IMG/VR virus record: IMGVR_UViG_3300044630_000587
Location: 937-64,936 of that record
DNA length: 64,000 bases
Reading direction: 5' to 3' (one strand)
From: a virus
Lineage: Duplodnaviria; Caudoviricetes
Part shown: positions 1-64,000 of the stretch, piece after piece
Layout of the letters: the number at the start of each line of letters is the position of its first letter
Numbering within the stretch: the stretch's first letter is position 1
Notes under the pieces: model-generated
Told to the model about the DNA's origin: nothing
The model's database searches: none
What the model saw: only the letters and a program-made list of their open reading frames with translations
Translations under genes and position numbers: made by a program

Positions 1-147
1 ACTATCTATGGTGGCAACGCTATGGCTAAGTTCTTACTGAATAAGGAAAAGATTGACCGACTCTTGGAAATCCGCAACAAGTTAGGTCGGGATGAGTTCG
101 ATGCGGAGTTAAACAAACTGAAAGAGGTAATGACAAATGAAGCGTAA
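1..147 (+). CDS. 3' end of an early hypothetical protein, truncated by the window edge
   Basis: Open frame from base 1 (TIYGGNAMAKFLLNKEK...MTNEA) to TAA at 145-147, overlapping the next ATG at 137. Confidence 0.55.
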   Translation, partial: TIYGGNAMAKFLLNKEKIDRLLEIRNKLGRDEFDAELNKLKEVMTNEA

Positions 148-430
148 AAATACTGGCGTAGACACACAAAAAGGTAGTCGCTCGACTACACAAGTAGTTC
201 GTCTTAAGAAACCATACGAGGGTGGCGACATCCTCATGGATTGGCACAGGGAGAAAACCAAGTCATCCGCAAGCGAAGCGTATAAAGATGCTGACTATGC
301 GACTGGCTTGTGGCGGTGTGAAACCGATTGGGATAGGTTCAAGGAATATCTCACTTGGATTGGTATGTGGGCGGTATTGCTTGGCAGTATGTACCTGATG
401 GCAACGTACTTTCACGAGGTGACAGTATGA
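137..430 (+). CDS. hypothetical protein with C-terminal transmembrane helix
   Basis: GAGG SD upstream; hydrophobic C-terminus YLTWIGMWAVLLGSMYLMA; ATGA overlap with next gene. Confidence 0.7.
   Translation: MKRKNTGVDTQKGSRSTTQVVRLKKPYEGGDILMDWHREKTKSSASEAYKDADYATGLWRCETDWDRFKEYLTWIGMWAVLLGSMYLMATYFHEVTV
174..189. repeat. early-region palindrome copy (GTAGTCG-CT-CGACTAC)
   Basis: 7-bp perfect inverted repeat with CT spacer; same core at 686, 3944, 63081 and 63973. Confidence 0.9.
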
Positions 431-579
431 ACACAGGGCAGATCAAGCGTATTGGTAAAAGAACTTACTGCGTAGTGTGCTGGACTGAGTACGACGTAAC
501 TCTTCAAAGTATGGATGAAGAACGTCTGATCGTGGTCATGCCTCGCAAGTTCATGGGTGGGCTTAGGAAGGGTCAATAA
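427..579 (+). CDS. small hypothetical protein (50 aa, MNTGQIKR...)
   Basis: GAGGT SD and ATGA coupling to the upstream gene; start at 427 preferred over 355. Confidence 0.6.
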   Translation: MNTGQIKRIGKRTYCVVCWTEYDVTLQSMDEERLIVVMPRKFMGGLRKGQ

Positions 580-580
580 C

Positions 581-609
581 TTGACTTACCTATTAAAGTC
601 TTGTATAAT
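581..609 (+). promoter_or_regulatory. sigma70-type promoter
   Basis: TTGACT(581-586)-N17-TATAAT(604-609) in the intergenic gap before 662. Confidence 0.85.
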
Positions 610-661
610 AGTAGTTATAGTAGTAAAGTGTAGTAAACATTAACTTAAACAGGAGAATCAA

Positions 662-1555
662 ATGGAAACAAGTAACCAAGCAGTTGTTAGTCGCTCGACT
701 AACTTTTCAGTACCAAGTATCTCGTCCTCTGCAATGTTGGTCGAGTTAAACATAAGCGTGTGGACAGGTCGCAAGTTCGACAAGGGTGTGAGCCAAGAGA
801 TCGACACACAGAAACAAACTACCACAAGGGCTGGCAATTACAGTAAGCGACTGTTCGCTGACGAGCCAATCTTTGATGCAATACAGAAGTACGCTGGCAA
901 TAGCCGTACCTATCACTACCATGCGACGATGCCATGGTCTGACTCAGGTCTTAGGTTATTGACCACAACCATGTTCTTTGACTATCAGAAGGAAATCTCA
1001 GGCATGGAGATGGAGTTCAACCGCCTAGTCGAGCAGTTCGTGAACCAGTACGACAAGCTAGTGCTACAGGCACAGATGAAGCTAGGTGCATTGTTCAACC
1101 CCGACGACTACCCCCATGTGGACACAGTTCGGGAGAAGTTTAGATTCTCGGTCAAGTTTGCACCCGTACCCGAAGTGGGTGATTGGCGGGTCAATGTGGG
1201 CAATGAAGCACAGGAGATGTTAAAGGAAAGCTATGCCGAATACTATCAGGCAAACCTTGAGCAAGCCTATGCAGATGTGTGGGAGCGTACACACGAAGCC
1301 CTCAAGCGTATGAGCGAGAAGTTATCAGGTGAGAAGAAGCAGATATTCAGGGACACCCTCGTGGGTAATGTACAGGAGATGATCGACTTGCTCGACAAGT
1401 TCAACATTACTGGCGACCCGAAGATGAAGCAAGCCAAGGTCAAGATGGAGAGTGCCTTGTCGGGTATCACCCCTGATGCGTTGCGTGAAGATGATGCGTT
1501 GCGACATGATGTCAAGAGCAAAGTCGATTCTTTACTCAAAGAGTTTTCGTGGTAA
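662..1555 (+). CDS. DUF3150-like phage protein preceding the AAA ATPase/VWA pair
   Basis: AACAGGAG SD; 297 aa helical protein (SSAMLVELNISVWTGRK); position upstream of AAA + VWA genes; family name from recollection. Confidence 0.6.
   Translation: METSNQAVVSRSTNFSVPSISSSAMLVELNISVWTGRKFDKGVSQEIDTQKQTTTRAGNYSKRLFADEPIFDAIQKYAGNSRTYHYHATMPWSDSGLRLLTTTMFFDYQKEISGMEMEFNRLVEQFVNQYDKLVLQAQMKLGALFNPDDYPHVDTVREKFRFSVKFAPVPEVGDWRVNVGNEAQEMLKESYAEYYQANLEQAYADVWERTHEALKRMSEKLSGEKKQIFRDTLVGNVQEMIDLLDKFNITGDPKMKQAKVKMESALSGITPDALREDDALRHDVKSKVDSLLKEFSW
686..703. repeat. early-region palindrome copy (GTTAGTCG-CT-CGACTAAC)
   Basis: 8-bp arms, inside the 5' end of the 662 gene. Confidence 0.9.
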
Positions 1556-1560
1556 GAAGT

Positions 1561-1584
1561 TACGGGGTAGTACGCTACCCTGTA
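1561..1584 (+). promoter_or_regulatory. intergenic stem-loop with UACG loop and no U tract
   Basis: TACGGGGTAG-TACG-CTACCCTGTA, 10 bp with one G-U. Confidence 0.55.
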
Positions 1585-1626
1585 CCTGAAGCTGTATCTA
1601 TTAACTAACTTAAAGGAAATACCAAA

Positions 1627-2751
1627 ATGGCAAAAGCAATCCAAACCGCAGACCGCATCTACGCTCAATCATTGGACGAGTGCGTTGATTCCATCCTAGC
1701 AACAGGTGACAAGATCACAACCCTTGTACAGGGTCATATGGGTACAGGCAAGTCCTCAATCCTTAAGATGTTAGCCGCTCGACTACCCGATCATGTACCT
1801 TGTTACTTTGACTGCACCACTAAAGACCTTGGCGATCTGATGTTGCCGAAAATACTGCGTGACGACAGTACCCAAGACTATGTCCGCTTTGTACCTAACG
1901 AAGAGATGGGCTTACACCATGGGAAACCAATCATCTTAATGATTGACGAGTTCGGTAAGGCTAACCCCATGGTCAAGAACGGCATGATGCGTGTAATGCT
2001 AGAGCGTACCTTTGGTACTGACAAGTTACCCGAAGGTTCAATCATCTTTGCAACTACTAACCTAGGCACAGAAGGGGTGGGCGACTTGCTCATGCCACAT
2101 CACCGCAATCGTATTACGACTATCCGTATGAAGAAGCCGACTGCTACCGATTGGATCGAGGGGTTCGCATTCAACGCTGGCATACATCCATCTATGATCT
2201 TATGGGTTAAGGAGAATGGTGAGCAACTGTTTCAGTCATTCGAGGATGTCGAGAAGCCTGACGACGAAGTAGGTGGTAATCCGTATATCTATCACCCACA
2301 AGCACAACGTCCGTCATTCGTGACACCTCGCTCTCTTGAACTGGCAAGCCATTGGCTATGGGCGAAGGACAAGATCAGCGACAACTCGCTCAAGTCTAAC
2401 CTCATCGGCACTATCGGTGATCGGGCTGGCTCTGACCTTGGTGCATACATAAAGTTAGTCGACGAGCTACCCAAGCTAGAAGATATTAAGAGTGATCCTC
2501 TCAATGCGAAGATACCTAGCAACTCATCGGCAATCGTGATGGTGGTATATCGTGCCTTGGCAACAATCAACAAGGAATGGATTGACCCATGGATGGACTA
2601 CCTCAACCGCCTAGACATGGAAGCACAGTCATTGTTCGCTATGCAAGTGCGTAACCCCAAGTATGCCAAGCAGTCAATGGTCATGAGCAATAAGAAGTTT
2701 ACTGCGTGGTGCATGGCTAACAACTTTATGTTCACAGCAGACAAGAAGTAA
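1627..2751 (+). CDS. MoxR-like AAA+ ATPase
   Basis: Walker A GHMGTGKS, Walker B ILMIDE, sensor-1 ATTN, arginine finger RNR, TPRS motif. Confidence 0.9.
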   Translation: MAKAIQTADRIYAQSLDECVDSILATGDKITTLVQGHMGTGKSSILKMLAARLPDHVPCYFDCTTKDLGDLMLPKILRDDSTQDYVRFVPNEEMGLHHGKPIILMIDEFGKANPMVKNGMMRVMLERTFGTDKLPEGSIIFATTNLGTEGVGDLLMPHHRNRITTIRMKKPTATDWIEGFAFNAGIHPSMILWVKENGEQLFQSFEDVEKPDDEVGGNPYIYHPQAQRPSFVTPRSLELASHWLWAKDKISDNSLKSNLIGTIGDRAGSDLGAYIKLVDELPKLEDIKSDPLNAKIPSNSSAIVMVVYRALATINKEWIDPWMDYLNRLDMEAQSLFAMQVRNPKYAKQSMVMSNKKFTAWCMANNFMFTADKK

Positions 2752-2774
2752 TCAACAACTAACAGGAGAATGTT

Positions 2775-3947
2775 ATGTTATCAATAGGTAAAACACTAAC
2801 CGCCGAGCAACGGCTATGGAAGGCAACGACTGACATCTTAGGTCGTGATGAGTTCGTAGCCCTAGCTGGTGTACTGATGATCGGTTCGAAGAAGGTAGTC
2901 GACGGGCTACCAACTGCGTGTACCAATGGTCGTGACGAGTTATATGGTCGTGAGTTTGTCGATAGCTTGAATGATGCCGAGTTTAGATTCTTAATCTTGC
3001 ATGAGTGCTATCACAAGATGTATCGCCACTTAACAACTTGGGGTGACTTGCATGACCAAAATGCAGGGAGAGCCAATCGTGCTTGCGATTATGTTATTAA
3101 CGGGAAACTGATGGACATGGATTTGGGCGGGTGGATTCAGATGCCCAAGGGTGGGTGTCTTGACCACAAGTATCGTGGCATGAATGCCAAGCAGGTTTTC
3201 GATATGTTGGAAGACGACGACGAGGGCGGTGGGGGAACTGGCATCTCTACCGAGGGCTTTGATTCCCATGACTGGGAAGGGGCAAGAGCGTTGTCAGCCG
3301 AGGAAGCCGAAGCACTAGCCAAGGAAATTGACGAGGCGGTTCGCCAAGGTTCTACCCTAGCCAGTAAGACTGGGTCAGGTGGTAATCGAGATATTGGTGA
3401 GTTACTACAGACCAAGAAGGACTGGAAAGAACTACTGCGTGACTTTGTGTCAACAACTTGTGCAGGTAAGGACTACTCAACTTGGAAGAAACCGAATCGT
3501 AGGTTCATTGGTATGGACATACTCATGCCAAGCAGTATCAGCGAAACCATGGGTGAACTTGTTGTGGCAATAGATACCTCGGGTTCAATCGGTCAGCATG
3601 AACTATCGGTGTTCTTAACCGAGATCAAGGGTATCTGCGATCAGGTCAAGCCAAGCAAGGTTCGCCTACTGTACTGGGACACACAAGTATGTGGTCACGA
3701 AGTCTATGACGAATCAGATCGGGATAACCTCGTGCGATCTACCAAGCCCAAGGGTGGTGGGGGTACAGATGTGGAATGTGTGCCTCTGTACATGAACGAG
3801 CATAGTATCAAGCCCGAAGCGGTGGTGGTATTGACCGACGGCTATCTCGGTGGGTCATGGGGTCGATGGAGTGTACCTGTCATATGGTGCATACAGGGTA
3901 ACAAGTCAGCCTGTGCAGATGTAGGCACAACTGTTCATATTGAGTAG
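2775..3947 (+). CDS. DUF2201-type metallopeptidase plus VWA-like domain protein
   Basis: TACTNG, HECYH zincin motif, MIDAS DTSGS, GGGTD, VVLTDG. Confidence 0.9.
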   Translation: MLSIGKTLTAEQRLWKATTDILGRDEFVALAGVLMIGSKKVVDGLPTACTNGRDELYGREFVDSLNDAEFRFLILHECYHKMYRHLTTWGDLHDQNAGRANRACDYVINGKLMDMDLGGWIQMPKGGCLDHKYRGMNAKQVFDMLEDDDEGGGGTGISTEGFDSHDWEGARALSAEEAEALAKEIDEAVRQGSTLASKTGSGGNRDIGELLQTKKDWKELLRDFVSTTCAGKDYSTWKKPNRRFIGMDILMPSSISETMGELVVAIDTSGSIGQHELSVFLTEIKGICDQVKPSKVRLLYWDTQVCGHEVYDESDRDNLVRSTKPKGGGGTDVECVPLYMNEHSIKPEAVVVLTDGYLGGSWGRWSVPVIWCIQGNKSACADVGTTVHIE

Positions 3948-3959
3948 TCGCTCGACTAC
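3944..3959. repeat. early-region palindrome copy overlapping the VWA stop codon
   Basis: GTAGTCGCTCGACTAC. Confidence 0.9.
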
Positions 3960-3971
3960 ATGGAGATTGAA

Positions 3972-4070
3972 ATGTTAGAGATTGTGGTTGTATTTTTTAT
4001 GGCAAGTGGTGTATGTGCATGGGGCTTCATTGCCTATGTATTGATTAACTTAATATGGGGAGATAAATGA
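3972..4070 (+). CDS. 32-aa single-pass membrane protein (not in ORF track)
   Basis: GGAG SD; MLEIVVVFFMASGVCAWGFIAYVLINLIWGDK; TGA overlaps ATG at 4067. Confidence 0.6.
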   Translation: MLEIVVVFFMASGVCAWGFIAYVLINLIWGDK

Positions 4071-4981
4071 TGGGCTCAAATTGGTATACAAAACAAGGAC
4101 TAAGTTCTTTTGACGAAGTAGTACAAGCGTACAGCATGATTAAGCCGATTCGTGGGGCAAGAGCAGATCAAGACTTGCGACCACTAGCCGAGCGTAGATA
4201 CTGGTGGAATCGTATTCACAAGTCATCTGATAACAAGTATGTGCTATGTGATGGGCATTGGGCATTTAATAGTGGTAATGGTGGTGACAACATTCGTGAG
4301 CAGACTGCGCCGATTGTATGGGAACGTAAGGCTGATGGTGACTACATAACTGTGCGTAGCCATATGAACGATGGTATCTCGGTATCTCGCTATACATTTT
4401 TGGATAGATGGTTGCCCAAGGATATGCGGTTCGATTGGTACACCACTACTGGTAAACACTTTGTCAAGTATCAAGGCAAGGAACTCTATCTACCTAAGTT
4501 CAAGGGCAAGATGGACTGGAGCGCCCAGACCTTTGAGATGTTAGAGGATAACAAGTTAGTGTTTAAGCATACGGCTGATGGGTTCGAGCGTGTGGGAGAT
4601 CTTGTGCCTATGCAGACACGTCGCATTGACAAGGAAGTAGATGCTAAGTACAAGCCCAAGATGAAGGAGATGTGGGAGTGGATGTTTGCCGTACTGCCTG
4701 TACTGGGGGATACTTTAGGTAGTAGTAGAAGCGCATATGCTGAGTTATTAACTGATGGTAGAACAAGCTATTGGTATTGGGATAGATACATGGATAAGAA
4801 CTTAATCCGTGACATCTTAGATAACCCCGATCACGATAAGCGTATGGCACTAGCGGTGATGACTGCGTACCAAGCAGATGCAGTAACGGGCGGTAGGTTT
4901 GACCCACAAAAAGATTCGTACGCAAAGTTCAGGGCTTGCTTGCGTAAAACAGGCGGTATGTTGGCAGTAGAACTACGTTAA
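4067..4981 (+). CDS. hypothetical protein
   Basis: 304-aa ORF with GGAG SD, in operon order. Confidence 0.8.
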   Translation: MMGSNWYTKQGLSSFDEVVQAYSMIKPIRGARADQDLRPLAERRYWWNRIHKSSDNKYVLCDGHWAFNSGNGGDNIREQTAPIVWERKADGDYITVRSHMNDGISVSRYTFLDRWLPKDMRFDWYTTTGKHFVKYQGKELYLPKFKGKMDWSAQTFEMLEDNKLVFKHTADGFERVGDLVPMQTRRIDKEVDAKYKPKMKEMWEWMFAVLPVLGDTLGSSRSAYAELLTDGRTSYWYWDRYMDKNLIRDILDNPDHDKRMALAVMTAYQADAVTGGRFDPQKDSYAKFRACLRKTGGMLAVELR

Positions 4982-4999
4982 CAACTTATTAACAGGAGA

Positions 5000-5995
5000 A
5001 TGGAAATGTCAAAACTAGCAAGAATAAATAGGGTGATGTCCGATGTCGGGCATCGGGGCAAGATAGCAGGGGTAATCGAAGGTGCAAAGGTATCAGGGCA
5101 TCAGTACTTTGTCGATGAGCATCCATGCAATAAAGAACTTATGGAGTTTGTACAGGGTGTGCAGAAAGCTATGCCGAAAGTAAAGTTTTACCCGAATACC
5201 TTTGGGTACATGACTTTACCTGTGCATGATGAGAACGGGGTGTATCAGACCACAAAGCAGGTGCGTATATGCGACGAGTTCTTTGTGTATATGGACGACT
5301 TCCCGTTTGATATAGGTCGTGTCGGTTGGGCGGACAATGCAGTCAATGGCAAGGGGGAGTTCAGCTATTCGGTATATAGCCGTAAGATACAGAACGCTAA
5401 GTATGCACAACACCGAGATCAGCACTTCATGATTATGTCCAAGGACATGGGTAAAGCTATCAAGAACGCAACTAAATATCTTATACCGTACACCACTCGT
5501 GAGTTAGCTCAGGCTTTCTATGAACCTTTACATGAGCAAGTGTCTAAGGTATTGGACGATGTAAAGTCTAAGATGCACAACGGGGCTAGGGACATAGTTA
5601 ATAACCGCATGGCTATCTTGCAAGAGGTACAAGCCCTAGTAAAACAGGGGGCGCAGTTCGTTACCCCTGAGTTCAGGGACTTAGCCAGTAAGGTCGATCA
5701 ACTTATTGCCGATTACGCAGAGCAAGACAAGCGTAAGGTATCAGCAGTATTTGTACGATTTAAGCAGGTCGGGGACGACACTTATGTGGACGTGCAAGAT
5801 GTTATGAACGTGCGTGAGATTCGTTGGGATGTGAAGATGAACCTTGGTAGCCTTGCGACTACATATCCATTAAACGAGTTACCACAAGATATAGCCGAGC
5901 AAGTGTCAGTTCTTAGTATCTTAGAGAATGATGGCTATGTGGCTGGTGTTGGTATGAAGATTGACGATTCTACATTTTGGGTGGAGAGAGGTTAA
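5000..5995 (+). CDS. hypothetical protein (start 5000 or 5006)
   Basis: 331-aa ORF, AACAGGAG SD. Confidence 0.8.
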   Translation: MEMSKLARINRVMSDVGHRGKIAGVIEGAKVSGHQYFVDEHPCNKELMEFVQGVQKAMPKVKFYPNTFGYMTLPVHDENGVYQTTKQVRICDEFFVYMDDFPFDIGRVGWADNAVNGKGEFSYSVYSRKIQNAKYAQHRDQHFMIMSKDMGKAIKNATKYLIPYTTRELAQAFYEPLHEQVSKVLDDVKSKMHNGARDIVNNRMAILQEVQALVKQGAQFVTPEFRDLASKVDQLIADYAEQDKRKVSAVFVRFKQVGDDTYVDVQDVMNVREIRWDVKMNLGSLATTYPLNELPQDIAEQVSVLSILENDGYVAGVGMKIDDSTFWVERG

Positions 5996-5996
5996 T

Positions 5997-6416
5997 ATGC
6001 GTGGATACATGAGTCCCCAAGCACAAAAGGAAAAGTCGCTATACCTTAGCTTCTTTACCGATCTATCGTGGGTGTATATGGATAGGGCTAAACAGAATAT
6101 TAGTGCGCCCGAAGAAATGATTTTGATGTATATTGAAAAGGTCAAGGAAGAACCTGTCTATAGAATAGTTATCCATGACGATGGTATGGTAGAAACCGCT
6201 TGCTATGAGATGTTGGATGCGTTTGACCCTGAGTTAAATAATTCTTATAAAAGTGTTGACGAATTACCAAATTGGGTGCAAGATAAACTCGCTGTACTAA
6301 TGCTACTTGACCACAAGAAAGTTAATGAAGAAGTCAAGGGTGTTGGTAGGCGGATAAATGAAAGAACGTATTGGGTGTTTAAGGGAGAACTAGGTGGCAA
6401 CGACCCCCGAAGGTAA
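5997..6416 (+). CDS. hypothetical protein
   Basis: GAGG SD before ATG 5997; LPNWVQDKLAVL...GVGRRI resembles the C-terminus of the preceding protein (LPQDIAEQVSVL...GVGMKI). Confidence 0.75.
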   Translation: MRGYMSPQAQKEKSLYLSFFTDLSWVYMDRAKQNISAPEEMILMYIEKVKEEPVYRIVIHDDGMVETACYEMLDAFDPELNNSYKSVDELPNWVQDKLAVLMLLDHKKVNEEVKGVGRRINERTYWVFKGELGGNDPRR

Positions 6417-6726
6417 AGTTAAGAAGTCGGTTCGCCAAGTCCTTGATGGGCTTGGTGCTTACTATGTGATGCCAGTTACAGGCGGATATGGTAGGCAAGG
6501 CGCACCTGACTTTTTAGTTTGCATCCAAGGTAAATTTTTCGGCATTGAAACTAAGGCTGGAAAGGGGAAGCTAACCCTCTTGCAAGAAATGAATCTTAAA
6601 AAGATTATCGAATCAGGCGGAGTAGCTTTAGTAGTAAGGGAAGGTGACGTAAAGTATCTACCCTCTTTATTAACAACAGGAGAAAGTAACTATGAAGAAG
6701 CAATCAGCAACAAAACAAATTCTTAA
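6394..6726 (+). CDS. VRR-NUC / PD-(D/E)XK Holliday-junction-resolvase-like nuclease
   Basis: TPEGKVK...GAPDFL...IETKAG...LTLLQ motif. Confidence 0.85.
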   Translation: MATTPEGKVKKSVRQVLDGLGAYYVMPVTGGYGRQGAPDFLVCIQGKFFGIETKAGKGKLTLLQEMNLKKIIESGGVALVVREGDVKYLPSLLTTGESNYEEAISNKTNS

Positions 6727-7129
6727 TCTATTAAATACCAAGGGTGGTTATAAACCCAAAGATTTAATCAAAGAACTTAAACTACCAGCAAGTAACATCT
6801 ACGCTGGCTTGGCATACTTGCATAAGAAAAAGAAGATCGCCAAAGAAGAAGATGGTGTGTACATTACACAATCATTGCAGATGCCTTTGTACAAAGAGAA
6901 GAAAGCAGTGAGTAGCCGAGCGACTACAAATAAAGTAGCACTAGATAACACCAAGTACATTCGTTCACTTGAAACACAAGTGCATACGTTAGAGAAATTG
7001 CACGACGGGTGGCGACAGAACTACAAGAAACTCGAAGCCGATTACACCCAAGCTAAGATCATGTACCTAAATAGCCAAGCAGTAGTAACGTACTTGGAAG
7101 AGAAGGTTGCTCAACTTATCAAGGGGTAA
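6692..7129 (+). CDS. putative winged-HTH DNA-binding protein with coiled-coil tail
   Basis: QILNLL...PKDLIKELKLPASNIYAGLAYL pattern; AACAGGAG SD. Confidence 0.55.
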   Translation: MKKQSATKQILNLLNTKGGYKPKDLIKELKLPASNIYAGLAYLHKKKKIAKEEDGVYITQSLQMPLYKEKKAVSSRATTNKVALDNTKYIRSLETQVHTLEKLHDGWRQNYKKLEADYTQAKIMYLNSQAVVTYLEEKVAQLIKG

Positions 7130-7132
7130 GTC

Positions 7133-7423
7133 ATGAACAAGTGGACTAAAGAAAACTTTGAAATCTACGATGCTCAAAACCCTGCCATTTGGGATATGTT
7201 TAAGGTGTTCTCTTTACAAGTAGCCCGTAAACGAAAATACTTTTCAGCTAAATGTGTATTCCATCGTATACGTTGGGAAACAACTATTGGCAACAAGGGG
7301 GACTTCAAGATAGATGATGGTTGGATTAGTCACTACGCTAGGAAGTTTGCTAAAGAGTTCCCTGAGTATGAAGATTTATTTAAGTTTAGAACCCGTAAAG
7401 ATACTTACCACGAAGTAGATTGA
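7133..7423 (+). CDS. hypothetical phage protein
   Basis: 96-aa ORF, NPAIW...RIRWET...HYARKF. Confidence 0.7.
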   Translation: MNKWTKENFEIYDAQNPAIWDMFKVFSLQVARKRKYFSAKCVFHRIRWETTIGNKGDFKIDDGWISHYARKFAKEFPEYEDLFKFRTRKDTYHEVD

Positions 7424-7448
7424 CCAATAAGAAACCAAGGAGTATTAA

Positions 7449-8222
7449 ATGTTAGAAAATGTAGAAGCAGTAGAAGTTAAAAAACCAGCTAAGTTATTTG
7501 TAGCTACACCAATGTACGGCGGTTTATGTACTGGTGGGTACACCATGGGGGTTCTTAACTGTGTGCAGACGTTTGCACCACGAGGTATTCAGATGTACTA
7601 CTCCTACATGATGAATGAGTCTTTGATTACTCGTGCTCGTAACGGCATGGCATATGACTTTATGCAGTCGGATGCTACACACCTGATGTTTATTGATGCA
7701 GACATTAGCTTTGACCCAAGGGACATCTTGCGTATGGTTGATGCGGACAAAGATATTATCTGCGGACTGTACCCAAAGAAAGAAATTAACTGGCAGTTAG
7801 TATCTGATGCGGTTAAGAAGGGTGTGGACTATAAAGACTTGCCTAACTACACAGGGTCATTCGTGGTAAACCTAGTGGGTGGTGCGCTTGAAACTACTGG
7901 CGACATAAACACCCCGATGGAGATTGACAACGGCGGTACAGGATTCATGCTGATTAAGCGTGAGGTATTTGATAAGTTAAAACCAACTGTGCCGAAGTAC
8001 ACAAACGACATGATTCTGATTGTGGACAAGAACCCAGTTAAGAAAATCATTGACGAGTACTTTGCTACTAGCATTGACGAAACATCTAATCGTTTGTTAT
8101 CAGAGGACTACCACTTCTGCAAGATTGCACGACAAGCTGGCTTCAAAGTATATGCCGCACCTTGGGCAAATCTAACCCATAGCGGAACGTATAACTTTAG
8201 TGGTACTTTGCCAAGAGGTTAA
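7449..8222 (+). CDS. GT-A fold glycosyltransferase-like protein
   Basis: VATPMYGG, ESLITRARN, FIDADI (DxD), GTGFMLIKR, SEDYHFC. Confidence 0.8.
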   Translation: MLENVEAVEVKKPAKLFVATPMYGGLCTGGYTMGVLNCVQTFAPRGIQMYYSYMMNESLITRARNGMAYDFMQSDATHLMFIDADISFDPRDILRMVDADKDIICGLYPKKEINWQLVSDAVKKGVDYKDLPNYTGSFVVNLVGGALETTGDINTPMEIDNGGTGFMLIKREVFDKLKPTVPKYTNDMILIVDKNPVKKIIDEYFATSIDETSNRLLSEDYHFCKIARQAGFKVYAAPWANLTHSGTYNFSGTLPRG

Positions 8223-8223
8223 T

Positions 8224-8322
8224 GTGAACCCACAACTGCAAGCTATATTGCATAACATCTTCACCCGCCTCAAAGCATTAGAGGATGCGGTGGAGGAGTT
8301 AAAAAAGGAGATGAATAAATGA
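8224..8322 (+). CDS. 32-aa coiled-coil peptide (not in ORF track)
   Basis: GAGG SD, GTG start, fills the gap exactly and its TGA overlaps ATG 8319. Confidence 0.5.
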   Translation: MNPQLQAILHNIFTRLKALEDAVEELKKEMNK

Positions 8323-9050
8323 TACCGAACTGTGAATTAGTTAAAGTAGATGGCACACAGTTTCTTGTATTCAAAGGGCAGGATTTAATATCAAACCACT
8401 TGAAGAAAGAACTGTATGAGAATGACATCCATCAGCTTGCGTTAAAGATACTAATGGGTAAGCCTGATGGAGTAGTGCTAGACATTGGTGCGAACCTAGG
8501 TACGTTCTGTGTACCACTTGCACGAAAGACCCCTAAGCTGAAGTTCCATGCGTTTGAACCACAACGGATAATTTACTATCAGTTATGCGCCAATACGATT
8601 ATTAACGGGCTGTATAACATCGAGTGCCATCATTTTGGGCTATCAAACGACCGTAATGTTTTGCTGTTAGATGTGCCTGACTACGCTACCGAAACAAACA
8701 TCGGTGCGTTTAGTATTGATAAGGAAGTTCGTAAGAATGAGTACGAATGTAAGACAACGAGTACTAAAGAAGCTATAACTATTTTCCCGTTGGATGAGGG
8801 GGGATATAAGAACGTACGGCTAATCAAGATTGATGTAGAGGGTCATGAGTTAGAGGTGTTGCAGGGTGGTATCGAAACAATCAAGCGCAACAACTACCCA
8901 CCGATTATCTTTGAAGCGTGGACATGGAAGCCTTGGTATCAGGAGAAGCGTAAAGCGTTGTTCGATTACCTAGAAGGTCATGGATACGAGATTACAGAAC
9001 TAGGTCAAAACAACTTAGCACGACACCCTAAACACGAGGAAATGAAATGA
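8319..9050 (+). CDS. FkbM-family SAM-dependent methyltransferase
   Basis: VLDIGANLG, AFEP, IKIDVEGHELEVLQG. Confidence 0.9.
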   Translation: MIPNCELVKVDGTQFLVFKGQDLISNHLKKELYENDIHQLALKILMGKPDGVVLDIGANLGTFCVPLARKTPKLKFHAFEPQRIIYYQLCANTIINGLYNIECHHFGLSNDRNVLLLDVPDYATETNIGAFSIDKEVRKNEYECKTTSTKEAITIFPLDEGGYKNVRLIKIDVEGHELEVLQGGIETIKRNNYPPIIFEAWTWKPWYQEKRKALFDYLEGHGYEITELGQNNLARHPKHEEMK

Positions 9051-9244
9051 ACGACCAAGACTTGAGAGATTGCTTTGCGATGTTTGCGATGGTGGGTTTG
9101 TTTATGAAAGGTATTGGGTTAGATGATGAAGGCGCTAGACAGTGCTGGGATGCGGCTGACCGAATGCTCGAAGCCCGTAACAAAGTAGAAGATGACGGTG
9201 GTATTACCACAATTAAAAAGAGGAAGTATGTTAGAAAAGATTGA
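9047..9244 (+). CDS. small hypothetical phage protein
   Basis: LRDCFA...ADRMLEAR motif; GAGG SD; ATGA coupling. Confidence 0.75.
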   Translation: MNDQDLRDCFAMFAMVGLFMKGIGLDDEGARQCWDAADRMLEARNKVEDDGGITTIKKRKYVRKD

Positions 9245-9407
9245 TGGCAATAGGGATAAGCGTTTCTGTACAAGTTGTCAGACCATGCGACCAGCAGAGT
9301 ACGGCAAGATGTTGGAAGGAAAAATTAACAGGTGGCAGTGTACGGCTTGCGCCGAAAGAAGAAGTAAGCCACTGTACGCTAAGAAAAAAGGAGAGGGCGA
9401 TGCGTAA
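9228..9407 (+). CDS. zinc-ribbon protein
   Basis: CTSC...WQCTAC; GAGGA SD before ATG 9228. Confidence 0.7.
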   Translation: MLEKIDGNRDKRFCTSCQTMRPAEYGKMLEGKINRWQCTACAERRSKPLYAKKKGEGDA

Positions 9408-9711
9408 ATTATTAGGAACACTACTAGGTATATTTACTGTTGGTATATGTAGTGCGCAGATGGTAACGTATTTGGATGCGAATGGTAAACCGTTTATGTA
9501 CTCCAATAAGGTCGGTGGTCAGACTGTGTACATGGATCAGAACGGTAAACCTATTGCGTATCAGATGCCCTCAATGCCATCTGGCCCCCGCATTGATCCG
9601 ATTAACACACCATCATTTGTTTTTCCTATGATAAGCCCATCGCTTCCTGGCAGCGGAGCGATAACACCACTAGCCCCTTTACCCGAACTTGCACCTTTTA
9701 GAGGATTTTGA
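9400..9711 (+). CDS. secreted or periplasmic protein with signal peptide and Pro-rich tail
   Basis: MRKLLGTLLGIFTVGICSAQ signal-like N-terminus; two YxDxNGKP repeats. Confidence 0.65.
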   Translation: MRKLLGTLLGIFTVGICSAQMVTYLDANGKPFMYSNKVGGQTVYMDQNGKPIAYQMPSMPSGPRIDPINTPSFVFPMISPSLPGSGAITPLAPLPELAPFRGF

Positions 9712-9712
9712 A

Positions 9713-9901
9713 ATGACGACATTTACAACAGAAGACCGTGTTAACGCAGTAGTTAATGTAGAGCCAATCCCATTTGCGGGATTAGTGCAGTTACAAGACA
9801 AAGAAGATACAGAGCAGATGTTGCGTGCCCAGCTTGCCATTGTGCAAGCCGAGTGCCAGCGATTAAAAAAGAAACTAATGGAGCATGGAATAAATGACTG
9901 A
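9713..9901 (+). CDS. small hypothetical protein (MTTFTTEDR...)
   Basis: GAGG SD before ATG 9713; coiled-coil C-terminus. Confidence 0.65.
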   Translation: MTTFTTEDRVNAVVNVEPIPFAGLVQLQDKEDTEQMLRAQLAIVQAECQRLKKKLMEHGIND

Positions 9902-10076
9902 GGTAACAGAAGTAGAAATTAAAGAAACCCTATTTAATATCGGCAAACTTGCTGGAAGAATAAGTAGTGACGAGGGCAAGCGTCTGCTAATGCTTATGGA
10001 AACGGTGGTAGGGTATATGAACCAATTAGAAAAGCAGTTAAACAAAGATGACTTTGACATGGATGGTCGTTGCTGA
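9894..10076 (+). CDS. small hypothetical protein
   Basis: 60 aa, overlaps its neighbours in operon order. Confidence 0.6.
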   Translation: MTEVTEVEIKETLFNIGKLAGRISSDEGKRLLMLMETVVGYMNQLEKQLNKDDFDMDGRC

Positions 10077-11908
10077 TGAACCTAATAACGATTGACTTTG
10101 AAACCTTTTATGAGAAGTCTACCTTTAGCTTATCGAAGCTGACTACCGAGGAGTATGTTCGGGATGATCGCTTTGAGGTGATTGGTGTAGCCGTTAAGGT
10201 TAATGATGGTGAGACCGAGTGGGCGAGTGGTACACACGAACAGCTTAAGAATTGGCTCAAGGGATTTGACTGGGCGAACTCAATGGCGATTGCACACAAC
10301 ATGATGTTTGACGGATTCATTCTGTCAGAACGGTTTGGCATATTCCCTAAAGTCTATGCAGATACCCTGTCTATGGGTCGAGCCATTCATGGTGTCGAAG
10401 TTGGCGGTAGCCTAGCGGTGCTTGCGCAACGATACAACCTAGGTGTTAAGGGTGACGAGGTTATCGCCGCTTCAGGAAAAAACCGAGTGGACTTCACAGA
10501 CGAAGACCTTGATAGGTACGGCGACTACTGCGTGAACGACGTAGAACTAACCTATAAGTTGTTCAGTGCGATGATTAAGAAGGGCTTTCCGAAGACCGAG
10601 ATGAAGTTGATTGACTTGACTACTCGTATGTTCACACGACCCCTGCTTGATCTAAACCTGAACCTGTTGGAGATGCACCTAGCAGATATTAAGGAGAAGA
10701 AGGATAACCTGCTGATTCTTGCAAACATTGAGGACAAGGGCGAACTCGCTTCAAACCCGAAGTTTGCTGAGTTATTAAAGCAGTTCAATGTACCTGTGCC
10801 GATGAAGATTAGCCCGACTACGGGTAAAGAAACATTTGCGTTGTCTAAGAACGACGAGGAGTTCAAGGCTTTGGCTGAACATCCTGATGTACGGGTACAG
10901 GCTTTAGTTGCGGCGAGGCTGGGTACAAAATCAACCCTTGAAGAAACTAGGACAGAGCGATTCATCGGAATCGCCAAGCGAGGACTGATGCCAGTTCCCT
11001 TAAAATACTATGCGGCGCACACAGGACGGTGGGGTGGTAGTGATTCCCTAAACTTGCAGAACTTGCCAAGCCGAGGGGACAACGCAGGGAAGTTAAAGAA
11101 GGCTATTGTTGCACCCGAAGGCTACTCGGTTATCGATGCCGATTCGAGTCAGATTGAAGCACGGGTCTTAGCGTGGCTGGCTGGTCAAAACGATTTAGTT
11201 GAAGCGTTTGCGAAAGGTGAAGATGTATACAAGATCATGGCATCAGCTATCTATGGTAAGAGCGAAGCAGAAGTTTCAAAGGAAGAACGATTTGTGGGTA
11301 AGACGACTATCCTTGGGGCTGGCTACGGCATGGGCTCGCAGAAATTCAGGGCACAGCTTAAAACGTTCGGGGCTGAAATTAGTGAAGACGAAGCACGGCA
11401 TATCATTCAAATCTATCGGGAAACTTATCCGAGTATCGTAGGACTATGGCGACAAGCGCAGTTGGCGCTGGAAGCAATAAGCAAGGGCTACACAACATCT
11501 TTGGGTAAGGCGGGTGTACTTGGTATCGAGCCTAACGAGAAAGGTATCAGACTACCGAGTGGCTTACTGATGCGGTACGACCAGCTTGTTGCGGTGCGAG
11601 ATGAGAAGGGTATGCAGTACCAGTACAAGACTCGCTATGGTTGGAATAAAATCTACGGCGGTAAAGTTATCGAGAACGTATGCCAAGCTATCGCTCGTTG
11701 CATCATTGGTGAGCAGATGATTAAGATTGCCAAGCGTTACGATGTTGTACTAACAGTACACGATGCGATTGCCTGTGTAGTAAAAGACGAAGAAGTAAAA
11801 GAAGCCCAAGCCTACATTGAAGAGTGCATGAAGTGGACACCTGAGTGGGCAAATGGATTACCAGTAAGTTGTGAATCAGGATACGGAAAGAGTTATGGAG
11901 ATTGCTAA
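10076..11908 (+). CDS. polA: family A DNA polymerase with 3'-5' exonuclease
   Basis: Exo I IDFET, exo II AHN..FD, exo III Y...D; HTGRWGG, NLQNLP, motif A DSSQIEAR, motif B RFVGKTTILGAGYG, motif C TVHDA. Confidence 0.95.
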   Translation: MNLITIDFETFYEKSTFSLSKLTTEEYVRDDRFEVIGVAVKVNDGETEWASGTHEQLKNWLKGFDWANSMAIAHNMMFDGFILSERFGIFPKVYADTLSMGRAIHGVEVGGSLAVLAQRYNLGVKGDEVIAASGKNRVDFTDEDLDRYGDYCVNDVELTYKLFSAMIKKGFPKTEMKLIDLTTRMFTRPLLDLNLNLLEMHLADIKEKKDNLLILANIEDKGELASNPKFAELLKQFNVPVPMKISPTTGKETFALSKNDEEFKALAEHPDVRVQALVAARLGTKSTLEETRTERFIGIAKRGLMPVPLKYYAAHTGRWGGSDSLNLQNLPSRGDNAGKLKKAIVAPEGYSVIDADSSQIEARVLAWLAGQNDLVEAFAKGEDVYKIMASAIYGKSEAEVSKEERFVGKTTILGAGYGMGSQKFRAQLKTFGAEISEDEARHIIQIYRETYPSIVGLWRQAQLALEAISKGYTTSLGKAGVLGIEPNEKGIRLPSGLLMRYDQLVAVRDEKGMQYQYKTRYGWNKIYGGKVIENVCQAIARCIIGEQMIKIAKRYDVVLTVHDAIACVVKDEEVKEAQAYIEECMKWTPEWANGLPVSCESGYGKSYGDC

Positions 11909-12083
11909 AGTTGATTATTCCCCAATGTATTTACACGCATTAAAAGAAATCAGGATGGCACACGATGCCTTGGTGTCAAACAAGTTTCAAGCGGCTTATG
12001 ACCACTGTATGAATGCACAGGCTGAGATGAGGCTAATGACAGGCGCAGTTAAGACATGGATACAAATTGAGGACACGGAATGA
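11895..12083 (+). CDS. small hypothetical protein
   Basis: Start 11895 (MEIAKVDY), coupled to the next gene. Confidence 0.6.
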   Translation: MEIAKVDYSPMYLHALKEIRMAHDALVSNKFQAAYDHCMNAQAEMRLMTGAVKTWIQIEDTE

Positions 12084-12286
12084 ACGACCCAGTAAATCAC
12101 CCGAAGCATTACACTGACCACCCTAGCGGTATCGAGTGCATACAGATTACAGAACACATGGGGTTCAATCTAGGTAATGCGCTCAAGTACATTTGGCGAT
12201 GTGACCTTAAAAAGGATGCCGTTGAGGACTTGTGTAAAGCCCGTTGGTACATTGATCGTGAAATTGCTAAGAGAACTAAACAATGA
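12080..12286 (+). CDS. DUF3310 (SaV / T7 gp1.7-like) protein
   Basis: DPVNHPKHY...IECI...GNALKYIWR...KARWY. Confidence 0.9.
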   Translation: MNDPVNHPKHYTDHPSGIECIQITEHMGFNLGNALKYIWRCDLKKDAVEDLCKARWYIDREIAKRTKQ

Positions 12287-12951
12287 CTAAACCTATCTCA
12301 TGGTCGTACTCCAGCATTAAGTTGTTTGACCAATGCCCTAAGAAGTACTATCACTTACGGGTTATCAAAGACGTTAAAGAACCACCGACGGACGCAATTA
12401 CGTATGGCAAGGAGTTCCATGAAGCGGCTGAGTTATACATCAGAGATGGTAAACCTATACCCCCACAGTTTGCCTTTGCTAAAAACGCACTGGATAACCT
12501 TAAGCAGTTAAAGGGTGAGAAGTTATGCGAACTTGAGATGGGTTTGACCGAGAACTTAGAGCCATGTGGGTTCAAAGACCCTAACGTGTGGTGGCGAGGG
12601 GTAGCCGACCTAGCCATCATTGACGGCACAAAGGGTAGATGCCTAGATTACAAGACAGGAAAGTCTGCCAAGTATGCCGATACTGACCAGCTAGAACTGA
12701 TGGCACTAGCCATGTTTAAGCACTTCCCACAGCTAACCGAGGTGCAAGGAGCCCTGTTTTTTGTCATCAGCAAGAACTTCATAAAGGACTCGTACAAGGC
12801 TGAAAAACAGGATAAGATGTGGACTAAATGGTTGGCAGAGTACAGCAAGATGAAGATGGCTTACGAAAACGATGTATGGAATCCTCGCCCTTCAGGATTG
12901 TGCAAAAAACACTGCCTAGTTATGGAATGCCCGCACAATGGAAGGAACTAA
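12283..12951 (+). CDS. PD-(D/E)XK exonuclease (Cas4/RecB-like)
   Basis: WSYSS...CPKKY, G..FH, D...DYKTG, QL..MA, C-terminal C..HC....CPH cluster. Confidence 0.9.
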   Translation: MTKPISWSYSSIKLFDQCPKKYYHLRVIKDVKEPPTDAITYGKEFHEAAELYIRDGKPIPPQFAFAKNALDNLKQLKGEKLCELEMGLTENLEPCGFKDPNVWWRGVADLAIIDGTKGRCLDYKTGKSAKYADTDQLELMALAMFKHFPQLTEVQGALFFVISKNFIKDSYKAEKQDKMWTKWLAEYSKMKMAYENDVWNPRPSGLCKKHCLVMECPHNGRN

Positions 12952-12953
12952 TA

Positions 12954-13268
12954 ATGCCCTACGTTAATAAACCAAGACCGTACGATAAAGAGTACGACCA
13001 ACAAAAAGCGAGAGGTGAACTACCTAGTCGCATGGAACGTCAACGTGCTCGTCGCAAGATAGACAAGACAGGCAAAGACGCAAACAAAAACGGTGTAGCC
13101 GATAAGCGTGAAGGTAAGGATGTAGCGCACGTCAAAGCGTTGTCTAAAGGTGGTAGTAATAAACACGGTGTTCGTATTGAGTCGCCGTCAAAGAATCGTT
13201 CGTTCAAGCGGGATTCAAAAAGTAATTTAGTTTCAGAAGTAAGTAAAAAAGAAAGAAAAAAGGCTTGA
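12954..13268 (+). CDS. small basic HNH-like protein
   Basis: GKDVAHVKALSKGGSN...NRS; start at 12954 after AAGGA SD. Confidence 0.65.
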   Translation: MPYVNKPRPYDKEYDQQKARGELPSRMERQRARRKIDKTGKDANKNGVADKREGKDVAHVKALSKGGSNKHGVRIESPSKNRSFKRDSKSNLVSEVSKKERKKA

Positions 13269-13292
13269 ACTTTTCTGAAATTGTTGTAATAT
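13265..13292 (+). promoter_or_regulatory. possible sigma70 promoter upstream of the structured RNA and helicase
   Basis: TTGAAC-N16-TAATAT. Confidence 0.45.
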
Positions 13293-13312
13293 AAAAGTTA
13301 CTAGTTTTACAA

Positions 13313-13455
13313 GATGCAAGCGTAAGGTATGAGTGGCGAACATCACGGTTTCATTTCCGTATAAACCATACCAGTCAGCACCATTTCATTTCCTGTGGGG
13401 AACTGACAAACTCGATAGAGCATAGTGGACACCACTTATGCTCTATTTACGCATC
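13313..13455 (+). ncRNA. putative four-way-junction structured RNA with two UUUCAUUUCC loops
   Basis: GCGTAA(13320-25)/TTACGC(13447-52) closes three stems: GGTATG/CATACC, GTCAG/CTGAC and ATAGAGCATA-GTGG/CCAC-TATGCTCTAT. Confidence 0.65.
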
Positions 13456-13468
13456 ACTGGAGAAATAG

Positions 13469-15007
13469 TTGCAAATAATAAATAATAAAATTCTGTTGTT
13501 AAATCTGCGTAACCCTAACAAAGTTACAACGGTAATACCAAAGAGTAAACAACTTGAGGGGAATCAGGTCGCCGTTAACTGGGGCCTAGACGAAGCTCGC
13601 ATACTTAAGAATCTACAAATAAAAAACATCCCATCACCAATTATGGGGCATTACACTTGGCCTGGATTACATAAACCGTTTGACCATCAAAAAACTACCG
13701 CTTCTTTCCTAACCCTACACCCCCGTGCCTTCTGCCTTAACGAGCAGGGTACTGGCAAAACAGGCTCGGTTATATGGGCGGCTGATTACCTAATGAAGAT
13801 TGGGCGACTCAAGCGTGTACTGGTTATCTGCCCCTTATCTATTATGGATTCTGCTTGGCGGGCAGACCTATTTAAGTTTGCCATGCACCGCAAAGTAGAT
13901 ATTGCGTATGGCAGCAAGGAAAAACGGATTCGCATAATTAACTCAGACGCTGAGTTTGTCATTATTAACTATGATGGGGTTGAGATTGTGCAAGAGGAGA
14001 TAGCTAACGGGGGCTTTGACCTAGTAGTTATTGACGAAGCTAACGCATACAAGAATGCCCAGACGACTCGTTGGAAGACACTCAATAAGATATTAAAACC
14101 TGAGACATGGCTATGGATGCTAACAGGTACACCAGCCGCCCAATCCCCTGTGGATGCCTATGGTTTGGCTAAGTTGGTTAGCCCACATAATGTGCCTAGG
14201 TTTTACTCGGCTTTCAAAGACATGGTGATGTACAAGGTATCGCAGTTCCGCTGGGTAAACAGACCCAATGCCGAGAAGATCGTACACGAAGCACTCCAGC
14301 CAGCCATACGGTTTACCAAGGAAGAATGTTTAGACCTGCCTGAGTTGACCTACGTAACCCGTGAAGTCGAACTTACCCCACAACAGAAGAAATACTACGA
14401 GTTGCTACGTAGCAAGTTGGTTGTGTCCGCTGTGGGAGAACAGATTACTGCGGTAAACGCTGCTGTTGGAATGAGCAAACTCCTGCAAATATCTTGTGGA
14501 GCAGTGTATTCGGATTCGGGCGAAACCCTAGAATTTGACATTAAAAACCGTTACAAGGTCATGCGGGAAGTGCTGGATGAGACCAAGCAAAAAGCCCTGA
14601 TATTCGTGCCGTTCAAGAACACCATCGAGATCCTGTCCAAGAAGCTACAAGACGACGGGTTCACAACCGAGATCATCAACGGCGACGTGCCAGCAGGTAA
14701 ACGGGCAGAAATATTTAAAGCCTTCCAAGATACACCCAACCCAAGAATTCTAATCATCCAACCCCAAGCGGCGGCTCATGGAGTCACTTTAACGGCGGCT
14801 GATACGGTTATTTGGTGGGGACCTACCCCAAGCCTAGAAACATACGCTCAAGCCAATGCAAGGGCGCATAGGGCGGGGCAGAGGCATCCAGTTACGGTGG
14901 TGAGATTACAGGGTTCAAATGCGGAGAAACACCTATATAAAATGCTTGACAACCGTATTGACGACCATGTAAAGTTAGTTGAACTTTACAAGAATTTACT
15001 TGAATAA
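13469..15007 (+). CDS. SNF2-family (SF2) helicase
   Basis: EQGTGKT, IDEA, LTGTP, HGVTLT, QANARAHRAGQ; TTG start with GGAG SD. Confidence 0.92.
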   Translation: MQIINNKILLLNLRNPNKVTTVIPKSKQLEGNQVAVNWGLDEARILKNLQIKNIPSPIMGHYTWPGLHKPFDHQKTTASFLTLHPRAFCLNEQGTGKTGSVIWAADYLMKIGRLKRVLVICPLSIMDSAWRADLFKFAMHRKVDIAYGSKEKRIRIINSDAEFVIINYDGVEIVQEEIANGGFDLVVIDEANAYKNAQTTRWKTLNKILKPETWLWMLTGTPAAQSPVDAYGLAKLVSPHNVPRFYSAFKDMVMYKVSQFRWVNRPNAEKIVHEALQPAIRFTKEECLDLPELTYVTREVELTPQQKKYYELLRSKLVVSAVGEQITAVNAAVGMSKLLQISCGAVYSDSGETLEFDIKNRYKVMREVLDETKQKALIFVPFKNTIEILSKKLQDDGFTTEIINGDVPAGKRAEIFKAFQDTPNPRILIIQPQAAAHGVTLTAADTVIWWGPTPSLETYAQANARAHRAGQRHPVTVVRLQGSNAEKHLYKMLDNRIDDHVKLVELYKNLLE

Positions 15008-15028
15008 GTTAGAGTTTACTAGTATAGT
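15000..15028 (+). promoter_or_regulatory. sigma70-type promoter, followed by a 5' hairpin at 15037-15067
   Basis: TTGAAT-N17-TATAGT; CGATAGCG/CGTTATCG stem. Confidence 0.7.
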
Positions 15029-15086
15029 AGTTGTACCGATAGCGAGAATAACACCAAGCCGTTATCGTTTTAAACAGGAGAATGTT

Positions 15087-15512
15087 ATGAGTGACGAAGT
15101 AGGATCACAGGCAGAAGTGCCTCTAGAAAAGCTGACTCGTATCTACATCAAGATGCGGGATAAAAAGGCTGAAGTAACCCACGAACTTGAGGAAAAGGTT
15201 TCCAAGATTGAACAGGATATGAAGACTGTGAAAACAGCCATCCTGTCTCATATGAAGGAGATTGGAGCCGAGAGTTTAAGAACTGAGGCTGGCACTGTAT
15301 ACCGTACCGTAAGGACTACGTATGCAACGTCAGACTGGGAATCCATGCACAAGTTTATTCTTGAACATGGTGTGCCAGAACTATTGGAGAAGCGTATTCA
15401 ACAAACCAATATGAAGGCATTTTTAGAAGAAAATCCTGAGATGCTTCCCCCAGGATTGAATGCGAATAGTGAATATTCAGTAACCATAAAAAGGAGCAAA
15501 AATGGTGGATGA
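15087..15512 (+). CDS. conserved phage replication-module protein (coiled coil, possibly Gam/gp157-like)
   Basis: AACAGGAGAATGTT leader; YIKMRD...RTEAGT...DW...LLEKRI...PPGL. Confidence 0.7.
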   Translation: MSDEVGSQAEVPLEKLTRIYIKMRDKKAEVTHELEEKVSKIEQDMKTVKTAILSHMKEIGAESLRTEAGTVYRTVRTTYATSDWESMHKFILEHGVPELLEKRIQQTNMKAFLEENPEMLPPGLNANSEYSVTIKRSKNGG

Positions 15513-15774
15513 AGCGTTTGTCCCGATAGAAGATGTGGCTAAGCATTTTGCTGTGTCTGTATCGACAGTCCGTGCATGGATCCGACAGAGCTTAATCCCT
15601 GCGCTAAAACTTGGCGGTGTATATCGTTTCAAGATTAGCGAAGTGGAGCAAGCCCTACGGAAACTAAACGGAGGAGAACTAGTACGAGAAGAAGCCGACG
15701 GCAGTCTAACGGTGCAAGCACCTGCAGGATCAGCCCAAATGGCTCTTAACTTTAACCCTGACGAAGATATTTAA
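15502..15774 (+). CDS. MerR/excisionase-like HTH DNA-binding protein
   Basis: IEDVAKHFAVSVSTVRAWIRQSLIPALKLGGVYRFKISEV. Confidence 0.88.
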   Translation: MVDEAFVPIEDVAKHFAVSVSTVRAWIRQSLIPALKLGGVYRFKISEVEQALRKLNGGELVREEADGSLTVQAPAGSAQMALNFNPDEDI

Positions 15775-15785
15775 GGAGAATTAGC

Positions 15786-16664
15786 ATGAGTGATTTAACT
15801 CTATTTAAAGGTGGTTTACCATCATATTTACAAACCTCAGGCGATGACGCAACCAATGCCCTAGCTGGTACAGGCGATGGTGGTTTAGGCGCTCGTCGTA
15901 TTTCCATCAAAGGCGGTGTATTCCGTGAGTTTATTGGTGGTAAAGAGTACCGTGTATCCGAAGAACGTTCTATGAACGTTGTAATTATTAAAGCTGCGCC
16001 GAAAGTATCCCGTATTTATTACGCTGGAAGTTACACAGAAGGCGAAGCAGTGTCCCCAACTTGCTGGTCATCCGACAGCCAACGTCCTGATGAAAAGGTC
16101 AAAAATAAGCAATCAGCCACCTGCTTAACTTGCCCACAAAACATCAAGGGCTCAGGTCAAGGTGATAGCCGTGCATGCCGTTATCAGCAACGCTTGGCAG
16201 TTGTGCTTGATGGTGAGATTGATAAAGGCGAAGTTTATCAGCTAGTATTGCCACCAACATCTGTGTTCGGTGATGGTGAAAAAGGTAAGCACCCTTTACA
16301 GGCATATGCTCGTCATCTGAAAAGCCACGATACCCCTATCACTGGGGTTGTTACCGAGATGCGGTTTGACACAGCAAGTCCTACACCGAAGCTGGTATTC
16401 AAGCCAGTACGTCCAGTATCTGAAGACGAGTTCAATCGTATTCAAGACTTAAAGGATTCACCCGAAGCTATTGCCGCTATCACATTGACTGTGGCACAAA
16501 CTGATGGTGTGAAGGACAAGCCAGCCGTTAAGAACGCATTAGCCGCACCAAAAGCTGAAGAAGCAGAAGCTATTGAAGAACCGAAGAAAGCTCCACCTAA
16601 GAAAGCCCCTGTGGCGAACGAGCCTAAACTAGAAGATTTAGTTGGCGAATGGGATGATGCTTAA
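15786..16664 (+). CDS. putative single-stranded DNA-binding protein
   Basis: RISIKGG.FR, PTCWS, CLTCPQN, RACR; Ala/Pro/Lys linker and acidic aromatic tail (GEWDDA); lies before the primase. Confidence 0.65.
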   Translation: MSDLTLFKGGLPSYLQTSGDDATNALAGTGDGGLGARRISIKGGVFREFIGGKEYRVSEERSMNVVIIKAAPKVSRIYYAGSYTEGEAVSPTCWSSDSQRPDEKVKNKQSATCLTCPQNIKGSGQGDSRACRYQQRLAVVLDGEIDKGEVYQLVLPPTSVFGDGEKGKHPLQAYARHLKSHDTPITGVVTEMRFDTASPTPKLVFKPVRPVSEDEFNRIQDLKDSPEAIAAITLTVAQTDGVKDKPAVKNALAAPKAEEAEAIEEPKKAPPKKAPVANEPKLEDLVGEWDDA

Positions 16665-16674
16665 ATAACGGTTT

Positions 16675-16743
16675 GGGGGAAAGCGCATTTTTAAAAACAT
16701 GCTTCACATACATGGGGCGTGAGTACCCCACCTTCAAAGGTGG
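16675..16743 (+). promoter_or_regulatory. structured leader of the primase gene
   Basis: GGGG-GAAAG-CGC...GCG-TGAGTA-CCCC stem, then CCACCTT-CA-AAGGTGG hairpin covering the SD. Confidence 0.55.
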
Positions 16744-16745
16744 CT

Positions 16746-19619
16746 ATGAACAATTTAGAATTTTTACAGCAAGTCCTCGGAGACGATGGATACTACTGCA
16801 TAGTTGGGCTAAAGAAAGACTCGGACAAGCCTGTCCAAAAGTTTTTCCAACGGCTTGAAGATGCGGTCAAAGTTGCTGAGAACTTAAAGAACGAGGGTTA
16901 TAACGCTTACTATGCGCTAGCTACGTTCAAAGACGGGAAGTCACGAAAGACGGCAAACGTACAACAACTTAGGTCGTTGTTTGTTGATCTCGACTGCGGC
17001 CCAAGCAAGCCATACAAAACACAGGCAGAAGCTCTTATAGGGCTTAAGGCTTTCTGTAAAGAAACCAAGATGCCAAGACCAACACTAGTAAATTCTGGTG
17101 GGGGTATACACGCATATTGGCCTTTGACCGAACCTGTTTCACGTGAAACATGGTTGCCTTTGGCTGAGAAGCTAAAGAAAATGTGTGACGATAATGACCT
17201 GTTTGCTGACCCAGTTGTTACTGCAGATTCGGTACGAATCCTACGAGTTCCAGGAACTTTAAACTTTAAAGATGATGTAGCTAAAGAGGTAACGTTAATC
17301 GGTAGCTCATGTAGCTCATACGAACTAGATACACTACAAGATGTTATTGGTGAACCTATATTGGTTAAACCATCCTATGTCCCACGAGGAGAAATGGATG
17401 AAGTTACCAAAGCTATTTTAGGTAACTACACGAACCGCTTTAGAACCATCATGATGAAAACTAAAGAGGGTGACGGTTGCCAGCAGTTGAAGTATATTTA
17501 TGAGAACCAAGCAACCATGTCTGAACCGATGTGGAGAGCAGGCTTATCTATTGCCAAATTTTGTATAGATGCGGACAAAGCGATTGAGAAAATATCTGAG
17601 CATCACCCCGAATATAGCCCGATGTTTGCCGATAAAAAGGTACGCAACATCAAAGGTGGTCCTTATACATGCTTGAAGTTTGAAGAATTTAACCCAGGTG
17701 GGTGCGATGGATGTCCTAATAAAGGTGTTCTAAAGTCCCCTATCGTGCTGGGTCGTGAAGTACAAGAAGCAACTGACGAAGACAATATAGTAGAAGATAG
17801 CCCAGCAGACGTAGACCAAGGGCACACACAGACATACGTTATACCGAAATACCCCGAGCCGTACTTCCGTGGCAAGAATGGTGGCATCTTTAAGCGCATC
17901 ATCAAAGAAGAAGACGAGATTGAAGTAATGATTTACCACAACGACCTGTATGTAACACGTCGTTTACTGGACTCCGATGTCGGAGAAGCCGTAGTCGTTC
18001 GATTACACCTACCAAAAGACGGTGTTAAAGAGTTCACGATTCCGCTATCTGCGGTTACATCGAAGGACGAGATACGCAAATACATGTCATCACATGGCGT
18101 AGCGGTAGTAAAGACAGACGAGATTATGTCGTACGTAACAACTTGGGTAAACCACATGCAACATAATGCCAAAGCGGACACTGCTCGTAGGCAATTCGGC
18201 TGGACTGACGATAAACACGAAGCCTTTGTATTAGGCGATAAAGAAATCCGTGCTGATCGAGTCGACCATAACCCGCCTTCTTCTGCCACCGTACAGATGT
18301 TTGAAGCCTTTAAACCAAAAGGTTCAATGGAAGTATGGAAAAAGGCTATGAATTTTTACAATCGACCTGGCATGGAGCTTCATCAGTTTGCTATCGGCTT
18401 GGGTTTTGGTTCTATATTTTCAGACTTCACTACGATTAACGGGTCTGTTCTGCACATCTTTAGCCCTGAGTCAGGTATTGGTAAAACGACATCTATGATT
18501 GCGGGGGCTAGTATATGGGGCAACCCAAACCGCCTAGTAGTAAAAGAGTCGGATACGATGGCTAGTACTATGAACCGTGCCGAGATTCAAAAGAATCTGT
18601 GCTTGTTTAGGGATGAGGTAACAAACTCAACGGCTAAGGACTTGAGCGACTTCTTATACCAATACACCTCAGGTTCACAAAGAAACCGTATGTCAGGCAG
18701 TTCTAACCTTGAGCGTACCCGTGGCGAGCCATGGAAACAAAATGCCGTAACCACAGGTAATGCCTCAATGATGGAAAAGATTGCAGTCTACAAAGCACTC
18801 CCAAAAGGCGAAGCTATGAGACTTCTTGAAGTACGTGCACGACCCGTACCTGGTTTAGAAAAAGAAGAAACAGACTTACTGAGCGAACAATTAGCTAATA
18901 ACTACGGGCATGCGTGTATACCGTACCTACAAATGATTATGTCCGATATTGTTGGGATAAAGACTTTGTACAAGGTAACTCAACAAAAACTGGATAAAGC
19001 ATGTAACTTTGCACCAGCAGACCGTTTTCATTCTGTGTTGGCAACTAACGGCATCATGGGTTTGATGATGGCTAAGAAGGCTGGCTTGGTAGATTACGAT
19101 ATTAAACCCGTAGTCCAATGGCTCAAACAAGCAGTGCTTACTTTACAAGATCAGTTTAAGTCTATGGATGTTGATGCCGAAACTACCCTAACTAACTATC
19201 TTGCTGAGAACTATAACAACGTACTACGTATTAAGAGTACAGAAGATGCACGTCATGTTGGTAAGAACGACCTAGACCACTTGATTGTTCCCGATGCGAC
19301 ACCACGAATTGCTTTGGTTGCACGGTACGAATATGACGTAAAGATGTTGTTTTTATATATGAAGCCTTTAAAAGAATGGTGTACCAAGCAACAAATCAAC
19401 TACGAGGGGTTTGTTGATTCTTTGAAACGTGGCAGAACCAAAGCCAAGATTGACAAGAAGCGTATGGGTAAGGGTACTCGCATGAGTCTGCCCTCCTCAG
19501 ATGTACTATGGGTTAACTGTGAAGGGTTCCTAGACGATGACAGAGAAGAAGAAATTGCATCCGCAGCACAACATAAAGCCGCCCTTGAAGGTGATGAGGG
19601 AAGGACAAGTCTGTCCTGA
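16746..19619 (+). CDS. primase (RepB/AEP-like) fused to DUF927 and a helicase-like ATPase
   Basis: LFVDLD, VNSGGGIHAYW, RILRVPGTLN, C..C...SPI, FGW, SGIGKTT, RDE. Confidence 0.88.
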   Translation: MNNLEFLQQVLGDDGYYCIVGLKKDSDKPVQKFFQRLEDAVKVAENLKNEGYNAYYALATFKDGKSRKTANVQQLRSLFVDLDCGPSKPYKTQAEALIGLKAFCKETKMPRPTLVNSGGGIHAYWPLTEPVSRETWLPLAEKLKKMCDDNDLFADPVVTADSVRILRVPGTLNFKDDVAKEVTLIGSSCSSYELDTLQDVIGEPILVKPSYVPRGEMDEVTKAILGNYTNRFRTIMMKTKEGDGCQQLKYIYENQATMSEPMWRAGLSIAKFCIDADKAIEKISEHHPEYSPMFADKKVRNIKGGPYTCLKFEEFNPGGCDGCPNKGVLKSPIVLGREVQEATDEDNIVEDSPADVDQGHTQTYVIPKYPEPYFRGKNGGIFKRIIKEEDEIEVMIYHNDLYVTRRLLDSDVGEAVVVRLHLPKDGVKEFTIPLSAVTSKDEIRKYMSSHGVAVVKTDEIMSYVTTWVNHMQHNAKADTARRQFGWTDDKHEAFVLGDKEIRADRVDHNPPSSATVQMFEAFKPKGSMEVWKKAMNFYNRPGMELHQFAIGLGFGSIFSDFTTINGSVLHIFSPESGIGKTTSMIAGASIWGNPNRLVVKESDTMASTMNRAEIQKNLCLFRDEVTNSTAKDLSDFLYQYTSGSQRNRMSGSSNLERTRGEPWKQNAVTTGNASMMEKIAVYKALPKGEAMRLLEVRARPVPGLEKEETDLLSEQLANNYGHACIPYLQMIMSDIVGIKTLYKVTQQKLDKACNFAPADRFHSVLATNGIMGLMMAKKAGLVDYDIKPVVQWLKQAVLTLQDQFKSMDVDAETTLTNYLAENYNNVLRIKSTEDARHVGKNDLDHLIVPDATPRIALVARYEYDVKMLFLYMKPLKEWCTKQQINYEGFVDSLKRGRTKAKIDKKRMGKGTRMSLPSSDVLWVNCEGFLDDDREEEIASAAQHKAALEGDEGRTSLS

Positions 19620-19806
19620 TGGTGTGGTTATTGACATTAACTGGGGTGCTTTTGAGGTAGGCACTTCAGTTTTTATACCTGCCGTTAACTTATCAATGTT
19701 AAAGAAACAGATGCAAACGATTGCAAAACGTAAGCAAATACAACTAAAAGGATTTGACCGAATCGAGTCTGGAAAATTAGGTATGCGTTTTTGGCGGATT
19801 CTGTAA
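19537..19806 (+). CDS. hypothetical protein at the end of the replication operon (start uncertain)
   Basis: INWGAFEVGTSVFIP...LGMRFWRI. Confidence 0.7.
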   Translation: MTEKKKLHPQHNIKPPLKVMREGQVCPDGVVIDINWGAFEVGTSVFIPAVNLSMLKKQMQTIAKRKQIQLKGFDRIESGKLGMRFWRIL

Positions 19807-19814
19807 TATACTTT

Positions 19815-19895
19815 CTAGGCAACATTCTCCTGTTGCTAGTTCTCTTAACGTGAGGAACACCCCTTGAATCCCCACCTAACCGTGGGGATTTTTTT
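19815..19895 (+). ncRNA. putative small RNA with an anti-RBS hairpin, ending in a terminator
   Basis: CTAGGCAAC-ATTCTCCT-GTTGCTAG hairpin; 19821-19834 is the exact reverse complement of AACAGGAGAATGTT at 2761 and 15073; TATACT at 19807-12. Confidence 0.6.
19867..19895 (+). terminator. rho-independent terminator at the convergence of the early and late arms
   Basis: AATCCCCAC-CTAACC-GTGGGGATT-TTTTT. Confidence 0.85.
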
Positions 19896-19896
19896 C

Positions 19897-22800
19897 CTAG
19901 TCTTCGTATTCGGCTTGGCTAGCCTTGATAGTCTCAAGACGCTTCTTGCTGTACCGCACACCGTTAACCATCTCTCTAGTAGCACGTTCTTGGGCTCTCA
20001 AAGAGTTACTTAAGATGTCTGTAATTGTGCCGCCGTTAATACCTAACTCTGGGTGTTTTTCGCCAAGATCAAGTAAATCCTCCTTAAAGCTCTCCATGCC
20101 AGCAAAGTCACCTTCACGCTTAGCAATATAGTATTTCTGTTTTAACTTACCAATTTTCTTAGTTAAGAACGTATCAATACCTTTTTCACGAGAGTTGATC
20201 TCTAACTGATTCTGGTAGTCGGCAGGTGCAAAACCAAGGAGCTGGGCAACTCCGTTGTACAAGTTAACATCCCCTGTAATTGGGTCCCCACGAAGCGTTG
20301 TAGTGCCTTCTGAAACGTATCTAAAGCTCTTTAATCCGTTGGAAATAGCTGTGGGTAGGAGTTCTTCTAAACCACGGTAGACGTTACCCTCACCTATCTT
20401 GCTATAACCACGCTGGATACGATCAGACACACCTATAACTGGACCACCAACAGCCTGTAACAACTGCTGTGTGAAAGTAGTTGCGCTACCTTTAGGAGCA
20501 TCACGAACAATCAAATCGTTTAAAGTGATACGACCAGCAATACCTAGGTTTGTCATGTACTCAAGTGGACCTTTATACAAGAAGTCGCCAAGAGCTTTTT
20601 GAGTAACTGTATCTAAGTCTTCGTCATCCTCGTCACAAAACAAGCTATAAAGCATAGACAATGCACCGAACATTGGGATACCCTGTGCACCAGCCATCAA
20701 AGCAGACATGCCTACGATACCGCCGATTTGCCTCCAAGCTGCCTTTTTAATCTCAGGAGTTTCGCCTTTGAGTGCTTCTTTAGCAGCTTTAAACAGCATG
20801 TAGTACATCGAAATACCATACCGCTTGTACATAAACAAGATCTTACCCAGTGAGCTTTGAGCAATACGTGGGGCCGAAGCTGCGGAGATACCACCGTTGG
20901 TTAACTCAGTAGTGTAGATAGCCTTGTTAGCCGCCTTAGTTTCAGCCTCTAGTTGAGACATTTTTCCAGCTTTAACGTCTTTAGCTAGCTTGTTCATCTC
21001 TAGGTTATACGCAGCTACCATAGTAACTTCACGGTTCATACGTTCACCGTGGTGCATCATCCAACCCGACATAGCATTAAACTTAGCTAGGAAGCCTGTT
21101 TTAGTATCGCCGTTGATGATTTCATAAAGCTGGGAACGATTGAACTGCCCCTGTTCGTTACCAATACGAATCAATGTAGCGTACTTCTTAGCCATTTCTG
21201 AGTCAGGTGCATAGTTAGTAAGGGAAGGCATAACCCGCATCTTGGTTCTTTTGCCATTACCACCAATAATTTCCATCTCAGTATTTGTACCGCTACCGAT
21301 AAAAACCTTAGACGCATCGCCAATAGCTCTAGCAACCTGACCTTCAGGATAGTGCGCCTTTAAATATGGGGCAACAATCATAGGGATGTTGGCGCTGTTA
21401 ACTACCATGGAAGACACGTTAAAGCCGAGAGTGTAGGTAAACGCAGCAGAAGTAAGGATACTGCCGATGTCATTTCTAGTAGGATTTAACACGTAGCCAA
21501 GGTGCTTTTTAAATTCTTCTAAATACTTAGCTTGTAAAGTGTTATCTTGGCTAGCTACTTTTGGCTCTATTACGTTACCCTGTGCATCCTTAACTTCTTT
21601 TTTACCAGCACCGAGTTCGGTAGTAAAGCGCTCCATGTCTTCAATAACACCCGACAACTTAGGGTTGTAAGCCATATTAGCTACTTGATGGGCAGTGCTA
21701 CGCATCTTGCGTTCAAACACACCAATCGTGTCTTCCATGTAACCAGCTTTGTTACCACGTTTCTGGAACGACTGGGCAAAGGCAGTCTCAGGTAAAGTTG
21801 TTAAGAACAACCGCATCATCTCATCAACAGCTGTATCAGGGACATTGTTAGTCTCCATGATATTTAAAACGCTATTAACAAATGAGCCTGACGGTGCATT
21901 ACGATAGTTGATTTCGGCAATACTTGCATATGGCTCAACCTCAGTAACACCCATAGCAGCCAAATCTTGAATACGTCTATCCCGTGCTCGTACGCTAGTA
22001 AATGCTTCGTTAGCCCGTTGCATCTGACCATTACGATCTTTGTAGTTAAAGGCTAACCACTTATCGCCTTCACGACCTAAAGCAAAATACGGATCAATCA
22101 TGCCTTGCTCAGCAAGTTTTTTCATGATGTCAGTTTTAACTTTGTTCTTAGTAACTGAATCTAGACTAGTAGCATCAATACGCTCATTGATAGCGTTCTT
22201 AATTTCTTCGTACATTTGCTTGTAGGCACCACGCATAGTGACGTACAAGTTCTGCCAAACTGTATCGAGCTTTTTATAACGGGTATTTAAATCTTTCCAA
22301 GTAGCTTCTAATGAGTTACCACTCTTGTCAAACTTATCAGCATAGGCAGACTGAGGTTTAGTCGGGTCTACTTCATTAACAGTACTATCATTAACAATGC
22401 TGTTAAACGCATCTCTTTGTTCTGGTTTAGCTGCGATAGCGTCCTTAGCCTCTTTCATAGCAGCATCTGTGCCACGAGTTAGCATATCTTGATAACCGCT
22501 ACGTTGGTTAATTAACTTATTAAACTTAGAACCTAGTCCAGGGGTATCCTGGTCTTTTAAAGGGAATACTGGATCAGCTACTTCTCCAAGAGCGTGCATT
22601 GGTAATACAGATAAGGTTGCCGATTTCGCCCAATCAGCCGAACGATCAATACCGTTGTAAAGAGCATCTTTTTGATTCTCGTTAAACACAGGCATTACAT
22701 TAACAACTTTACCTACGTTATTCCAAATAGCCTGGTTGTCCGCTACGGTTCTAACATACAACTTACCTGCATTTCTAGAGGCAGGAGATGGGGATAGCAT

Positions 22801-25800
22801 AGCTCCAATAATACGGTCTGCTTCATCAAAAGCAGAAGACAAAGGCTTAGACTCCATGCCTACTAAACGACGGAAGAAGTTAGTAAAAGCACGAGTGACT
22901 TTATCCCAAGCACTAATCTGCCCACCTTTAGGATAGATAGTCTTTAACTTACCTACAAACTCTGAGTTCGACTGAATCTCAGCGGCAAACTCATGTACGT
23001 CTTTTGCGCCATAAGCAGTATCTAAATCACCCTTAACATCATCAAAGATTTGCTGTAACTGCCTGGTCAATGGGTTGTTAGGGTCATCTAACGCTTGAGA
23101 TGTTGCTGCGTGTCCAGGCTCATGTAAAAGTACATGAGGAGTCATGCCTGTTACAGAATCAACATAGATAGTGTTGTTCTCAGGGTTAAAGTACCCAGGC
23201 ACAGGCTTACCGAAATCATCAGTTAGGTTGTCTTGTACAACAATCTTTGCGCCTAAATTTAAACCAGCCAAACGGCTAGCCATTCTTGCAATGAATGGAT
23301 TATCGCTAGAAGCTAATAAGCGCAATGCACTTTGTAAGTCACCGTTCTGCACCGCAGAAATGATAGCTGGGTGCAAAGGATAAGACATAGTTACTACTGC
23401 ATCGGCTTCTAACTTACGCTTTTTACGGCTCTTTTGGGCTTCTAGGATCTCTGCGTCTAGGTCAGCACCCATGGTTTTACCAGTAGCCTTACGGCGTTGG
23501 GCACGGTTCTTAGCAGCAGCTGCATCTTGTTCTTGGGCACGAATGTAGTCGGCTATGGTTTCATCTACGGCTTTTTCTTTAGTGCCTGTAACTCCAGCCA
23601 TGATTAACTTCATCAACTCGGCATCAGATACGCTGTCCCGTGCACGTTCAAAGCCACGCACAAATTCACGGAATCTTCTATCTGTACCTTTGCTTAAGTT
23701 CTTTTCTACCCAGTCAGCCGCAAGACGAGCGTTCTTACCACCCATACCACGGAAGAAACGAGCCTCTGCAGTACTGTCAGGGTCAATAGGGCTCATGCGA
23801 TAAGCAGGGGTATTAAATGCTACGTCAAAAGCAATGTTGACTAGGTTATCTACTATGCGTGGCATTTTGCCAAAATAGATTCTAGCTGCAGCTGCGATAG
23901 GAGTAATTGAACCTTTACCACGTAACAAATTTGTTATTGAAATGCTATCGTCAATATCGGCAATATCTTCTTTAGCAAAGCCCATGTACCCCTTACTTAC
24001 ATTAAACGGTGCACTAGCTTCTTGTACAGGGAACTCTTCGTTACCAATCTTAGCCGCCTTTTCACGAGCAGCTTGTTCTTGTTCGGTACGTTTTAATATA
24101 TCTTTAGCAGCTTCAGGAACATCTTTTGATGCCACTTCTTCGGTAGCGGCAGCTTTAGCAGCAGGCTTAGCCCGTGCCACAGGAGCCACTTTACCAGCTC
24201 CTTCCATAGTTCCAGCAGGAGCGCCTTCCTCAGTAATAACGTCTCCTTCCATTTCCGCAGCAAGTTCAGCTTGAATTGCATCTTGTTCCTCTTGGCTAAG
24301 GTTATCTTTTGTAAGCTCCGCAATTCGTCTATCCCTTCTTGACTTGCTTTCAGCATTAAAAGCATCAATTTCGTCGTCGATTTTTTGCAGTTTTTCTTTG
24401 GCTTTTCTAGTTTCCTCACCAGTTTCAGCTCTTCTAGCTACTCTTTCAGCGTCGTTACGGCGCTTCGTTAGCTTCTTTAAAGTATTAAAATCTTCTTCCG
24501 CCGTTGGTTCTAGTGCACCTGACTGAACTGTTTCTCTGTCTCTAAGCTCACTAGGAGGCACTCCAACTGCTGCCACTCCTTCAGATTCAGGTTCTCCAAC
24601 TCCTGCGGTGGGTTCCTCTCGTACTGATTCGCTAGGTACTTGAACGCTCTCTCGATCTGCTTCAGGGACAGATGGTCTAGGTTGAACTCTTCCATAATTT
24701 ACGTCTCTCCTTATTCCGCCTTGAGGACCAACAACACTAGTTTGCTTGGCTAATGCGCTAAAGGCTTGTGTAGCCAAAGACTCAATAGCTTGTTTAGTCG
24801 AATCGGCAATGTTTGGATTCTGTCTAACTTGTACAAGTATATCTCGCACGGCTGCCTGGTCAGCGGGGTTAGCCATGTCTTTGTTAAGAAGTTTTTTAAA
24901 GAAACCAGATTGCGGTCTGAGACCAGTTCCCTGTAAAGAAGCTGCATCAAGCACCGTTTTAAACTCAGCTGGCGCTTGGGGCGGACCAGCTAATGCTTGG
25001 TCTACGCTTGGCTGTAACCCTTGTGCCCGTGCTTGGGATTGTGCAAAGCCTAGTTCTCTTTCGAACAAGTCTCCTTGGTATCTTTTAACATCTTGCGGAG
25101 TAATACGTTGTGCTTCGGCTTGCTCAGGAGTTCTAGCAACACCCTGCTGGTCTACTGTAATTGGTGCGGTGTCAATAGATTGGGTTCTAGCGGAAGATAC
25201 ACCTGGGGTATATCCAAGCAAAGGTCCAAGTAAGTCCAAAAGCCCTTGTCTTTCATAAGATGTTTTAGCTAACTTACCTTCGGCATCTAAACGCTTAATC
25301 TCTTTTTCAATAGCTGCTTTTGCAACTGGAGAAGTTGTATTTAGATACTCTTGGAACAACTCTTGTACTTTCTGTTCCATAGGACTTGCAGCTAATTCTT
25401 TCTCAGCTAAAGTTCTAGATGGAATGCCAGGACCTTGGGGTACTTCTTGACCGAATAGGTCGCCAGTAGCTGTCTGCTGACGAGCAAGTTCTTCTTGGGC
25501 TTTTTGTTGTTGTTCTTGACGTTGCTTCTCAGCTTCTTGTTGCTGAATCATTTGGCGTCGTGCAGCTTCTTGGGCGGTAGCTTCTTTTATACGGCTAGCT
25601 TCAAACGCTGCGCCAGGAGTACCAAATGTACCACCACCTACTGCGCCTTTAAGACCTGCAAACAAGATGTTATCAATGTTTTTTGGCGAGAAGAACGGAT
25701 CCGTACCGCCAGCTACCTGTGCTGCAACTATGTCAATCGCTTGCTGTGTGGCTTCAGTTACTGCTTCGCCGCCAGTAGTTTTAGCAATTTCGGTAAGGAA

Positions 25801-26628
25801 GGCACGTTTAAAGTTAACTGGAACAACCGCAGACTTCTCTAGCATTGCCGCAGCAACACGGTCCTTACCTGCTGGTCCAAGTTGTTTTAAGATCTTGCTA
25901 GGTAAATAGGTATCTAATGCGCCTTTAAGCGAACCAAACGTAATCGCCAATCCAGGGGCTAGATTACCTGTTTCTTCATAAATACTGTTAAGGGTTTCAG
26001 GAACACTCTGACCCATGGACGTGCCAAACAAACCAACTGTACTACCAATACTGGCACCTTTTGCTCTAGCACTGTCCAAAACACGTTGTTCTAATTTGCT
26101 AGCTACATCTTCAGCTAACTGTCTTTTGGCTACATGCTCAGGTAGTTTTTCTTTTAATGCTGCGGTCGCACTTCTTTTGGCGATTGCTTTACCTGCAACG
26201 GTACCAGCTCCAGCGCCCAATAAAAACGAGGCAATGTCAGGTGCAACTTCACCAACGGTTTCGGCAACAAACCCACCAAAATCCCCAAGGCTTTGTATAT
26301 CTTTAGTACCTCTGTACGCCGTAGGATTGATTGCTTCTTCAGCAGCCATACGGTCTCTGTATTCGGCTAACTGTTCTCTAGCGTAATCTTTCTGACCAAA
26401 CATAGAACCAGCCAAAGCTGGTAGTAAGTCAAAAGCTGTACCTTTAATGCCTTCTATACCACGGGAAAAACCACCTTTGATTAACTCAGAAGCAGGTAAA
26501 TCTCTAGCGTCATATTTTGGTCCTGCGGCTTCTGCTTGAATAGCCCGTGCTCTAGTTAAAATTTCAGCATCAGACAATGAATCAGCAAACTCTACAGGAC
26601 CTACTCCTGGAATATTAACCCGTGCCAT
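19897..26628 (-). CDS. giant internal virion/ejection protein with a zincin-like metallopeptidase motif
   Basis: 2243 aa; last gene of the structural operon; PGYFNP...LLHEPGHA...HEFAAE; Gly/Ala-rich amphipathic N-terminus. Confidence 0.75.
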   Translation of the reverse strand: MARVNIPGVGPVEFADSLSDAEILTRARAIQAEAAGPKYDARDLPASELIKGGFSRGIEGIKGTAFDLLPALAGSMFGQKDYAREQLAEYRDRMAAEEAINPTAYRGTKDIQSLGDFGGFVAETVGEVAPDIASFLLGAGAGTVAGKAIAKRSATAALKEKLPEHVAKRQLAEDVASKLEQRVLDSARAKGASIGSTVGLFGTSMGQSVPETLNSIYEETGNLAPGLAITFGSLKGALDTYLPSKILKQLGPAGKDRVAAAMLEKSAVVPVNFKRAFLTEIAKTTGGEAVTEATQQAIDIVAAQVAGGTDPFFSPKNIDNILFAGLKGAVGGGTFGTPGAAFEASRIKEATAQEAARRQMIQQQEAEKQRQEQQQKAQEELARQQTATGDLFGQEVPQGPGIPSRTLAEKELAASPMEQKVQELFQEYLNTTSPVAKAAIEKEIKRLDAEGKLAKTSYERQGLLDLLGPLLGYTPGVSSARTQSIDTAPITVDQQGVARTPEQAEAQRITPQDVKRYQGDLFERELGFAQSQARAQGLQPSVDQALAGPPQAPAEFKTVLDAASLQGTGLRPQSGFFKKLLNKDMANPADQAAVRDILVQVRQNPNIADSTKQAIESLATQAFSALAKQTSVVGPQGGIRRDVNYGRVQPRPSVPEADRESVQVPSESVREEPTAGVGEPESEGVAAVGVPPSELRDRETVQSGALEPTAEEDFNTLKKLTKRRNDAERVARRAETGEETRKAKEKLQKIDDEIDAFNAESKSRRDRRIAELTKDNLSQEEQDAIQAELAAEMEGDVITEEGAPAGTMEGAGKVAPVARAKPAAKAAATEEVASKDVPEAAKDILKRTEQEQAAREKAAKIGNEEFPVQEASAPFNVSKGYMGFAKEDIADIDDSISITNLLRGKGSITPIAAAARIYFGKMPRIVDNLVNIAFDVAFNTPAYRMSPIDPDSTAEARFFRGMGGKNARLAADWVEKNLSKGTDRRFREFVRGFERARDSVSDAELMKLIMAGVTGTKEKAVDETIADYIRAQEQDAAAAKNRAQRRKATGKTMGADLDAEILEAQKSRKKRKLEADAVVTMSYPLHPAIISAVQNGDLQSALRLLASSDNPFIARMASRLAGLNLGAKIVVQDNLTDDFGKPVPGYFNPENNTIYVDSVTGMTPHVLLHEPGHAATSQALDDPNNPLTRQLQQIFDDVKGDLDTAYGAKDVHEFAAEIQSNSEFVGKLKTIYPKGGQISAWDKVTRAFTNFFRRLVGMESKPLSSAFDEADRIIGAMLSPSPASRNAGKLYVRTVADNQAIWNNVGKVVNVMPVFNENQKDALYNGIDRSADWAKSATLSVLPMHALGEVADPVFPLKDQDTPGLGSKFNKLINQRSGYQDMLTRGTDAAMKEAKDAIAAKPEQRDAFNSIVNDSTVNEVDPTKPQSAYADKFDKSGNSLEATWKDLNTRYKKLDTVWQNLYVTMRGAYKQMYEEIKNAINERIDATSLDSVTKNKVKTDIMKKLAEQGMIDPYFALGREGDKWLAFNYKDRNGQMQRANEAFTSVRARDRRIQDLAAMGVTEVEPYASIAEINYRNAPSGSFVNSVLNIMETNNVPDTAVDEMMRLFLTTLPETAFAQSFQKRGNKAGYMEDTIGVFERKMRSTAHQVANMAYNPKLSGVIEDMERFTTELGAGKKEVKDAQGNVIEPKVASQDNTLQAKYLEEFKKHLGYVLNPTRNDIGSILTSAAFTYTLGFNVSSMVVNSANIPMIVAPYLKAHYPEGQVARAIGDASKVFIGSGTNTEMEIIGGNGKRTKMRVMPSLTNYAPDSEMAKKYATLIRIGNEQGQFNRSQLYEIINGDTKTGFLAKFNAMSGWMMHHGERMNREVTMVAAYNLEMNKLAKDVKAGKMSQLEAETKAANKAIYTTELTNGGISAASAPRIAQSSLGKILFMYKRYGISMYYMLFKAAKEALKGETPEIKKAAWRQIGGIVGMSALMAGAQGIPMFGALSMLYSLFCDEDDEDLDTVTQKALGDFLYKGPLEYMTNLGIAGRITLNDLIVRDAPKGSATTFTQQLLQAVGGPVIGVSDRIQRGYSKIGEGNVYRGLEELLPTAISNGLKSFRYVSEGTTTLRGDPITGDVNLYNGVAQLLGFAPADYQNQLEINSREKGIDTFLTKKIGKLKQKYYIAKREGDFAGMESFKEDLLDLGEKHPELGINGGTITDILSNSLRAQERATREMVNGVRYSKKRLETIKASQAEYED

Positions 26629-26638
26629 ACCTGTCCTT

Positions 26639-29017
26639 TTATTCTAGACTTGAGAGATCAGAGCGTTTATTGCCGACAGCCCTCAAAAATTGTACGTCAC
26701 CCATAAATTCAGCATCTAGTTTGTTTTTAAACACTTTGTAAGCCTCTTGATAAGACGCAGTGCTAGGATCGGCTTTAGTTAAAAACTTTTGCGTTTGTTT
26801 ATCTAAAGATTTAAATACGGGAGAGCTAGTTGGGTTAGCAAGGTACCCTCTGTAATCTTGCCGCATCTTAAGCGCAGTAGGGCTACTAATAGCTCCACCG
26901 CCACCACCTATACCAGCGCCACGTTGATCGTAATATCTGGCTTGAGCCGCATACAACGGTGCCTGAGCACGGTAATGTGCTTCACTAATACCCAACTTCT
27001 TAAGTTCTTGTTTAAGTTCCGCACCTTTAAGGTTGAGCGCAACAAGCTGACCAATTTGTTTAGCTTCGTCACTACGAATGCCACGCATTTCTTCTTGGTA
27101 GGACTGAATACCAGGCAACGCACCTTTAAAGTTAACTGCAGCGTATGGGGAAGTACCACCCATAATACCGAGACCTGCTTGTAACATACCCATTAATTTA
27201 GCTTGTTTACGGGCTTCGGCATTGTCTTTAGAAAGACCTTTAATATCACCCATTGCTTGTTTAATAAGTTCGTCAATGCCACCAGCATCTTTAGCAGAGG
27301 AAGTATCTAGTGCAGGAGCGGCGGCAGGGGGAGCACTAGTGTTTTTAGCGGGGGCGCCACGTTCAACTTTTAAGGTATCTTGTGGGGCAGCCACAGGTGC
27401 TGGGGGTACATTTGAGCCACTTCCATAAAACCCACCAGGCTGTGCATCAGCATCTCTAGCGGTTTGGCGTGGAGTAGTAAAGTAACTACCTAACTCTTTT
27501 AATTTTTTAGTAATACCTAAATTTGGTATTGCGTATTCCCCGAAACGGCTTAAATCTTCTCTAAATGCAGATCTATCCCGAACTTGGCTACCTTCTTCAC
27601 CACTAAACGCAACGATGCCACCACCAGCGTATTCGGTAGGTAAATTACTTGGTGCGTTATCAATACCTTGAAGCTGCTGGGCTTCGGCTATGATCTGGTC
27701 CTTAACGGTAGGAGGTTTACCCTGTGCCATCGCCATCTGAGCTTGACGCTCTTTAGCTTCTTCATTCTTCTGTTGTAGTGCAGCCAGACCTACGATGTCG
27801 TCAACGACTCCGTTCTTAGTGCTACGGTCAATAGTCTGTGCAGAGTACTTCTCAGGGCTTAACAACACCTTACGATTAATATCGCCGCCAGGACTAAAAC
27901 GTGCTATTCCATCGTCTTCAACTTCACCACCTTTGGCGTAAGACTCAATGATGCCGCCTTCTTTTTTCATTAAGCCATATGCTGCAGCGCCAGTTAAACC
28001 AAGACCACTAATTTGTGAAATCGCCGAAGGAGCAGCTTGATAAGACTGTGTAGTACCTGTTTGCATCGGCAAACCACGAGTTAAGCCAGACATGAATGCC
28101 AACTGCTGTTGTGGATACTGCTGTTGCATAGCGTAGTTCTGAATAGCCTGATTGATCTTTTGTTGCTCAAGCTGTTGTTGCTGTGCGCCTGCCTGGGACT
28201 GTAAATTAATAATGCCTTGCTGCGCTGCAAGTTGTTGACCACCCATCTGACCTAATGCAGTACCTGCACCAACGGCTTGCCCGTAACCCTGTAAACCTAA
28301 GTTAGCACCAAACTGCTGGGCTTGTTGTGCGGTTTCAAAGGCTTTTTGTGTGCCTTGTGCTTGAATGTTACCTAATTGAGTCTGTAACCCACGGTTTCTT
28401 TCTTGTTCTGCTAATGCCTGACGAGCGCCACCATAGGTACCTTGCCGAGCCGAACCCAAATTGGCACCGAGATTACGGATCTGAGCATCACGGAACGCTT
28501 CATTTTTTTGTACGTCTACTGCGTTCTGCATATAAGGTGACATAAACGCTTGTTGCGCATATGGGTTTGTTGCCATGTTCATGTAATTCTGACCAGCATT
28601 TAAAGCGCCTGCACCACCAAAGGCTTGGTACCCAGTACCTAAATTAAACTGCCCAGGCATACCAACAGTACCAGCGTTTTTAATAGCCTGTTGCTGTAAT
28701 GGACTAAATGGGGCTACCGCTGCATTGGCTTGTTCTTGTGCTGTGTTGGTGATATTGCCTGCGGCATCTACCGTAGCGCCATATGGGACATAAGGTTTAA
28801 ACCCAGATACTGTACCGTCTGGGCTGTAGTTATAAATCTGTTGCTGCGCAGTACCAAGCATCGTCTCTACATAAGGACGAGCATACTCAGGAATATTGGT
28901 ATTTTGAACCGTAGTTTGAGTAGGTTGACCACCACCACCTGAACCTCCACCACCCATAAAAGGGGTGCGTTTCATATCCCAAGTCCAACCGCTGTGTTTA
29001 GATTTTAAAAAGCTCAT
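26639..29017 (-). CDS. internal virion / DNA-transfer (ejection) protein
   Basis: Gln/Gly/Ala-rich, FMSPYMQNAVD motif, located before the giant protein. Confidence 0.65.
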   Translation of the reverse strand: MSFLKSKHSGWTWDMKRTPFMGGGGSGGGGQPTQTTVQNTNIPEYARPYVETMLGTAQQQIYNYSPDGTVSGFKPYVPYGATVDAAGNITNTAQEQANAAVAPFSPLQQQAIKNAGTVGMPGQFNLGTGYQAFGGAGALNAGQNYMNMATNPYAQQAFMSPYMQNAVDVQKNEAFRDAQIRNLGANLGSARQGTYGGARQALAEQERNRGLQTQLGNIQAQGTQKAFETAQQAQQFGANLGLQGYGQAVGAGTALGQMGGQQLAAQQGIINLQSQAGAQQQQLEQQKINQAIQNYAMQQQYPQQQLAFMSGLTRGLPMQTGTTQSYQAAPSAISQISGLGLTGAAAYGLMKKEGGIIESYAKGGEVEDDGIARFSPGGDINRKVLLSPEKYSAQTIDRSTKNGVVDDIVGLAALQQKNEEAKERQAQMAMAQGKPPTVKDQIIAEAQQLQGIDNAPSNLPTEYAGGGIVAFSGEEGSQVRDRSAFREDLSRFGEYAIPNLGITKKLKELGSYFTTPRQTARDADAQPGGFYGSGSNVPPAPVAAPQDTLKVERGAPAKNTSAPPAAAPALDTSSAKDAGGIDELIKQAMGDIKGLSKDNAEARKQAKLMGMLQAGLGIMGGTSPYAAVNFKGALPGIQSYQEEMRGIRSDEAKQIGQLVALNLKGAELKQELKKLGISEAHYRAQAPLYAAQARYYDQRGAGIGGGGGAISSPTALKMRQDYRGYLANPTSSPVFKSLDKQTQKFLTKADPSTASYQEAYKVFKNKLDAEFMGDVQFLRAVGNKRSDLSSLE

Positions 29018-29427
29018 AGCTTCGTTTCCATAATAATGTGGCGTTCTTCCATACCAACCTGCTTGTACAGCCGTGCGGCAGATTCTCTAGCAGCGCATTG
29101 AACTCGTGTAGCCCCGTTCGCCTTTGCAAAGCTACAAACCTGTCCGTAAACATCTTCATTCACAATCGCTTTACCAGCCATTGCAGTAATAAACCCAACC
29201 CGATAGTTAGGCATATTATAAAAACTTATCGATGCCGCACCGTGAATATTCTTTTCTTCGTCTATAGCTACTAATAATACCCACGAACCGCTAGCCAGTA
29301 AACCTCTAATCTGATCTACTGTATAGTCACCAGGATCATGTTTATTAGCTTTTGCAAACAGTTCTTCCACCAAAGGCCATGTTTTATGGACATATTGCGT
29401 ACCTACTGGATGAACCGTTATGGACAT
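29014..29427 (-). CDS. GNAT-like small protein of the ejection module
   Basis: 137 aa, W..V...F, FAKANGATRV...ARLY; typical position in the podovirus core module. Confidence 0.5.
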   Translation of the reverse strand: MSITVHPVGTQYVHKTWPLVEELFAKANKHDPGDYTVDQIRGLLASGSWVLLVAIDEEKNIHGAASISFYNMPNYRVGFITAMAGKAIVNEDVYGQVCSFAKANGATRVQCAARESAARLYKQVGMEERHIIMETKL

Positions 29428-30884
29428 TAAGCAGTCATGTATTTAGCGGGTTTAATTTGTTTACCCTGCTTTGGATTGCCAGTACGGGCTTTGCGTACTC
29501 GGTTCATCATGGCATAGAGCTGTTTTGCCCCTGCATCAGTAGAACCATTACCAAGGTGAGAAACCACATCAGCAGGAATAACAAACTCGCCATCAGCCAA
29601 ACGGGCAGGTTGCTTACCAGCAATCGTAGCTGGGATATTGTCGGACATGCCATCGCCAGGACCTTTTAACATACGACCACCATCAGAATAGCTACCTAGG
29701 CTAGAAATACCACCGCTAGCCATTTGTTGTTCAGCTTTTATACCCTCACCATAAATAGAAGCGTAAGCAGCGGGGGTTAATCCTTGCAACTTAGATGAAT
29801 CAAGTTCCTCTTGCGTAAGTCGTTTCTTTTTGTTACCCATAAGGGCATCAATACCTGGCGATCCCGTAGATGGTTGGCTAAATTGATTACTTTGTTGCGG
29901 TGCAGCAATACCCATAGACGGGTCAATCATACCGCCAGGGGCGTAACGAGCAATACCACCTTCAGCCATCCCATACCTTGTTTCTAAATTAGGCATCGTG
30001 TCAGGATTTTTGTTCATGGGGTAGCCATAATTACCTGGAGCAACCATGCCCCCATCGGCTAACTTCATAATGCCACCTTCAGCAGCATAGGTAGGACGGT
30101 AAACGCTTGTGGGGGCGTATTGAGGAGCAGATGCCGTAAACCGATTTGGGTCATATTTGAGCTTGCTCAAAGGACCGTCGTATTCTTCATCTGGGGGTAC
30201 ACCCATCTGCGCACGTTCCGCACCCATAGCACCTGCTAAAGCGCTAGTACCAGCGGTTGCGCCAAGTTGAGTATTAGATAAATACCCAGGAGTACCAGCA
30301 GTTTGCCCAAAAACGTTAGTAACGGGGGCAGTAGTGCCAGCAGAACCACCCATACTAGCAACAGTTCCTGCTTCTCCTGGTAGCACGGCAAGGCCAGTAC
30401 TAGAAGGCACGAAAGGTGCCATAGTTGTAGGGGCAGCCACAGAAGGTAACGCAGCAATACCAGCTTCCCCTGGTAGCGCCATTAATCCTGTGCTAGAAGG
30501 CACGAAACCAGCACTACCTAATGTGCCAGTATTAGAACCAACCCCGCTAATACTGCTACCTACGTTAGAAGCCGTGCCAATAGTAGACCCAGTAGCCCCA
30601 GTAGTAGCCCCCGTAGTAGCCCCAGTAGCGGCACCCGTAGTAGCCCCAGTAGTAGCGCCAGTAGTAGCACCAGTAGCGGCGCCCGTAGTAGCCCCAGTAG
30701 TGGCACCCGTAGTAGCCCCAGCAGGTAAAGCCCCGCCTATACCACCGCCTACGGCACCCATAGCACCACCTACTAAAGCACCTTGAAGTGGGTCTCCGCC
30801 TTGTATAGCCGCACCAGCCCCGCCAGCAGTAGCACCTACTGCTGCTCCGATTAACATTGCCTCGCCTACACCACCTGCAGCCAT
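29427..30884 (-). CDS. internal virion (pilot-like) protein with GATT peptide repeats
   Basis: Gly/Ala N-terminus, repeated xxxGG motifs, C-terminal GPGDGMSDNIPA...LADGEFVIPADVV domain. Confidence 0.7.
   Translation of the reverse strand: MAAGGVGEAMLIGAAVGATAGGAGAAIQGGDPLQGALVGGAMGAVGGGIGGALPAGATTGATTGATTGAATGATTGATTGATTGAATGATTGATTGATGSTIGTASNVGSSISGVGSNTGTLGSAGFVPSSTGLMALPGEAGIAALPSVAAPTTMAPFVPSSTGLAVLPGEAGTVASMGGSAGTTAPVTNVFGQTAGTPGYLSNTQLGATAGTSALAGAMGAERAQMGVPPDEEYDGPLSKLKYDPNRFTASAPQYAPTSVYRPTYAAEGGIMKLADGGMVAPGNYGYPMNKNPDTMPNLETRYGMAEGGIARYAPGGMIDPSMGIAAPQQSNQFSQPSTGSPGIDALMGNKKKRLTQEELDSSKLQGLTPAAYASIYGEGIKAEQQMASGGISSLGSYSDGGRMLKGPGDGMSDNIPATIAGKQPARLADGEFVIPADVVSHLGNGSTDAGAKQLYAMMNRVRKARTGNPKQGKQIKPAKYMTA
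30591..30720. repeat. 12-bp tandem repeat, about 11 copies, encoding (GATT/GAAT)n
   Basis: gtagccccagta-like units with synonymous variation. Confidence 0.9.
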
Positions 30885-30922
30885 ATCACACCTCGTCTAA
30901 ATTAAGTAGTACTTTATCATTA

Positions 30923-31582
30923 TTACAATGCCGATACAAACGTTATTGAGCCAAGAGCAGATGGAGTCGCAGGTCTGATATACGGGCTAGCTTGCGCTGC
31001 TAATGCTTCCATGTAAACCCCAGCTGTTGCGGGAGAAGTATCGTAGGCTTGATTAGTTGCCCAGTACAGCTCCAGTTCGTCACCTGCGTTTAACGTAAAT
31101 ACCACCTCTGAATAAGCGCAGACAAAGCTAAATACCCCAGCGCTCTTACGGGCTGGTATAGAAAACACAGTAGTAGAACGGGGTACATCCGTATTATTAA
31201 CCTTAAGCCATACCGCCGCATCATGGGCAGCGTTGTCCGTATTAACAAACTGTAGGCTGTAGGTAATCTTGTATATCCCAGAAATGAGTGCCGTAGCTGA
31301 TCCAGGAGCATTTAAAGTAAAACCGTTACCACCTTCCAGCGTATTCCATGCAACTACCGTTGGGGTATCTGAAGCAGTAGCAAGCTGATCGGTGCTATCT
31401 GAAGCAGCAATAAATGGAAAACTTAGTGAAGACGCACCTTGATTACCAGATAGATTAACTAAATAGTCATCTAAACGATTAAAGTACAGACGCAGGGCGT
31501 TTTGAAACTGATCCTGCTGGTTCTTAGAGTACTCAGTTGGCTGAAGCGGTAACGAAGGGGCACGGACGTTATATCTAGCCAT
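30923..31582 (-). CDS. tail-associated structural protein
   Basis: APSLP..P.EY...LRLYFN N-terminus followed by a C1q-like beta domain (GIYKITYSLQF). Confidence 0.6.
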   Translation of the reverse strand: MARYNVRAPSLPLQPTEYSKNQQDQFQNALRLYFNRLDDYLVNLSGNQGASSLSFPFIAASDSTDQLATASDTPTVVAWNTLEGGNGFTLNAPGSATALISGIYKITYSLQFVNTDNAAHDAAVWLKVNNTDVPRSTTVFSIPARKSAGVFSFVCAYSEVVFTLNAGDELELYWATNQAYDTSPATAGVYMEALAAQASPYIRPATPSALGSITFVSAL

Positions 31583-33546
31583 TAGCGTTTTCCGTCTGGT
31601 CTACCATCAATACGTGGGGCACCTAACTGCCACTGGACATTTAAGTCAGTCGAGCGGATCTCAAACCCTAACTGACGGGCACGGGCACGGATAAATATCT
31701 GTGGGGTGTACTGGTTTACTACAGTGCTGATAACCCGCTGGCTTTCAACACCCATATTGGTTATGTACGCCGATCCTGGGAAGTTACGAGGTTTAATTGT
31801 CATAGTAACTTCTGGAGCTGCTGCAGTAGAGCCGTCAAAATTAACGTCAGGAATAATACGGTTCATTAACGTAAATTGGTTTCCGTCGCCAATATCAAAG
31901 TCGGACGAAGTAATATAAGATTCCATCGGCAATACACCGTCATTTGTGCCTTGCTCTTGGTTATAGACAATTCCAGTCCAGTTGGTAGGATCCGTTTCAA
32001 CCGCTTGCCCATACGCCCGTAACGGAGTATCTAGCCATGCGGTACGACTAATAGTGCCGTAGTACCAAGCCTGTTCTACAAAATTGTAGATAACGTAAGC
32101 ATTGTTAAAGTTAGAATCAGCAGTGGGGTACATCCACCAAATCTCATTCCAGGCTTCATTGGTACCAGAAATAATTTGATCTACTTGATTGTAGTTAATG
32201 TTATTAAAAACGTGGTTACGGAGAGTAGACGGCAAGGTATCAACACGACCTGCATACGCATAAAACTTGTCTTTACCCATCCAGTACACCGTATTATTAA
32301 CAACTTGAAGCGCCTGTGGGCTAATAATAGAAATGTTATCTGCCATTTCCTGTAAGCCAAACACATCGGTAGTTCCTAAAAACTGCAAGGAATTTATGGT
32401 AGCTTGGGTAAATACCAGAATCTCTTGACGGGTTGCAACACCACATACAATCTCAGAGCCACGAGATACCCTGATAAACCCAGCACTATTGGTTACTTCA
32501 GGTGTCCAGTTTGTAGGATCATCTTGAGTTGCCCAGCGTATTAATAAAGGATCAAAATCGGTGCCGCCATAGACAGTTGAACCAAGACAAATTAAGTGCT
32601 TGTCGTTCTGGGAAACAATAATCTGAGTGGCTTGCAGTGGCACATCTGTAGCGCCTGCTACGTCAGACAATAAAATCGCCCGTGTATTTAAAGCGGAATT
32701 TGGGTTAACGTCTCCCCCACGTGCCCAATAATATATAGGACCGTTGCGGATATTAGCTACAAGGTCATTATCAAAGTTTTGGAAAAACCAATTGCGCTGT
32801 TTAATGTTGACTGGCTCTCCAGAACTTTGCCCCCAAGCACCAGAACTCCAAGGACCAACGCTCCAACCATAACCATAAACGGTAATTGGGTTTCCAACGG
32901 CAATTTCAAATTCAGCGGTAATAGCATCGCCGCCCCCAATTAAAGTATTTGGAGATCCGCCTACACCCCAGGCGCCTGTATTCCATGTGCCAATATTCCA
33001 AGCCGCACCAAAAATAGCAGCGGTTTGTACAGTAATCGTAAAGTTATTAGCATCTATAACAGTAACTTCGTGATTTGCATTAATTTCCCCAATCGGAATA
33101 CCGCCAAGTGCCCCTGGAGTTGGAGACCCAACTGCTCCGCTAAATGTAACAAAGTCTCCTGTGCTGGCTAAATGCAATGGAATAGTCACTAAAACCACCC
33201 TAGAACCATACGTTACGGTAAAGCAGTCATCTGTTTCTGGGCTGGTGTAAGTGCTGTCTTCGGCTCTTAGCGGTGTAATGTCAAATAAAAGCCTACCTAC
33301 CTCAAGGTATATTTTTTTATTGGTGCCGTATGCCATGATGTTATCGCCATAGCTAGTGACCCAGTTAAACATGGATCGGCAAGCGCCCAGTAAAACAAAT
33401 ATACCGTAGCGAAACCAACCGCCTATCTTCTGCGGGTATCCAGAACGAAAGCGAATTTTGTCACACTCAAACCACCCACCTTCATTAGAGTAGTTAGTTT
33501 GATCCCGATTAACTCCAGCTTTAAATTGAACTCTTTGTAGCGGCAT
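31582..33546 (-). CDS. tail tubular / head-stabilisation protein (P22 gp10-like nozzle)
   Basis: 654-aa beta-rich protein, RFRSGYPQKIGGW, LLIRW..QDD...W, ends DGKR. Confidence 0.7.
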   Translation of the reverse strand: MPLQRVQFKAGVNRDQTNYSNEGGWFECDKIRFRSGYPQKIGGWFRYGIFVLLGACRSMFNWVTSYGDNIMAYGTNKKIYLEVGRLLFDITPLRAEDSTYTSPETDDCFTVTYGSRVVLVTIPLHLASTGDFVTFSGAVGSPTPGALGGIPIGEINANHEVTVIDANNFTITVQTAAIFGAAWNIGTWNTGAWGVGGSPNTLIGGGDAITAEFEIAVGNPITVYGYGWSVGPWSSGAWGQSSGEPVNIKQRNWFFQNFDNDLVANIRNGPIYYWARGGDVNPNSALNTRAILLSDVAGATDVPLQATQIIVSQNDKHLICLGSTVYGGTDFDPLLIRWATQDDPTNWTPEVTNSAGFIRVSRGSEIVCGVATRQEILVFTQATINSLQFLGTTDVFGLQEMADNISIISPQALQVVNNTVYWMGKDKFYAYAGRVDTLPSTLRNHVFNNINYNQVDQIISGTNEAWNEIWWMYPTADSNFNNAYVIYNFVEQAWYYGTISRTAWLDTPLRAYGQAVETDPTNWTGIVYNQEQGTNDGVLPMESYITSSDFDIGDGNQFTLMNRIIPDVNFDGSTAAAPEVTMTIKPRNFPGSAYITNMGVESQRVISTVVNQYTPQIFIRARARQLGFEIRSTDLNVQWQLGAPRIDGRPDGKR

Positions 33547-33547
33547 A

Positions 33548-34108
33548 TTATTTAAACCAAGTAACTATTGAGTAACGAATGCCGCTAGTAACCTTCATAA
33601 CCTCATGTGGGTACATAAAGTTAGATGGGAACATAAGAGCAGACCCTTTTGGTATTTTGTATTTTAATTCTTGCTCAAAAAAAGCAAACTCCCCACCATC
33701 AAAATTATCGTTTAGAACAAAAGAACAGGATACTTCTCTGGGATCCCCTGCAAAAGAGTCTGTGTGGGATGTATAAAACTGTCCTTCTTGATAGCGTAAT
33801 AGGTTATATCCAGTGTCTTGTTTTACTAAACAATTTGTATTAGCTTGCCTATATTTCTGTAAAGCATTGGTAGCGCATTGGAAAACTTCATTATCTAGTT
33901 TTCTTCTATTAAGTTCATTTTTGTTGATAACGTCAACTAAAGACATACCAATACCAGCGCAGTTTCTGATGTTTTTGTTTACTACGTTGTTCTCAGTTCT
34001 TGTTTCTTGCCAGTCATCTGAGTCTGCATATTCAGCCAATATGTCATCGCATAGTGACAGTGGCACTATGTTTTCGTGTACAACAATAAAATCTTTAAGC
34101 GATGTCAT
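33548..34108 (-). CDS. 2OG-Fe(II) oxygenase (prolyl-4-hydroxylase-like)
   Basis: LLRY..GQFY..HTD, LNDNFDGGEF, FPSNFMYPHEV, GIRYSIVTW. Confidence 0.9.
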   Translation of the reverse strand: MTSLKDFIVVHENIVPLSLCDDILAEYADSDDWQETRTENNVVNKNIRNCAGIGMSLVDVINKNELNRRKLDNEVFQCATNALQKYRQANTNCLVKQDTGYNLLRYQEGQFYTSHTDSFAGDPREVSCSFVLNDNFDGGEFAFFEQELKYKIPKGSALMFPSNFMYPHEVMKVTSGIRYSIVTWFK

Positions 34109-34119
34109 ACGGGTTTACC

Positions 34120-34575
34120 CTAAACAAGTGGTCTAGTTCCAGCTTTATCAATAATAAGCGTTTGACGACGTGGTGTCATCTCCTTTGTGTTAGGTACTGA
34201 TATATGTGTCCAACCACCGCCTGAATCTGCAGACCAAAACTCACGAATGATCTGGTCAAACTGTATACCTGAAGCAATAATTGCTCGGCATACTTGATCT
34301 GGGTTCATACCAGGAACTCTAATATCGGCTGCACATCCTATACGGTGTTGACTAGTATCTTTAGACCCAACCGCATCGTTGACTTGCTTAGAACGAAATG
34401 CGGAGTTGACCATAATCGGCTTCATATCTAATACGGCTTTTACTTCTTCAAGCAGTTCAGCAGTGCGCACAAGGTTAGCCAACTCTGTGGCATTAGGGGT
34501 ATTGTCAAACCCGTGGCGAGCCGCTGTTTCGCTGGCAGTCATTTCTTGTAAAGTAAAGTGCTTAGTTAGTTGCAT
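34120..34575 (-). CDS. endolysin, peptidase M15A family
   Basis: LTKHFTLQEM, SAFRS..VN.AVG....SQH..GCAAD, WTHIS. Confidence 0.9.
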   Translation of the reverse strand: MQLTKHFTLQEMTASETAARHGFDNTPNATELANLVRTAELLEEVKAVLDMKPIMVNSAFRSKQVNDAVGSKDTSQHRIGCAADIRVPGMNPDQVCRAIIASGIQFDQIIREFWSADSGGGWTHISVPNTKEMTPRRQTLIIDKAGTRPLV

Positions 34576-34978
34576 CTTTCTTTTCCTTTGCTTTCATATC
34601 CATAATCTTCTCAAGGGTGCGACCGCCAAAGTAAAAGCTCATAATGAGCATGCCCCACTGCCCAAGCAGCTCAACATATTTCTCGTTAGCGTTATTACCA
34701 AATGCGCTCATCATGGCAAATAAGAAGTAAGCACCAAGAATGAAGATTAAAGTCATGGGGCGGATGTTTTTAGACAGCCAGCTATCACTGCTCATGTCGG
34801 CTTGAAGCCTTGCAGTCAGTTCGTGTTGCTCTGCAGCATCAGCATTAATCTTAGCCAACTCACCGTTCTGTTGCATCTCAAGCAGTTTTAACTTAGCCTG
34901 TTCAGCCTGTGCTGGATCTGGAAATACCTTGTCTAGTATCTTGCCGCCAATATCAAGTAGTGCGCCTAGTGGAAACAT
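34562..34978 (-). CDS. holin (3TM, GTA-holin-like)
   Basis: ILDKVFPD, SWLSKNIRP, TM helices, FYFGGRTLEK; adjacent to the endolysin. Confidence 0.8.
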   Translation of the reverse strand: MFPLGALLDIGGKILDKVFPDPAQAEQAKLKLLEMQQNGELAKINADAAEQHELTARLQADMSSDSWLSKNIRPMTLIFILGAYFLFAMMSAFGNNANEKYVELLGQWGMLIMSFYFGGRTLEKIMDMKAKEKKDATN

Positions 34979-35247
34979 TATTTTTTACCTATCTTTTCTC
35001 GTTCTTCAAGCAGTTTTACCCGTACGTGCATATCGTGAATTTCTTTGTAAATTTCTTCTCTAATTCTTGCCCTTTTTTCTGCGGATATTGGGCTATCGGT
35101 TGGTACGCCTTCATTAGTAATTAGGGCTGGCATCTTACCCTCAATCTTAGTAAGACGCTCTTGGAACGAGCCAACTTGACCGAGTAGCCACGCTATACAG
35201 GCGACCAAGATTGGAATAACCGCCTTCAATAAATCTTGCATATTCAT
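34978..35247 (-). CDS. membrane-anchored coiled-coil protein in the lysis module
   Basis: N-terminal TM helix AVIPILVACIAWLL. Confidence 0.65.
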   Translation of the reverse strand: MNMQDLLKAVIPILVACIAWLLGQVGSFQERLTKIEGKMPALITNEGVPTDSPISAEKRARIREEIYKEIHDMHVRVKLLEEREKIGKK

Positions 35248-35248
35248 G

Positions 35249-35608
35249 TTAGCGTCCTACTGTTGTCTCGTTATCGCCCTTTTTTACTGTTACTTTGTCG
35301 CCTTCAACTTGAACTGACATTGGATCACGGTCTGCCATGCCATCTAAACGCTGGATCAGTTCCTTCATAATTTCAAACTCAGGCTTTTCTTGCTTTGGAG
35401 TAGCCCCAGCAACATTGTTAAGCATGGAAATTAAGGCGGTCAAAGAAGCACCTAGCAAGCCCATTACGGCTGCCATCTTAGATTCTTCTAGGATAATTGA
35501 AGCCCCTACACCAACAATTACGATAATCGTAATGTAGATTAGCCCGTGTTTGCCAATTGCCTTACCAGCAACTTCTTTTGCTGATTCAATGTATGTTTGT
35601 TCGCTCAT
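35249..35608 (-). CDS. two-TM membrane protein
   Basis: Two hydrophobic segments; GGAGG SD. Confidence 0.7.
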   Translation of the reverse strand: MSEQTYIESAKEVAGKAIGKHGLIYITIIVIVGVGASIILEESKMAAVMGLLGASLTALISMLNNVAGATPKQEKPEFEIMKELIQRLDGMADRDPMSVQVEGDKVTVKKGDNETTVGR

Positions 35609-35620
35609 AAAACCTCCAAA

Positions 35621-35923
35621 TTAAAACGATTCTTTTAGTGATCGCTCAGCTGCACCTGATGTTCTAATAAATGCAGTATTGTCAAAGCCATCAACATTCC
35701 AATAAACAGATAACTCTGTCTCTTTTACACCATAAACTTTTGCTACAGTAAAGTCATTAAACCGAATAAGCCAAATAAAAACCTCTGGGTCATCGATTGG
35801 ATTACCAAAAACGTGTACTAAATCGGCATATCTGCACCTAACTTGACCCTGTAACGTAGCCCCCGTTACATCAATCCCATTTGGATTGGTATTGTTAGTA
35901 GCAAAAATACCGTTAGGGTTCAT
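35621..35923 (-). CDS. hypothetical protein
   Basis: TLQGQV...YADLV.VFG.P...W; duplicated NPNGI at the N-terminus. Confidence 0.6.
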   Translation of the reverse strand: MNPNGIFATNNTNPNGIDVTGATLQGQVRCRYADLVHVFGNPIDDPEVFIWLIRFNDFTVAKVYGVKETELSVYWNVDGFDNTAFIRTSGAAERSLKESF

Positions 35924-36129
35924 AGGGTTGAACCGCCAAATGACATATTGGCTACTACGATAGCTACGTGCTGTTCTGGCTCAGCTAAAGAATGCCCACA
36001 GTCACCACATACTTTCATGGCTAATTCGGTTTCGTCTACATCACGCCCACAATTAGGGCAATAGATTTCAACGGTATGGCGTGGTTTAAATTCGCCGTTT
36101 TCCATCGAGTCCTGGATCTCTTTAATCAT
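35920..36129 (-). CDS. zinc-ribbon protein
   Basis: CPNCG...CGDCG; GGAG SD before ATG 36129. Confidence 0.7.
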   Translation of the reverse strand: MIKEIQDSMENGEFKPRHTVEIYCPNCGRDVDETELAMKVCGDCGHSLAEPEQHVAIVVANMSFGGSTL

Positions 36130-36131
36130 TT

Positions 36132-36602
36132 TTAACTCCACTGAGCGGTTGGTTTTACAGGCCAATTTATGGTTCCTGCAACAGGGGTAATGATGTACTG
36201 ACGAACTTGATTACGGTAAGTTAAGAACTCACTTGAATTAGTTAGGTACGGGTTGCTTTTTGTTGGGTCAGAAACATCAGGAATAGTAGTCCAATCTGTC
36301 TCATAAAGAAGCCCAGAGGCAATTTGTACGTTTTCGTCTGCTGTTGGTGGAGGTGGTGGAGGTGGGTTTTTAGCAGCATTATCTGCTTGCCCCCATACAG
36401 CAACGCAATTAACAGCCCACTCAGGAAGGGAGCTAATATCTTCGTTAGGCTTATCATCATTAAACTCTAACCAGCCAGCAGCTTCTACCCACTGCAAAGC
36501 ATGAATGTCCAACGGTATTCCGCAAGAGGAAAGATCTAAGCCGCTATACGCTACGTTGTCTTTATACACAGCCCCATCAATAGGGATGATCGTCAATTTC
36601 AT
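36132..36602 (-). CDS. tail fibre assembly chaperone-like protein
   Basis: IHALQW, poly-Pro linker, L..TDWT..PD...YR..R...WP..P C-terminus. Confidence 0.7.
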   Translation of the reverse strand: MKLTIIPIDGAVYKDNVAYSGLDLSSCGIPLDIHALQWVEAAGWLEFNDDKPNEDISSLPEWAVNCVAVWGQADNAAKNPPPPPPPTADENVQIASGLLYETDWTTIPDVSDPTKSNPYLTNSSEFLTYRNQVRQYIITPVAGTINWPVKPTAQWS

Positions 36603-36910
36603 TCTTCGCTCCTAAGTAACTTTGGTTTTCTTTCTACAATTCCCGCTGCGGATAGTAGTATTTGCTGTGACTGCTCATTTGATTTAACCATTTCGTTTCT
36701 AAACGATTCAACTGCGGCTCCAGTTTGCCGTTGTTGTTGGCTGTTTTCAATAGCTAGAATAGGCATCCATGCCATGGCACAACCCCACTCCTCTATGTCA
36801 GCAGCAGTCTGTGGGTTCTTCCCTAGTATTTTAATAAACCAAGCGCAGTCTAGTTTGCGGCATGGCTTAAATCCATCTAACGGGCAGTTGTCTTTAGGTT
36901 CTATTTTCAT
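36599..36910 (-). CDS. Cys-rich conserved tail-module protein
   Basis: CPL...C....CAWF...G.NPQT...WGCA...AAVESFRNEMVK. Confidence 0.7.
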   Translation of the reverse strand: MKIEPKDNCPLDGFKPCRKLDCAWFIKILGKNPQTAADIEEWGCAMAWMPILAIENSQQQRQTGAAVESFRNEMVKSNEQSQQILLSAAGIVERKPKLLRSEE

Positions 36911-37491
36911 CAGTTTTTAGTTGCCGTAATTACATCAACGTATTTAACAGCTAAATTAATTGCAGTACCAGTAAAGCTAGCACTACCCCCAGCGGAGTGA
37001 GTATGTGAAGTCCCTCCACCTTCAGCCACGGTATCTCCCGATGCGGTGTTATAGCTATTTGATCCACCGCCAGCGCTAGTAGGTCCTCCACCTTGAGACA
37101 TATCGGTATAAACATGGGTATGGCTTGGCATCTCGGAAGTAGTAACAGTAAACGAACTAAAAGTTAACCCTGAAGTATTAATTGTTCCATTAACAGCCTG
37201 ACTTACAAAAGCACTACTGAAATCTACCGTACCCCCAGTGCCAGCTGTACTAGTCGTTACACGAAGGGCGTTATTGTTATAGTTTGTAGTGTCTTTGGTC
37301 CATCCAGTCGGAGCAGTATTTTGTACAAAAAACCAACGAGTTCCAGCGGCAAACCCAGGAGCCGCTGCAGAAATCCAAGCCGACCCATTTGAAATACAAA
37401 CTTGTGTGGCTGTACTAGGATTAGGTACCCCTGTAGTTTGTACAGAAGAATCATTAAATGTTATATCATCATCACCTATAAGAATACCCAC
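36910..37491 (-). CDS. short tail fibre / collar-like protein, paralogue 1
   Basis: FVQNTAPTGWTK...MPSHTH...LAVKYVDVITATKN. Confidence 0.75.
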   Translation of the reverse strand: MGILIGDDDITFNDSSVQTTGVPNPSTATQVCISNGSAWISAAAPGFAAGTRWFFVQNTAPTGWTKDTTNYNNNALRVTTSTAGTGGTVDFSSAFVSQAVNGTINTSGLTFSSFTVTTSEMPSHTHVYTDMSQGGGPTSAGGGSNSYNTASGDTVAEGGGTSHTHSAGGSASFTGTAINLAVKYVDVITATKN

Positions 37492-37505
37492 GTTATTCCC
37501 CTAGA

Positions 37506-38093
37506 TTAGTTTTTAGTGGCAGTAATAACATCAAGGTACTTAACAGCCAGGTTAATTGCTGTTCCAGTAAACGTAGCACTTCCAGAAATTGAGTGACTAT
37601 GAGATCCCCCACCACCTGTAGCGCCAGTTGTTCCTGTATTTGCAGGAGAGTCATATTTGTTTGATCCGCCACCAGCACCGTTTGGACCACCGCCTAATCT
37701 AGGATCAGTATATGAGTGCGTATGGCTTGGTATTTGGGCGGTAGAAAGCGTTGTGGCACCTGCTGTTAATGATGAGGTGTTAATTGTTCCGTTAACCGCT
37801 TGACTTACAAAAGCGCTTGTAAAGTCTACTGTACCGCCAGTACTTGCAGTTCCAGTTACTACCCTAAGCGCATGGTTATCGTAATTGCTGGTGTCTTTAG
37901 TCCATCCAGTAGGGGCCGTGTTTTGAGCAAATATAGACCTTGTTCCAGTATCAAATGAAGATGCAGCGCCAGAAGTCCAAATGGTTCCATTAGAAATAGC
38001 AACGTTCCCAGCAGTGCCTGGAGCAGGCAAAGCCGTAGTCTGTACTGACAGGTCGCTAAATGTTATTTGCGATCCAGTTACTGTAATTGGCAT
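37506..38093 (-). CDS. short tail fibre / collar-like protein, paralogue 2
   Basis: FAQNTAPTGWTK...IPSHTH...LAVKYLDVITATKN. Confidence 0.75.
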   Translation of the reverse strand: MPITVTGSQITFSDLSVQTTALPAPGTAGNVAISNGTIWTSGAASSFDTGTRSIFAQNTAPTGWTKDTSNYDNHALRVVTGTASTGGTVDFTSAFVSQAVNGTINTSSLTAGATTLSTAQIPSHTHSYTDPRLGGGPNGAGGGSNKYDSPANTGTTGATGGGGSHSHSISGSATFTGTAINLAVKYLDVITATKN

Positions 38094-38102
38094 TTTTACC
38101 CC

Positions 38103-39137
38103 TTACGTTTTAATAATGAAACGAATACCTAAGTACGGAGGCAAGTTTGCGTTAGTGCCGCTGGATCCAGCCGAGTCAATCGTAATACCTGTTGAAACAG
38201 TTGAAGTATTTTGTGATCCTGGGTATTTACCAACCGCAATTGGAATTGGACCACCACTTACAACGTCAACAGCATTTACCAAAGCAACGCTATGATTATG
38301 TCCTGGATCTGTCAGGTTATGAGTATGAGTTACTACAATTGCATTAGCAGAACCGCCAGTTGCAGCAAGAGCATATGAATCACCTGAACCTACTGGAAAG
38401 CGATTACGGAAATCAGGTAGTGTAAATGAGCCACCGCTACCACCAAAGGTATAACCAATAATTGCAAACAACGCAGCATAAGCTGAAGTTAATACTGATG
38501 TACCGTCACATAATAACCAGCCAGAAGGAGCCGAATTAGTTGTCCACATTAGAACACTACCAGTTGGGGCACCATTTGCTAAAACAAAAGCCGTTGTTGC
38601 AATTTGAGTAGTATCCGTTCCAGCAGCTGCTGTCGGTGCAGTTGGAGTTCCTGTAAATGCTGGAGAAACTGAAGAAATAGCGCCAGAGAAAGTGGCTGTT
38701 GTACCTGTTAAAGCACCGCCCAAGGTTAAATTAGAAGCGTAAGTAGTAACATCAACTACGTTTGTTCCGTCATTAAACACCACCATAGTCTTACCAGATG
38801 GCACTCCAATACCTGTACCGCTGGCGTTTTTAACCGTTACCGTATCTGCTAGTTCATTTTTAATAATGTACTGTTTTTCAATAGCAGGAACAATTAACTG
38901 CCTTGCGCCACCCGAAGTGCCTATAAGAACTAGACGTAAATTGCGAGCAACTTGTGCAGCATTTGAATTGGCTAGGGTAAGGGTGACGTCAGAACTAGTA
39001 AAAGTAATATCACCAGTACCAGTAATTGCCTGCTCAACTGCGGTGCCTAGGTTGGTATTAGTGGTATTGCCCCAGGTACCGTCTTGTTCGCCAGTGCCTA
39101 TCAGTTCAAATTTTAATGGTGAATATGTACTTGCCAT
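38103..39137 (-). CDS. tail protein with a phage tail-collar domain
   Basis: MASTYS...GTWG.TTNTN N-terminus; PTG....W....APSGWLLCDG...LFAIIG...LPDFR. Confidence 0.85.
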   Translation of the reverse strand: MASTYSPLKFELIGTGEQDGTWGNTTNTNLGTAVEQAITGTGDITFTSSDVTLTLANSNAAQVARNLRLVLIGTSGGARQLIVPAIEKQYIIKNELADTVTVKNASGTGIGVPSGKTMVVFNDGTNVVDVTTYASNLTLGGALTGTTATFSGAISSVSPAFTGTPTAPTAAAGTDTTQIATTAFVLANGAPTGSVLMWTTNSAPSGWLLCDGTSVLTSAYAALFAIIGYTFGGSGGSFTLPDFRNRFPVGSGDSYALAATGGSANAIVVTHTHNLTDPGHNHSVALVNAVDVVSGGPIPIAVGKYPGSQNTSTVSTGITIDSAGSSGTNANLPPYLGIRFIIKT

Positions 39138-39152
39138 TTAATGCTCCTTTAA

Positions 39153-40256
39153 TTATGCCGCCGCTATTACGTCTTGCCAATTTGACTCTTGCTCAGTATT
39201 TACATCAACCCAATTTGAAGTTTGTTCTGGGTCAATTTCTACCCAAACAGAGTCCTGGAAGGTATTGACATCACCCCATACGTTTACTACGTTAAGTTTA
39301 ACAACTGTCCTAATACCAGTCAAATTAACGTTTGAGGCACTTTCTGTTGATACTGAGCTTACTCTACCTACTGCGTTAACGCCTGTTACTAGAATTGTTA
39401 CGCCAACGCTAATATCTACGTTACCTAGTCTACCAACCGCATAAACGCCTGTTACATTAATATTTTGGTCAGTTTGGACGGTTACGCTGTTAACTCTACC
39501 TACTGCGTTAACACCTGTTACATTCGTATTAGCGCCCGCCTGAGCCTCTACGTTACCAAGTCTAGCTACGGCATAAACCCCAGTTAGGTCAATCGTAACG
39601 CTTTCTACTACGTCTACATTACCAATCGCACCTACGGCAAAAACGCCCGTAACGTCTATATTGTTGTCTGTCTGGGTAATTACATCGCCCAGTCTAACTG
39701 GAGCATAAACACCCGTTACACCTACCGTGGCACCCGCTTGGACATCGACGTTACCAAGCCTTCCAACGGCATAAACCCCAGTTAGGTTGATTGTGGTGCT
39801 TTCTACTACCGAGACGTTTCCGACCCGACCTACGGTTTGCACACCTACTAGATTTATAACTGCGCTACCTGTAGCGGTGACGTTACCCACTAGAACTGGG
39901 CTAGAAACCCCTGTTACAAAGACATCAGCATTGGCTGCAACAGTAACATTGCCTACCCGCCCAACCGCATAAACGCCCGTAAGATTTAGATTACTGTCTG
40001 CTACGACTGTTACGGTGCCTACTAAAACTGGAGTAGCAATACCAGTTAAGTTAGTGTTTGCTTCGGCTACAACGGTTACAGTACCTACCTGACCTACGGC
40101 AGAAACGCCTGTTACATCAATATTTTGGTCTGTTACAACATTAACTGTGCCTACTACCCCTACCGCAAAGACGCCAACCAGATTGACTTCTGCATTGACG
40201 GCTGACTCCCCGCTGTCCGCAAACGGTGCTCCTGCGTAGGGAAATCCACCGAACAT
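39153..40256 (-). CDS. Val/Gly-rich repeat structural protein
   Basis: About 14 tandem 22-aa repeats of type IDVTGVxAVGxVGxVxV. Confidence 0.75.
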   Translation of the reverse strand: MFGGFPYAGAPFADSGESAVNAEVNLVGVFAVGVVGTVNVVTDQNIDVTGVSAVGQVGTVTVVAEANTNLTGIATPVLVGTVTVVADSNLNLTGVYAVGRVGNVTVAANADVFVTGVSSPVLVGNVTATGSAVINLVGVQTVGRVGNVSVVESTTINLTGVYAVGRLGNVDVQAGATVGVTGVYAPVRLGDVITQTDNNIDVTGVFAVGAIGNVDVVESVTIDLTGVYAVARLGNVEAQAGANTNVTGVNAVGRVNSVTVQTDQNINVTGVYAVGRLGNVDISVGVTILVTGVNAVGRVSSVSTESASNVNLTGIRTVVKLNVVNVWGDVNTFQDSVWVEIDPEQTSNWVDVNTEQESNWQDVIAAA

Positions 40257-40266
40257 TTATGGTCCT

Positions 40267-41196
40267 TTAGGCAGTATAAGTACCACTAGTTGTAAATGTA
40301 TGAATAGTGTATCCGCCTGATGAGGTTACAGTTCCACCTGTGCCCCGCTGAGCACCAAGGTAGCGAACAATAACTAAACCAGAACCACCTGATTTTGGTC
40401 CACTACCACCATCGCCATTGCCGCTACCCCCTGCTCCAGTATTTGCTGTTCCGTTATCCCTAGAAACTGCTCCAGCAGAAGCAGAGCCTCCATTTATTGG
40501 GTTGTTAGAATAACCAGCTCCTCCGCCGCCTCTTGCTGTTGCTGATCCGTTTATAGATGATGTTACTCCAGCACCACCCGCACCTGCGGTAGCAGTAGAG
40601 TTAGCACCATTGCCTCCAGCGCCTCCTCCAGCGCCGCCTGATGTATACGAACTTACTCCATCACCCCCAAGACCACCAGCATATCCTTGTCCAGACGTAC
40701 CAGATCCAGCCGTCCCAGTATATCCTCCGTAACGACCACCACCACTGCCCCCGCTTTTACCACTTTCACTTCCTCCCGTGCCACCAGCACCGCCTCCAAT
40801 AGATGTAATAGTAGAAAAAACTGAATTAGAGCCGTTTGAAGTATTTGAGCCGCCAGCGCCAACAGTAACCGTATAAGCAGTAGTAGCAATAACAGGAAGG
40901 GGGCTTTCTGCAGATGCGCCTCCTCCAGATGATTCTCCAGTAACTGAACAACGATAACCGCCAGCGCCACCACCGCCATAACCAGGGCTGCCACCACCAC
41001 CAGCGATAACTAAATATTCAACACTATATATACCAGTTTGATCTCCAACGGCGACCCAAGCAGTACCGTTATAAACTTCAAGATAACCTAAAGTTGTGTT
41101 GTACCCCATTTGCCCCGTATAAGGGGCAGACGGACGAGCTCCTGTAGTCCATGTCTGGGTTAGCCACATTGCTCCCTGGACTTGTGTTAATGACAT
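40267..41196 (-). CDS. glycine-rich tail fibre / receptor-binding-like protein
   Basis: EYLVIAGGGG...GGSGLVIVRY...HTFTTSGT. Confidence 0.7.
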   Translation of the reverse strand: MSLTQVQGAMWLTQTWTTGARPSAPYTGQMGYNTTLGYLEVYNGTAWVAVGDQTGIYSVEYLVIAGGGGSPGYGGGGAGGYRCSVTGESSGGGASAESPLPVIATTAYTVTVGAGGSNTSNGSNSVFSTITSIGGGAGGTGGSESGKSGGSGGGRYGGYTGTAGSGTSGQGYAGGLGGDGVSSYTSGGAGGGAGGNGANSTATAGAGGAGVTSSINGSATARGGGGAGYSNNPINGGSASAGAVSRDNGTANTGAGGSGNGDGGSGPKSGGSGLVIVRYLGAQRGTGGTVTSSGGYTIHTFTTSGTYTA

Positions 41197-41205
41197 ATCA
41201 GCTCC

Positions 41206-41550
41206 TTAAACTACTTCTGCCCAAGAGGTAGTAGGCTCGTCCCAGTGGTACATTTTGCCGTCTGTAGGATAGGCAACGGGCGAATCCCATAAACAAGTAT
41301 CTTCGTTTAATGTCCAGCTTGCAAATGGCTGTGGAGGAATAAACGCATCCCGCACTGCATCGTAGGTATATCCAACACCTGCGTAGTTTTTACGCAAAGG
41401 ACGTCCTTCTGGGTGCTGTCCACCGTGGGTGTTATAGGATGTTTGAATCCATTGACCTGGGGAAGAATCGACAAAGGTCTCAAAAAACTCAGGCTCGGCA
41501 ACGATGACCTGGGTTACTTTTCCATCTAAAACTTTTGCAAAATGACTCAT
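41206..41550 (-). CDS. conserved protein accompanying glycine-rich fibre genes
   Basis: MSHFAK...WIQTSYN...LRKNYAG.GYTYD...DAFIPPQP..SW.L. Confidence 0.75.
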   Translation of the reverse strand: MSHFAKVLDGKVTQVIVAEPEFFETFVDSSPGQWIQTSYNTHGGQHPEGRPLRKNYAGVGYTYDAVRDAFIPPQPFASWTLNEDTCLWDSPVAYPTDGKMYHWDEPTTSWAEVV

Positions 41551-41562
41551 GTAAAAACTCCT

Positions 41563-42486
41563 TTAAGCTGTATAACTACCAGATGCAGTAAATTGAAGAA
41601 TAGTGTTAGAACCTGACGTGGTTACTGTTGGGGAGCCTGTTGTGGTTCCAGAGTACTTAGCAGTCGGAATGGAAAGGATTACTATGCCTGAGCCACCGTT
41701 TGCTCCTCCAGAAGCATTGCCAGCACCGTCTACGTAACCACCACCGCCGCCACCGCCAGTATTTGTTCCACCAGCAGTTGCGCCTACACCAGCTCCAGAA
41801 CCTCCATTACCACCGCCACCTGAACCGCCTGACTGTACGCCAGCGTAGCCAAAGAACTCACCACCACCTCCACCGCCGCCACGGGTTATGGAAGAACCAG
41901 TAATTGAAGATGCAAGCCCGTTACCACCGCCACCTTGACCGCCATTAGCACTAGCGCCACCGCCACCACCGCCAATACGGACTGTTCCATCGTTATATCC
42001 TGTTGCGCCATTATTACCTTGCCCAGCTGTACCTGAACCACCAGCAGAAGTATTCCAAGACAATCCACCGCCACCTGAACCGCCGCTGCCACCAGGGGGT
42101 CCAGCAGAAACACCTGAACCAAAACCACCGCCTATTGAGGTAAAGCTAGAGAAAACAGAATTGCTACCTTGCACACCATTATTACCAGCAAAAGGGCCAA
42201 GACCAGCTCCACCAGCTCCTCCACCACCTACAGTTACGGTATACGAAGTTCCAATTGTTAACGTAGCTGTATTTGCTAAGTAACCACCTGCGCCACCACC
42301 ACCACCTGCTCCAGCGCCACCACCACCGCCGCCAGCAACAATTAAATAGCTTACTGAATACTCAACTGTAGGCCATTGCCCTAGTTCGTTATACTTTTCT
42401 TGCTCGTCAAGCCCCCACACCCCAGAAGCAACCGTGCTTGTTGGGGTATTGTTAACTCCGATAATTCCACCATTCCAACGTGGCAT
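41563..42486 (-). CDS. glycine-rich tail fibre / receptor-binding-like protein
   Basis: SYLIVAGGGGGG...GGSGIVIL...FTASGSYTA. Confidence 0.7.
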   Translation of the reverse strand: MPRWNGGIIGVNNTPTSTVASGVWGLDEQEKYNELGQWPTVEYSVSYLIVAGGGGGGAGAGGGGGAGGYLANTATLTIGTSYTVTVGGGGAGGAGLGPFAGNNGVQGSNSVFSSFTSIGGGFGSGVSAGPPGGSGGSGGGGLSWNTSAGGSGTAGQGNNGATGYNDGTVRIGGGGGGASANGGQGGGGNGLASSITGSSITRGGGGGGGEFFGYAGVQSGGSGGGGNGGSGAGVGATAGGTNTGGGGGGGYVDGAGNASGGANGGSGIVILSIPTAKYSGTTTGSPTVTTSGSNTILQFTASGSYTA

Positions 42487-42860
42487 TAGGAAATTTCCTC
42501 ATAAGAAGTGGTTATGGTTAAGTCATTTGCAGCGCTTGCTGTAGCACCAATAGACTTATCTTCTTCTAAATAAATTTGGGTATCTTTGCCAATTACTACT
42601 AATGTTGAATCAGCTGGTACGGTAATAGTAGACGCTATAGGAAACGCTGTGCCGCCAATATTTGCGGCTGAATAATACTGCACTGTTATGGTAGCTGCGT
42701 TTGTACCATCCACATTCGATACTAATAACGAATTAATTTTTAACACTTTCCCAGATGATGCTGGGTTATTAAGAATTGTATTTGCACTAGTATTAGCTAA
42801 AGCTACTGCCGTGGTTTTGCCAGTAATCGTTGATACGTTTGCAATATTTGGTGCCGCCAT
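42486..42860 (-). CDS. structural protein of the fibre module
   Basis: MAAPNI..V..I.GKT...NVDG...TVPADSTL...SYEEIS. Confidence 0.7.
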   Translation of the reverse strand: MAAPNIANVSTITGKTTAVALANTSANTILNNPASSGKVLKINSLLVSNVDGTNAATITVQYYSAANIGGTAFPIASTITVPADSTLVVIGKDTQIYLEEDKSIGATASAANDLTITTSYEEIS

Positions 42861-42862
42861 GT

Positions 42863-43075
42863 TTATCTCCCGAATACTAAATTAAGGCCAACTGCCTGTT
42901 GTTTTGTCAAACCAGAACTTGCTGGTGCAGTAGATACCCAAGCAGACCCATTAGATGTTAGGACATTACCATTAGATCCTGGTACGGTTATTCCAGTGCC
43001 TCCACTAGCTGGTTGTAATACACCAGAAGAATTTACGTTGGTACCAAGACTTGCTAGATTATCGGCTTGTGTCAT
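42863..43075 (-). CDS. small fibre-associated protein
   Basis: GGTG...PGSNGNVLTSNG..W motif shared with the long fibre. Confidence 0.65.
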   Translation of the reverse strand: MTQADNLASLGTNVNSSGVLQPASGGTGITVPGSNGNVLTSNGSAWVSTAPASSGLTKQQAVGLNLVFGR

Positions 43076-43083
43076 ATTATTCC

Positions 43084-46000
43084 TTAAGCTGTAAACGTGC
43101 CGCTAGATGTGAATGTGTGGTATGTATAGCCGCCAGAAGAAGTTATAGTTCCGCCTGAGCCACGAGTAGACCCAAGATAGCGAATAATTACAACCCCTGA
43201 TCCGCCAGCTGCTCCAGCACTAGCACTAGCACCGCCACCGCCACCGCCTGTATTGGCTGTTCCAGCAGTGGGAGACCCACCAGAATTAGAGCCAGCGCCA
43301 CCTCCACCAGATCCACCAGTGCCCCCAGTTCCAGTATAAGCACCACCGCCCCCGCCACCAGCATAAGTTGTACTATTAAGCCAAGCTAACCCTGCGCCAC
43401 CAGCGCCACCATCAGAACTGCCCCCGTTAGATCCAGCTGTGCTAGCACCACCACCACCCCCGCCACCGTAGGTACCACCAATACCTCCTACGTTCCCTTG
43501 AACAGCAAATCCCTGCCAAGTACTAGCACTATAAGAAGCCAAATACCCAGAAGCCCCACCACCTGAGCCACCTGTTTTACCAGCAGCGTAAGGAAACTGA
43601 TTGTACGCACCGCCGCCACCGCCACCTATACCAATGATTCCAGCTAGACGAGAGTTTGCTCCATTAGAACCTGAATAGTAATCACCAGCAATACCACCTG
43701 CACCACCAGCGCCAATTATCACGGCATATGTTTGAGACGGAACTGCAATCATTGAATCTGCAATATAACCACCTGCACCACCAGCGCCAGAATAATAAAA
43801 GGCACCACCGCCACCGCCACCGCCTATAACCAAATATTCAGCGTAATACCCTGGGATAACATTTAATGCGGCACTTGTCCAAGTTGAGCCGTTGGATGTA
43901 AGAACGTTACCATTAGAGCCTGGGGCTACAACCTGTACGGCATTTGCGCCATTGCCTATAACTACAGCATTTGCTGTTAATGATGTTGCTCCAGTACCTC
44001 CATTAGCTACAGGTAAAGCTGTTCCTGAGTAGCTTAAAGCTAATGTTCCAGAAGTTGTTACTGGACTTCCTGAAACAGTTAAGAAGCCTGGCGCAGATAA
44101 ACCTACAGAAGTAACAGTGCCCCAAGTTTCATCAAATACTGTCCAGGATGAGCCATTAACAACGTTAACTGTATAACCCGCTTCAACTGTTACAGGACCA
44201 GCAGAATATCCGTTTTGGCCTGCTGTAGTAGTAATGTTTTCAGCAATACTATTTGAGTTATATGCAATTGCCTTTACAGCAGCGTTTCCATAAAACTGTC
44301 CGCCACTACCGCTTGGGACAGCTGCTGGTACACCTAAATATCTAGCCGATATGTTATTAGTGCCAGATGGTGGCGCAGTTAAGAACGTTAAACTTGTGCT
44401 TGATACCGTGTAGTTAGAAGGATTTTGCACCACGCCAGAAATAGCAACTAACGTAGAAGCAGGATTGGCTGGAGCCACCGACATAATAAAAGTAGTCTGA
44501 ACTCCATTACCACTAAACGTATCGGCAGTGATTGTTTCGTATATATTTAACGAATTAAATACTTCAGCCTGAACTATATCCCCAGCGTTTGCTGCGGTTG
44601 CTAAGGTAAACGATGTACCGTTTGTAGCAGTAAAGTCGGTTGTGGCTAACTTAACACCGTTGCGGTATACATCAATTAAACCTACTGGATAAGAAACGGT
44701 AAATACAGTTTGACCACCTGTAGCAGTAAAGTCAGTTCTAGTAATCGTTCCAGCACCACCACCACTAGCAGCCTGGCTAACCCAAGTTGTTCCATCGGAA
44801 GTAAGTACATTGCCTGATGTTCCAGGAGCTACCACTTTTACTGTATTAGCGCCGTTACCAAGAATGACGTTATCGGCTGTTAGGTTAGCCGATCCAGTAC
44901 CACCGTATTGCGCAGATATGACGTTAGCGCTCCACGTGCCAGCAACTAAGTTACCTACGCCAGTAACGCTTGTGTATTGACCAGATAAACGGCTTGTGCC
45001 TAACGTACCCGTTGTAATACTGGAAGCATTGATAGCTGATAAGTTAGAGCCGTCACCGCTAAAGAAGTTAGCCGACATAACATTGCCAGCAAAGCTACCA
45101 TTAGAGTCACGCAGAACAATCGTGCTGGCGCCATTCGAGGAGTTAGCCGTTGTACGAGCGTTATCTATAGTTCCGCTAGAAATATTGGATGCGTTTATGT
45201 CTGTAAGCGCTATGCCGTTACCTGAGATATTGGTAAAAGTTCCTGTGGTTCCCGTAATAACGTTGCCAGCGAACGAGCCGTTAGAGTCCCTAGCTACGAT
45301 GGTTGAGGCGCCGTTAGCAGAGTTTGCTGTCGTTCTAGCGTTAGCTACTGTGCCTGTAGTTACGTTTGAGCCATTGATTGCGGACAGATTTGAGCCGTCA
45401 CCAATAAAGAATGAACCTGTAATAGCCCCAGCAGCAAACTCTCCAGATGCACCCCGCAGAACTAGAGTAGAAGCACTATTAGCGGAATTGCCTGTTGTAA
45501 ACGCATTATTAATCGTGCCACTAGTAATGTTAGAGGCGTTGATGTTGGTTGCTAAAGATGCGTTTCCAGATATGGAATTTGCTGTAATTACGTTAGCACT
45601 AAACGATCCGTTGCCATCCCGTAAAACTAGCGTATCTGCAGTGGCAGCAGCAGTGCCAGTCGTTCTAGCATTTGCTATTGTTCCAGAGGCAATGTTAGAC
45701 GCATTGATTCCAGTTAGGGCAGCGCCGTTACCAGATACAGAAGTAAATGTTCCCGTAGTTCCTGTAATTACATTCCCAGCAAAGGAACCATCAGCATCAC
45801 GAACAACAAGAGTGGAAGAACCATTGGCAGAAGTAGCATTAGTCCTGGCATTGTCTAAAGTTCCTGTAGTGATTGCTGAAGCGTTAATGTTGGTAATAGC
45901 AGAACCGTTACCAGTAAACAAAGTGCCTGTTATTGACCCAGCAGCAAACGCCCCACCTGCATCACGGAGAACAATAGTACTAGCGCCGTTAGAAGAATTA

Positions 46001-47697
46001 GCAGTTGTGTAGACATTTCCAATAGTCCCCGAAGTGATGTTGGACGCATTAATATTGGTCAGACCAGCGCCTGAACCAGCTACGTTGGCAGTAATCGTGT
46101 TGGCTGAGAAATTACCGCCAGAGTCACGGGAAACAATAGTCGATGCACCGTTAGCAGAATCTGCTGTAGTACGGGCGTTAGCTATGGTTCCAGAGGAAAT
46201 GCTTGAAGCGTTAATACCTGTAATGGCAGAACCGTCTCCGCTAAACGAAGCGGAAATAATGTTTGCACCAAAGCTACCGTTGGCATCTCGTAGGACTAAA
46301 GTAGATGCGCTGTTGGCTGAATTACCTGTGGTAAATGCGTTATTGATCGTACCGCTGGTAATGTTTGAAGCATTGATATTGGTTACTGTTGCGCCATTAC
46401 CAGATATGTTTGTGAATGTGCCTGTAGTTGCCGATACGTTTGTGGCGTTTACATCGGTTGCAGTAATGACGTTTGCTGCAAAAGAGCCGTTAGAATCACG
46501 GGCTACGATGGTCGATGCGCCATTCGCTGAGTTAGCGGTTGTTCTGGCGTTAGCTAAAGTACCTACTGAAATACTAGAGGCATTGATCGATACGTTGGCA
46601 GCGTTAGTAATCTGGCCTTGAGCATTAACTGTGAACTGACCAACAGCCCCATCGTTGCCATATTGTGCTGCAGTAACCGCAGTATTAGCAATACTGAAAG
46701 TTAAGTTGGTAAGGTTAAGACCTGTACCAGCAGCGTAAATTTGAGAAGAACTAATCTGCGCAAACGTAATATTAGTTGTGCCAAAAGTAATTGTGCCTGT
46801 GGTATTGCAGATATAAGTCTCACCAGCACCAGTATTACCAGACTGGACAAAGAACGCATCACCTTGCCCCAGCTTATTAGGGCTGGCTAAACCAAAAGTA
46901 TCTGCATCGGTTGCACGGGTCAAAACCCATTTAGCACCGCCTGGATCTGGAGCACCAGGATTGGTGACGGTATATACACCGTTTTGAACGGCATTTGACT
47001 GGTTATAAATTAAAACACGAGCTGTATTAGAGACGGATACTCCATCAATAACAAGCGCTACGTTAGCAGCGTTATTGGTAAGTGTTGCACCCACACCGTT
47101 ACCAGCGCCATTAGGCTGCACATAAACAGCATTTAAGCTACCAGCCGTATTTGGAGACTCAACTAATACAGGTTCGTGATAGGAAATACCTGTTGAAAAA
47201 AGTCCGTCTACATACTCTTTATTTGTAATATCCGTGGCGTTTGCAGCGTTGGTAGTAATCGTTCCAGCCGTTAAAGTAACGGTATTGGCAACTAAGTTAG
47301 TTGTGTTAATATTGGTAAACGTTACGGTGTTTGTGCCATTACCACCAATTTCAACCTTGCCTGTGGCCTGATTAAGATAGATTGCTTCTTCTGCTGGCTG
47401 GGTAATAAATACTTGCAGATCAGGGGAGGCGCTAAAAGCAACCAAAGACCCCGAATTAGACGAAGAAAGAACCGTGTCTCTAGCTAATTGATCTGGGCTA
47501 GTGAACGTGCCAACACCTACTTCCCATTCTGTTTCATACCCAATAGCGGTATTTTGAATGGTGTAGTAAACAGTAGAACCAGAAGTAATAGCAGATGCAA
47601 ACGTCTGATAGCCAACAACAGCGCCATCAAGTGTAAGCGTTCCCGTACCAGCGGTAGCGCTGGTCTCTTTAACCCTATCTTTTAGGACCAGAGCCAT
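43084..47697 (-). CDS. long tail fibre with internal repeats and a C-terminal glycine-rich domain
   Basis: MALVLKDRVKET anchor; about 11 repeats of INASNITSGTI.NARTT.NS.NGASTIV.RD..G.F. Confidence 0.85.
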   Translation of the reverse strand: MALVLKDRVKETSATAGTGTLTLDGAVVGYQTFASAITSGSTVYYTIQNTAIGYETEWEVGVGTFTSPDQLARDTVLSSSNSGSLVAFSASPDLQVFITQPAEEAIYLNQATGKVEIGGNGTNTVTFTNINTTNLVANTVTLTAGTITTNAANATDITNKEYVDGLFSTGISYHEPVLVESPNTAGSLNAVYVQPNGAGNGVGATLTNNAANVALVIDGVSVSNTARVLIYNQSNAVQNGVYTVTNPGAPDPGGAKWVLTRATDADTFGLASPNKLGQGDAFFVQSGNTGAGETYICNTTGTITFGTTNITFAQISSSQIYAAGTGLNLTNLTFSIANTAVTAAQYGNDGAVGQFTVNAQGQITNAANVSINASSISVGTLANARTTANSANGASTIVARDSNGSFAANVITATDVNATNVSATTGTFTNISGNGATVTNINASNITSGTINNAFTTGNSANSASTLVLRDANGSFGANIISASFSGDGSAITGINASSISSGTIANARTTADSANGASTIVSRDSGGNFSANTITANVAGSGAGLTNINASNITSGTIGNVYTTANSSNGASTIVLRDAGGAFAAGSITGTLFTGNGSAITNINASAITTGTLDNARTNATSANGSSTLVVRDADGSFAGNVITGTTGTFTSVSGNGAALTGINASNIASGTIANARTTGTAAATADTLVLRDGNGSFSANVITANSISGNASLATNINASNITSGTINNAFTTGNSANSASTLVLRGASGEFAAGAITGSFFIGDGSNLSAINGSNVTTGTVANARTTANSANGASTIVARDSNGSFAGNVITGTTGTFTNISGNGIALTDINASNISSGTIDNARTTANSSNGASTIVLRDSNGSFAGNVMSANFFSGDGSNLSAINASSITTGTLGTSRLSGQYTSVTGVGNLVAGTWSANVISAQYGGTGSANLTADNVILGNGANTVKVVAPGTSGNVLTSDGTTWVSQAASGGGAGTITRTDFTATGGQTVFTVSYPVGLIDVYRNGVKLATTDFTATNGTSFTLATAANAGDIVQAEVFNSLNIYETITADTFSGNGVQTTFIMSVAPANPASTLVAISGVVQNPSNYTVSSTSLTFLTAPPSGTNNISARYLGVPAAVPSGSGGQFYGNAAVKAIAYNSNSIAENITTTAGQNGYSAGPVTVEAGYTVNVVNGSSWTVFDETWGTVTSVGLSAPGFLTVSGSPVTTSGTLALSYSGTALPVANGGTGATSLTANAVVIGNGANAVQVVAPGSNGNVLTSNGSTWTSAALNVIPGYYAEYLVIGGGGGGGAFYYSGAGGAGGYIADSMIAVPSQTYAVIIGAGGAGGIAGDYYSGSNGANSRLAGIIGIGGGGGGAYNQFPYAAGKTGGSGGGASGYLASYSASTWQGFAVQGNVGGIGGTYGGGGGGGASTAGSNGGSSDGGAGGAGLAWLNSTTYAGGGGGGAYTGTGGTGGSGGGGAGSNSGGSPTAGTANTGGGGGGASASAGAAGGSGVVIIRYLGSTRGSGGTITSSGGYTYHTFTSSGTFTA

Positions 47698-47707
47698 TTA
47701 CAGCTCC

Positions 47708-48139
47708 TTAACTAGCGGTCAGGCGAATAATTGCGTTTGTTGCGTCAGCAGTTGGGAAGTTAACAGCAAAGGTACCGTTGGTCGATGTCTTATCGCCACC
47801 AAAAGCTAATACAGCAACAGCTGCGTTAGATAAGTTAGCGTTATAAATCAAAGCGCCGTTAGCAGTAATTGTTGCATTCGCCCAAGATGTATTTGAGAAC
47901 GAGATATAAGCTACGTTGCCAGAGTTGGTTGGGGTTACGCTAACCGTCAAAGTATTACCACCAGCAGAATAGTTGCCAGTAGAAGGCACTTCGTTTGTTG
48001 CCGAGTACACAGTTGTATTCTCGCCTAAAGTAGCTGAGCTGGTGTATAGCGCTAATTTAAATACGTTTGCGGAAAAGTTTTGCTGACCATTCAAGAGTTG
48101 AACCTTGAACGATGTAGCCATTGCTTGGGTAATTGCCAT
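47708..48139 (-). CDS. structural protein
   Basis: MAITQAM..SFK..LL...FKLALYTSSA.L...VLAFGGDKTST.G.F. Confidence 0.7.
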   Translation of the reverse strand: MAITQAMATSFKVQLLNGQQNFSANVFKLALYTSSATLGENTTVYSATNEVPSTGNYSAGGNTLTVSVTPTNSGNVAYISFSNTSWANATITANGALIYNANLSNAAVAVLAFGGDKTSTNGTFAVNFPTADATNAIIRLTAS

Positions 48140-48156
48140 TTTTTGCTCCTAAAAAA

Positions 48157-48822
48157 TTATCTAACAGGTCCAGGTACAGGCAGTCTAAGTTGCCCATCAC
48201 GGTATGCACTTCTTCTATCCTTACCATCACCCAAGTCTTTGAGTAAAGCTAATGCCTCATTGTATCGGTTCTGGTAATTAGTAACAACATCTGCGTCTGA
48301 CTTCATAAATGCAGCCGCCTCTAAAAGAGAACCATACAGTAAAACAGACTCAAAGTTATATCCTAACCAGCTACTACCCGCATCCACAATAGAGGTTGGG
48401 TAATAGTAGTAGTGCAACTCAACGTTATAATCTTGATCTGGGGTAGGTCCAATAATGTAGGTATAGGGCAAAAACTGACCATAATAACGAGGTACACCAA
48501 TATCGCTAGGACTTGGGTAAGACCCACGAATAAAGTTTACGTCTTTATCAATCAAAAACTCTTGAGTCCCGTCAGCCAGAATAACCGCCATAGAGAACGA
48601 AGCAAGGTAATCCGTTGGCAGCGTTAAGTACTTATCACCAGCGGTGAAGTTACCAATTTGATTTCTGCGAATAGCAGGAATCTGAACAGCGTTATAAATA
48701 CGCTCTTCGCACTGCTGAATAAACGTATTAATCTGATCCGTGGAAGTAAAGTTTCCAGCAGTATCGGGGAAATCGTTTTCGCAATATCCTTTAATTGCAG
48801 CTACTAATTCGGTATAAGTCAT
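48157..48822 (-). CDS. head-tail adaptor / tail tubular A-like protein
   Basis: MTYTELV.AI, LPTDYL, PRYY, PTPD..Y.VELHY, LLYGSLLEA. Confidence 0.7.
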   Translation of the reverse strand: MTYTELVAAIKGYCENDFPDTAGNFTSTDQINTFIQQCEERIYNAVQIPAIRRNQIGNFTAGDKYLTLPTDYLASFSMAVILADGTQEFLIDKDVNFIRGSYPSPSDIGVPRYYGQFLPYTYIIGPTPDQDYNVELHYYYYPTSIVDAGSSWLGYNFESVLLYGSLLEAAAFMKSDADVVTNYQNRYNEALALLKDLGDGKDRRSAYRDGQLRLPVPGPVR

Positions 48823-48834
48823 TAGGGTTTACCC

Positions 48835-49098
48835 TTAAGCCATCGGTCCACGTGAAGTAAAGCCTTTTGTAGCTGCGCCTGATCCACGTTGTTTTATTGC
48901 GCCGTTCTTATTGATTGGTTGATCGTTTTTCTTGGTATAGCCGCCAACAGACATGTTTACGCTGTCTACGCCATTGCCTGGCTTAGTAACAGCAGCCTTT
49001 GCTGTAGTTACTTTCTTGCCTGACATGGTGTGTGGCTCTGCATAAACCTTAGCGTCACCAACTTCTTTACCGTTCTTTTTCATAGAATATTTAGCCAT
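48835..49098 (-). CDS. small basic protein
   Basis: Lys-rich, ends RGSGAATKGFTSRGPMA. Confidence 0.7.
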   Translation of the reverse strand: MAKYSMKKNGKEVGDAKVYAEPHTMSGKKVTTAKAAVTKPGNGVDSVNMSVGGYTKKNDQPINKNGAIKQRGSGAATKGFTSRGPMA

Positions 49099-49289
49099 TA
49101 TCGACCTCTGCCTGCTTTTTGATTCTTAATCTTAGCCATACCACGACCCATTGTTTTAAGGTCCATGTTCTTAACACCAGCAGTTTTCTTGCCGCCGCCA
49201 AGACCCATTACTTTAGGACCTGAATCGCCAAGGTTTTTACCCTCAGTTTTACCCTTTTTGGTAATGCCGTCTGCGCCTGATTTGTACAT
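49098..49289 (-). CDS. small basic protein
   Basis: ADGITKKGKT; GGAG SD; TAATG coupling. Confidence 0.65.
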   Translation of the reverse strand: MYKSGADGITKKGKTEGKNLGDSGPKVMGLGGGKKTAGVKNMDLKTMGRGMAKIKNQKAGRGR

Positions 49290-49299
49290 GTTCTGCTCC

Positions 49300-49725
49300 T
49301 TAATTTATCGTTACCGTTACTGTACCAACTACTACCGATTGTGCCAAGTCATTTGGCGTTAATCCATCATCATTACCCCTAGCACCACCCACAGGGTTCC
49401 ATCCCCATTGAATGATTCTACTACCCTGTTCTGCGTAACCAAAGCCGTCTGGACCCTCTCCTGAGAGATTAATCTGCAATCCAGTCTGCCCAGAGACTTC
49501 ATAACTTACGTCAGGTCTTGGGTCACGCACTGCCTGGGGGTCATTTACTGGGTACATCCCCAACTGCAACTGCGGCTGATCTGGTTCCCAACACTCTTGA
49601 CATACCTTAATACTGACCTGCTTTGTCTTAATAGTTAGCTTCCTAAGCTCTTTTAGCTTATATCGCTGACCACATCGGTCACATTCGGCAATCGCATACT
49701 TACCAGAAGAAAACTGACTGGGCAT
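49300..49725 (-). CDS. zinc-binding head-completion-module protein
   Basis: CDRCGQRY...VCQECWEPDQPQL...DPQAVRDPRPD. Confidence 0.75.
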   Translation of the reverse strand: MPSQFSSGKYAIAECDRCGQRYKLKELRKLTIKTKQVSIKVCQECWEPDQPQLQLGMYPVNDPQAVRDPRPDVSYEVSGQTGLQINLSGEGPDGFGYAEQGSRIIQWGWNPVGGARGNDDGLTPNDLAQSVVVGTVTVTIN

Positions 49726-49727
49726 GG

Positions 49728-50663
49728 TTATCTATAAAACATATTACGGGGGACAAAACGAACTGCCGCTGTCTCCCTATCTTCATCGGCTGCTAATTGG
49801 AACTGCTGCTCATATTCTGCCTTAAGCATCTGCATGCGACCAGGATCAACACCAGGAATCTTTGCGCCAAGGTAGTACGCCAAACCTGCCACCATACATG
49901 GGATAAAGCGGAATGGGATGTCCTGTGTACGAATACCGTTACCTGCATCCTGAATACGGCGCATACGGTAATACACTAATGTGTACTGGTCGCCAGGTGG
50001 ATTTGGGGTAGGCCAGACATTAACACATGGTAAGTTGTTTACAAAAACATCTGTGCCCGCAGGTACAAATGAATTTGCTGCAGTACCATTTTGTCCACGC
50101 CAAGCATTAACTATTTGATTCCCAACAATATTTTGGTATCCAATAGTTTCACCAAGAATATTAATAAAGCCTTGAGTGGGTAAATTACTTATGTTTTGTA
50201 AATCAATAGTTGTTTGAGTTGCAGAGGTAATATCTACAGTTAAATTTGATTGCGGTACGCTTGCAACACCGCCACTTTGACGGTTGTACCACATCTGAAC
50301 AGGGCGCCCAGTGGTGTTTTTATTAGGGATCGTCATGTATGTAGGTTCGCTAATACGGGTCAAATTAATGTCTGTCTGATTAGCCTGACTGCCGTTACTA
50401 GTACGGGTACTTGCGTCCAAAATGTCGATGGTATCTATAGGCATCGCATATAGAGCCTGCTGGGTGTTAAGCACAATCTGACCCTGCTCAACCGTCCACA
50501 GATTAATACCACGGTTAGCCCACTCAATCGTCAGAATGTTTAAAGACCGCCGTGCGGTACGGAAGTCATAACCTGATCGAACTTCTAAACCACAACGTTC
50601 AAACGCCTCCTCAATGAGGTCGTTCATGTCTAGGTTAAAAGCGGTAGATCCTGTAGTGGTCAT
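49728..50663 (-). CDS. head-tail connector / tail tubular A-like protein
   Basis: IEEAFERCG...ARRSLN...WANRGINLW...GRP...VWPTP...GLAYYL. Confidence 0.75.
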   Translation of the reverse strand: MTTTGSTAFNLDMNDLIEEAFERCGLEVRSGYDFRTARRSLNILTIEWANRGINLWTVEQGQIVLNTQQALYAMPIDTIDILDASTRTSNGSQANQTDINLTRISEPTYMTIPNKNTTGRPVQMWYNRQSGGVASVPQSNLTVDITSATQTTIDLQNISNLPTQGFINILGETIGYQNIVGNQIVNAWRGQNGTAANSFVPAGTDVFVNNLPCVNVWPTPNPPGDQYTLVYYRMRRIQDAGNGIRTQDIPFRFIPCMVAGLAYYLGAKIPGVDPGRMQMLKAEYEQQFQLAADEDRETAAVRFVPRNMFYR

Positions 50664-50941
50664 GCTACTTTACCTTTCGGAACGGTTTTACTTTTGCTTT
50701 TACTTTTGCTGGCTGGGGCACGAACTGCTTTCCCTGTGCCTTTCCCGCTCGCTTTGCTCGTGTTGTTGCTGCGTACTCCTGCGGGCTTAGCGACTGGATT
50801 GCTTTTTTTGGCAGGTACCGCTCGCCTGTTTCGGACGACTTTTTCCCCGACTTGGTTGTCCAGTCCTGCTTGCCCCACGCTTTGAGGCTCCGTTGGGATT
50901 TGGCTAGTGCCATTGATTAGTCTCCAGAACCATTTAAACAT
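50660..50941 (-). CDS. possible overprinted basic protein in an alternative frame
   Basis: Start overlaps the upstream stop (TAATG) and stop overlaps the downstream start (ATGA). Confidence 0.35.
   Translation of the reverse strand: MFKWFWRLINGTSQIPTEPQSVGQAGLDNQVGEKVVRNRRAVPAKKSNPVAKPAGVRSNNTSKASGKGTGKAVRAPASKSKSKSKTVPKGKVA
50665..50913 (-). CDS. small basic protein, C-terminal half of a DUF5872-like protein
   Basis: SQRSLKAW..QDW.TKSG...ERYLPKKA...LS..EYAAT; GGAG SD. Confidence 0.7.
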   Translation of the reverse strand: MALAKSQRSLKAWGKQDWTTKSGKKSSETGERYLPKKAIQSLSPQEYAATTRAKRAGKAQGKQFVPQPAKVKAKVKPFRKVK

Positions 50942-51213
50942 TATTTATACCCGCCGCCAGCTGCCTTGTATTTCTTGGCAACAAGTTGTGCTTTACGTGC
51001 TGACCACTGACCTGCGCCAGTACCATGCGTTGCAGCAGACTTAACTTGTGAAACAATCTTTTTACGAAGGCTAGGCTTAGTGTAGTTACCCGCAGCATTG
51101 ACCTTACCACCCTCTTTATATTGGGTAAAATCGGTATCGTCCCTACGGGCTTTCTTAACTCCCTTACCCATCTTAGAGGGCATTATGGCGCCCATACCTC
51201 TACTTGGTCTCAT
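50941..51213 (-). CDS. small basic protein containing the N-terminal half of a DUF5872-like protein
   Basis: NYTKPSLRKKI...GQWSARKAQLVAKKYK.AGGGY. Confidence 0.7.
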   Translation of the reverse strand: MRPSRGMGAIMPSKMGKGVKKARRDDTDFTQYKEGGKVNAAGNYTKPSLRKKIVSQVKSAATHGTGAGQWSARKAQLVAKKYKAAGGGYK

Positions 51214-51461
51214 ACCATGCGTCCTTTGGTTTTACCACGAATAGCACAGCCATCAGCCCGTTTAGACGCAGAAGACTTAATCATCCCGCCTTTGGCTCTC
51301 ATTTCGGGTTTAACTACAACGTCACTACCTAAAGCGGTTTGTAGTTCTTTAGCGTCCATCTCAGCTTGCGTTGGCTTCTTCTCAGCAGGTTTAGCATTAA
51401 ACGCTTTACTAACAGACGCTCTATGTATTGCTGCGGTGTTTTCGTTAATTTTCTTGTCCAT
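51210..51461 (-). CDS. small protein with SASKRADGCAIRGKT tag
   Basis: Start at 51461 (MDKKINEN); shared C-terminal motif. Confidence 0.7.
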   Translation of the reverse strand: MDKKINENTAAIHRASVSKAFNAKPAEKKPTQAEMDAKELQTALGSDVVVKPEMRAKGGMIKSSASKRADGCAIRGKTKGRMV

Positions 51462-51462
51462 A

Positions 51463-51852
51463 TTAAGCCCTCGTTTTCCCACGAATTGCACAGCCATCGG
51501 CCCGTTTAGAGGCGCTAGATACCTTGCCACCAGCTTTGTAGTTCTTAGTAATATCACGGTTTGACTTCGGCATCCCACCTCCACCACTGCCGCCTTTAGA
51601 CCGCTCAAAAATCTCTTTGATCCTATCCATCTCAGTTTGCTGTATCAACTTACTTCTTTGTTGGCGTTTGTCTTCAAACTCTTTGTTCTCAGCAGCTTTA
51701 GCCTTGGGGTCTTTTTCTGGTGGGTTGTATTTCTCGTGTATTTCCTTATACCCTGGGTCTGCAGGTCTTTTTCTCTGCAATTGCTCAGGGGTAGACCCAA
51801 GCCCTAAATCTAACTGGGCTGTAGGACTAATAGGATTTACACGTTTATCCAT
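51463..51852 (-). CDS. small protein with SASKRADGCAIRGKT tag
   Basis: Ends YKAGGKVSSASKRADGCAIRGKTRA. Confidence 0.75.
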   Translation of the reverse strand: MDKRVNPISPTAQLDLGLGSTPEQLQRKRPADPGYKEIHEKYNPPEKDPKAKAAENKEFEDKRQQRSKLIQQTEMDRIKEIFERSKGGSGGGGMPKSNRDITKNYKAGGKVSSASKRADGCAIRGKTRA

Positions 51853-52130
51853 TACGCTCTAGTCTTCCCACGAATGGCGCAGCCATCAGCACGTTTGGAA
51901 GCAGAAGATACCTTACCGCCTTTAGCCTTTTTCTCTACTGGGCGGCTTAGCAAATCTGAACCAAACTTCATTAGGCTTTCCATTCTGCTTTTAGCCTTAG
52001 CATCTTTGCTAGTCATTTCTTCTTGACGCTTTTTGAGGTCGGCTTCGTAGTTAGCATAACCCTTCTGAGTCTCTGTGGTTACAGGATCAGATACGGTACC
52101 GTCGTCATTTTGTTGAGCTTTAGTAGCCAT
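51852..52130 (-). CDS. small protein with SASKRADGCAIRGKT tag
   Basis: Ends KAKGGKVSSASKRADGCAIRGKTRA. Confidence 0.75.
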   Translation of the reverse strand: MATKAQQNDDGTVSDPVTTETQKGYANYEADLKKRQEEMTSKDAKAKSRMESLMKFGSDLLSRPVEKKAKGGKVSSASKRADGCAIRGKTRA

Positions 52131-52132
52131 GA

Positions 52133-52555
52133 TTAGCAGCTTCCGCCTTTTTTCATCTTAATCATTGTGCCTTTGGTTTTGCCACGAACTTCACAGCCAC
52201 CACCTTTAGCCATGCCGCCAGCCTTCATACCGTGTAGTTTCTTCTCGTGACCTTTAACAGCTTTGGCAGCCACTTTCTTCATCATTGGCATGTCTTTTTT
52301 AGCGTCTGAATGAGCAGCGCCGCCCTCTTTCATAAAACCCATTTTATTGCGCACAGCTTTAGGTAACTTAGCCATACCTGGATTTTTCTTCATATCTGTT
52401 GGTTTCATGGTTCCACCTTCTTTAAATTTTTTGCCTTTGTCGGCAGTTAAAAATTCCTTCCCTACGGAGGAAGGCACACCTGCTTTTTTGGCAAACTTAG
52501 GGTTATTAGCCACAGCCGCCATGAAATTGTGTTGCTTTTTAGATGTACTTGGCAT
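52133..52555 (-). CDS. small Lys/Met-rich protein with several xKxGG motifs
   Basis: MPSTSKKQHNFMAAVA..P.FAKK; GCEVRGKTKG. Confidence 0.75.
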   Translation of the reverse strand: MPSTSKKQHNFMAAVANNPKFAKKAGVPSSVGKEFLTADKGKKFKEGGTMKPTDMKKNPGMAKLPKAVRNKMGFMKEGGAAHSDAKKDMPMMKKVAAKAVKGHEKKLHGMKAGGMAKGGGCEVRGKTKGTMIKMKKGGSC

Positions 52556-52788
52556 TACTTACCCCAATGACCTGCTACAAAGCCAGCTACACCAGTAATA
52601 GCGCTAACTGCACCGCCTGCCCACATTAATACTTTCCAGCCACCACGAGCTTCAGACAGGGTCTTATTAATTTCATGTAAAGACTTTTTAATCTCTTCCA
52701 TATCACTAATAAGTTTATCCATGTCATCTTGCAGATGCTTAATGTCGCTTGCATGCGTAGCTAATTCTCTAACCACTTCTTCGCTCAT
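52555..52788 (-). CDS. coiled-coil protein with a C-terminal TM helix
   Basis: Heptad pattern, then GGWKVLMWAGGAVSAITGVAGFV. Confidence 0.7.
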   Translation of the reverse strand: MSEEVVRELATHASDIKHLQDDMDKLISDMEEIKKSLHEINKTLSEARGGWKVLMWAGGAVSAITGVAGFVAGHWGK

Positions 52789-53046
52789 TTAGCACTTCCA
52801 TCTCTTTAAAGAGGCTGCCTTACGAGTAGGCTTACCGTTTTCGTCTTTCATTGGTCCAGGCATCCCAGACATACGGGCACAGAACGATTTCTTCCGAGCA
52901 CCGCCTTGTGGCTGCGGAGCCTTTAGATTCGAGCCAGTAGCTGCATTATATTTAGCACGGCCTTTGGCGGTAAGCCCAGCGCCCTTAGATACAGGCAACT
53001 TTTCACCACGACCAATCGCAAGAGAGGGACCTTTTTTCTTAGCCAT
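52789..53046 (-). CDS. conserved small basic phage protein
   Basis: GAGLTAKGRAKYN...RKKSFCARM...SLKRWKC. Confidence 0.75.
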   Translation of the reverse strand: MAKKKGPSLAIGRGEKLPVSKGAGLTAKGRAKYNAATGSNLKAPQPQGGARKKSFCARMSGMPGPMKDENGKPTRKAASLKRWKC

Positions 53047-53329
53047 AGAACACTGTAATAGAAGCGTTAGCTGGTAAGTCTAAATACAAACCATTAGTAA
53101 AACGAATACCCTCACCAGGTATTAGTGTAGAAATAACAGCAGTATTTGTAGTGATGTTTAATTTTAAACGCTCAGTTCCTGTAGCAGAATTAGCCGCAGT
53201 GTCGTAAAACTTAATTTCACCAGCAGTTCCACCAGGGGCTAATTGATACGCTTTAACCCTAAGCGGCCCTGTAACAGCTTGAACGTCTCCGTCTGCATGA
53301 ACTGCTAGTACGTCATATTGCATACCCAT
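53039..53329 (-). CDS. small structural protein
   Basis: MQYDV...IPGEGIRF..GLY...TVFYG. Confidence 0.7.
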   Translation of the reverse strand: MGMQYDVLAVHADGDVQAVTGPLRVKAYQLAPGGTAGEIKFYDTAANSATGTERLKLNITTNTAVISTLIPGEGIRFTNGLYLDLPANASITVFYG

Positions 53330-53354
53330 AATTAATCTCCAATAAGGTTAAACA

Positions 53355-53370
53355 GGGGGGCGAACCCCCC
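53355..53370 (-). terminator. GC hairpin with UUCG loop (weak terminator or stabiliser)
   Basis: GGGGGG-TTCG-CCCCCC-TGTTT on the - strand. Confidence 0.5.
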
Positions 53371-53377
53371 AGATTAA

Positions 53378-53878
53378 TTAGGCGCTTTCTTGCCCAGCGT
53401 CAGCTACGTGATAAATGATTCTTCCAGATATCACACCAGCAATTGCGTTTGCTGCACCTTGAGTGCTAGTAACAACAACTAAGTTAGTAGCGTTAGCTAC
53501 GTTGCCCAAAGAAGCGCCACCGCCTGTACCACCAACAGTAAATACTGTACGAGCAGATACGTTACCAGCAGAAACAAAACCAGTAGGAACGTTTGTGCCC
53601 AAGGTAGTATTTTGACCAGGACCTACGCTAATTAGTGGGGTAAACCCTACGTTAGCTGTAGCATTACCACCGCCACCACTAGAAACAATAACTTCAGTTA
53701 CAACTGCGCCAGCTGGGAGAACTAAAGAGTTTCCACCAACAACGTTAAGAACGTTTGCGGTTGCTGCACTGTTAGCGATATAGAAAGGGACTGCCATAAC
53801 CATGGAGCCTGCTTCTGCAGTACGTGTCTGATCTCCACCCGTGGAGCGCCATACCGAGGAGGTAGTTGATGTTGCCAT
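53378..53878 (-). CDS. structural (capsid-associated) protein
   Basis: Beta-rich, LPAGAVV motif; first gene after the capsid-downstream RNA. Confidence 0.65.
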   Translation of the reverse strand: MATSTTSSVWRSTGGDQTRTAEAGSMVMAVPFYIANSAATANVLNVVGGNSLVLPAGAVVTEVIVSSGGGGNATANVGFTPLISVGPGQNTTLGTNVPTGFVSAGNVSARTVFTVGGTGGGASLGNVANATNLVVVTSTQGAANAIAGVISGRIIYHVADAGQESA

Positions 53879-53889
53879 AATAAATTGTC

Positions 53890-53960
53890 CTTCTTACAAA
53901 GTTCGGCTTATCAATCATGTAAGTGTCTGCTGGGGCAGTTTGATAAGCGATTTACCCAGT
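53890..53960 (-). ncRNA. double-pseudoknot RNA, probably Mu-gpT-DE-like
   Basis: Three crossing helices (53955-59/53930-34, 53940-48/53906-14, 53918-23/53893-98) downstream of a Mu gpT-like capsid gene. Confidence 0.6.
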
Positions 53961-53967
53961 TCGTATC

Positions 53968-53995
53968 ATCTTACTACTTTTTTAGTTTTGTGCAA
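53968..53995 (-). promoter_or_regulatory. promoter for the RNA and downstream late genes
   Basis: TTGCAC-N16-TAAGAT on the - strand; start would fall at the RNA 5' end. Confidence 0.55.
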
Positions 53996-54018
53996 CATGT
54001 TTTGCGTAAAATAGTTCA

Positions 54019-54507
54019 ATGAACTATTACAAAATACCGAGCAGGTCTGTAATTGCTAAAGAACTTTTGGAGTTTGCTATTACTGCGCAAAACTGGCAGG
54101 ACTATTACAACTTCAAAGCCATACAAGTACCTGTTGAGATGTTATCCAAAGATCCGTTTTTGGTAGACCTTTCCCGTAAACACCTGTTTGTAGCTGGAAT
54201 CGTCCAGCTTTCTCCCTATGTATGTTACGACTGGCACACAGATACCCGTAGGGGGGTGGGGGTCAACATGCTTTTAACCCCAGAAGTTAAGAGTCATTGC
54301 CTGTTTACAGGCTCAGAAGGGGCACAGTTTCCCTTTGAAGAATTGGTCTACGAGCCTGATACTTACTACCTTTTTAACACCCAAATGCGGCATACGGTCA
54401 TTAATTTCTATGAACCAAGATACCTATTTACCCTAGAATTTGCTGCAGATAAAGACCAACTTTCCTTTGAAAATCTGCTGGAACAAATAAAAAACCCCGC
54501 TGTTTAG
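54019..54507 (+). CDS. 2OG-Fe(II) oxygenase-like protein inserted antisense in the late operon
   Basis: WHTD...N...FNT...HTVIN...R pattern (HxD...H...R). Confidence 0.65.
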   Translation: MNYYKIPSRSVIAKELLEFAITAQNWQDYYNFKAIQVPVEMLSKDPFLVDLSRKHLFVAGIVQLSPYVCYDWHTDTRRGVGVNMLLTPEVKSHCLFTGSEGAQFPFEELVYEPDTYYLFNTQMRHTVINFYEPRYLFTLEFAADKDQLSFENLLEQIKNPAV

Positions 54508-54516
54508 GCGGGGTTT
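54486..54516 (-). terminator. terminator after the major capsid gene, possibly bidirectional
   Basis: AAACCCCGC-N7-GCGGGGTTT followed by TTTATTT on the - strand. Confidence 0.8.
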
Positions 54517-54535
54517 AGTACAACTTAGGTGCTGA

Positions 54536-55444
54536 TTAAGCGCCTGGTGATGCGAACATTCCGAGCGGATCCGAGAATCCGAAAGAATAACGCTCACGGC
54601 TCTTGTAGCGTACGTTGCCTGTATCAAAGTCACCGTCCATAGAATTGGAGAGTGGTGTACGGACAAAGTGCTTCATACCGTTTGGAACATCAGTTGTGAG
54701 GAACCATGCGTTTGTATCGGTCAGGTAGTTATTAACTGTATAACCTTCTGGGATAGAACCGTTGTTCTTCAGTGCGTTGATGTCGTTATCGGTTGTACCA
54801 ACACGCAATTCGGTTTCGAGCAAACGAGTTGCAACGAACTGTAGTGCAGGTGGAACAATCAACTTACGGGGTTTAGCAGCGATGAGCAAACCACGCTCGT
54901 CTGTCCAAGCAGCGATCTGAATAACGGCGGCTTCCAAAGAAGTCTCGTTTAAGTCAGCGCCAGTTGAAGGACGGTTGCTGTTTACGCCACCAGATACTAA
55001 TGGATGTTGTGTGCTAAATAGAGCAACACCGTCACCACCTGGGAAGTTACTGCTGAAACCATTGTTCAATACAGAAGCTGCACGAACTTGCTTGGTATAC
55101 GCCATGGAACGTGCCAAAGCCTTGGTATAACGAGCTGACAAGGAGTCATACAAGTTATCTTCAATTGCTTCTTCGGTCAGAGAGAAACCCTGAGCGATAG
55201 TTACGTGGGTATAACGAGCAGTAAATGCCTCTTGTGCGTTGTCATACTGGATTGGTGCGCCTTCGTTTTTAACGGCAGCGGCAGTAAAGCCAGACAACTT
55301 GGTTTCTTCTTCGAACGAACGCTCAGAGGTCTCAGTTTCGTAGATCTCTTTGTGCTGTTCACCATACGTTGCATACTCAAGACCAAACAATGCGTTCAGA
55401 CCTGGGAGCAACTCTTTCAGTAGTTGTGCACGTGAAATAGCCAT
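54536..55444 (-). CDS. major capsid protein (Mu gpT-like, HK97 fold)
   Basis: MAISRAQLLKELLPGLNALFGLEY, EEAIEDNLY, GDGVALFST.HP, LIVPPAL, RERYSFG.SDP. Confidence 0.9.
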   Translation of the reverse strand: MAISRAQLLKELLPGLNALFGLEYATYGEQHKEIYETETSERSFEEETKLSGFTAAAVKNEGAPIQYDNAQEAFTARYTHVTIAQGFSLTEEAIEDNLYDSLSARYTKALARSMAYTKQVRAASVLNNGFSSNFPGGDGVALFSTQHPLVSGGVNSNRPSTGADLNETSLEAAVIQIAAWTDERGLLIAAKPRKLIVPPALQFVATRLLETELRVGTTDNDINALKNNGSIPEGYTVNNYLTDTNAWFLTTDVPNGMKHFVRTPLSNSMDGDFDTGNVRYKSRERYSFGFSDPLGMFASPGA

Positions 55445-55454
55445 TTATAGCTCC

Positions 55455-56078
55455 TTATGCAGTGTAATTCAACGCAGAAGTCACGTTGTATTGGTGGTTA
55501 TTGAACTTTACTAATACTTCAGTAAAGGCATTAGCGCCAGTAGCTGTATCAGGAATAACTGCAATAACACGAACTGGAAGGGCTGCTGCGTTACCTTCTG
55601 CGGTAGTAGCTACGACAGAAAGACCAGAGTTACCAGTAGTGTTAGAGCCTGTGCCCTGAACGATTGCCATATTGGTGCCAACAATGCTCTGGTTTACAGT
55701 CGACATAGCGCTGTTTGCCAAAGTTACTGCAACACGGAAGGCTGCCAAAGGATCATCAACTACGAAAGCAACAGCGCTGGTAGCAGCGGCATTACCTGGA
55801 TAGTATTGAGCCTGAACGGTTTGACCTTGGCTGTTTACATACTGAACACCAACAAACACACCAACGGTGTTATTTGCAGCTGCTGTAGTAGCGTCCACAG
55901 TTACGGTAGATTTTTGTACTGTGCCACCTGCGGCTACACGGACAATATCACCATCATAAATAGGCGTGTTATATGTGGAAGCAATCGGAATTTGACGAAT
56001 TGCACCAGCATATGGCAAGCCATCTACACGGTTTAGAGCCTGTAAGCCATAGGGAGCGTCAACGGTTGGATAAGCCAT
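55455..56078 (-). CDS. capsid-associated (decoration/minor head) protein
   Basis: PYGL...IYDGD.V...GVFVG.QY...VVDDP; directly upstream of the capsid gene. Confidence 0.65.
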   Translation of the reverse strand: MAYPTVDAPYGLQALNRVDGLPYAGAIRQIPIASTYNTPIYDGDIVRVAAGGTVQKSTVTVDATTAAANNTVGVFVGVQYVNSQGQTVQAQYYPGNAAATSAVAFVVDDPLAAFRVAVTLANSAMSTVNQSIVGTNMAIVQGTGSNTTGNSGLSVVATTAEGNAAALPVRVIAVIPDTATGANAFTEVLVKFNNHQYNVTSALNYTA

Positions 56079-56099
56079 TTGTATACTCCTAAATTAAAA

Positions 56100-56546
56100 T
56101 TAACCTTTACCAAAGGACGTAGTAGACTTTCTCTCGTTAAAGATAGGCATACGTGGGTCGCTTTGGCGCATAAGAGTGTTGTCTACAGCCGTCATTTGAG
56201 CCTCTGTTTGCGCAGCATAATGTCTATTACGCTGTTCTACAAACTCATCTGGGGTTTTGCAAAGCAACAAACCGCCAATCTCAATGTTGTCTTTATAACG
56301 ACTATTGGGATCGACTAACAACTGAAACTGAGGCTGTTCCTCAATGGCTACTGGCTCCCAACCTTCTCGCAGTTTTGCTGAAAGATTGCGGGGGTCAGCT
56401 TGATTAAGGGAAGCTACACGGATCCAACGATAACTAAAACCTGCCTGCTTATCTGGTTCTGGCAAAAGCTCTGGCTGAGCCCATGCGGTAGGACGCTCAT
56501 AAGTTAAGCGAGTTTCTGATTCACGATTGATTCTATTTGTAGCCAT
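56100..56546 (-). CDS. conserved head-module protein
   Basis: YRWIR...KLREGWEPV...IGGLLLCK.P. Confidence 0.7.
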   Translation of the reverse strand: MATNRINRESETRLTYERPTAWAQPELLPEPDKQAGFSYRWIRVASLNQADPRNLSAKLREGWEPVAIEEQPQFQLLVDPNSRYKDNIEIGGLLLCKTPDEFVEQRNRHYAAQTEAQMTAVDNTLMRQSDPRMPIFNERKSTTSFGKG

Positions 56547-56547
56547 T

Positions 56548-57537
56548 TCAAACCTCCAATTTTAAAAGTTCACGAACATATTGCTCTGGTGAGAGACCAA
56601 GTTTCTTTGCAAGCGCAACTTGCGTTTGCGTTAACCTGACTCGCTTTGGTCCTGTCGACCGAGTTGCAGAGGCTACGACCGTGGCAGGCTTCGCTTTGGG
56701 ACTGTCCCCTTTGGGCTTTTCCTTAACTTCTACTTCTTCTAACGGATCCTGGTCATCGTCAAAATTCTCAGGAAACCTTTTCCGCATTGTCTCGTCCAAC
56801 GTTGCGTAATATTTATCAGACCCAATCTGCATCCCTTGGCGCTTCAGCTTCTCATGGAGACCCAGAGCTGCTGCAGTCATTTCCTCGTCTTGTCCGAACC
56901 AGGAATTACGACCCTGCCATTCCGCTAGCTTCTCGTCCGTAGCTTGCGGTTGTGCGTTTTGGTACTGTTGACTCGTTTGTACATCATATTTTTCGTCTTG
57001 TAAAGGGGGTAACTTAAAGTTTTTCGCCCTTTCCAACAACATCTGAGCATCTGTCAGAGCTTGCTGTGCTTCGATAACCTTATCTGTATCGCCAGAATCG
57101 TACGCTTCTTTATAGTCACGCTTGGCTTTTTCAAGGCGCATCTCAGTCGTGGAAGTCATTGCAGCTTTATATTCTTCCTGACCATTCTCGAGCATCTGCT
57201 TGATACGACGGTTCTCTTCCATCAAACGCTGGGCAGCATCTAGTGCAGCGGCACGCTCTCTGTCAGCAGCTTCTTTAGCCCGACGCTCATCATTCCACAC
57301 ACGCTTCATGCGGATTAATTTGTCTTTAGCCTCTTTACTGTATTTGTCTAAGTCGTCAACGTCTACCTCAAGCTGCTTAACTTTCTCAGCATCTGGAGGA
57401 GTTCTACCCCGATCTTCTTCGGGGGTGTCGTCTTCTACCTCAATTTCAAGTTGTTCTTCTGTATCTACGGGTTTACCCTTAGTTACTTCTTCTTGTTCAT
57501 CGGGAAATTTGTATTCTTCGCCTTTAAATTCAGCCAT
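56548..57537 (-). CDS. capsid scaffolding protein
   Basis: Acidic coiled coil, W..RN.WFG, C-terminal LT..QVALAKKLGLS.EQY; GGAG SD before 57537. Confidence 0.75.
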   Translation of the reverse strand: MAEFKGEEYKFPDEQEEVTKGKPVDTEEQLEIEVEDDTPEEDRGRTPPDAEKVKQLEVDVDDLDKYSKEAKDKLIRMKRVWNDERRAKEAADRERAAALDAAQRLMEENRRIKQMLENGQEEYKAAMTSTTEMRLEKAKRDYKEAYDSGDTDKVIEAQQALTDAQMLLERAKNFKLPPLQDEKYDVQTSQQYQNAQPQATDEKLAEWQGRNSWFGQDEEMTAAALGLHEKLKRQGMQIGSDKYYATLDETMRKRFPENFDDDQDPLEEVEVKEKPKGDSPKAKPATVVASATRSTGPKRVRLTQTQVALAKKLGLSPEQYVRELLKLEV

Positions 57538-57547
57538 GTCCAGCTCC

Positions 57548-57955
57548 TTAAGTAAATTTACGTTTAATACCACGTGGGTCTAAAACTACGGCTTCTACAG
57601 AGTCATCATTAATAATGCGGAACTCTCGACCGTGAATAACCAAACGGGTGCCAGCATTGGGTCTAACTAGGACAAAATCACCCTTTTTACACCATGCTCC
57701 GTTGGGAAAACGTGTGGTATCTGAATAGCAATCAGGACCTAAATCAACCACAAATAGCACTGTGGTTAATAGTTCGTCATGTCTACGAGTCTCGTCTGAC
57801 TTGATAATGCCACTCTCAAACGCTTCTTCTGCTTCAGGAATAGCACACAAAATACGGTAGCCCTGCGGTTTAGGTAGTTGTGATGCCTTTTCTTCTGCTT
57901 CTTTGTTCAGTACTGCGGATAAATCTACTGCACTACTAAGGTTTAGTTCACTCAT
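57548..57955 (-). CDS. groES: GroES-like co-chaperonin
   Basis: LPKPQGYRIL, SGII, VVDLGPDCY, WCKKGDFV, FRIINDDSVEAVV. Confidence 0.85.
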   Translation of the reverse strand: MSELNLSSAVDLSAVLNKEAEEKASQLPKPQGYRILCAIPEAEEAFESGIIKSDETRRHDELLTTVLFVVDLGPDCYSDTTRFPNGAWCKKGDFVLVRPNAGTRLVIHGREFRIINDDSVEAVVLDPRGIKRKFT

Positions 57956-58139
57956 TGTCCGAGTTCTCCATCTTGGTTCTGAGGTCTTGAATTGTTCCGC
58001 ACGCAGCCTCGAGACCTCGAATCTGACCACATACGTATCGGTATTCTTCCATTGTCGGAATATTGCCTTGAGCTAGTCCGCTCTTGAGGAAGTCCATCCT
58101 GTCGATGTATTCCTTCAATAAATATTCTAGATTGTCCAA
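57948..58139 (-). CDS. small conserved head-module protein
   Basis: EEYRYVCGQIRGL; TTG start after GGAG. Confidence 0.7.
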   Translation of the reverse strand: MDNLEYLLKEYIDRMDFLKSGLAQGNIPTMEEYRYVCGQIRGLEAACGTIQDLRTKMENSDNE

Positions 58140-60626
58140 TTACTCTCCTTTTTTGGGTTTATAGTGCTCTTTCAAAGCGTCAACACCTGCTTCTAACAAC
58201 ATCTTCTCTTTCTCGTTCTTCATAGTCGCTGCGGACTTGAGAGCGTCATACTTCTGTTTTTCTGCATCATGTTGAATATTTGCAACTGCTTTGGCTTTAT
58301 CAATCTGAACTTTCTGTTCCTCAATAGCCAACTTCTGTTTATTAATCTCAGCATCTGCCATGTCCTTAGCGGCTTTACGAGCCTGGTCAGCTTGCTTGAT
58401 CTGAACTTCTTGCTGTTGTAACTGAAGGAGCGGATCTTGAGCTTGCTGCATCGCTTGTTGCTGGGCAGCTTGCTGCTGGTTCATCTGGAGTAACTGAGTA
58501 GCTGCTTGTGCCAACATCGGAGCCAACTTCGCCTCTACTGCTGGGTCCATATTAATTTCTTCACCGTTCTCATCTGCTTTAGGTGGTAAGGAAACACCCA
58601 ACTGCTTCTCAATCTCAATACGGTACTGGAAGCCTAAGTGCTCGTTGATGTGCGCCATCATTGCTGACTGGAGCGACTGAGCCATCGGGTTATTCTGTAG
58701 CAACGCCATGATCTTGGGATCCTGCATAGCAGACATGTGCACGGTGATATGTGCCTGGTGATCCTGATACTGGAACGCTTTTACAGGCTTCATCATCAAG
58801 ACATTCTGATTCTCTGATACTGGATCGGTCGGCTTCTGATCTTCTTCCATTGGGATAAGTTTTTGTGCATTCTTAATCCCCAGTACATCGAGCATCTGGC
58901 GGTGGAGAAGGGGCATGTTGTATAGCTGTGGGGCTCCTTGCGCAAGTTGAAGTACCGCTTGATACTGGACAATCTTTTGCGCCATCGTTGACGCATTCGG
59001 GTCCGATACAGGTATGACATCCACATTGTCGTAGTCACTCTTCTTAGCGAGACGTGATCCCTCAACTGGCTCATATGTGTACTCATCTGGTGTGTAGTCA
59101 GCAATAATTACTTTTAGCAGCTTCAGTTCTTGCTTCAAGCTATAGTGGATGCGTGCCTGAACTGCAGACATTACTTTGAGCGTACGCTCTAAGATAGCCA
59201 AGGTTGTACCTACTGGGGCGTTGGCAGACATATCCGATAAGTTCAAATCTGCTGTGTTAGCAAATCTGCGACCTTCTTCAATAATCTTGTCCATCAAACC
59301 AGCTAATACTTGGCTTGGCTCCTTATATGGGAGAGGCAGGATGTTATCCCGCATGCTTCCGCTTGGTACATCTACGTCACGGAACTCACCTGGGCTAATC
59401 GGGGTGTCGTCACCTTTGATCCGCAATCCACGGGTCTTAAAGCCACCTGGCAAGTTAGCAAGGGTTCCCGCATCAACTAATTGACGTATAAGAGAAGTAC
59501 CAGATTTAGCATAAGCCCCAATGAGATGGATAAGGCCAAAACAATAGAAGCCAAAGCCAGGTATATATCCGTAGTGAACAAAGTGCTGACGCTTCTGCAT
59601 AGTCTTGTCATCAGGCTGGTAATTGCGTCTAATCGAAAGAACATTCTGTGTCCCCTGCTCAATAGTTACTACGTATGGCAGCGCAACGCCTGTTGGCTCG
59701 CCGTCTTCATCCTTGTCTTCAAAACCAGGAAGATCAAGGTCAACGTGCATTTCTAAAATCTTGTAGCGATCATCCGATGTCGCACGGAATCCCATCTTCT
59801 CAGCAATCTTCTTCTCTACTTCATCCAGTGTATTAACTGGATCACCTAAGTCAACATCACGGTAAAAACCTGATACTTGCAGCTTGCGCAGCTCGTTCTC
59901 AGTCTTACGCATGACGTGCGTTACCCGTGGAGAGGACGCTAAATCCGATGCGCCGTATGGCACAACCACGTCTTCTGCTGGTACATAGAGTGCTACTTGA
60001 CGCTCAAGTGCTGGGTCGTAGTACACCTTTTTAAACGCATTACCTGCTAAACCCAAGCCCCAGAGCATACGCTCTGTCTCAGGACGGTATTCAGGCATCG
60101 CATCAGTTAACTGATAGTTCATGTCATCACGAACACGCTCTGACGCTGCTTTTTTCTCAGGTGTCTCTTTACCAATAATTAATGTCTTTACTGGCCCTGC
60201 TGCAGGGAATATGGACATCATTGTCTCTGCCTGGAACTTCACTAAAGCCTCGGAGAGGAGTGGGTGGTACACACCGCAAGCGCCTTCCCATGGCTCGCTA
60301 CGCTCTTCAATCTTCAAACCAAGGAGTTCTAAGCCGTCAACGTACGTCTGTATCCAATCTTTACGGGATGAGATGTCAGAATCAAAATCACCAATCAAAT
60401 CACCAGCAAGTTCCGCTAACTCACCCTCATCCATGCTTTCAGCAAGGTTGGCATTGAAATCTTCTTCAGCTTCTGCTTCTTCCATGCGTAGAATTGGCAC
60501 TCCATCAATACTTAGCTGTACGGATTCTGGATCTTCGATCTCAATCTCGACCTCCATTGGTTCTTCCATTGCCGCTGCTTCTTCAATACCCATAGGAGCT
60601 TGGTAGAGTGCCTTATCTATTGCCAT
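58140..60626 (-). CDS. portal protein
   Basis: 828 aa after the terminase; PWEGAC...HPLL, GNAFKKVYYD, GFYCFGLIH, DAGTLANLP, Gln-rich tail. Confidence 0.9.
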   Translation of the reverse strand: MAIDKALYQAPMGIEEAAAMEEPMEVEIEIEDPESVQLSIDGVPILRMEEAEAEEDFNANLAESMDEGELAELAGDLIGDFDSDISSRKDWIQTYVDGLELLGLKIEERSEPWEGACGVYHPLLSEALVKFQAETMMSIFPAAGPVKTLIIGKETPEKKAASERVRDDMNYQLTDAMPEYRPETERMLWGLGLAGNAFKKVYYDPALERQVALYVPAEDVVVPYGASDLASSPRVTHVMRKTENELRKLQVSGFYRDVDLGDPVNTLDEVEKKIAEKMGFRATSDDRYKILEMHVDLDLPGFEDKDEDGEPTGVALPYVVTIEQGTQNVLSIRRNYQPDDKTMQKRQHFVHYGYIPGFGFYCFGLIHLIGAYAKSGTSLIRQLVDAGTLANLPGGFKTRGLRIKGDDTPISPGEFRDVDVPSGSMRDNILPLPYKEPSQVLAGLMDKIIEEGRRFANTADLNLSDMSANAPVGTTLAILERTLKVMSAVQARIHYSLKQELKLLKVIIADYTPDEYTYEPVEGSRLAKKSDYDNVDVIPVSDPNASTMAQKIVQYQAVLQLAQGAPQLYNMPLLHRQMLDVLGIKNAQKLIPMEEDQKPTDPVSENQNVLMMKPVKAFQYQDHQAHITVHMSAMQDPKIMALLQNNPMAQSLQSAMMAHINEHLGFQYRIEIEKQLGVSLPPKADENGEEINMDPAVEAKLAPMLAQAATQLLQMNQQQAAQQQAMQQAQDPLLQLQQQEVQIKQADQARKAAKDMADAEINKQKLAIEEQKVQIDKAKAVANIQHDAEKQKYDALKSAATMKNEKEKMLLEAGVDALKEHYKPKKGE

Positions 60627-60635
60627 AATTCTTCC

Positions 60636-62183
60636 TTAGTAATAAGACCGTTTTTTCGGTCTAAATAATTGAATCTCGTCGGGCTCATCGTTCGGTAATC
60701 TAATGAATCCGCCCTGCCTAAACCGCATCAGCGCCATTACCGTCGAGTCTACAAGGTCATCATGACTCATAAACGGGAATCCCGCAATCTCTTCAACCAC
60801 TTCTTCAGCCCACCGTGTCTCTGGAACCCATACAAGTCCTGATCTAATGATGTCTGCTACAGAGTTTAAACGTGCGAGCTTATCTCCGCTACCCCTATGC
60901 GGGGTATATTCTTGAACAGGCATACCTGTGCGTCGTAATTCTTGATAAAGCGCTGTACCCGCAGACTTTTTCTCCACGATAAACGCATCGGGCTGCCATT
61001 CTTCCCATTGTTCCCACGCTAATGTCTTTAATTCTGGAAATTCCATGCGTTTTTTGATGCTGTTGAGCAAAATAATGGCGTGTGCGCTCGTTTCTTCGTC
61101 AAAAAACACGCCCCATGTCGTTAATGCAGTGAAGTCAGCACGATTATGTGTCTCTGCGGCGGCGTCAAGGGACATTATGAGGTATTCACACTCAGGTGGT
61201 GTCTCATTTTTCCACCATTTCCACCATTCTCGCTTGATTACAGAGGCTTCTTCCGCCGTTGGGTTCTGTTGATACTGGGCGTTCCACTGGAAAACAGGCA
61301 TAGATGCCTTGGTTCTACGCAGTGCCTCGAGAGAATACTGTTCAGGCCATAACGCAGCTTCTTCTGGAAGCCCATCGTTAAATATTGCAGGGAACTCTAC
61401 CCGTTCATACTGGTCCGCCTCATCGTTCTGGACCATATCTCGGATCACTCGACCCGTTAAGTCGTCTTGGTGCCATCTCGTTTGAATAATTGCGACCCTA
61501 CCACCAGGCATAAGGCGAGTACGAGCGCCATACGTAAACCATTCATACGCTTTTTCAAAGACGTCAAAGTTTCCATTAATAATGTCTTGCTCATTATGAG
61601 GGTCATCAACGAGTAATAGGTCAGCACCACGACCAGCAAGAGCAGAACCCACACCGCAAGCATAGTACTCACCGCCAACGTTAGTGTTCCATCGACCAGC
61701 AGACTTGTTATCCGCTGCCAAACTGACTGTTGGGAAAATCTGTTTATACGCAGGTTGGTCAATTAAGTTCCTCACTTTCCGTCCAAAGTCCACCGCCAAG
61801 TCCGTGGTGTGGGAGACCATCAGAACCTTTTTATCGGGGTGTTTGCCTAAAAACCAGGCAGGGAAGTAAATAGATACAAGCTGCGATTTACCGTGCCGTG
61901 GGGGGATATTGACGCAAACTCGGTCCTGCTTACCTTCTGCAATATCCATAAGCAGGTCTGCCAAGATGCGGTGATGTTTGCCAACCTTATAGTCAGGCTG
62001 CATTTTTTGGCAAAACGCTATCAAATCTAACCTACACGCTTTAGCCCACTTCCTTCTATCTAGCTCATCAGCCACCATGTCTAGCTCTAGGGCTTCTTCT
62101 TCCGAGAACTTGTCCAAATTATTTGCCAGAAACTCCAGCTCGGTGTCCGTCAGGGACTCCAGAGGACTAATGACTTCACTCAT
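60636..62183 (-). CDS. terL: terminase large subunit
   Basis: PPRHGKS Walker A, GRGADLLLVDDP Walker B, TRWH.DDL, YQQ.P, SLDAA, HDDLVDS. Confidence 0.95.
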   Translation of the reverse strand: MSEVISPLESLTDTELEFLANNLDKFSEEEALELDMVADELDRRKWAKACRLDLIAFCQKMQPDYKVGKHHRILADLLMDIAEGKQDRVCVNIPPRHGKSQLVSIYFPAWFLGKHPDKKVLMVSHTTDLAVDFGRKVRNLIDQPAYKQIFPTVSLAADNKSAGRWNTNVGGEYYACGVGSALAGRGADLLLVDDPHNEQDIINGNFDVFEKAYEWFTYGARTRLMPGGRVAIIQTRWHQDDLTGRVIRDMVQNDEADQYERVEFPAIFNDGLPEEAALWPEQYSLEALRRTKASMPVFQWNAQYQQNPTAEEASVIKREWWKWWKNETPPECEYLIMSLDAAAETHNRADFTALTTWGVFFDEETSAHAIILLNSIKKRMEFPELKTLAWEQWEEWQPDAFIVEKKSAGTALYQELRRTGMPVQEYTPHRGSGDKLARLNSVADIIRSGLVWVPETRWAEEVVEEIAGFPFMSHDDLVDSTVMALMRFRQGGFIRLPNDEPDEIQLFRPKKRSYY

Positions 62184-62827
62184 TTCTCTGTTTGTCCCTC
62201 AGTATTTTTTGGAACATCCTCACAAACAGGCTCTGCAACCGTATCGGTATTTTCTTCTAGCCCCAGTTCCGCATCAACATCAATACTTTCCCCGTTGACT
62301 TCAACCGCTTTTACGTCGGTCACATCGTCTGGGTGCATAAGTCTGTGGAGTTTAGAACGGATGGAATTGACTAGATCTTCGGTGGATCTGTGGGTTATTG
62401 TTACCTCGGACTTCTCTGTAAAGAGACCCACGTCGGTGATCTTACCCAGCATTTCCAAGGCTCGCAGCCTGGTGCGATCGTCTGGTGACTCTGAATCTAT
62501 GATGAGTTTGTTCGTTACCAAGAGCCTAATCTGCATGGCGTTGTCCACTACTCGGAGGCTGTACTCATCCAAAATAGCTTTAACGTTCTTATATACAGCA
62601 GGTTTTTGGTCTTTTTTAGTTAGCTGCTTGTTGGCTTTTTCCTCGTTTTCTGCTACCGCATAGGCAGCTTTTTCAGCAACGAGCTTGTCTTCCTCGGTTG
62701 GCTCCATGTCCAAGTCGAGTAGTGCCGCAGTGTTACAGGCGGCTTGTGCCTTTTCTATAAAGTTAGCCAAGACGGGGTTGTCGTCAGGGAACGGAATAGA
62801 TAGGTCAGGTTCAACGTGTAACTGCAT
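62180..62827 (-). CDS. probable terminase small subunit
   Basis: Immediately upstream of terL; RLRALEMLGK..DVGLF.EK.E motif. Confidence 0.65.
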   Translation of the reverse strand: MQLHVEPDLSIPFPDDNPVLANFIEKAQAACNTAALLDLDMEPTEEDKLVAEKAAYAVAENEEKANKQLTKKDQKPAVYKNVKAILDEYSLRVVDNAMQIRLLVTNKLIIDSESPDDRTRLRALEMLGKITDVGLFTEKSEVTITHRSTEDLVNSIRSKLHRLMHPDDVTDVKAVEVNGESIDVDAELGLEENTDTVAEPVCEDVPKNTEGQTEK

Positions 62828-62865
62828 CTTGCCTAATGTCCAGACTAAAAGATGTTAATAGGCGA

Positions 62866-62895
62866 AGTATATAGGAAAACGAAAAAATTACACAA
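62866..62895 (-). promoter_or_regulatory. candidate promoter of the late operon
   Basis: TTGTGT-N18-TATACT on the - strand. Confidence 0.45.
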
Positions 62896-62900
62896 AAAAA

Positions 62901-63059
62901 TTTTTGGGGTGGGGGGTACTTAGACACATGACGGGGGGTGTTTCTAGGTAGGTATTTATTTTTACTTGGGGCCGAAATGGAAATTTTAGACATGTAGCGT
63001 GCAAAATAGCAAACCAGTAGCTGGCGGAGTCCCAACTGACAATTTTGGGGGGTGGGGTA
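62901..63059. other. non-coding G-tract region between the divergent late and early arms
   Basis: TTTTTGGGGTGGGGGGTA (62901-18), GGGGGG (62933-38), TTTTGGGGGGTGGGGTA (63043-59). Confidence 0.6.
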
Positions 63060-63080
63060 TTGCTGTTTTCGGCTAGGTAA

Positions 63081-63102
63081 AAGTTAGTCGCTCGACTAAC
63101 TT
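63081..63102. repeat. early-region palindrome copy with 10-bp arms
   Basis: AAGTTAGTCG-CT-CGACTAACTT. Confidence 0.9.
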
Positions 63103-63120
63103 AATAAATTATATTATCCC

Positions 63121-63150
63121 TTGTTTAACCCTATCAAATCGTGGCATACT
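63121..63150 (+). promoter_or_regulatory. candidate early promoter
   Basis: TTGTTT-N18-CATACT with TGn extension. Confidence 0.45.
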
Positions 63151-63204
63151 GTAATCAGTGGTTCGGGGCGATTGACTCACGACACTATTTTGAAAGGAAT
63201 CAAA

Positions 63205-63870
63205 ATGAACTCAGTAAACAACGCAATCAATAACATGGCTCAGGATCTTACTGGATCTAATAAGGATAAGGCTAAGCCTGTTATGTTATTAAGCTCTGAT
63301 ACTTTCGAGCTTACCTCTAAAACTGTTAAGGGTGATTTTGTCCAAGAGGGTAAATGGAAGCTATTAGCTGATCGCTATACTGCTGATAAGATCACTGCTG
63401 AAATGCTAGCGATCCCTAAAAAGGATCAATCAAATCCATTTGAGAAGCTACACTCTCAGATTCGGGACGCTATCAAATCAGGCTTTAGTAAAGAGGTTCA
63501 GGCTATTATTGCTAAAGAAGCTAAGGCTCTTGATGATGTATCCAAGGGTATCAAATCCCATTGGCTTAAACAGGTAGGCTCTAAGTTCTCCAAGATCCAA
63601 GAGCATATGCTAGCTAGTGATTTGAAAAATGAGGTAATCACTATCGAGCGAGCCTTAGCTTTATATCCTGAAAAGGCTAAAAAGTATCAAGATAATCAGG
63701 ATAAAAAGAAGGGTGCGAATAAGGTAGGCGTAGCCCCTAAAGATCCTAAGGCTAAGGTAGCTTATTACCTTGATCTTGCTATTCGTACAATGCAAGCCTT
63801 AGAAAAGACTGATACGAATATCACTCAAGATATTAAGGCTATCCGTCTGATCGAATCAAAGTATAAGTAA
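63205..63870 (+). CDS. first early gene, Lys-rich hypothetical protein
   Basis: GAAAGGA SD before ATG 63205; has its own terminator. Confidence 0.75.
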   Translation: MNSVNNAINNMAQDLTGSNKDKAKPVMLLSSDTFELTSKTVKGDFVQEGKWKLLADRYTADKITAEMLAIPKKDQSNPFEKLHSQIRDAIKSGFSKEVQAIIAKEAKALDDVSKGIKSHWLKQVGSKFSKIQEHMLASDLKNEVITIERALALYPEKAKKYQDNQDKKKGANKVGVAPKDPKAKVAYYLDLAIRTMQALEKTDTNITQDIKAIRLIESKYK

Positions 63871-63882
63871 GTATCACCTCTT

Positions 63883-63913
63883 AAAAACCCAGTCAAATGA
63901 CTGGGTTTTTTTT
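63883..63913 (+). terminator. rho-independent terminator
   Basis: AAAAACCCAGTC-AAAT-GACTGGGTTTTTTTT. Confidence 0.9.
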
Positions 63914-63972
63914 CGCCTAAATTTTGTGGTTTCGGCTTAATATCTTTTTCCATCTTCCCTATAAATTCTTTT

Positions 63973-63992
63973 TGGTAGTCGCTCGACTACCA
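63973..63992. repeat. early-region palindrome copy with 9-bp arms
   Basis: TGGTAGTCG-CT-CGACTACCA. Confidence 0.9.
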
Positions 63993-64000
63993 TTGATGCC

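What the first reader, a model, noticed from the sequence alone, without database searches (positions are those of the whole stretch)
13313..13455. Cloverleaf RNA upstream of the helicase with two identical UUUCAUUUCC loops complementary to a start-codon region
Seen: the 200-nt gap folds into a four-way junction closed by GCGTAA/TTACGC with three arms, one of about 14 bp. Two arms display the same 10-mer TTTCATTTCC (13349-58 and 13384-93). The second extends to CATTTCATTTCCT (13382-94), the exact 13-nt reverse complement of AGGAAATGAAATG at 9037-9049, which is the SD and ATG of gene 9047. Similar GAAATG starts occur at 3972, 5006 and 9713. Established: P1/P7 C4 RNA is a processed cloverleaf antisense RNA, and alphaproteobacterial cuckoo RNAs display repeated anti-SD loops. 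Inference: a second trans-acting antisense RNA. Together with the 19815 element it would form an RNA-based timing circuit. It could instead be a cis leader of the TTG-starting helicase.
Basis: partly seen in the sequence, partly recalled or inferred. Interest (0 to 1): 0.78.

Follow-up and report, generated by a model that had tools for sequence, protein, structure and literature searches.

The report
New pseudoknotted RNA before phage helicase
The gap before the phage helicase gene holds a real folded RNA of an uncatalogued family, shared by many uncultivated water phages and some Polynucleobacter bacteria; its function is unknown and it is probably not an antisense regulator.

Summary
The sequence facts hold. 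TTTCATTTCC occurs at 13349-58 and 13384-93, and the 13-mer at 13382-94 is the exact complement of 9037-49.

The fold is not a cloverleaf. Comparison with more than 70 related phage contigs shows an H-type pseudoknot (P1, P2). It carries an inserted hairpin (Px) and a two-part arm (P3/P3a) ending in a pyrimidine-rich loop. A separate hairpin (P5) lies before the helicase ribosome-binding site. Covariation is strong: 95-97% of cells are paired, against 30-46% when partners are slid. Rfam 15 has no match.

The RNA lies between an HNH-like gene and replication genes, usually the SNF2 helicase, and is missing from some close relatives. It also occurs once per genome in Polynucleobacter chromosomes. 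There it ends two unrelated gene modules and often finishes in a terminator-like hairpin, with no gene to regulate downstream.

The two identical loops are specific to this window. The proposed target at 9047 shows no compensating changes in relatives. Tests for an SD-hiding switch were negative.

Best reading is a self-contained RNA module that binds a factor in trans (confidence about 0.4). A first-reader note flags the same element on other DNA.

The parts
13265..13292 (+). Sigma-70-like promoter candidate: TTGAAC, 16 nt, TAATAT. It overlaps the end of the upstream ORF.
   Evidence: Read from the sequence and scored 8 of 12 by my script. This is below the 9 of 12 threshold of the tool scan, which did not list it. 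By my script, 25 of 58 distinct upstream flanks scored at least 8 of 12; clear TTGACA/TAGAAT-type examples are L089, L135, L119, L088 and L139. Inferred, not shown.
13313..13344 (+). P1 hairpin. GAUG 13313-16 pairs with CAUC 13341-44, and GC 13320-21 pairs with GC 13336-37. Its loop holds the conserved GUAA (13322-25), GGUAUG (13326-31) and AGUG (13332-35).
   Evidence: All 7 P1 pairs change on both sides. P1 is 96.4% paired in A3 and 88.4% in A4. The P1 strands of each sequence are listed.
13326..13331 (+). P2 5' strand (GGUAUG), the pseudoknot partner of 13367-13372.
   Evidence: P2 is 100% paired in A3 and 99.7% in A4. UA changes to CG in 7 sequences and GC to AU in 16. A U-G/U-A wobble position fits the + strand only.
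13345..13360 (+). Px hairpin (ACGG / CCGU) with loop UUUCAUUU.
   Evidence: In the window-type alignment 2 of 4 pairs change on both sides and 86.4% of cells are paired. The loop sequence is not conserved.
13364..13373 (+). Conserved AAC (13364-66), P2 3' strand CAUACC (13367-72) and the unpaired A13373.
   Evidence: AAC, the two CC and the following AG are invariant columns in A1 and A3. Pairing is shown.
13374..13407 (+). P3/P3a arm. P3 is GUCAG 13374-78 with CUGAC 13403-07. The internal loop is CA (13379-80) opposite GGAA (13399-402). P3a is CCAU 13381-84 with GUGG 13395-98. The pyrimidine-rich loop is 13385-94.
   Evidence: P3 is 100% paired and 4 of 5 pairs change on both sides. P3a is 94.8% paired and all 4 pairs change on both sides. 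The loop matches the 16S tail better than shuffles across the family but not in the window copy.
13415..13446 (+). P5 hairpin before the SD, 14 bp with one bulge and apical loop ACA.
   Evidence: 98.7% paired, with 3 pairs changed on both sides, in 11 window-type sequences. It is kept in relatives that lack the pseudoknot domain, such as L001, L042 and L047.
13459..13471 (+). SD GGAG (13459-62) and TTG start (13469-71) of the SNF2 helicase gene 13469-15007.
   Evidence: ORF list. Pfam SNF2-rel_dom and Helicase_C, and PHROG 62 DNA helicase. The SD is predicted 0.76 unpaired whether or not the pseudoknot domain is formed.
9037..9049 (+). AGGAAATGAAATG, the SD and start of ORF 9047-9244.
   Evidence: Exact 13-nt complement of 13382-94. 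No compensating changes in L143, L144 or L189. Probably not part of the element.

Best explanation
Bases 13313-13407, with the accessory hairpin 13415-46, are this phage's copy of an uncatalogued family of pseudoknotted RNAs.

Shown:
- The fold. P1 is a hairpin whose loop pairs downstream (P2) to form an H-type pseudoknot. A hairpin, Px, is inserted in the third loop. The P3/P3a arm ends in a pyrimidine-rich loop.
- Conserved unpaired bases: GUAA, AGUG, AAC, A, CA and GGAA.
- The RNA lies on the + strand.
- It recurs in many phages between an HNH-like gene and replication genes.
- It recurs in Polynucleobacter chromosomes at the 3' end of two unrelated gene modules.

Inferred:
- In this window the RNA is transcribed from a promoter at 13265-92 as the 5' part of the helicase mRNA.
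- It works as a self-contained RNA module and not as a helicase-specific switch. The pseudoknot is a rigid scaffold that displays the junction bases and the P3a loop to a partner supplied in trans. That partner would be a protein or a purine-rich, SD-like RNA stretch.
- In phages the module would act while still part of the mRNA or after being cut out of it.

It is not an antisense regulator of gene 9047. Its two identical loops are a recent peculiarity of this lineage.
For: - Structure. On an unfitted MAFFT alignment of 16 sequences, 97.2% of 351 cells pair and 17 of 22 pairs change on both sides. No shuffle of 500 reaches the paired share or the covariation score. Slid partners give 33.5-46.4%. 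On 62 distinct CM-aligned sequences, 95.4% of 1344 cells pair and P2 is 99.7% paired.
- No Rfam family matches, at gathering level or at E up to 10.
- Phage context. The helicase is the first downstream gene in 47 of 62 distinct copies by script, and in 3 more that came from the helicase search. The others are followed by small ORFs then the helicase, a gp33-like gene and primase, a DNA polymerase or an exonuclease.
- The RNA is optional. In L004 and L013 the HNH-like stop abuts the helicase ATG. L001 and L047 keep only the promoter and P5. Only 15 of 81 helicase sources carry it.
- Bacterial copies. There is one hit per genome in 12 of 151 Polynucleobacter-genus genomes, and 4 more hits appear with filters off. 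They lie directly after the 200-aa gene of one module or the VIT-VWA gene of another. The next ORF is convergent in 7 of 9 loci. P4 is followed by at least 5 T in 8 bases in 7 of 11 copies, and the tool called it terminator-like in L243.
- The P3a loop is conserved as a pyrimidine stretch. Its longest match to the host 16S tail averages 5.6 nt, against 4.2 for its own shuffles and 4.2 for Px.
Against: - No expression data exist, so no RNA end, processing site or partner is known.
- In most phage copies there is no terminator after the RNA. In many, including the type I group, no promoter lies directly before it. A free RNA would therefore need processing.
- The fixed position 35-140 nt before a start codon on the same strand in most phage copies is what a cis regulator looks like.
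- The bacterial copies could be co-transcribed 3' UTRs. One of the two loci scanned showed neither a promoter-like nor a terminator-like site.
- The window's own P3a loop matches the 16S tail no better than its shuffles.
- The sequences are related, so the shuffle controls overstate independence.
Confidence: 0.4

Rival explanations
1. Cis-regulatory leader: a riboswitch or a protein-binding translational operator. The pseudoknot domain would sense a metabolite or a phage protein and set expression of the helicase and the replication operon behind it.
For: - The position and strand relative to the first gene of the replication module hold in 50 of 62 distinct phage copies.
- Many conserved unpaired bases sit at the junctions, as in ligand pockets.
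- The 3' part (P4, P5) is variable, like an expression platform.
- In the type I group, by eye, a CUUCCUCCA / UGGAGAG hairpin could compete with the true SD.
Against: - In 7 of 9 bacterial loci the next ORF downstream is convergent, so those copies have no gene on their strand to regulate, and they follow unrelated genes.
- Predicted SD accessibility is the same with the domain free or formed: 0.46 against 0.42 over 54 sequences, and 0.76 against 0.76 in the window.
- The P3a loop pairs with its own SD no better than shuffled loops do (mean z +0.26, n = 56).
- The downstream gene varies, and the RNA is missing in relatives whose helicase is 86-89% identical.
Confidence: 0.25
2. Self-cleaving ribozyme or another RNA-processing signal that cuts the polycistronic transcript between the HNH-like gene and the replication genes.
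For: - The RNA lies between cistrons and is patchily present among close relatives, in phages and in genomic islands.
- It has a compact pseudoknotted core with about 25 conserved bases.
- From my own recall, small ribozymes show the same kind of distribution.
Against: - No known ribozyme class matches, even at E up to 10.
- By inspection the topology lacks the P3/L3 element of HDV-like ribozymes: only AGUG lies between the P2 5' strand and the P1 3' strand.
- No cleavage data exist.
Confidence: 0.12
3. One reading: a trans-acting antisense RNA whose two UUUCAUUUCC loops pair with the SD and start codon of gene 9047 and with similar start regions.
For: - The 13 of 13 complementarity is real, with 0.12 expected at up to 1 mismatch.
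- 12 of 13 bases remain complementary in L143 and L144.
- Pyrimidine-rich loops are typical seeds of sRNAs that target ribosome-binding sites (recalled).
Against: - There is no compensating change. One side changed in L143, the other in L144, and in L189 the target region is unrelated.
- Loop 1 is different in the closest relatives.
- The target site is already constrained by two overlapping coding ends and an SD.
- Family loops are mostly CCUUUC, which does not match this target.
Confidence: 0.05
4. A single-stranded DNA structure of the + strand, such as a priming or origin signal of the replication module, and not an RNA.
For: The element sits inside the replication module beside the helicase and primase genes. 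Covariation alone cannot distinguish RNA from ssDNA.
Against: - G-U wobbles are frequent at fixed positions, for example U-G in 38 of 62 sequences at one P2 pair.
- A promoter-like site precedes the element in part of the loci.
- The bacterial copies end in terminator-like hairpins and are unrelated to any replication genes.
Confidence: 0.04

Closest known systems
Phage T4 gene 32 mRNA leader pseudoknot, an autogenous translational operator (recalled; also mentioned in PMC10690425, passages read)
   Same: An H-type pseudoknot in the 5' leader of a phage DNA-replication gene, upstream of the ribosome-binding site.
   Different: No sequence or family relation. This RNA has extra arms (Px, P3/P3a). 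The downstream gene varies. The RNA also occurs in bacteria with no gene behind it. No binding protein is known.
preQ1-II riboswitch, an H-type pseudoknot with a hairpin inserted in loop 3 (recalled; review PMC11625349 seen only in the search listing)
   Same: The same topology: a pseudoknot with an embedded hairpin in the third loop, located close to an SD.
   Different: No Rfam match. The SD is not part of the pseudoknot. No accessibility switch is predicted. Free-standing bacterial copies exist.
P1/P7 C4 antisense RNA
   Same: A phage-encoded structured RNA of about 100 nt that could be cut out of a longer transcript.
   Different: No match to the Rfam model. The fold is a pseudoknot, not a cloverleaf. 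The proposed target pairing does not co-vary.
Anti-SD-loop sRNAs such as the alphaproteobacterial cuckoo and CcsR RNAs (recalled)
   Same: A C/U-rich loop is displayed on a hairpin. In many family members that loop copies 6-11 nt of the 16S tail.
   Different: One conserved loop, not repeated hairpin units. A large pseudoknot scaffold. No Rfam match. No target is known. The window's loop is a poor match to the 16S tail.

Membership tests
C4 antisense RNA (P1/P7) | Match to the curated covariance model | tested here: not met
   Rfam 15 gave 0 matches at gathering score over the whole window. At E up to 10 over 13200-13520 there were only three unrelated weak hits.
C4 antisense RNA (P1/P7) | Loop bases complementary to a target site, kept complementary among relatives | tested here: not met
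   In the 3 relatives that hold both regions, there was a one-sided change in L143, a one-sided change in L144 and no target in L189.
Cuckoo-type anti-SD sRNAs | Repeated hairpins with the same anti-SD loop, conserved across members | tested here: not met
   Only the second loop is conserved. The first differs even in the closest relatives. No Rfam match.
Riboswitch (cis-acting) | Conserved aptamer directly upstream of the regulated gene on the same strand | tested here: inconclusive
   Met in phages, in 50 of 62 distinct copies before the helicase. Not met in 7 of 9 bacterial loci, where the next ORF is convergent.
Riboswitch (cis-acting) | An expression platform whose SD or terminator state depends on aptamer folding | tested here: not met
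   The SD unpaired probability is 0.46 free against 0.42 with the domain constrained (n = 54). Loop-to-SD duplexes are no better than shuffled loops. Pseudoknots and kissing contacts are not modelled by these tools.
Riboswitch (cis-acting) | Specific ligand binding | not testable with these tools
   Needs in-line probing or ITC.
Known self-cleaving ribozyme classes (hammerhead, twister, twister-sister, pistol, hatchet, HDV-like) | Match to a class model, or the nested double pseudoknot of HDV-like ribozymes | tested here: not met
   No Rfam match. By inspection, only AGUG lies where an HDV-like P3/L3 would be.
Terminator-ended trans-acting sRNA (Hfq-type or 3'-UTR-derived) | Intrinsic terminator with a U tail at the 3' end | tested here: inconclusive
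   In the bacterial copies, 7 of 11 have at least 5 T in the 8 bases after P4. The tool called P4 terminator-like in L243 but not in L240. The window copy has no such terminator.
Terminator-ended trans-acting sRNA (Hfq-type or 3'-UTR-derived) | Conserved single-stranded seed with co-varying targets | tested here: inconclusive
   A conserved CUCCUUUC / CCUUUC stretch is present. No target was identified, and the one proposed target does not co-vary.
Type III antitoxin RNAs (ToxI-like) | Tandem repeats of a short pseudoknotted unit next to the toxin gene | tested here: not met
   There is a single CM hit per source. The unit is 100-150 nt long. PADLOC gave no hit for the neighbouring proteins. 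The tandem-repeat tool was not run.

The most novel reading that the evidence does not exclude
The RNA is a decoy or mimic used in phage-host conflict. The pseudoknot scaffold displays a copy of the 16S rRNA 3' tail (CACCUCCUUUC in L109, CUCCUUUC in the Polynucleobacter copies). The mimic could soak up SD-bearing mRNAs, or a factor or nuclease that acts on the 16S 3' end. Bacteria would carry it at the end of island-borne gene modules, and phages would carry it at the head of their replication genes.
Probability: 0.1. Interest if true: 0.85.

Novelty: new variant of a known kind. Interest (0 to 1): 0.7.

Why it matters
This is a well-supported structured RNA family with no relative in Rfam 15. 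I found no description of it in the papers searched. The supplements of PMC10690425, which list about 10,000 candidate viral RNAs, could not be opened and may include it.

The RNA links uncultivated freshwater and marine phages to a cultivable host genus, Polynucleobacter, so experiments are possible. It sits at the head of the phage replication genes, and it also ends two unrelated bacterial gene modules. That combination does not fit the usual riboswitch, leader or sRNA categories.

Whatever it binds, a pseudoknot with about 25 conserved unpaired or junction bases is a good candidate for a new ligand-binding, protein-binding or catalytic RNA.

Tried and rejected
- Rfam at gathering score on the window, at E up to 10 on the gap and at E up to 0.01 on six loci gave nothing usable.
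- ARAGORN on the window and on 15 loci found no tRNA or tmRNA.
- blastn of three family members against 50,697 GenBank phage records gave no match.
- Sequencing runs: no RNA holder was listed, and all 24 rows are DNA metagenomes.
- P3a loop pairing with its own SD was rejected. Mean z was +0.26 against shuffled loops, and 3 of 56 had z below -1.
- An SD-accessibility switch was rejected at the level of nested folding.
- A kissing contact between the P3a loop (CUUUC) and the P4 loop (GAAAG) in the type I group is possible by eye as 5 bp. Both sides are nearly invariant. The one variant P4 loop (GAUAGA in L228) is not compensated, and the type II and window types lack P4. Left open.
- An alternative pairing of GAUGC with the distal GCAUC before the SD is 86.8% paired but shows no covariation and is no better than shuffles.
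- HDV-like topology, stop-codon readthrough or frameshift stimulation (the element is 45 nt or more from the upstream stop) and integron attC sites (single copy per genome) were considered and dropped.
- The neighbouring proteins gave nothing. Pfam, NCBIfam, PADLOC and the protein Atlas gave no function for the HNH-like phage protein or for the 150-aa and 200-aa bacterial pair. No protein is shared between the bacterial loci and the window, apart from one chance-level blastp hit.
- Literature. Passages of PMC10690425, of the bioRxiv preprint 10.64898/2026.10.21.760802 and of PMC8632094 were read with 'find'. None describes this element. Supplements were not available.
- Not used: the search for homologous proteins, the search of protein representatives, structure prediction, fold search, complex prediction, the metagenome-contig scan and the tandem-repeat tool.

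Full report
**Setting.** The window is a 64.9-kb virus record of a lake-water phage.
- Around the finding lie a family A DNA polymerase (10070-11908), a PD-(D/E)XK exonuclease (12283-12951) and a 146-aa ORF with an HNH-like signature but no family hit (12828-13268).
- A 200-nt gap follows, then an SNF2 helicase with a TTG start (13469-15007), a Pam3 gp33-like gene and a DUF927 primase/helicase.

**Observation.** The sequence facts are right.
- The two 10-mers and the 13-nt complement at 9037-49 exist and exceed chance.
- The + strand of the gap folds better than its shuffles (z -3.45).
- Rfam 15 and ARAGORN find nothing.

**Relatives.**
- The helicase protein found 598 related stretches in IMG/VR, and the best 80 were kept. 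Only some have a long gap before the helicase. Those share GUAAGGYRUGAGUG and AACCRYRCCAG.
- An exact pattern built from these two blocks found 59 more viral stretches.
- A covariance model, R1, was built from 16 diverse sequences. It hit the window and 14 of the 80 helicase loci at E up to 1.4e-4.
- R1 hit all 63 sources I had pre-selected for carrying the pattern or an earlier hit. It also hit 8 of 80 loci fetched through the upstream methyltransferase.

**Structure.**
- The strand just 5' of GUAAGG always pairs with the strand just 3' of GAGUG (P1), with many compensating changes.
- GGYRUG therefore sits in the P1 loop, and its pairing with CRYRCC downstream (P2) makes an H-type pseudoknot.
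- Between P1 and the 3' strand of P2 lies a variable hairpin, Px.
- After one A comes P3. P3 has an internal loop (CA opposite GGAA) and an outer hairpin, P3a, with a pyrimidine-rich loop.
- On the unfitted MAFFT alignment, 97.2% of cells pair and 17 of 22 pairs change on both sides. Slid partners give 33.5-46.4%. No shuffle of 500 reaches the paired share or the covariation score, although 13 of 500 reach the count of pairs.
- On 62 distinct CM-aligned sequences, 95.4% of cells pair. By helix: P2 99.7%, P3 100%, P3a 94.8% and P1 88.4%. Here 210 of 500 shuffles reach the count of pairs, which is saturated.
- A fixed U-G/U-A position in P2 fits the + strand.
- Subtypes differ after P3. Type I has GACA plus a hairpin with loop GAAAGA (P4). 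Type II has CGACUA plus a CCCCC-GUAA-GGGG hairpin. The window type has neither.
- All phage types then have a hairpin before the SD. In the window this is P5 (13415-46), which is also found in relatives that lack the pseudoknot domain.

- The GGTATG/CATACC helix, the GTCAG/CTGAC helix and the long hairpin are correct.
- The closing helix GCGTAA/TTACGC is 75.8% paired among 11 window-type sequences and its middle pair is mostly unpaired. It has no counterpart in the other subtypes. In L012 the same 5' bases instead co-vary with the P1 extension (read).
- The element is therefore a pseudoknot and not a cloverleaf.
- Loop 1 (UUUCAUUU) is not conserved. L143, L144, L034, L123 and L131 have GAGUGACAUC there and L189 has GUGACAUU. 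The identity of the two loops arose by a few substitutions in this lineage.

**Context in phages.**
- The order HNH-like gene, then RNA, then replication genes is general.
- The helicase is the first downstream ORF in 47 of 62 distinct copies by script, and in 3 more that came from the helicase search.
- In four loci (L089, L117, L135, L139) one small ORF comes first and the helicase follows. In L112 two small ORFs come first.
- L088 lacks the helicase and the next operon genes follow. L095 has a polymerase-like gene downstream. In L140 the RNA lies between a polymerase-like gene and an exonuclease-like gene.
- The RNA is optional. In L004 and L013 the upstream stop touches the helicase ATG. 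L001, L042 and L047 keep the promoter and P5 only.
- A sigma-70-like promoter directly upstream scored at least 8 of 12 in 25 of 58 distinct flanks. The type I group has none.

**Context in bacteria.**
- The pattern scan of one genome per species found two true copies, in a Fluviibacter MAG contig and in the 799-kb contig of an isolate of Polynucleobacter.
- R1 then hit 12 of 151 genomes of that genus, once each. One of these, G123, scores 24 bits in what reads as coding sequence and I take it as false.
- In the order, 3 further genomes of 150 were hit, one of them weakly.
- The bacterial copies are full type I RNAs.
- They lie 50-100 nt after one of two gene modules. One is a pair of unknown proteins of about 150 aa and about 200 aa, the second with predicted membrane helices by eye. 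The other is a MerR regulator plus a 775-aa VIT-VWA protein.
- The 200-aa protein occurs in 14 of 151 genomes and the VIT-VWA protein in 10 of 151.
- With filters off, the RNA was found directly after the gene in 4 more of the 10 regions fetched.
- The next ORF downstream is convergent in 7 of 9 loci.
- P4 is followed by at least 5 T in 8 bases in 7 of 11 copies. The tool called it terminator-like, with a promoter-like site just upstream, in L243. It found neither in L240.
- Neighbours include a toxin-antitoxin pair, a restriction enzyme, an SNF2/NOV_C protein and a DUF3857-transglutaminase gene.

**Tests of mechanism.**
1. Antisense target. The three relatives that hold both regions show no compensation.
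2. Anti-SD loop against its own SD. Duplex energies are no better than for shuffled loops, with mean z +0.26.
3. SD switch. Predicted accessibility is unchanged.
4. 16S mimicry. The host 16S ends in GGAUCACCUCCUUUCU. The P3a loop's longest match averages 5.6 nt against 4.2 for shuffles. It is at least 6 nt in 29 of 62 sequences and 11 nt in L109, but only 4 nt in the window, which is no better than shuffles.
5. Expression. No RNA run is listed.

**Reading.** The family behaves as a self-contained RNA.
- The same core appears in operon leaders, between cistrons and as a terminator-ended unit after unrelated genes.
- I therefore favour an autonomous module that binds a partner in trans through its junction bases and P3a loop (about 0.4).

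**Known systems.**
- By function it most resembles pseudoknotted phage leaders (T4 gene 32) and sRNAs that display C/U-rich loops.
- By topology it resembles preQ1-II.
- It is a member of none of these. See the membership table.

**Novelty.**
- No Rfam family matches. There was no blastn match in GenBank phage records, and no description in the papers I could search.
- A first-reader note of this scan (e1-6263591) flags the same element before an SNF2 helicase in another genome. That note is unchecked.
- I rate it a new family within a known kind, namely pseudoknotted structured RNAs of phages and bacteria, with function open.

Noticed in passing
L031 about 2870-2950; L040, the last ~120 nt before the helicase start: In these relatives the slot between the HNH-like gene and the helicase holds segments that look tRNA-like by eye. 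L031 has a 7-bp acceptor-like stem, a T-arm-like hairpin and a 3' ...CCCCACCA. ARAGORN and Rfam find nothing.
   Followed up: partly
window 13415-13446; L001, L011, L014, L017, L042, L047, L049 just before the helicase SD: The pre-SD hairpin, with an apical GUGG-ACA-CCAC or GUGG-GAGA-CCAC, is conserved even where the pseudoknot domain is absent. It is a separate element of the helicase leader, perhaps a 5' stabiliser or operator.
   Followed up: partly
window 12828-13268 (+): The upstream ORF carries an HNH-like signature (DVAHVKALSKGGSN ... SKNRSFKRDSKSNLVSEVSKKERKKA) that is conserved in all relatives. It has no Pfam, NCBIfam or PADLOC hit and only the PHROG of unknown function, phrog_4590. 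It overlaps ORF 12283-12951, so its real start is probably later.
   Followed up: partly
L236-L244 (Polynucleobacter chromosomes): Two unrelated gene modules each end with the RNA: an unknown 150-aa plus 200-aa pair, and MerR plus a VIT-VWA protein. RNA subtypes follow the module type. The region lies near conserved 95-aa and 102-aa genes and next to defence-like genes.
   Followed up: partly
window 13314-13325: A tiny reading frame, AUG-CAA-GCG-UAA, lies inside P1 and its loop. It is present only in the window clade and has no SD.
   Followed up: no
L196, L188, L177, L156, L160 (about 1-1.5 kb after the methyltransferase): A second helicase subfamily (about 522 aa, starting MEIVEN...) is preceded by a variant of the RNA. 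The variant has P2 GGCAUG/CAUGUC, a much enlarged P3a region containing CUUCUCCUUGG, and the type II P4.
   Followed up: partly

Follow-up and report, generated by a model that had tools for sequence, protein, structure and literature searches.

A candidate phage small RNA with a seed complementary to the ribosome-binding sites of several early genes of its own genome

Introduction

Temporal control in tailed phages is usually ascribed to promoters, sigma factors and a few RNA-binding proteins. In the literature covered here, phage-encoded small RNAs (sRNAs) mostly target host genes or a single immunity operon. Among the titles and abstracts considered in a full-text literature search, there was no equivalent of a phage sRNA that addresses the ribosome-binding sites (RBSs) of several early genes of its own phage. 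This report describes an element with the features expected of such an RNA, located between the two arms of the genome of an uncultivated tailed phage, with emphasis on its conservation, structure, putative targets and the matching of RNA and targets among related viruses.

By analogy, the element comes closest in mechanism to c4, an RNA of the phages P1 and P7, and in function to the RegA and RegB proteins of phage T4. Loop pairing of the c4 kind also occurs in the CI RNA of the satellite phage P4. c4 is a structured antisense RNA whose loops pair in trans around the RBS of a phage mRNA and block its translation; RNA and target have changed in concert between related phages, which gives each its own specificity. 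In temperate phages c4 serves immunity by controlling a single operon, ant, and it is processed from the transcript that also carries its target (PMC12197685). Compared with c4, the element described here would likewise be a phage-encoded structured RNA with a loop complementary to an RBS region and with matched RNA/target differences between relatives, whereas several unlinked early/middle genes share the address and the locus is the junction of the replication and structural arms. It also differs from c4 in having neither sequence nor model similarity to it, the Rfam C4 family giving no match at its gathering score.

The analogy with T4 concerns function. RegA competes with the ribosome on about 30 mRNAs and RegB is an endoribonuclease that cuts the Shine-Dalgarno (SD) core of early sites with a particular purine-rich 3' flank (PMC3014915). 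As in those systems, a phage factor would recognize the initiation regions of a set of early mRNAs for shut-down; unlike RegA and RegB, which are proteins, the recognizing agent here would be an RNA, so that specificity would be written in base pairs and could be read from the sequence.

Two groups of cellular RNAs are also pertinent. The pyrimidine-rich hairpin loops of the Betaproteobacteria toxic small RNAs (RF02278) may act as anti-SD sequences. These RNAs are described as toxic in E. coli and of unknown function (PMC4603805). The element resembles them as a short terminator-ended RNA with a pyrimidine-rich hairpin loop, but they are chromosomal and lack a defined regulon, and with 17.3 bits against a gathering score of 50 the gap element is not a member of RF02278. 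In the icaR 3'UTR, RNAIII and the Rsa RNAs of Staphylococcus aureus, a pyrimidine-rich motif in a loop or at the 3' end pairs with SD regions; such Gram-positive anti-SD 3'UTRs and C-rich-loop sRNAs are encoded by the host and in most cases depend on the core motif only. Unlike the S. aureus RNAs, the RNA proposed here would be viral and its flanks would give clade-specific addressing. By the Rfam results given below, the gap element matches no RNA family of that collection.

The Phage Genome and the Junction of Its Arms

The stretch of DNA analysed (the window) covers 64,000 bases of an IMG/VR virus record that is 64,936 bases long and rated complete by CheckV. The + strand genes in positions 1-19806 have early/replication functions and encode a family A DNA polymerase, a PD-(D/E)XK exonuclease, an SNF2 helicase, a DUF927 primase-helicase, an AAA ATPase and a DUF2201 metallopeptidase/VWA pair. 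All genes further on, starting with the one that ends at 19897, lie on the - strand (structural arm), where the gene of a DNA-ejection protein adjoins that of the 2243-aa protein. No cultured phage showed DNA similarity (megablast of 2.1 kb; blastn of the 321-base gap region). Judged by the primase, the closest cultured phage is Pseudomonas phage Rollin (29.5% identity), in which the convergent genes abut without a gap and hence without an equivalent of the gap element.

The small protein encoded immediately upstream of the element (19537-19806) is kept in all relatives, with 66-91% identity. It has no Pfam or PHROG family, the Atlas assigns it to unnamed viral clusters only, and its AlphaFold model (mean pLDDT 66.7) has no PDB fold match at E <= 0.001; lacking a family or fold match, it gives no sign of being an RNA chaperone or a transcription factor. 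Its Atlas record begins at residue 20, which suggests a 70-aa product overlapping the stop of the primase gene.

Some further features of the layout deserve mention. A textbook sigma-70 promoter (consensus-like -35, 17-base spacer, consensus -10) occurs at 581-609, about 50 bases upstream of the site at 648-658. A 212-base non-coding gap with several potential stems (13269-13480) lies upstream of the SNF2 helicase gene and contains, at 13285-13295, a near copy of the surroundings of the sRNA hexamer with two mismatches; the helicase-primase operon could have its promoter and leader in this gap, or the gap could hold another RNA. Two intergenic regions near the end of the window (63036-63120 and 63871-64000) share a 13-base palindromic motif beside an AT-rich -10-like sequence, and the two copies may form an operator pair.

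Table 1. Positions of the gap element, its neighbours and its putative target sites in the window
Feature	Positions	Strand	Description
Stop codon of the upstream + gene	19804-19806	+	From sequence reading
-10-like hexamer (TATACT-type)	19807-19812	+	Directly 3' of the stop codon; TAnnnT in 46/46 versions
Six-base spacer, discriminator-like	19813-19818	+	Sequence variable, differs between lineages
Hairpin 1 core	19819-19836	+	Stem 19819-19824 with 19831-19836, loop 19825-19830
Hairpin 2	19839-19858	+	Kept as structure, not as sequence
Intrinsic terminator	19866-19895	+	10-bp stem (19866-19891), 6-base loop, seven T (19889-19895)
Stop of the convergent gene	19897-19899	-	2243-aa LPD39/DarB-like protein, first gene of the - arm
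Putative target site	648-658	+	11 bases, before start 662 (297-aa protein); duplex -16.1 kcal/mol
Putative target site	2761-2774	+	14 bases, before DUF2201 metallopeptidase/VWA-like gene (2775-3947, Pfam); duplex -22.1 kcal/mol
Putative target site	4991-5002	+	12 bases, before start 5006 (329-aa protein, no Pfam/PHROG match); duplex -20.3 kcal/mol
Putative target site	6674-6684	+	11 bases, before start 6692 (145-aa protein, no family); duplex -19.0 kcal/mol
Putative target site	15073-15086	+	14 bases, before DUF7307 (Pam3 gp33-like) gene 15087-15512; duplex -21.5 kcal/mol

Anatomy and Distribution of the Gap Element

Three hairpins occupy the gap between the replication arm and the structural arm (19807-19896), the last of them an intrinsic terminator on the + strand (Table 1). 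A hairpin, a second small hairpin, a terminator and an upstream TATACT had been described there in an earlier note on this DNA, and all four were found. The loop of hairpin 1 contains an anti-SD pyrimidine run, and the target-complementary seed spans 19821-19834; in this genome the hairpin extends to a longer palindrome (19815-19839). The terminator was the top terminator-like site of the terminator scan. The + strand RNA folds at -28.8 kcal/mol (z = -4.65), and none of 200 shuffled sequences folded as well. A search of the whole window with Rfam 15 (4227 models, including C4 and RF02278) gave no match at the gathering score; the best sub-threshold scores on the gap were 18.4 bits for Hrs1 (- strand, threshold 56.4) and the RF02278 score quoted above.

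Relatives were collected from IMG/VR with the primase (26 loci) and the small upstream protein (23 loci), at 66-97% identity. A profile of five primases matched 231 stretches, and the best 80 loci of these, down to 53% identity, were retrieved. The element stands at the same place in all 23 small-protein loci and is also carried by the distant primase relatives inspected; every related IMG/VR phage with a readable gap has it (46 distinct versions, 108 loci). A gapped pattern scan of IMG/VR returned 120 rows, 14 of them with hairpin-terminator context and all 14 from relatives, whereas neither a hairpin nor a terminator accompanied the match in the other 106. A covariance model derived from 12 variants found one copy per genome in the genomes searched, and its only other match in the window (E = 0.2) is the complement of the target at 2775.

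Two minor observations were made on these relatives. Three distinct IMG/VR contigs (L047, which is the same contig as L132; L008/L037; L020) end 0, 27 and 16 bases past the T-run, which could reflect assembly breaks at the variable downstream gene or contigs derived from transcripts. In a 65-kb relative, one in-frame stop codon lies inside the primase frame (L015:6001-8895) and may be a sequencing error, a sign of a pseudogene or a case of recoding.

A Candidate Promoter at the End of the Replication Arm

The hexamer that follows the stop codon has the form TAnnnT in every one of the 46 versions, although 11 different hexamers occur, with all their differences in positions 3-5. Main-group variants have six freely varying bases between the hexamer and the conserved stem, which starts with the seventh; a single variant is offset by one base in this spacing. 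The seventh base, the predicted +1, is a purine in 45 of the 46 versions (G in 40, A in 5). A TAnnnT hexamer, six variable bases and a purine start make up the pattern of a -10 element, a discriminator and a start site, and on this basis it is probable that the element has its own promoter at the hexamer, perhaps a factor-dependent one. A TG one base upstream of the hexamer (extended -10) is present in 15 versions and absent in 31, and no -35-like hexamer was evident upstream in the gap or in the sequences of the relatives; given these two results the promoter may be weak or activator-dependent, or the hexamer may not be a promoter. The promoter-like 11-mer is not enriched elsewhere in the window, other copies at up to two mismatches numbering 11 against 25.9 expected.

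The earlier note had proposed, as one of two readings, a + strand RNA made late in the replication operon. The comparison supports the + strand; the RNA need not be only the tail of that operon, since it seems to have a -10-like element of its own.

The same data bear on the possibility that the element acts in cis only, as the 3' untranslated tail of the helicase-primase operon mRNA that folds back on RBSs of the same mRNA and never exists as a free sRNA. The element directly follows the last gene of the + arm with no terminator in between, so that operon transcripts must run through it, and in distant clades the best sites (those of the helicase, DUF7307 and the next gene) belong to the same operon and lie a few kb upstream; the want of a visible -35 agrees with this explanation as well. 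In the genome under study, in contrast, four of the five sites are 13-19 kb upstream, beyond both the non-coding gap at 13269-13480 and the separate sigma-70-type promoter at 581-609, and with this distance, gap and promoter intervening they are probably on other transcripts. Moreover, a pure 3' tail would have no need of a conserved TAnnnT, a fixed spacing and a purine at +1. A role confined to cis is consequently considered unlikely.

Conserved Structure and the Probable Functional Strand

When the 21 main-group variants were folded singly from the predicted +1, each formed hairpin 1 at its extreme 5' end as well as the terminator, and the pyrimidine core sits in the loop in the main-group variants. 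A middle hairpin was predicted in 19 of the 21, with stem sequences that differ widely between lineages. A nine-base block comprising the loop and the 3' stem side of hairpin 1 is invariant in all 21 and is the only long invariant stretch, the spacer, hairpin 2 and the terminator loop being variable; the seed is more conserved in these variants than the rest of the RNA.

Base pairing in hairpin 1 is maintained. Among the same 21 variants no pair is broken and two pairs show compensatory changes, the two gap cells in this count being a base misplaced by MAFFT, and all of the one-sided stem changes (7 of 21 rows) give G.U pairs on the + strand. In a model-fitted alignment of 38 rows, which includes one spurious target-site match and leans towards the structure of the model, 98.6% of the hairpin 1 cells are paired and three of the six pairs are compensatory, values reached by none of 500 shuffles; the stem contains 13 G.U or U.G cells in this alignment.

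The G.U pairs of the + strand correspond to A.C mismatches in the stem of the - strand, and a T-run follows the terminator stem on the + strand only. Together with the hexamer and the spacing to a purine at +1, these features of the sequence point to the + strand as the functional one.

They also weigh on the proposal that the - strand is the active one, its hairpin being produced by readthrough from the late arm and displaying an extra copy of the early RBS, either as the start of a small gene or as a decoy for a factor. The latter had been put forward in the earlier note as a readthrough decoy for a GGA-binding regulator. Covariation with the other sites would be expected of such a copy no less than of an antisense seed; the - strand folds well too (-29.5 kcal/mol, z = -3.53), and among the late genes no convincing terminator precedes the gap. 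The - strand is nevertheless considered very unlikely to be the functional one, as its stem would carry the A.C mismatches in the rows and cells counted above and the + strand is the one that fits the orientation of the T-run, of the -10-like hexamer and of the fixed spacing, which disfavours the decoy in particular. In addition, 12 of the 46 versions have no start codon 3-13 bases past the motif, and 21 have none or a frame of less than 20 codons, the frames being 0-100 codons long. A small gene on the - strand with its start in the hairpin was rejected because no reading frame is conserved among the 46 variants, a result that together with the G.U evidence also weakens the decoy idea.

Putative Target Sites in the Phage Genome

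A motif search confirmed that the 14-mer complementary to the seed is present without mismatch at the RBSs of the DUF2201 and DUF7307 genes, as previously claimed, and in reverse complement at the seed itself. Five sites occur at up to two mismatches against 0.51 expected, a number reached by none of 100 dinucleotide shuffles. In the whole 64,936-base record, the search at up to one mismatch yielded two forward copies and one reverse copy, and a reversed control pattern yielded none in either direction. The matches of 11-12 bases that the earlier note had reported at the RBSs at 648, 4991 and 6674 held up as well, with the lengths listed in Table 1. The protein starting at 662 has a weak DUF3150 match in Pfam, below the curated cut-off. 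The mini-hairpin that had been attributed to the target is present at the two exact 14-mer sites and absent at the other three, so that loop-loop kissing would be possible for at most two of the five targets. Only about six bases of the seed are in the loop, and full pairing over 11-14 bases requires opening of the stem.

The two arms of the genome were compared with respect to pairing with an 18-base seed, using start sites called by crude rules (an SD core, a start codon 4-10 bases on and an open frame of 50 codons or more). Duplexes at -15 kcal/mol or lower were obtained for 5 of 27 starts in the early arm and for 0 of 51 in the late arm (Fisher one-sided p = 0.0038). The five matched early starts pair at -16 to -22 kcal/mol and no other early start reaches -15. 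The overall shift in duplex energy between early and late starts was not significant (Mann-Whitney p = 0.067); the two distributions being alike overall, the effect lies in a discrete subset of sites. The SD cores of the late genes are equally good and their flanks are different.

Matching of Seeds and Sites among Relatives

The eight-base core of the site was counted in four further genomes that are complete or almost so. The strand of the early genes has 5-10 copies in each, and the opposite strand has one copy, the element, in three of them and two copies in the fourth. Copies outside the element are always at RBS distance from a start codon. The seeds differ between deep clades, in which the bases 3' of the pyrimidine core change and those 5' of it change or extend, and in two clades with 53% identity the pyrimidine run has shifted from hairpin 1 into the following segment. 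The flanks of early RBSs match the seed of their own clade, usually at the helicase gene, the DUF7307 orthologue and the next gene. For instance, two sites in the L232 lineage match the seed over 10-13 bases, including at least 7 bases 3' of the core that are unique to the clade, and in the L225 lineage sites and seed have both switched to an alternating purine/pyrimidine flank. Within the main group, each of the loop insertions and deletions (G002, G003, G004, G005, L204, L208 and L209) is matched by at least one site of the same genome.

The strength of this matching was assessed by permutation. With seven representatives, one per seed type, scored by the mean of the three longest matches (the clade representatives were chosen by the analyst, gene calls were crude and main-group members are not independent), the own-genome sum was 67.7 against 54.2 +/- 3.0 for permuted assignments, and the one permutation in 5040 that reaches the observed value is the true assignment itself; by duplex energy, 9 of 5040 did so. 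The own seed was strictly best in five of the seven rows, the exceptions being L222 and L233. With fourteen representatives, the bases matched 3' of the SD core numbered 75 against 47.1 +/- 4.7, a value reached by 2 of 100,000 permutations, with other seeds equal to or better than the own one in several rows and with the L204 anchor set wrongly, an error that works against the result. The DUF7307 orthologue is among the best own-genome matches in most relatives examined, and in the L033, L044 and L175 lineages its site or the loop has changed without tracking. A permutation test on this orthologue alone (0 of 20,000 reach the own-genome value) is not relied on because close relatives share both traits by descent. 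The co-variation between seed and RBS that the earlier note had suggested looking for in related phages is thus found, with the exceptions named in this paragraph.

These comparisons are relevant to a broader role of the RNA, namely that of a general anti-SD molecule directed against host mRNAs or against all translation, for which the matches to the phage's own sites would be a by-product of a common core. The core of the seed is indeed a generic anti-SD pyrimidine run, many distant variants have a second such run downstream, and the weak resemblance to the Betaproteobacteria toxic small RNA family points the same way. The matching, however, reaches 3-9 bases past the core, differs between clades and tracks the sites of the same genome, and none of the 51 late starts is matched in spite of SD cores of equal strength; there is little chance that a general activity of this sort explains the element. 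It is least credible that the motif acts as DNA, either as a protein-bound inverted repeat at the arm junction or as a reverse copy of an RBS repeat kept similar by recombination: the convergence of the arms is a plausible replication or packaging landmark and the stem in this genome extends to a longer palindrome, but only the short stem is conserved, the G.U-type changes break the symmetry of the DNA, a DNA-binding site would not need its other copies to be always at RBS distance from a start codon, and repeats of 11-14 bases are short for homogenization by recombination.

Proposed Function

The reading favoured here, and held to be likely, is that the element encodes a trans-acting + strand anti-SD sRNA that represses a regulon of the phage's own early/middle genes. 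The reading of the earlier note, in which a + strand RNA silences the translation of earlier genes, draws support from the conservation of the element, its + strand structure and the covariation of seeds with clade-specific RBS flanks. From this conservation, strand and structure, and from the complementarity and covariation, we infer that the RNA would be produced, that it would repress by pairing and that it would do so at a particular stage of infection.

According to the proposed mechanism, the gap would encode a + strand RNA of approximately 77 nt (from about 19819 to 19895), the transcription of which would start seven bases past the -10-like hexamer, possibly in addition to readthrough from the primase operon, and would end at the intrinsic terminator. 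The loop and the 3' stem half of the 5' hairpin would serve as a pyrimidine-rich seed that pairs with the SD core and flanks in a defined subset of the phage's own early/middle mRNAs. In this genome the regulon would consist of the genes starting at 662, 2775, 5006, 6692 and 15087, and in relatives it would also take in the SNF2 helicase gene and the one that follows DUF7307. A duplex of 11-14 bases, ending at the start codon or beside it, would block binding of the 30S subunit and repress translation, and decay of the paired mRNA would probably be faster. The extended RBS flanks would work as an address label that sets the regulon apart from the other early genes and from all late genes; pairing with an antisense RNA would explain why such flanks are common to several unlinked genes. 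For a conserved, terminator-ended + strand RNA with a hairpin at its 5' end, whose most constrained bases remain complementary to a shifting set of initiation regions, antisense masking of the SD core and of the sequence up to the start codon is the simplest explanation. A shut-off of early proteins at the middle/late stage would be in keeping with a promoter that lacks a -35, depends on an activator and lies at the end of the replication arm.

A further claim, for which the chances appear evenly balanced, is that the element represents a new and widespread family of phage sRNAs that is the RNA counterpart of T4 RegA/RegB. In this family a single RNA of about 77 nt, expressed from its own promoter at the arm junction, would switch off a set of early/middle genes by means of an extended RBS address, and address and seed would co-evolve into a code private to each lineage, which could insulate co-infecting relatives from one another.

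Comparative sequence by itself indicates that one sRNA addresses several early RBSs of its own phage and that, from lineage to lineage, address and seed change together. If true, a virus would offer a clear example from nature of a translational switch that is addressed by a seed and has several targets, and the oddly extended RBS flanks common to subsets of phage genes would be explained. The lineages would also provide sRNA/leader pairs that are orthogonal by nature, their seeds and sites being matched, and that are usable as regulatory parts.

Additional Complementary Segments

Three more early RBSs in this genome are complementary to parts of the RNA that follow hairpin 1, namely the 5' arm of hairpin 2 and a single-stranded stretch that precedes the terminator. 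The complementarity consists of an 11-base match at 12268-12278 before the exonuclease start at 12283, a 9-base match at 7119-7127 before 7133 and an 8-base match at 6385-6392 before 6394; by a rough estimate an 11-base match would arise by chance about 0.2 times in 20 kb, and matches of 9 bases are expected by chance. The arm of hairpin 2 or the single-stranded stretch may be a second seed. Among the relatives, a second anti-SD-like pyrimidine run stands just after hairpin 1 in L214, L217, L218, L222, L225, L226 and L227/L228, and in many main-group variants the 5' arm of hairpin 2 contains a run that resembles it.
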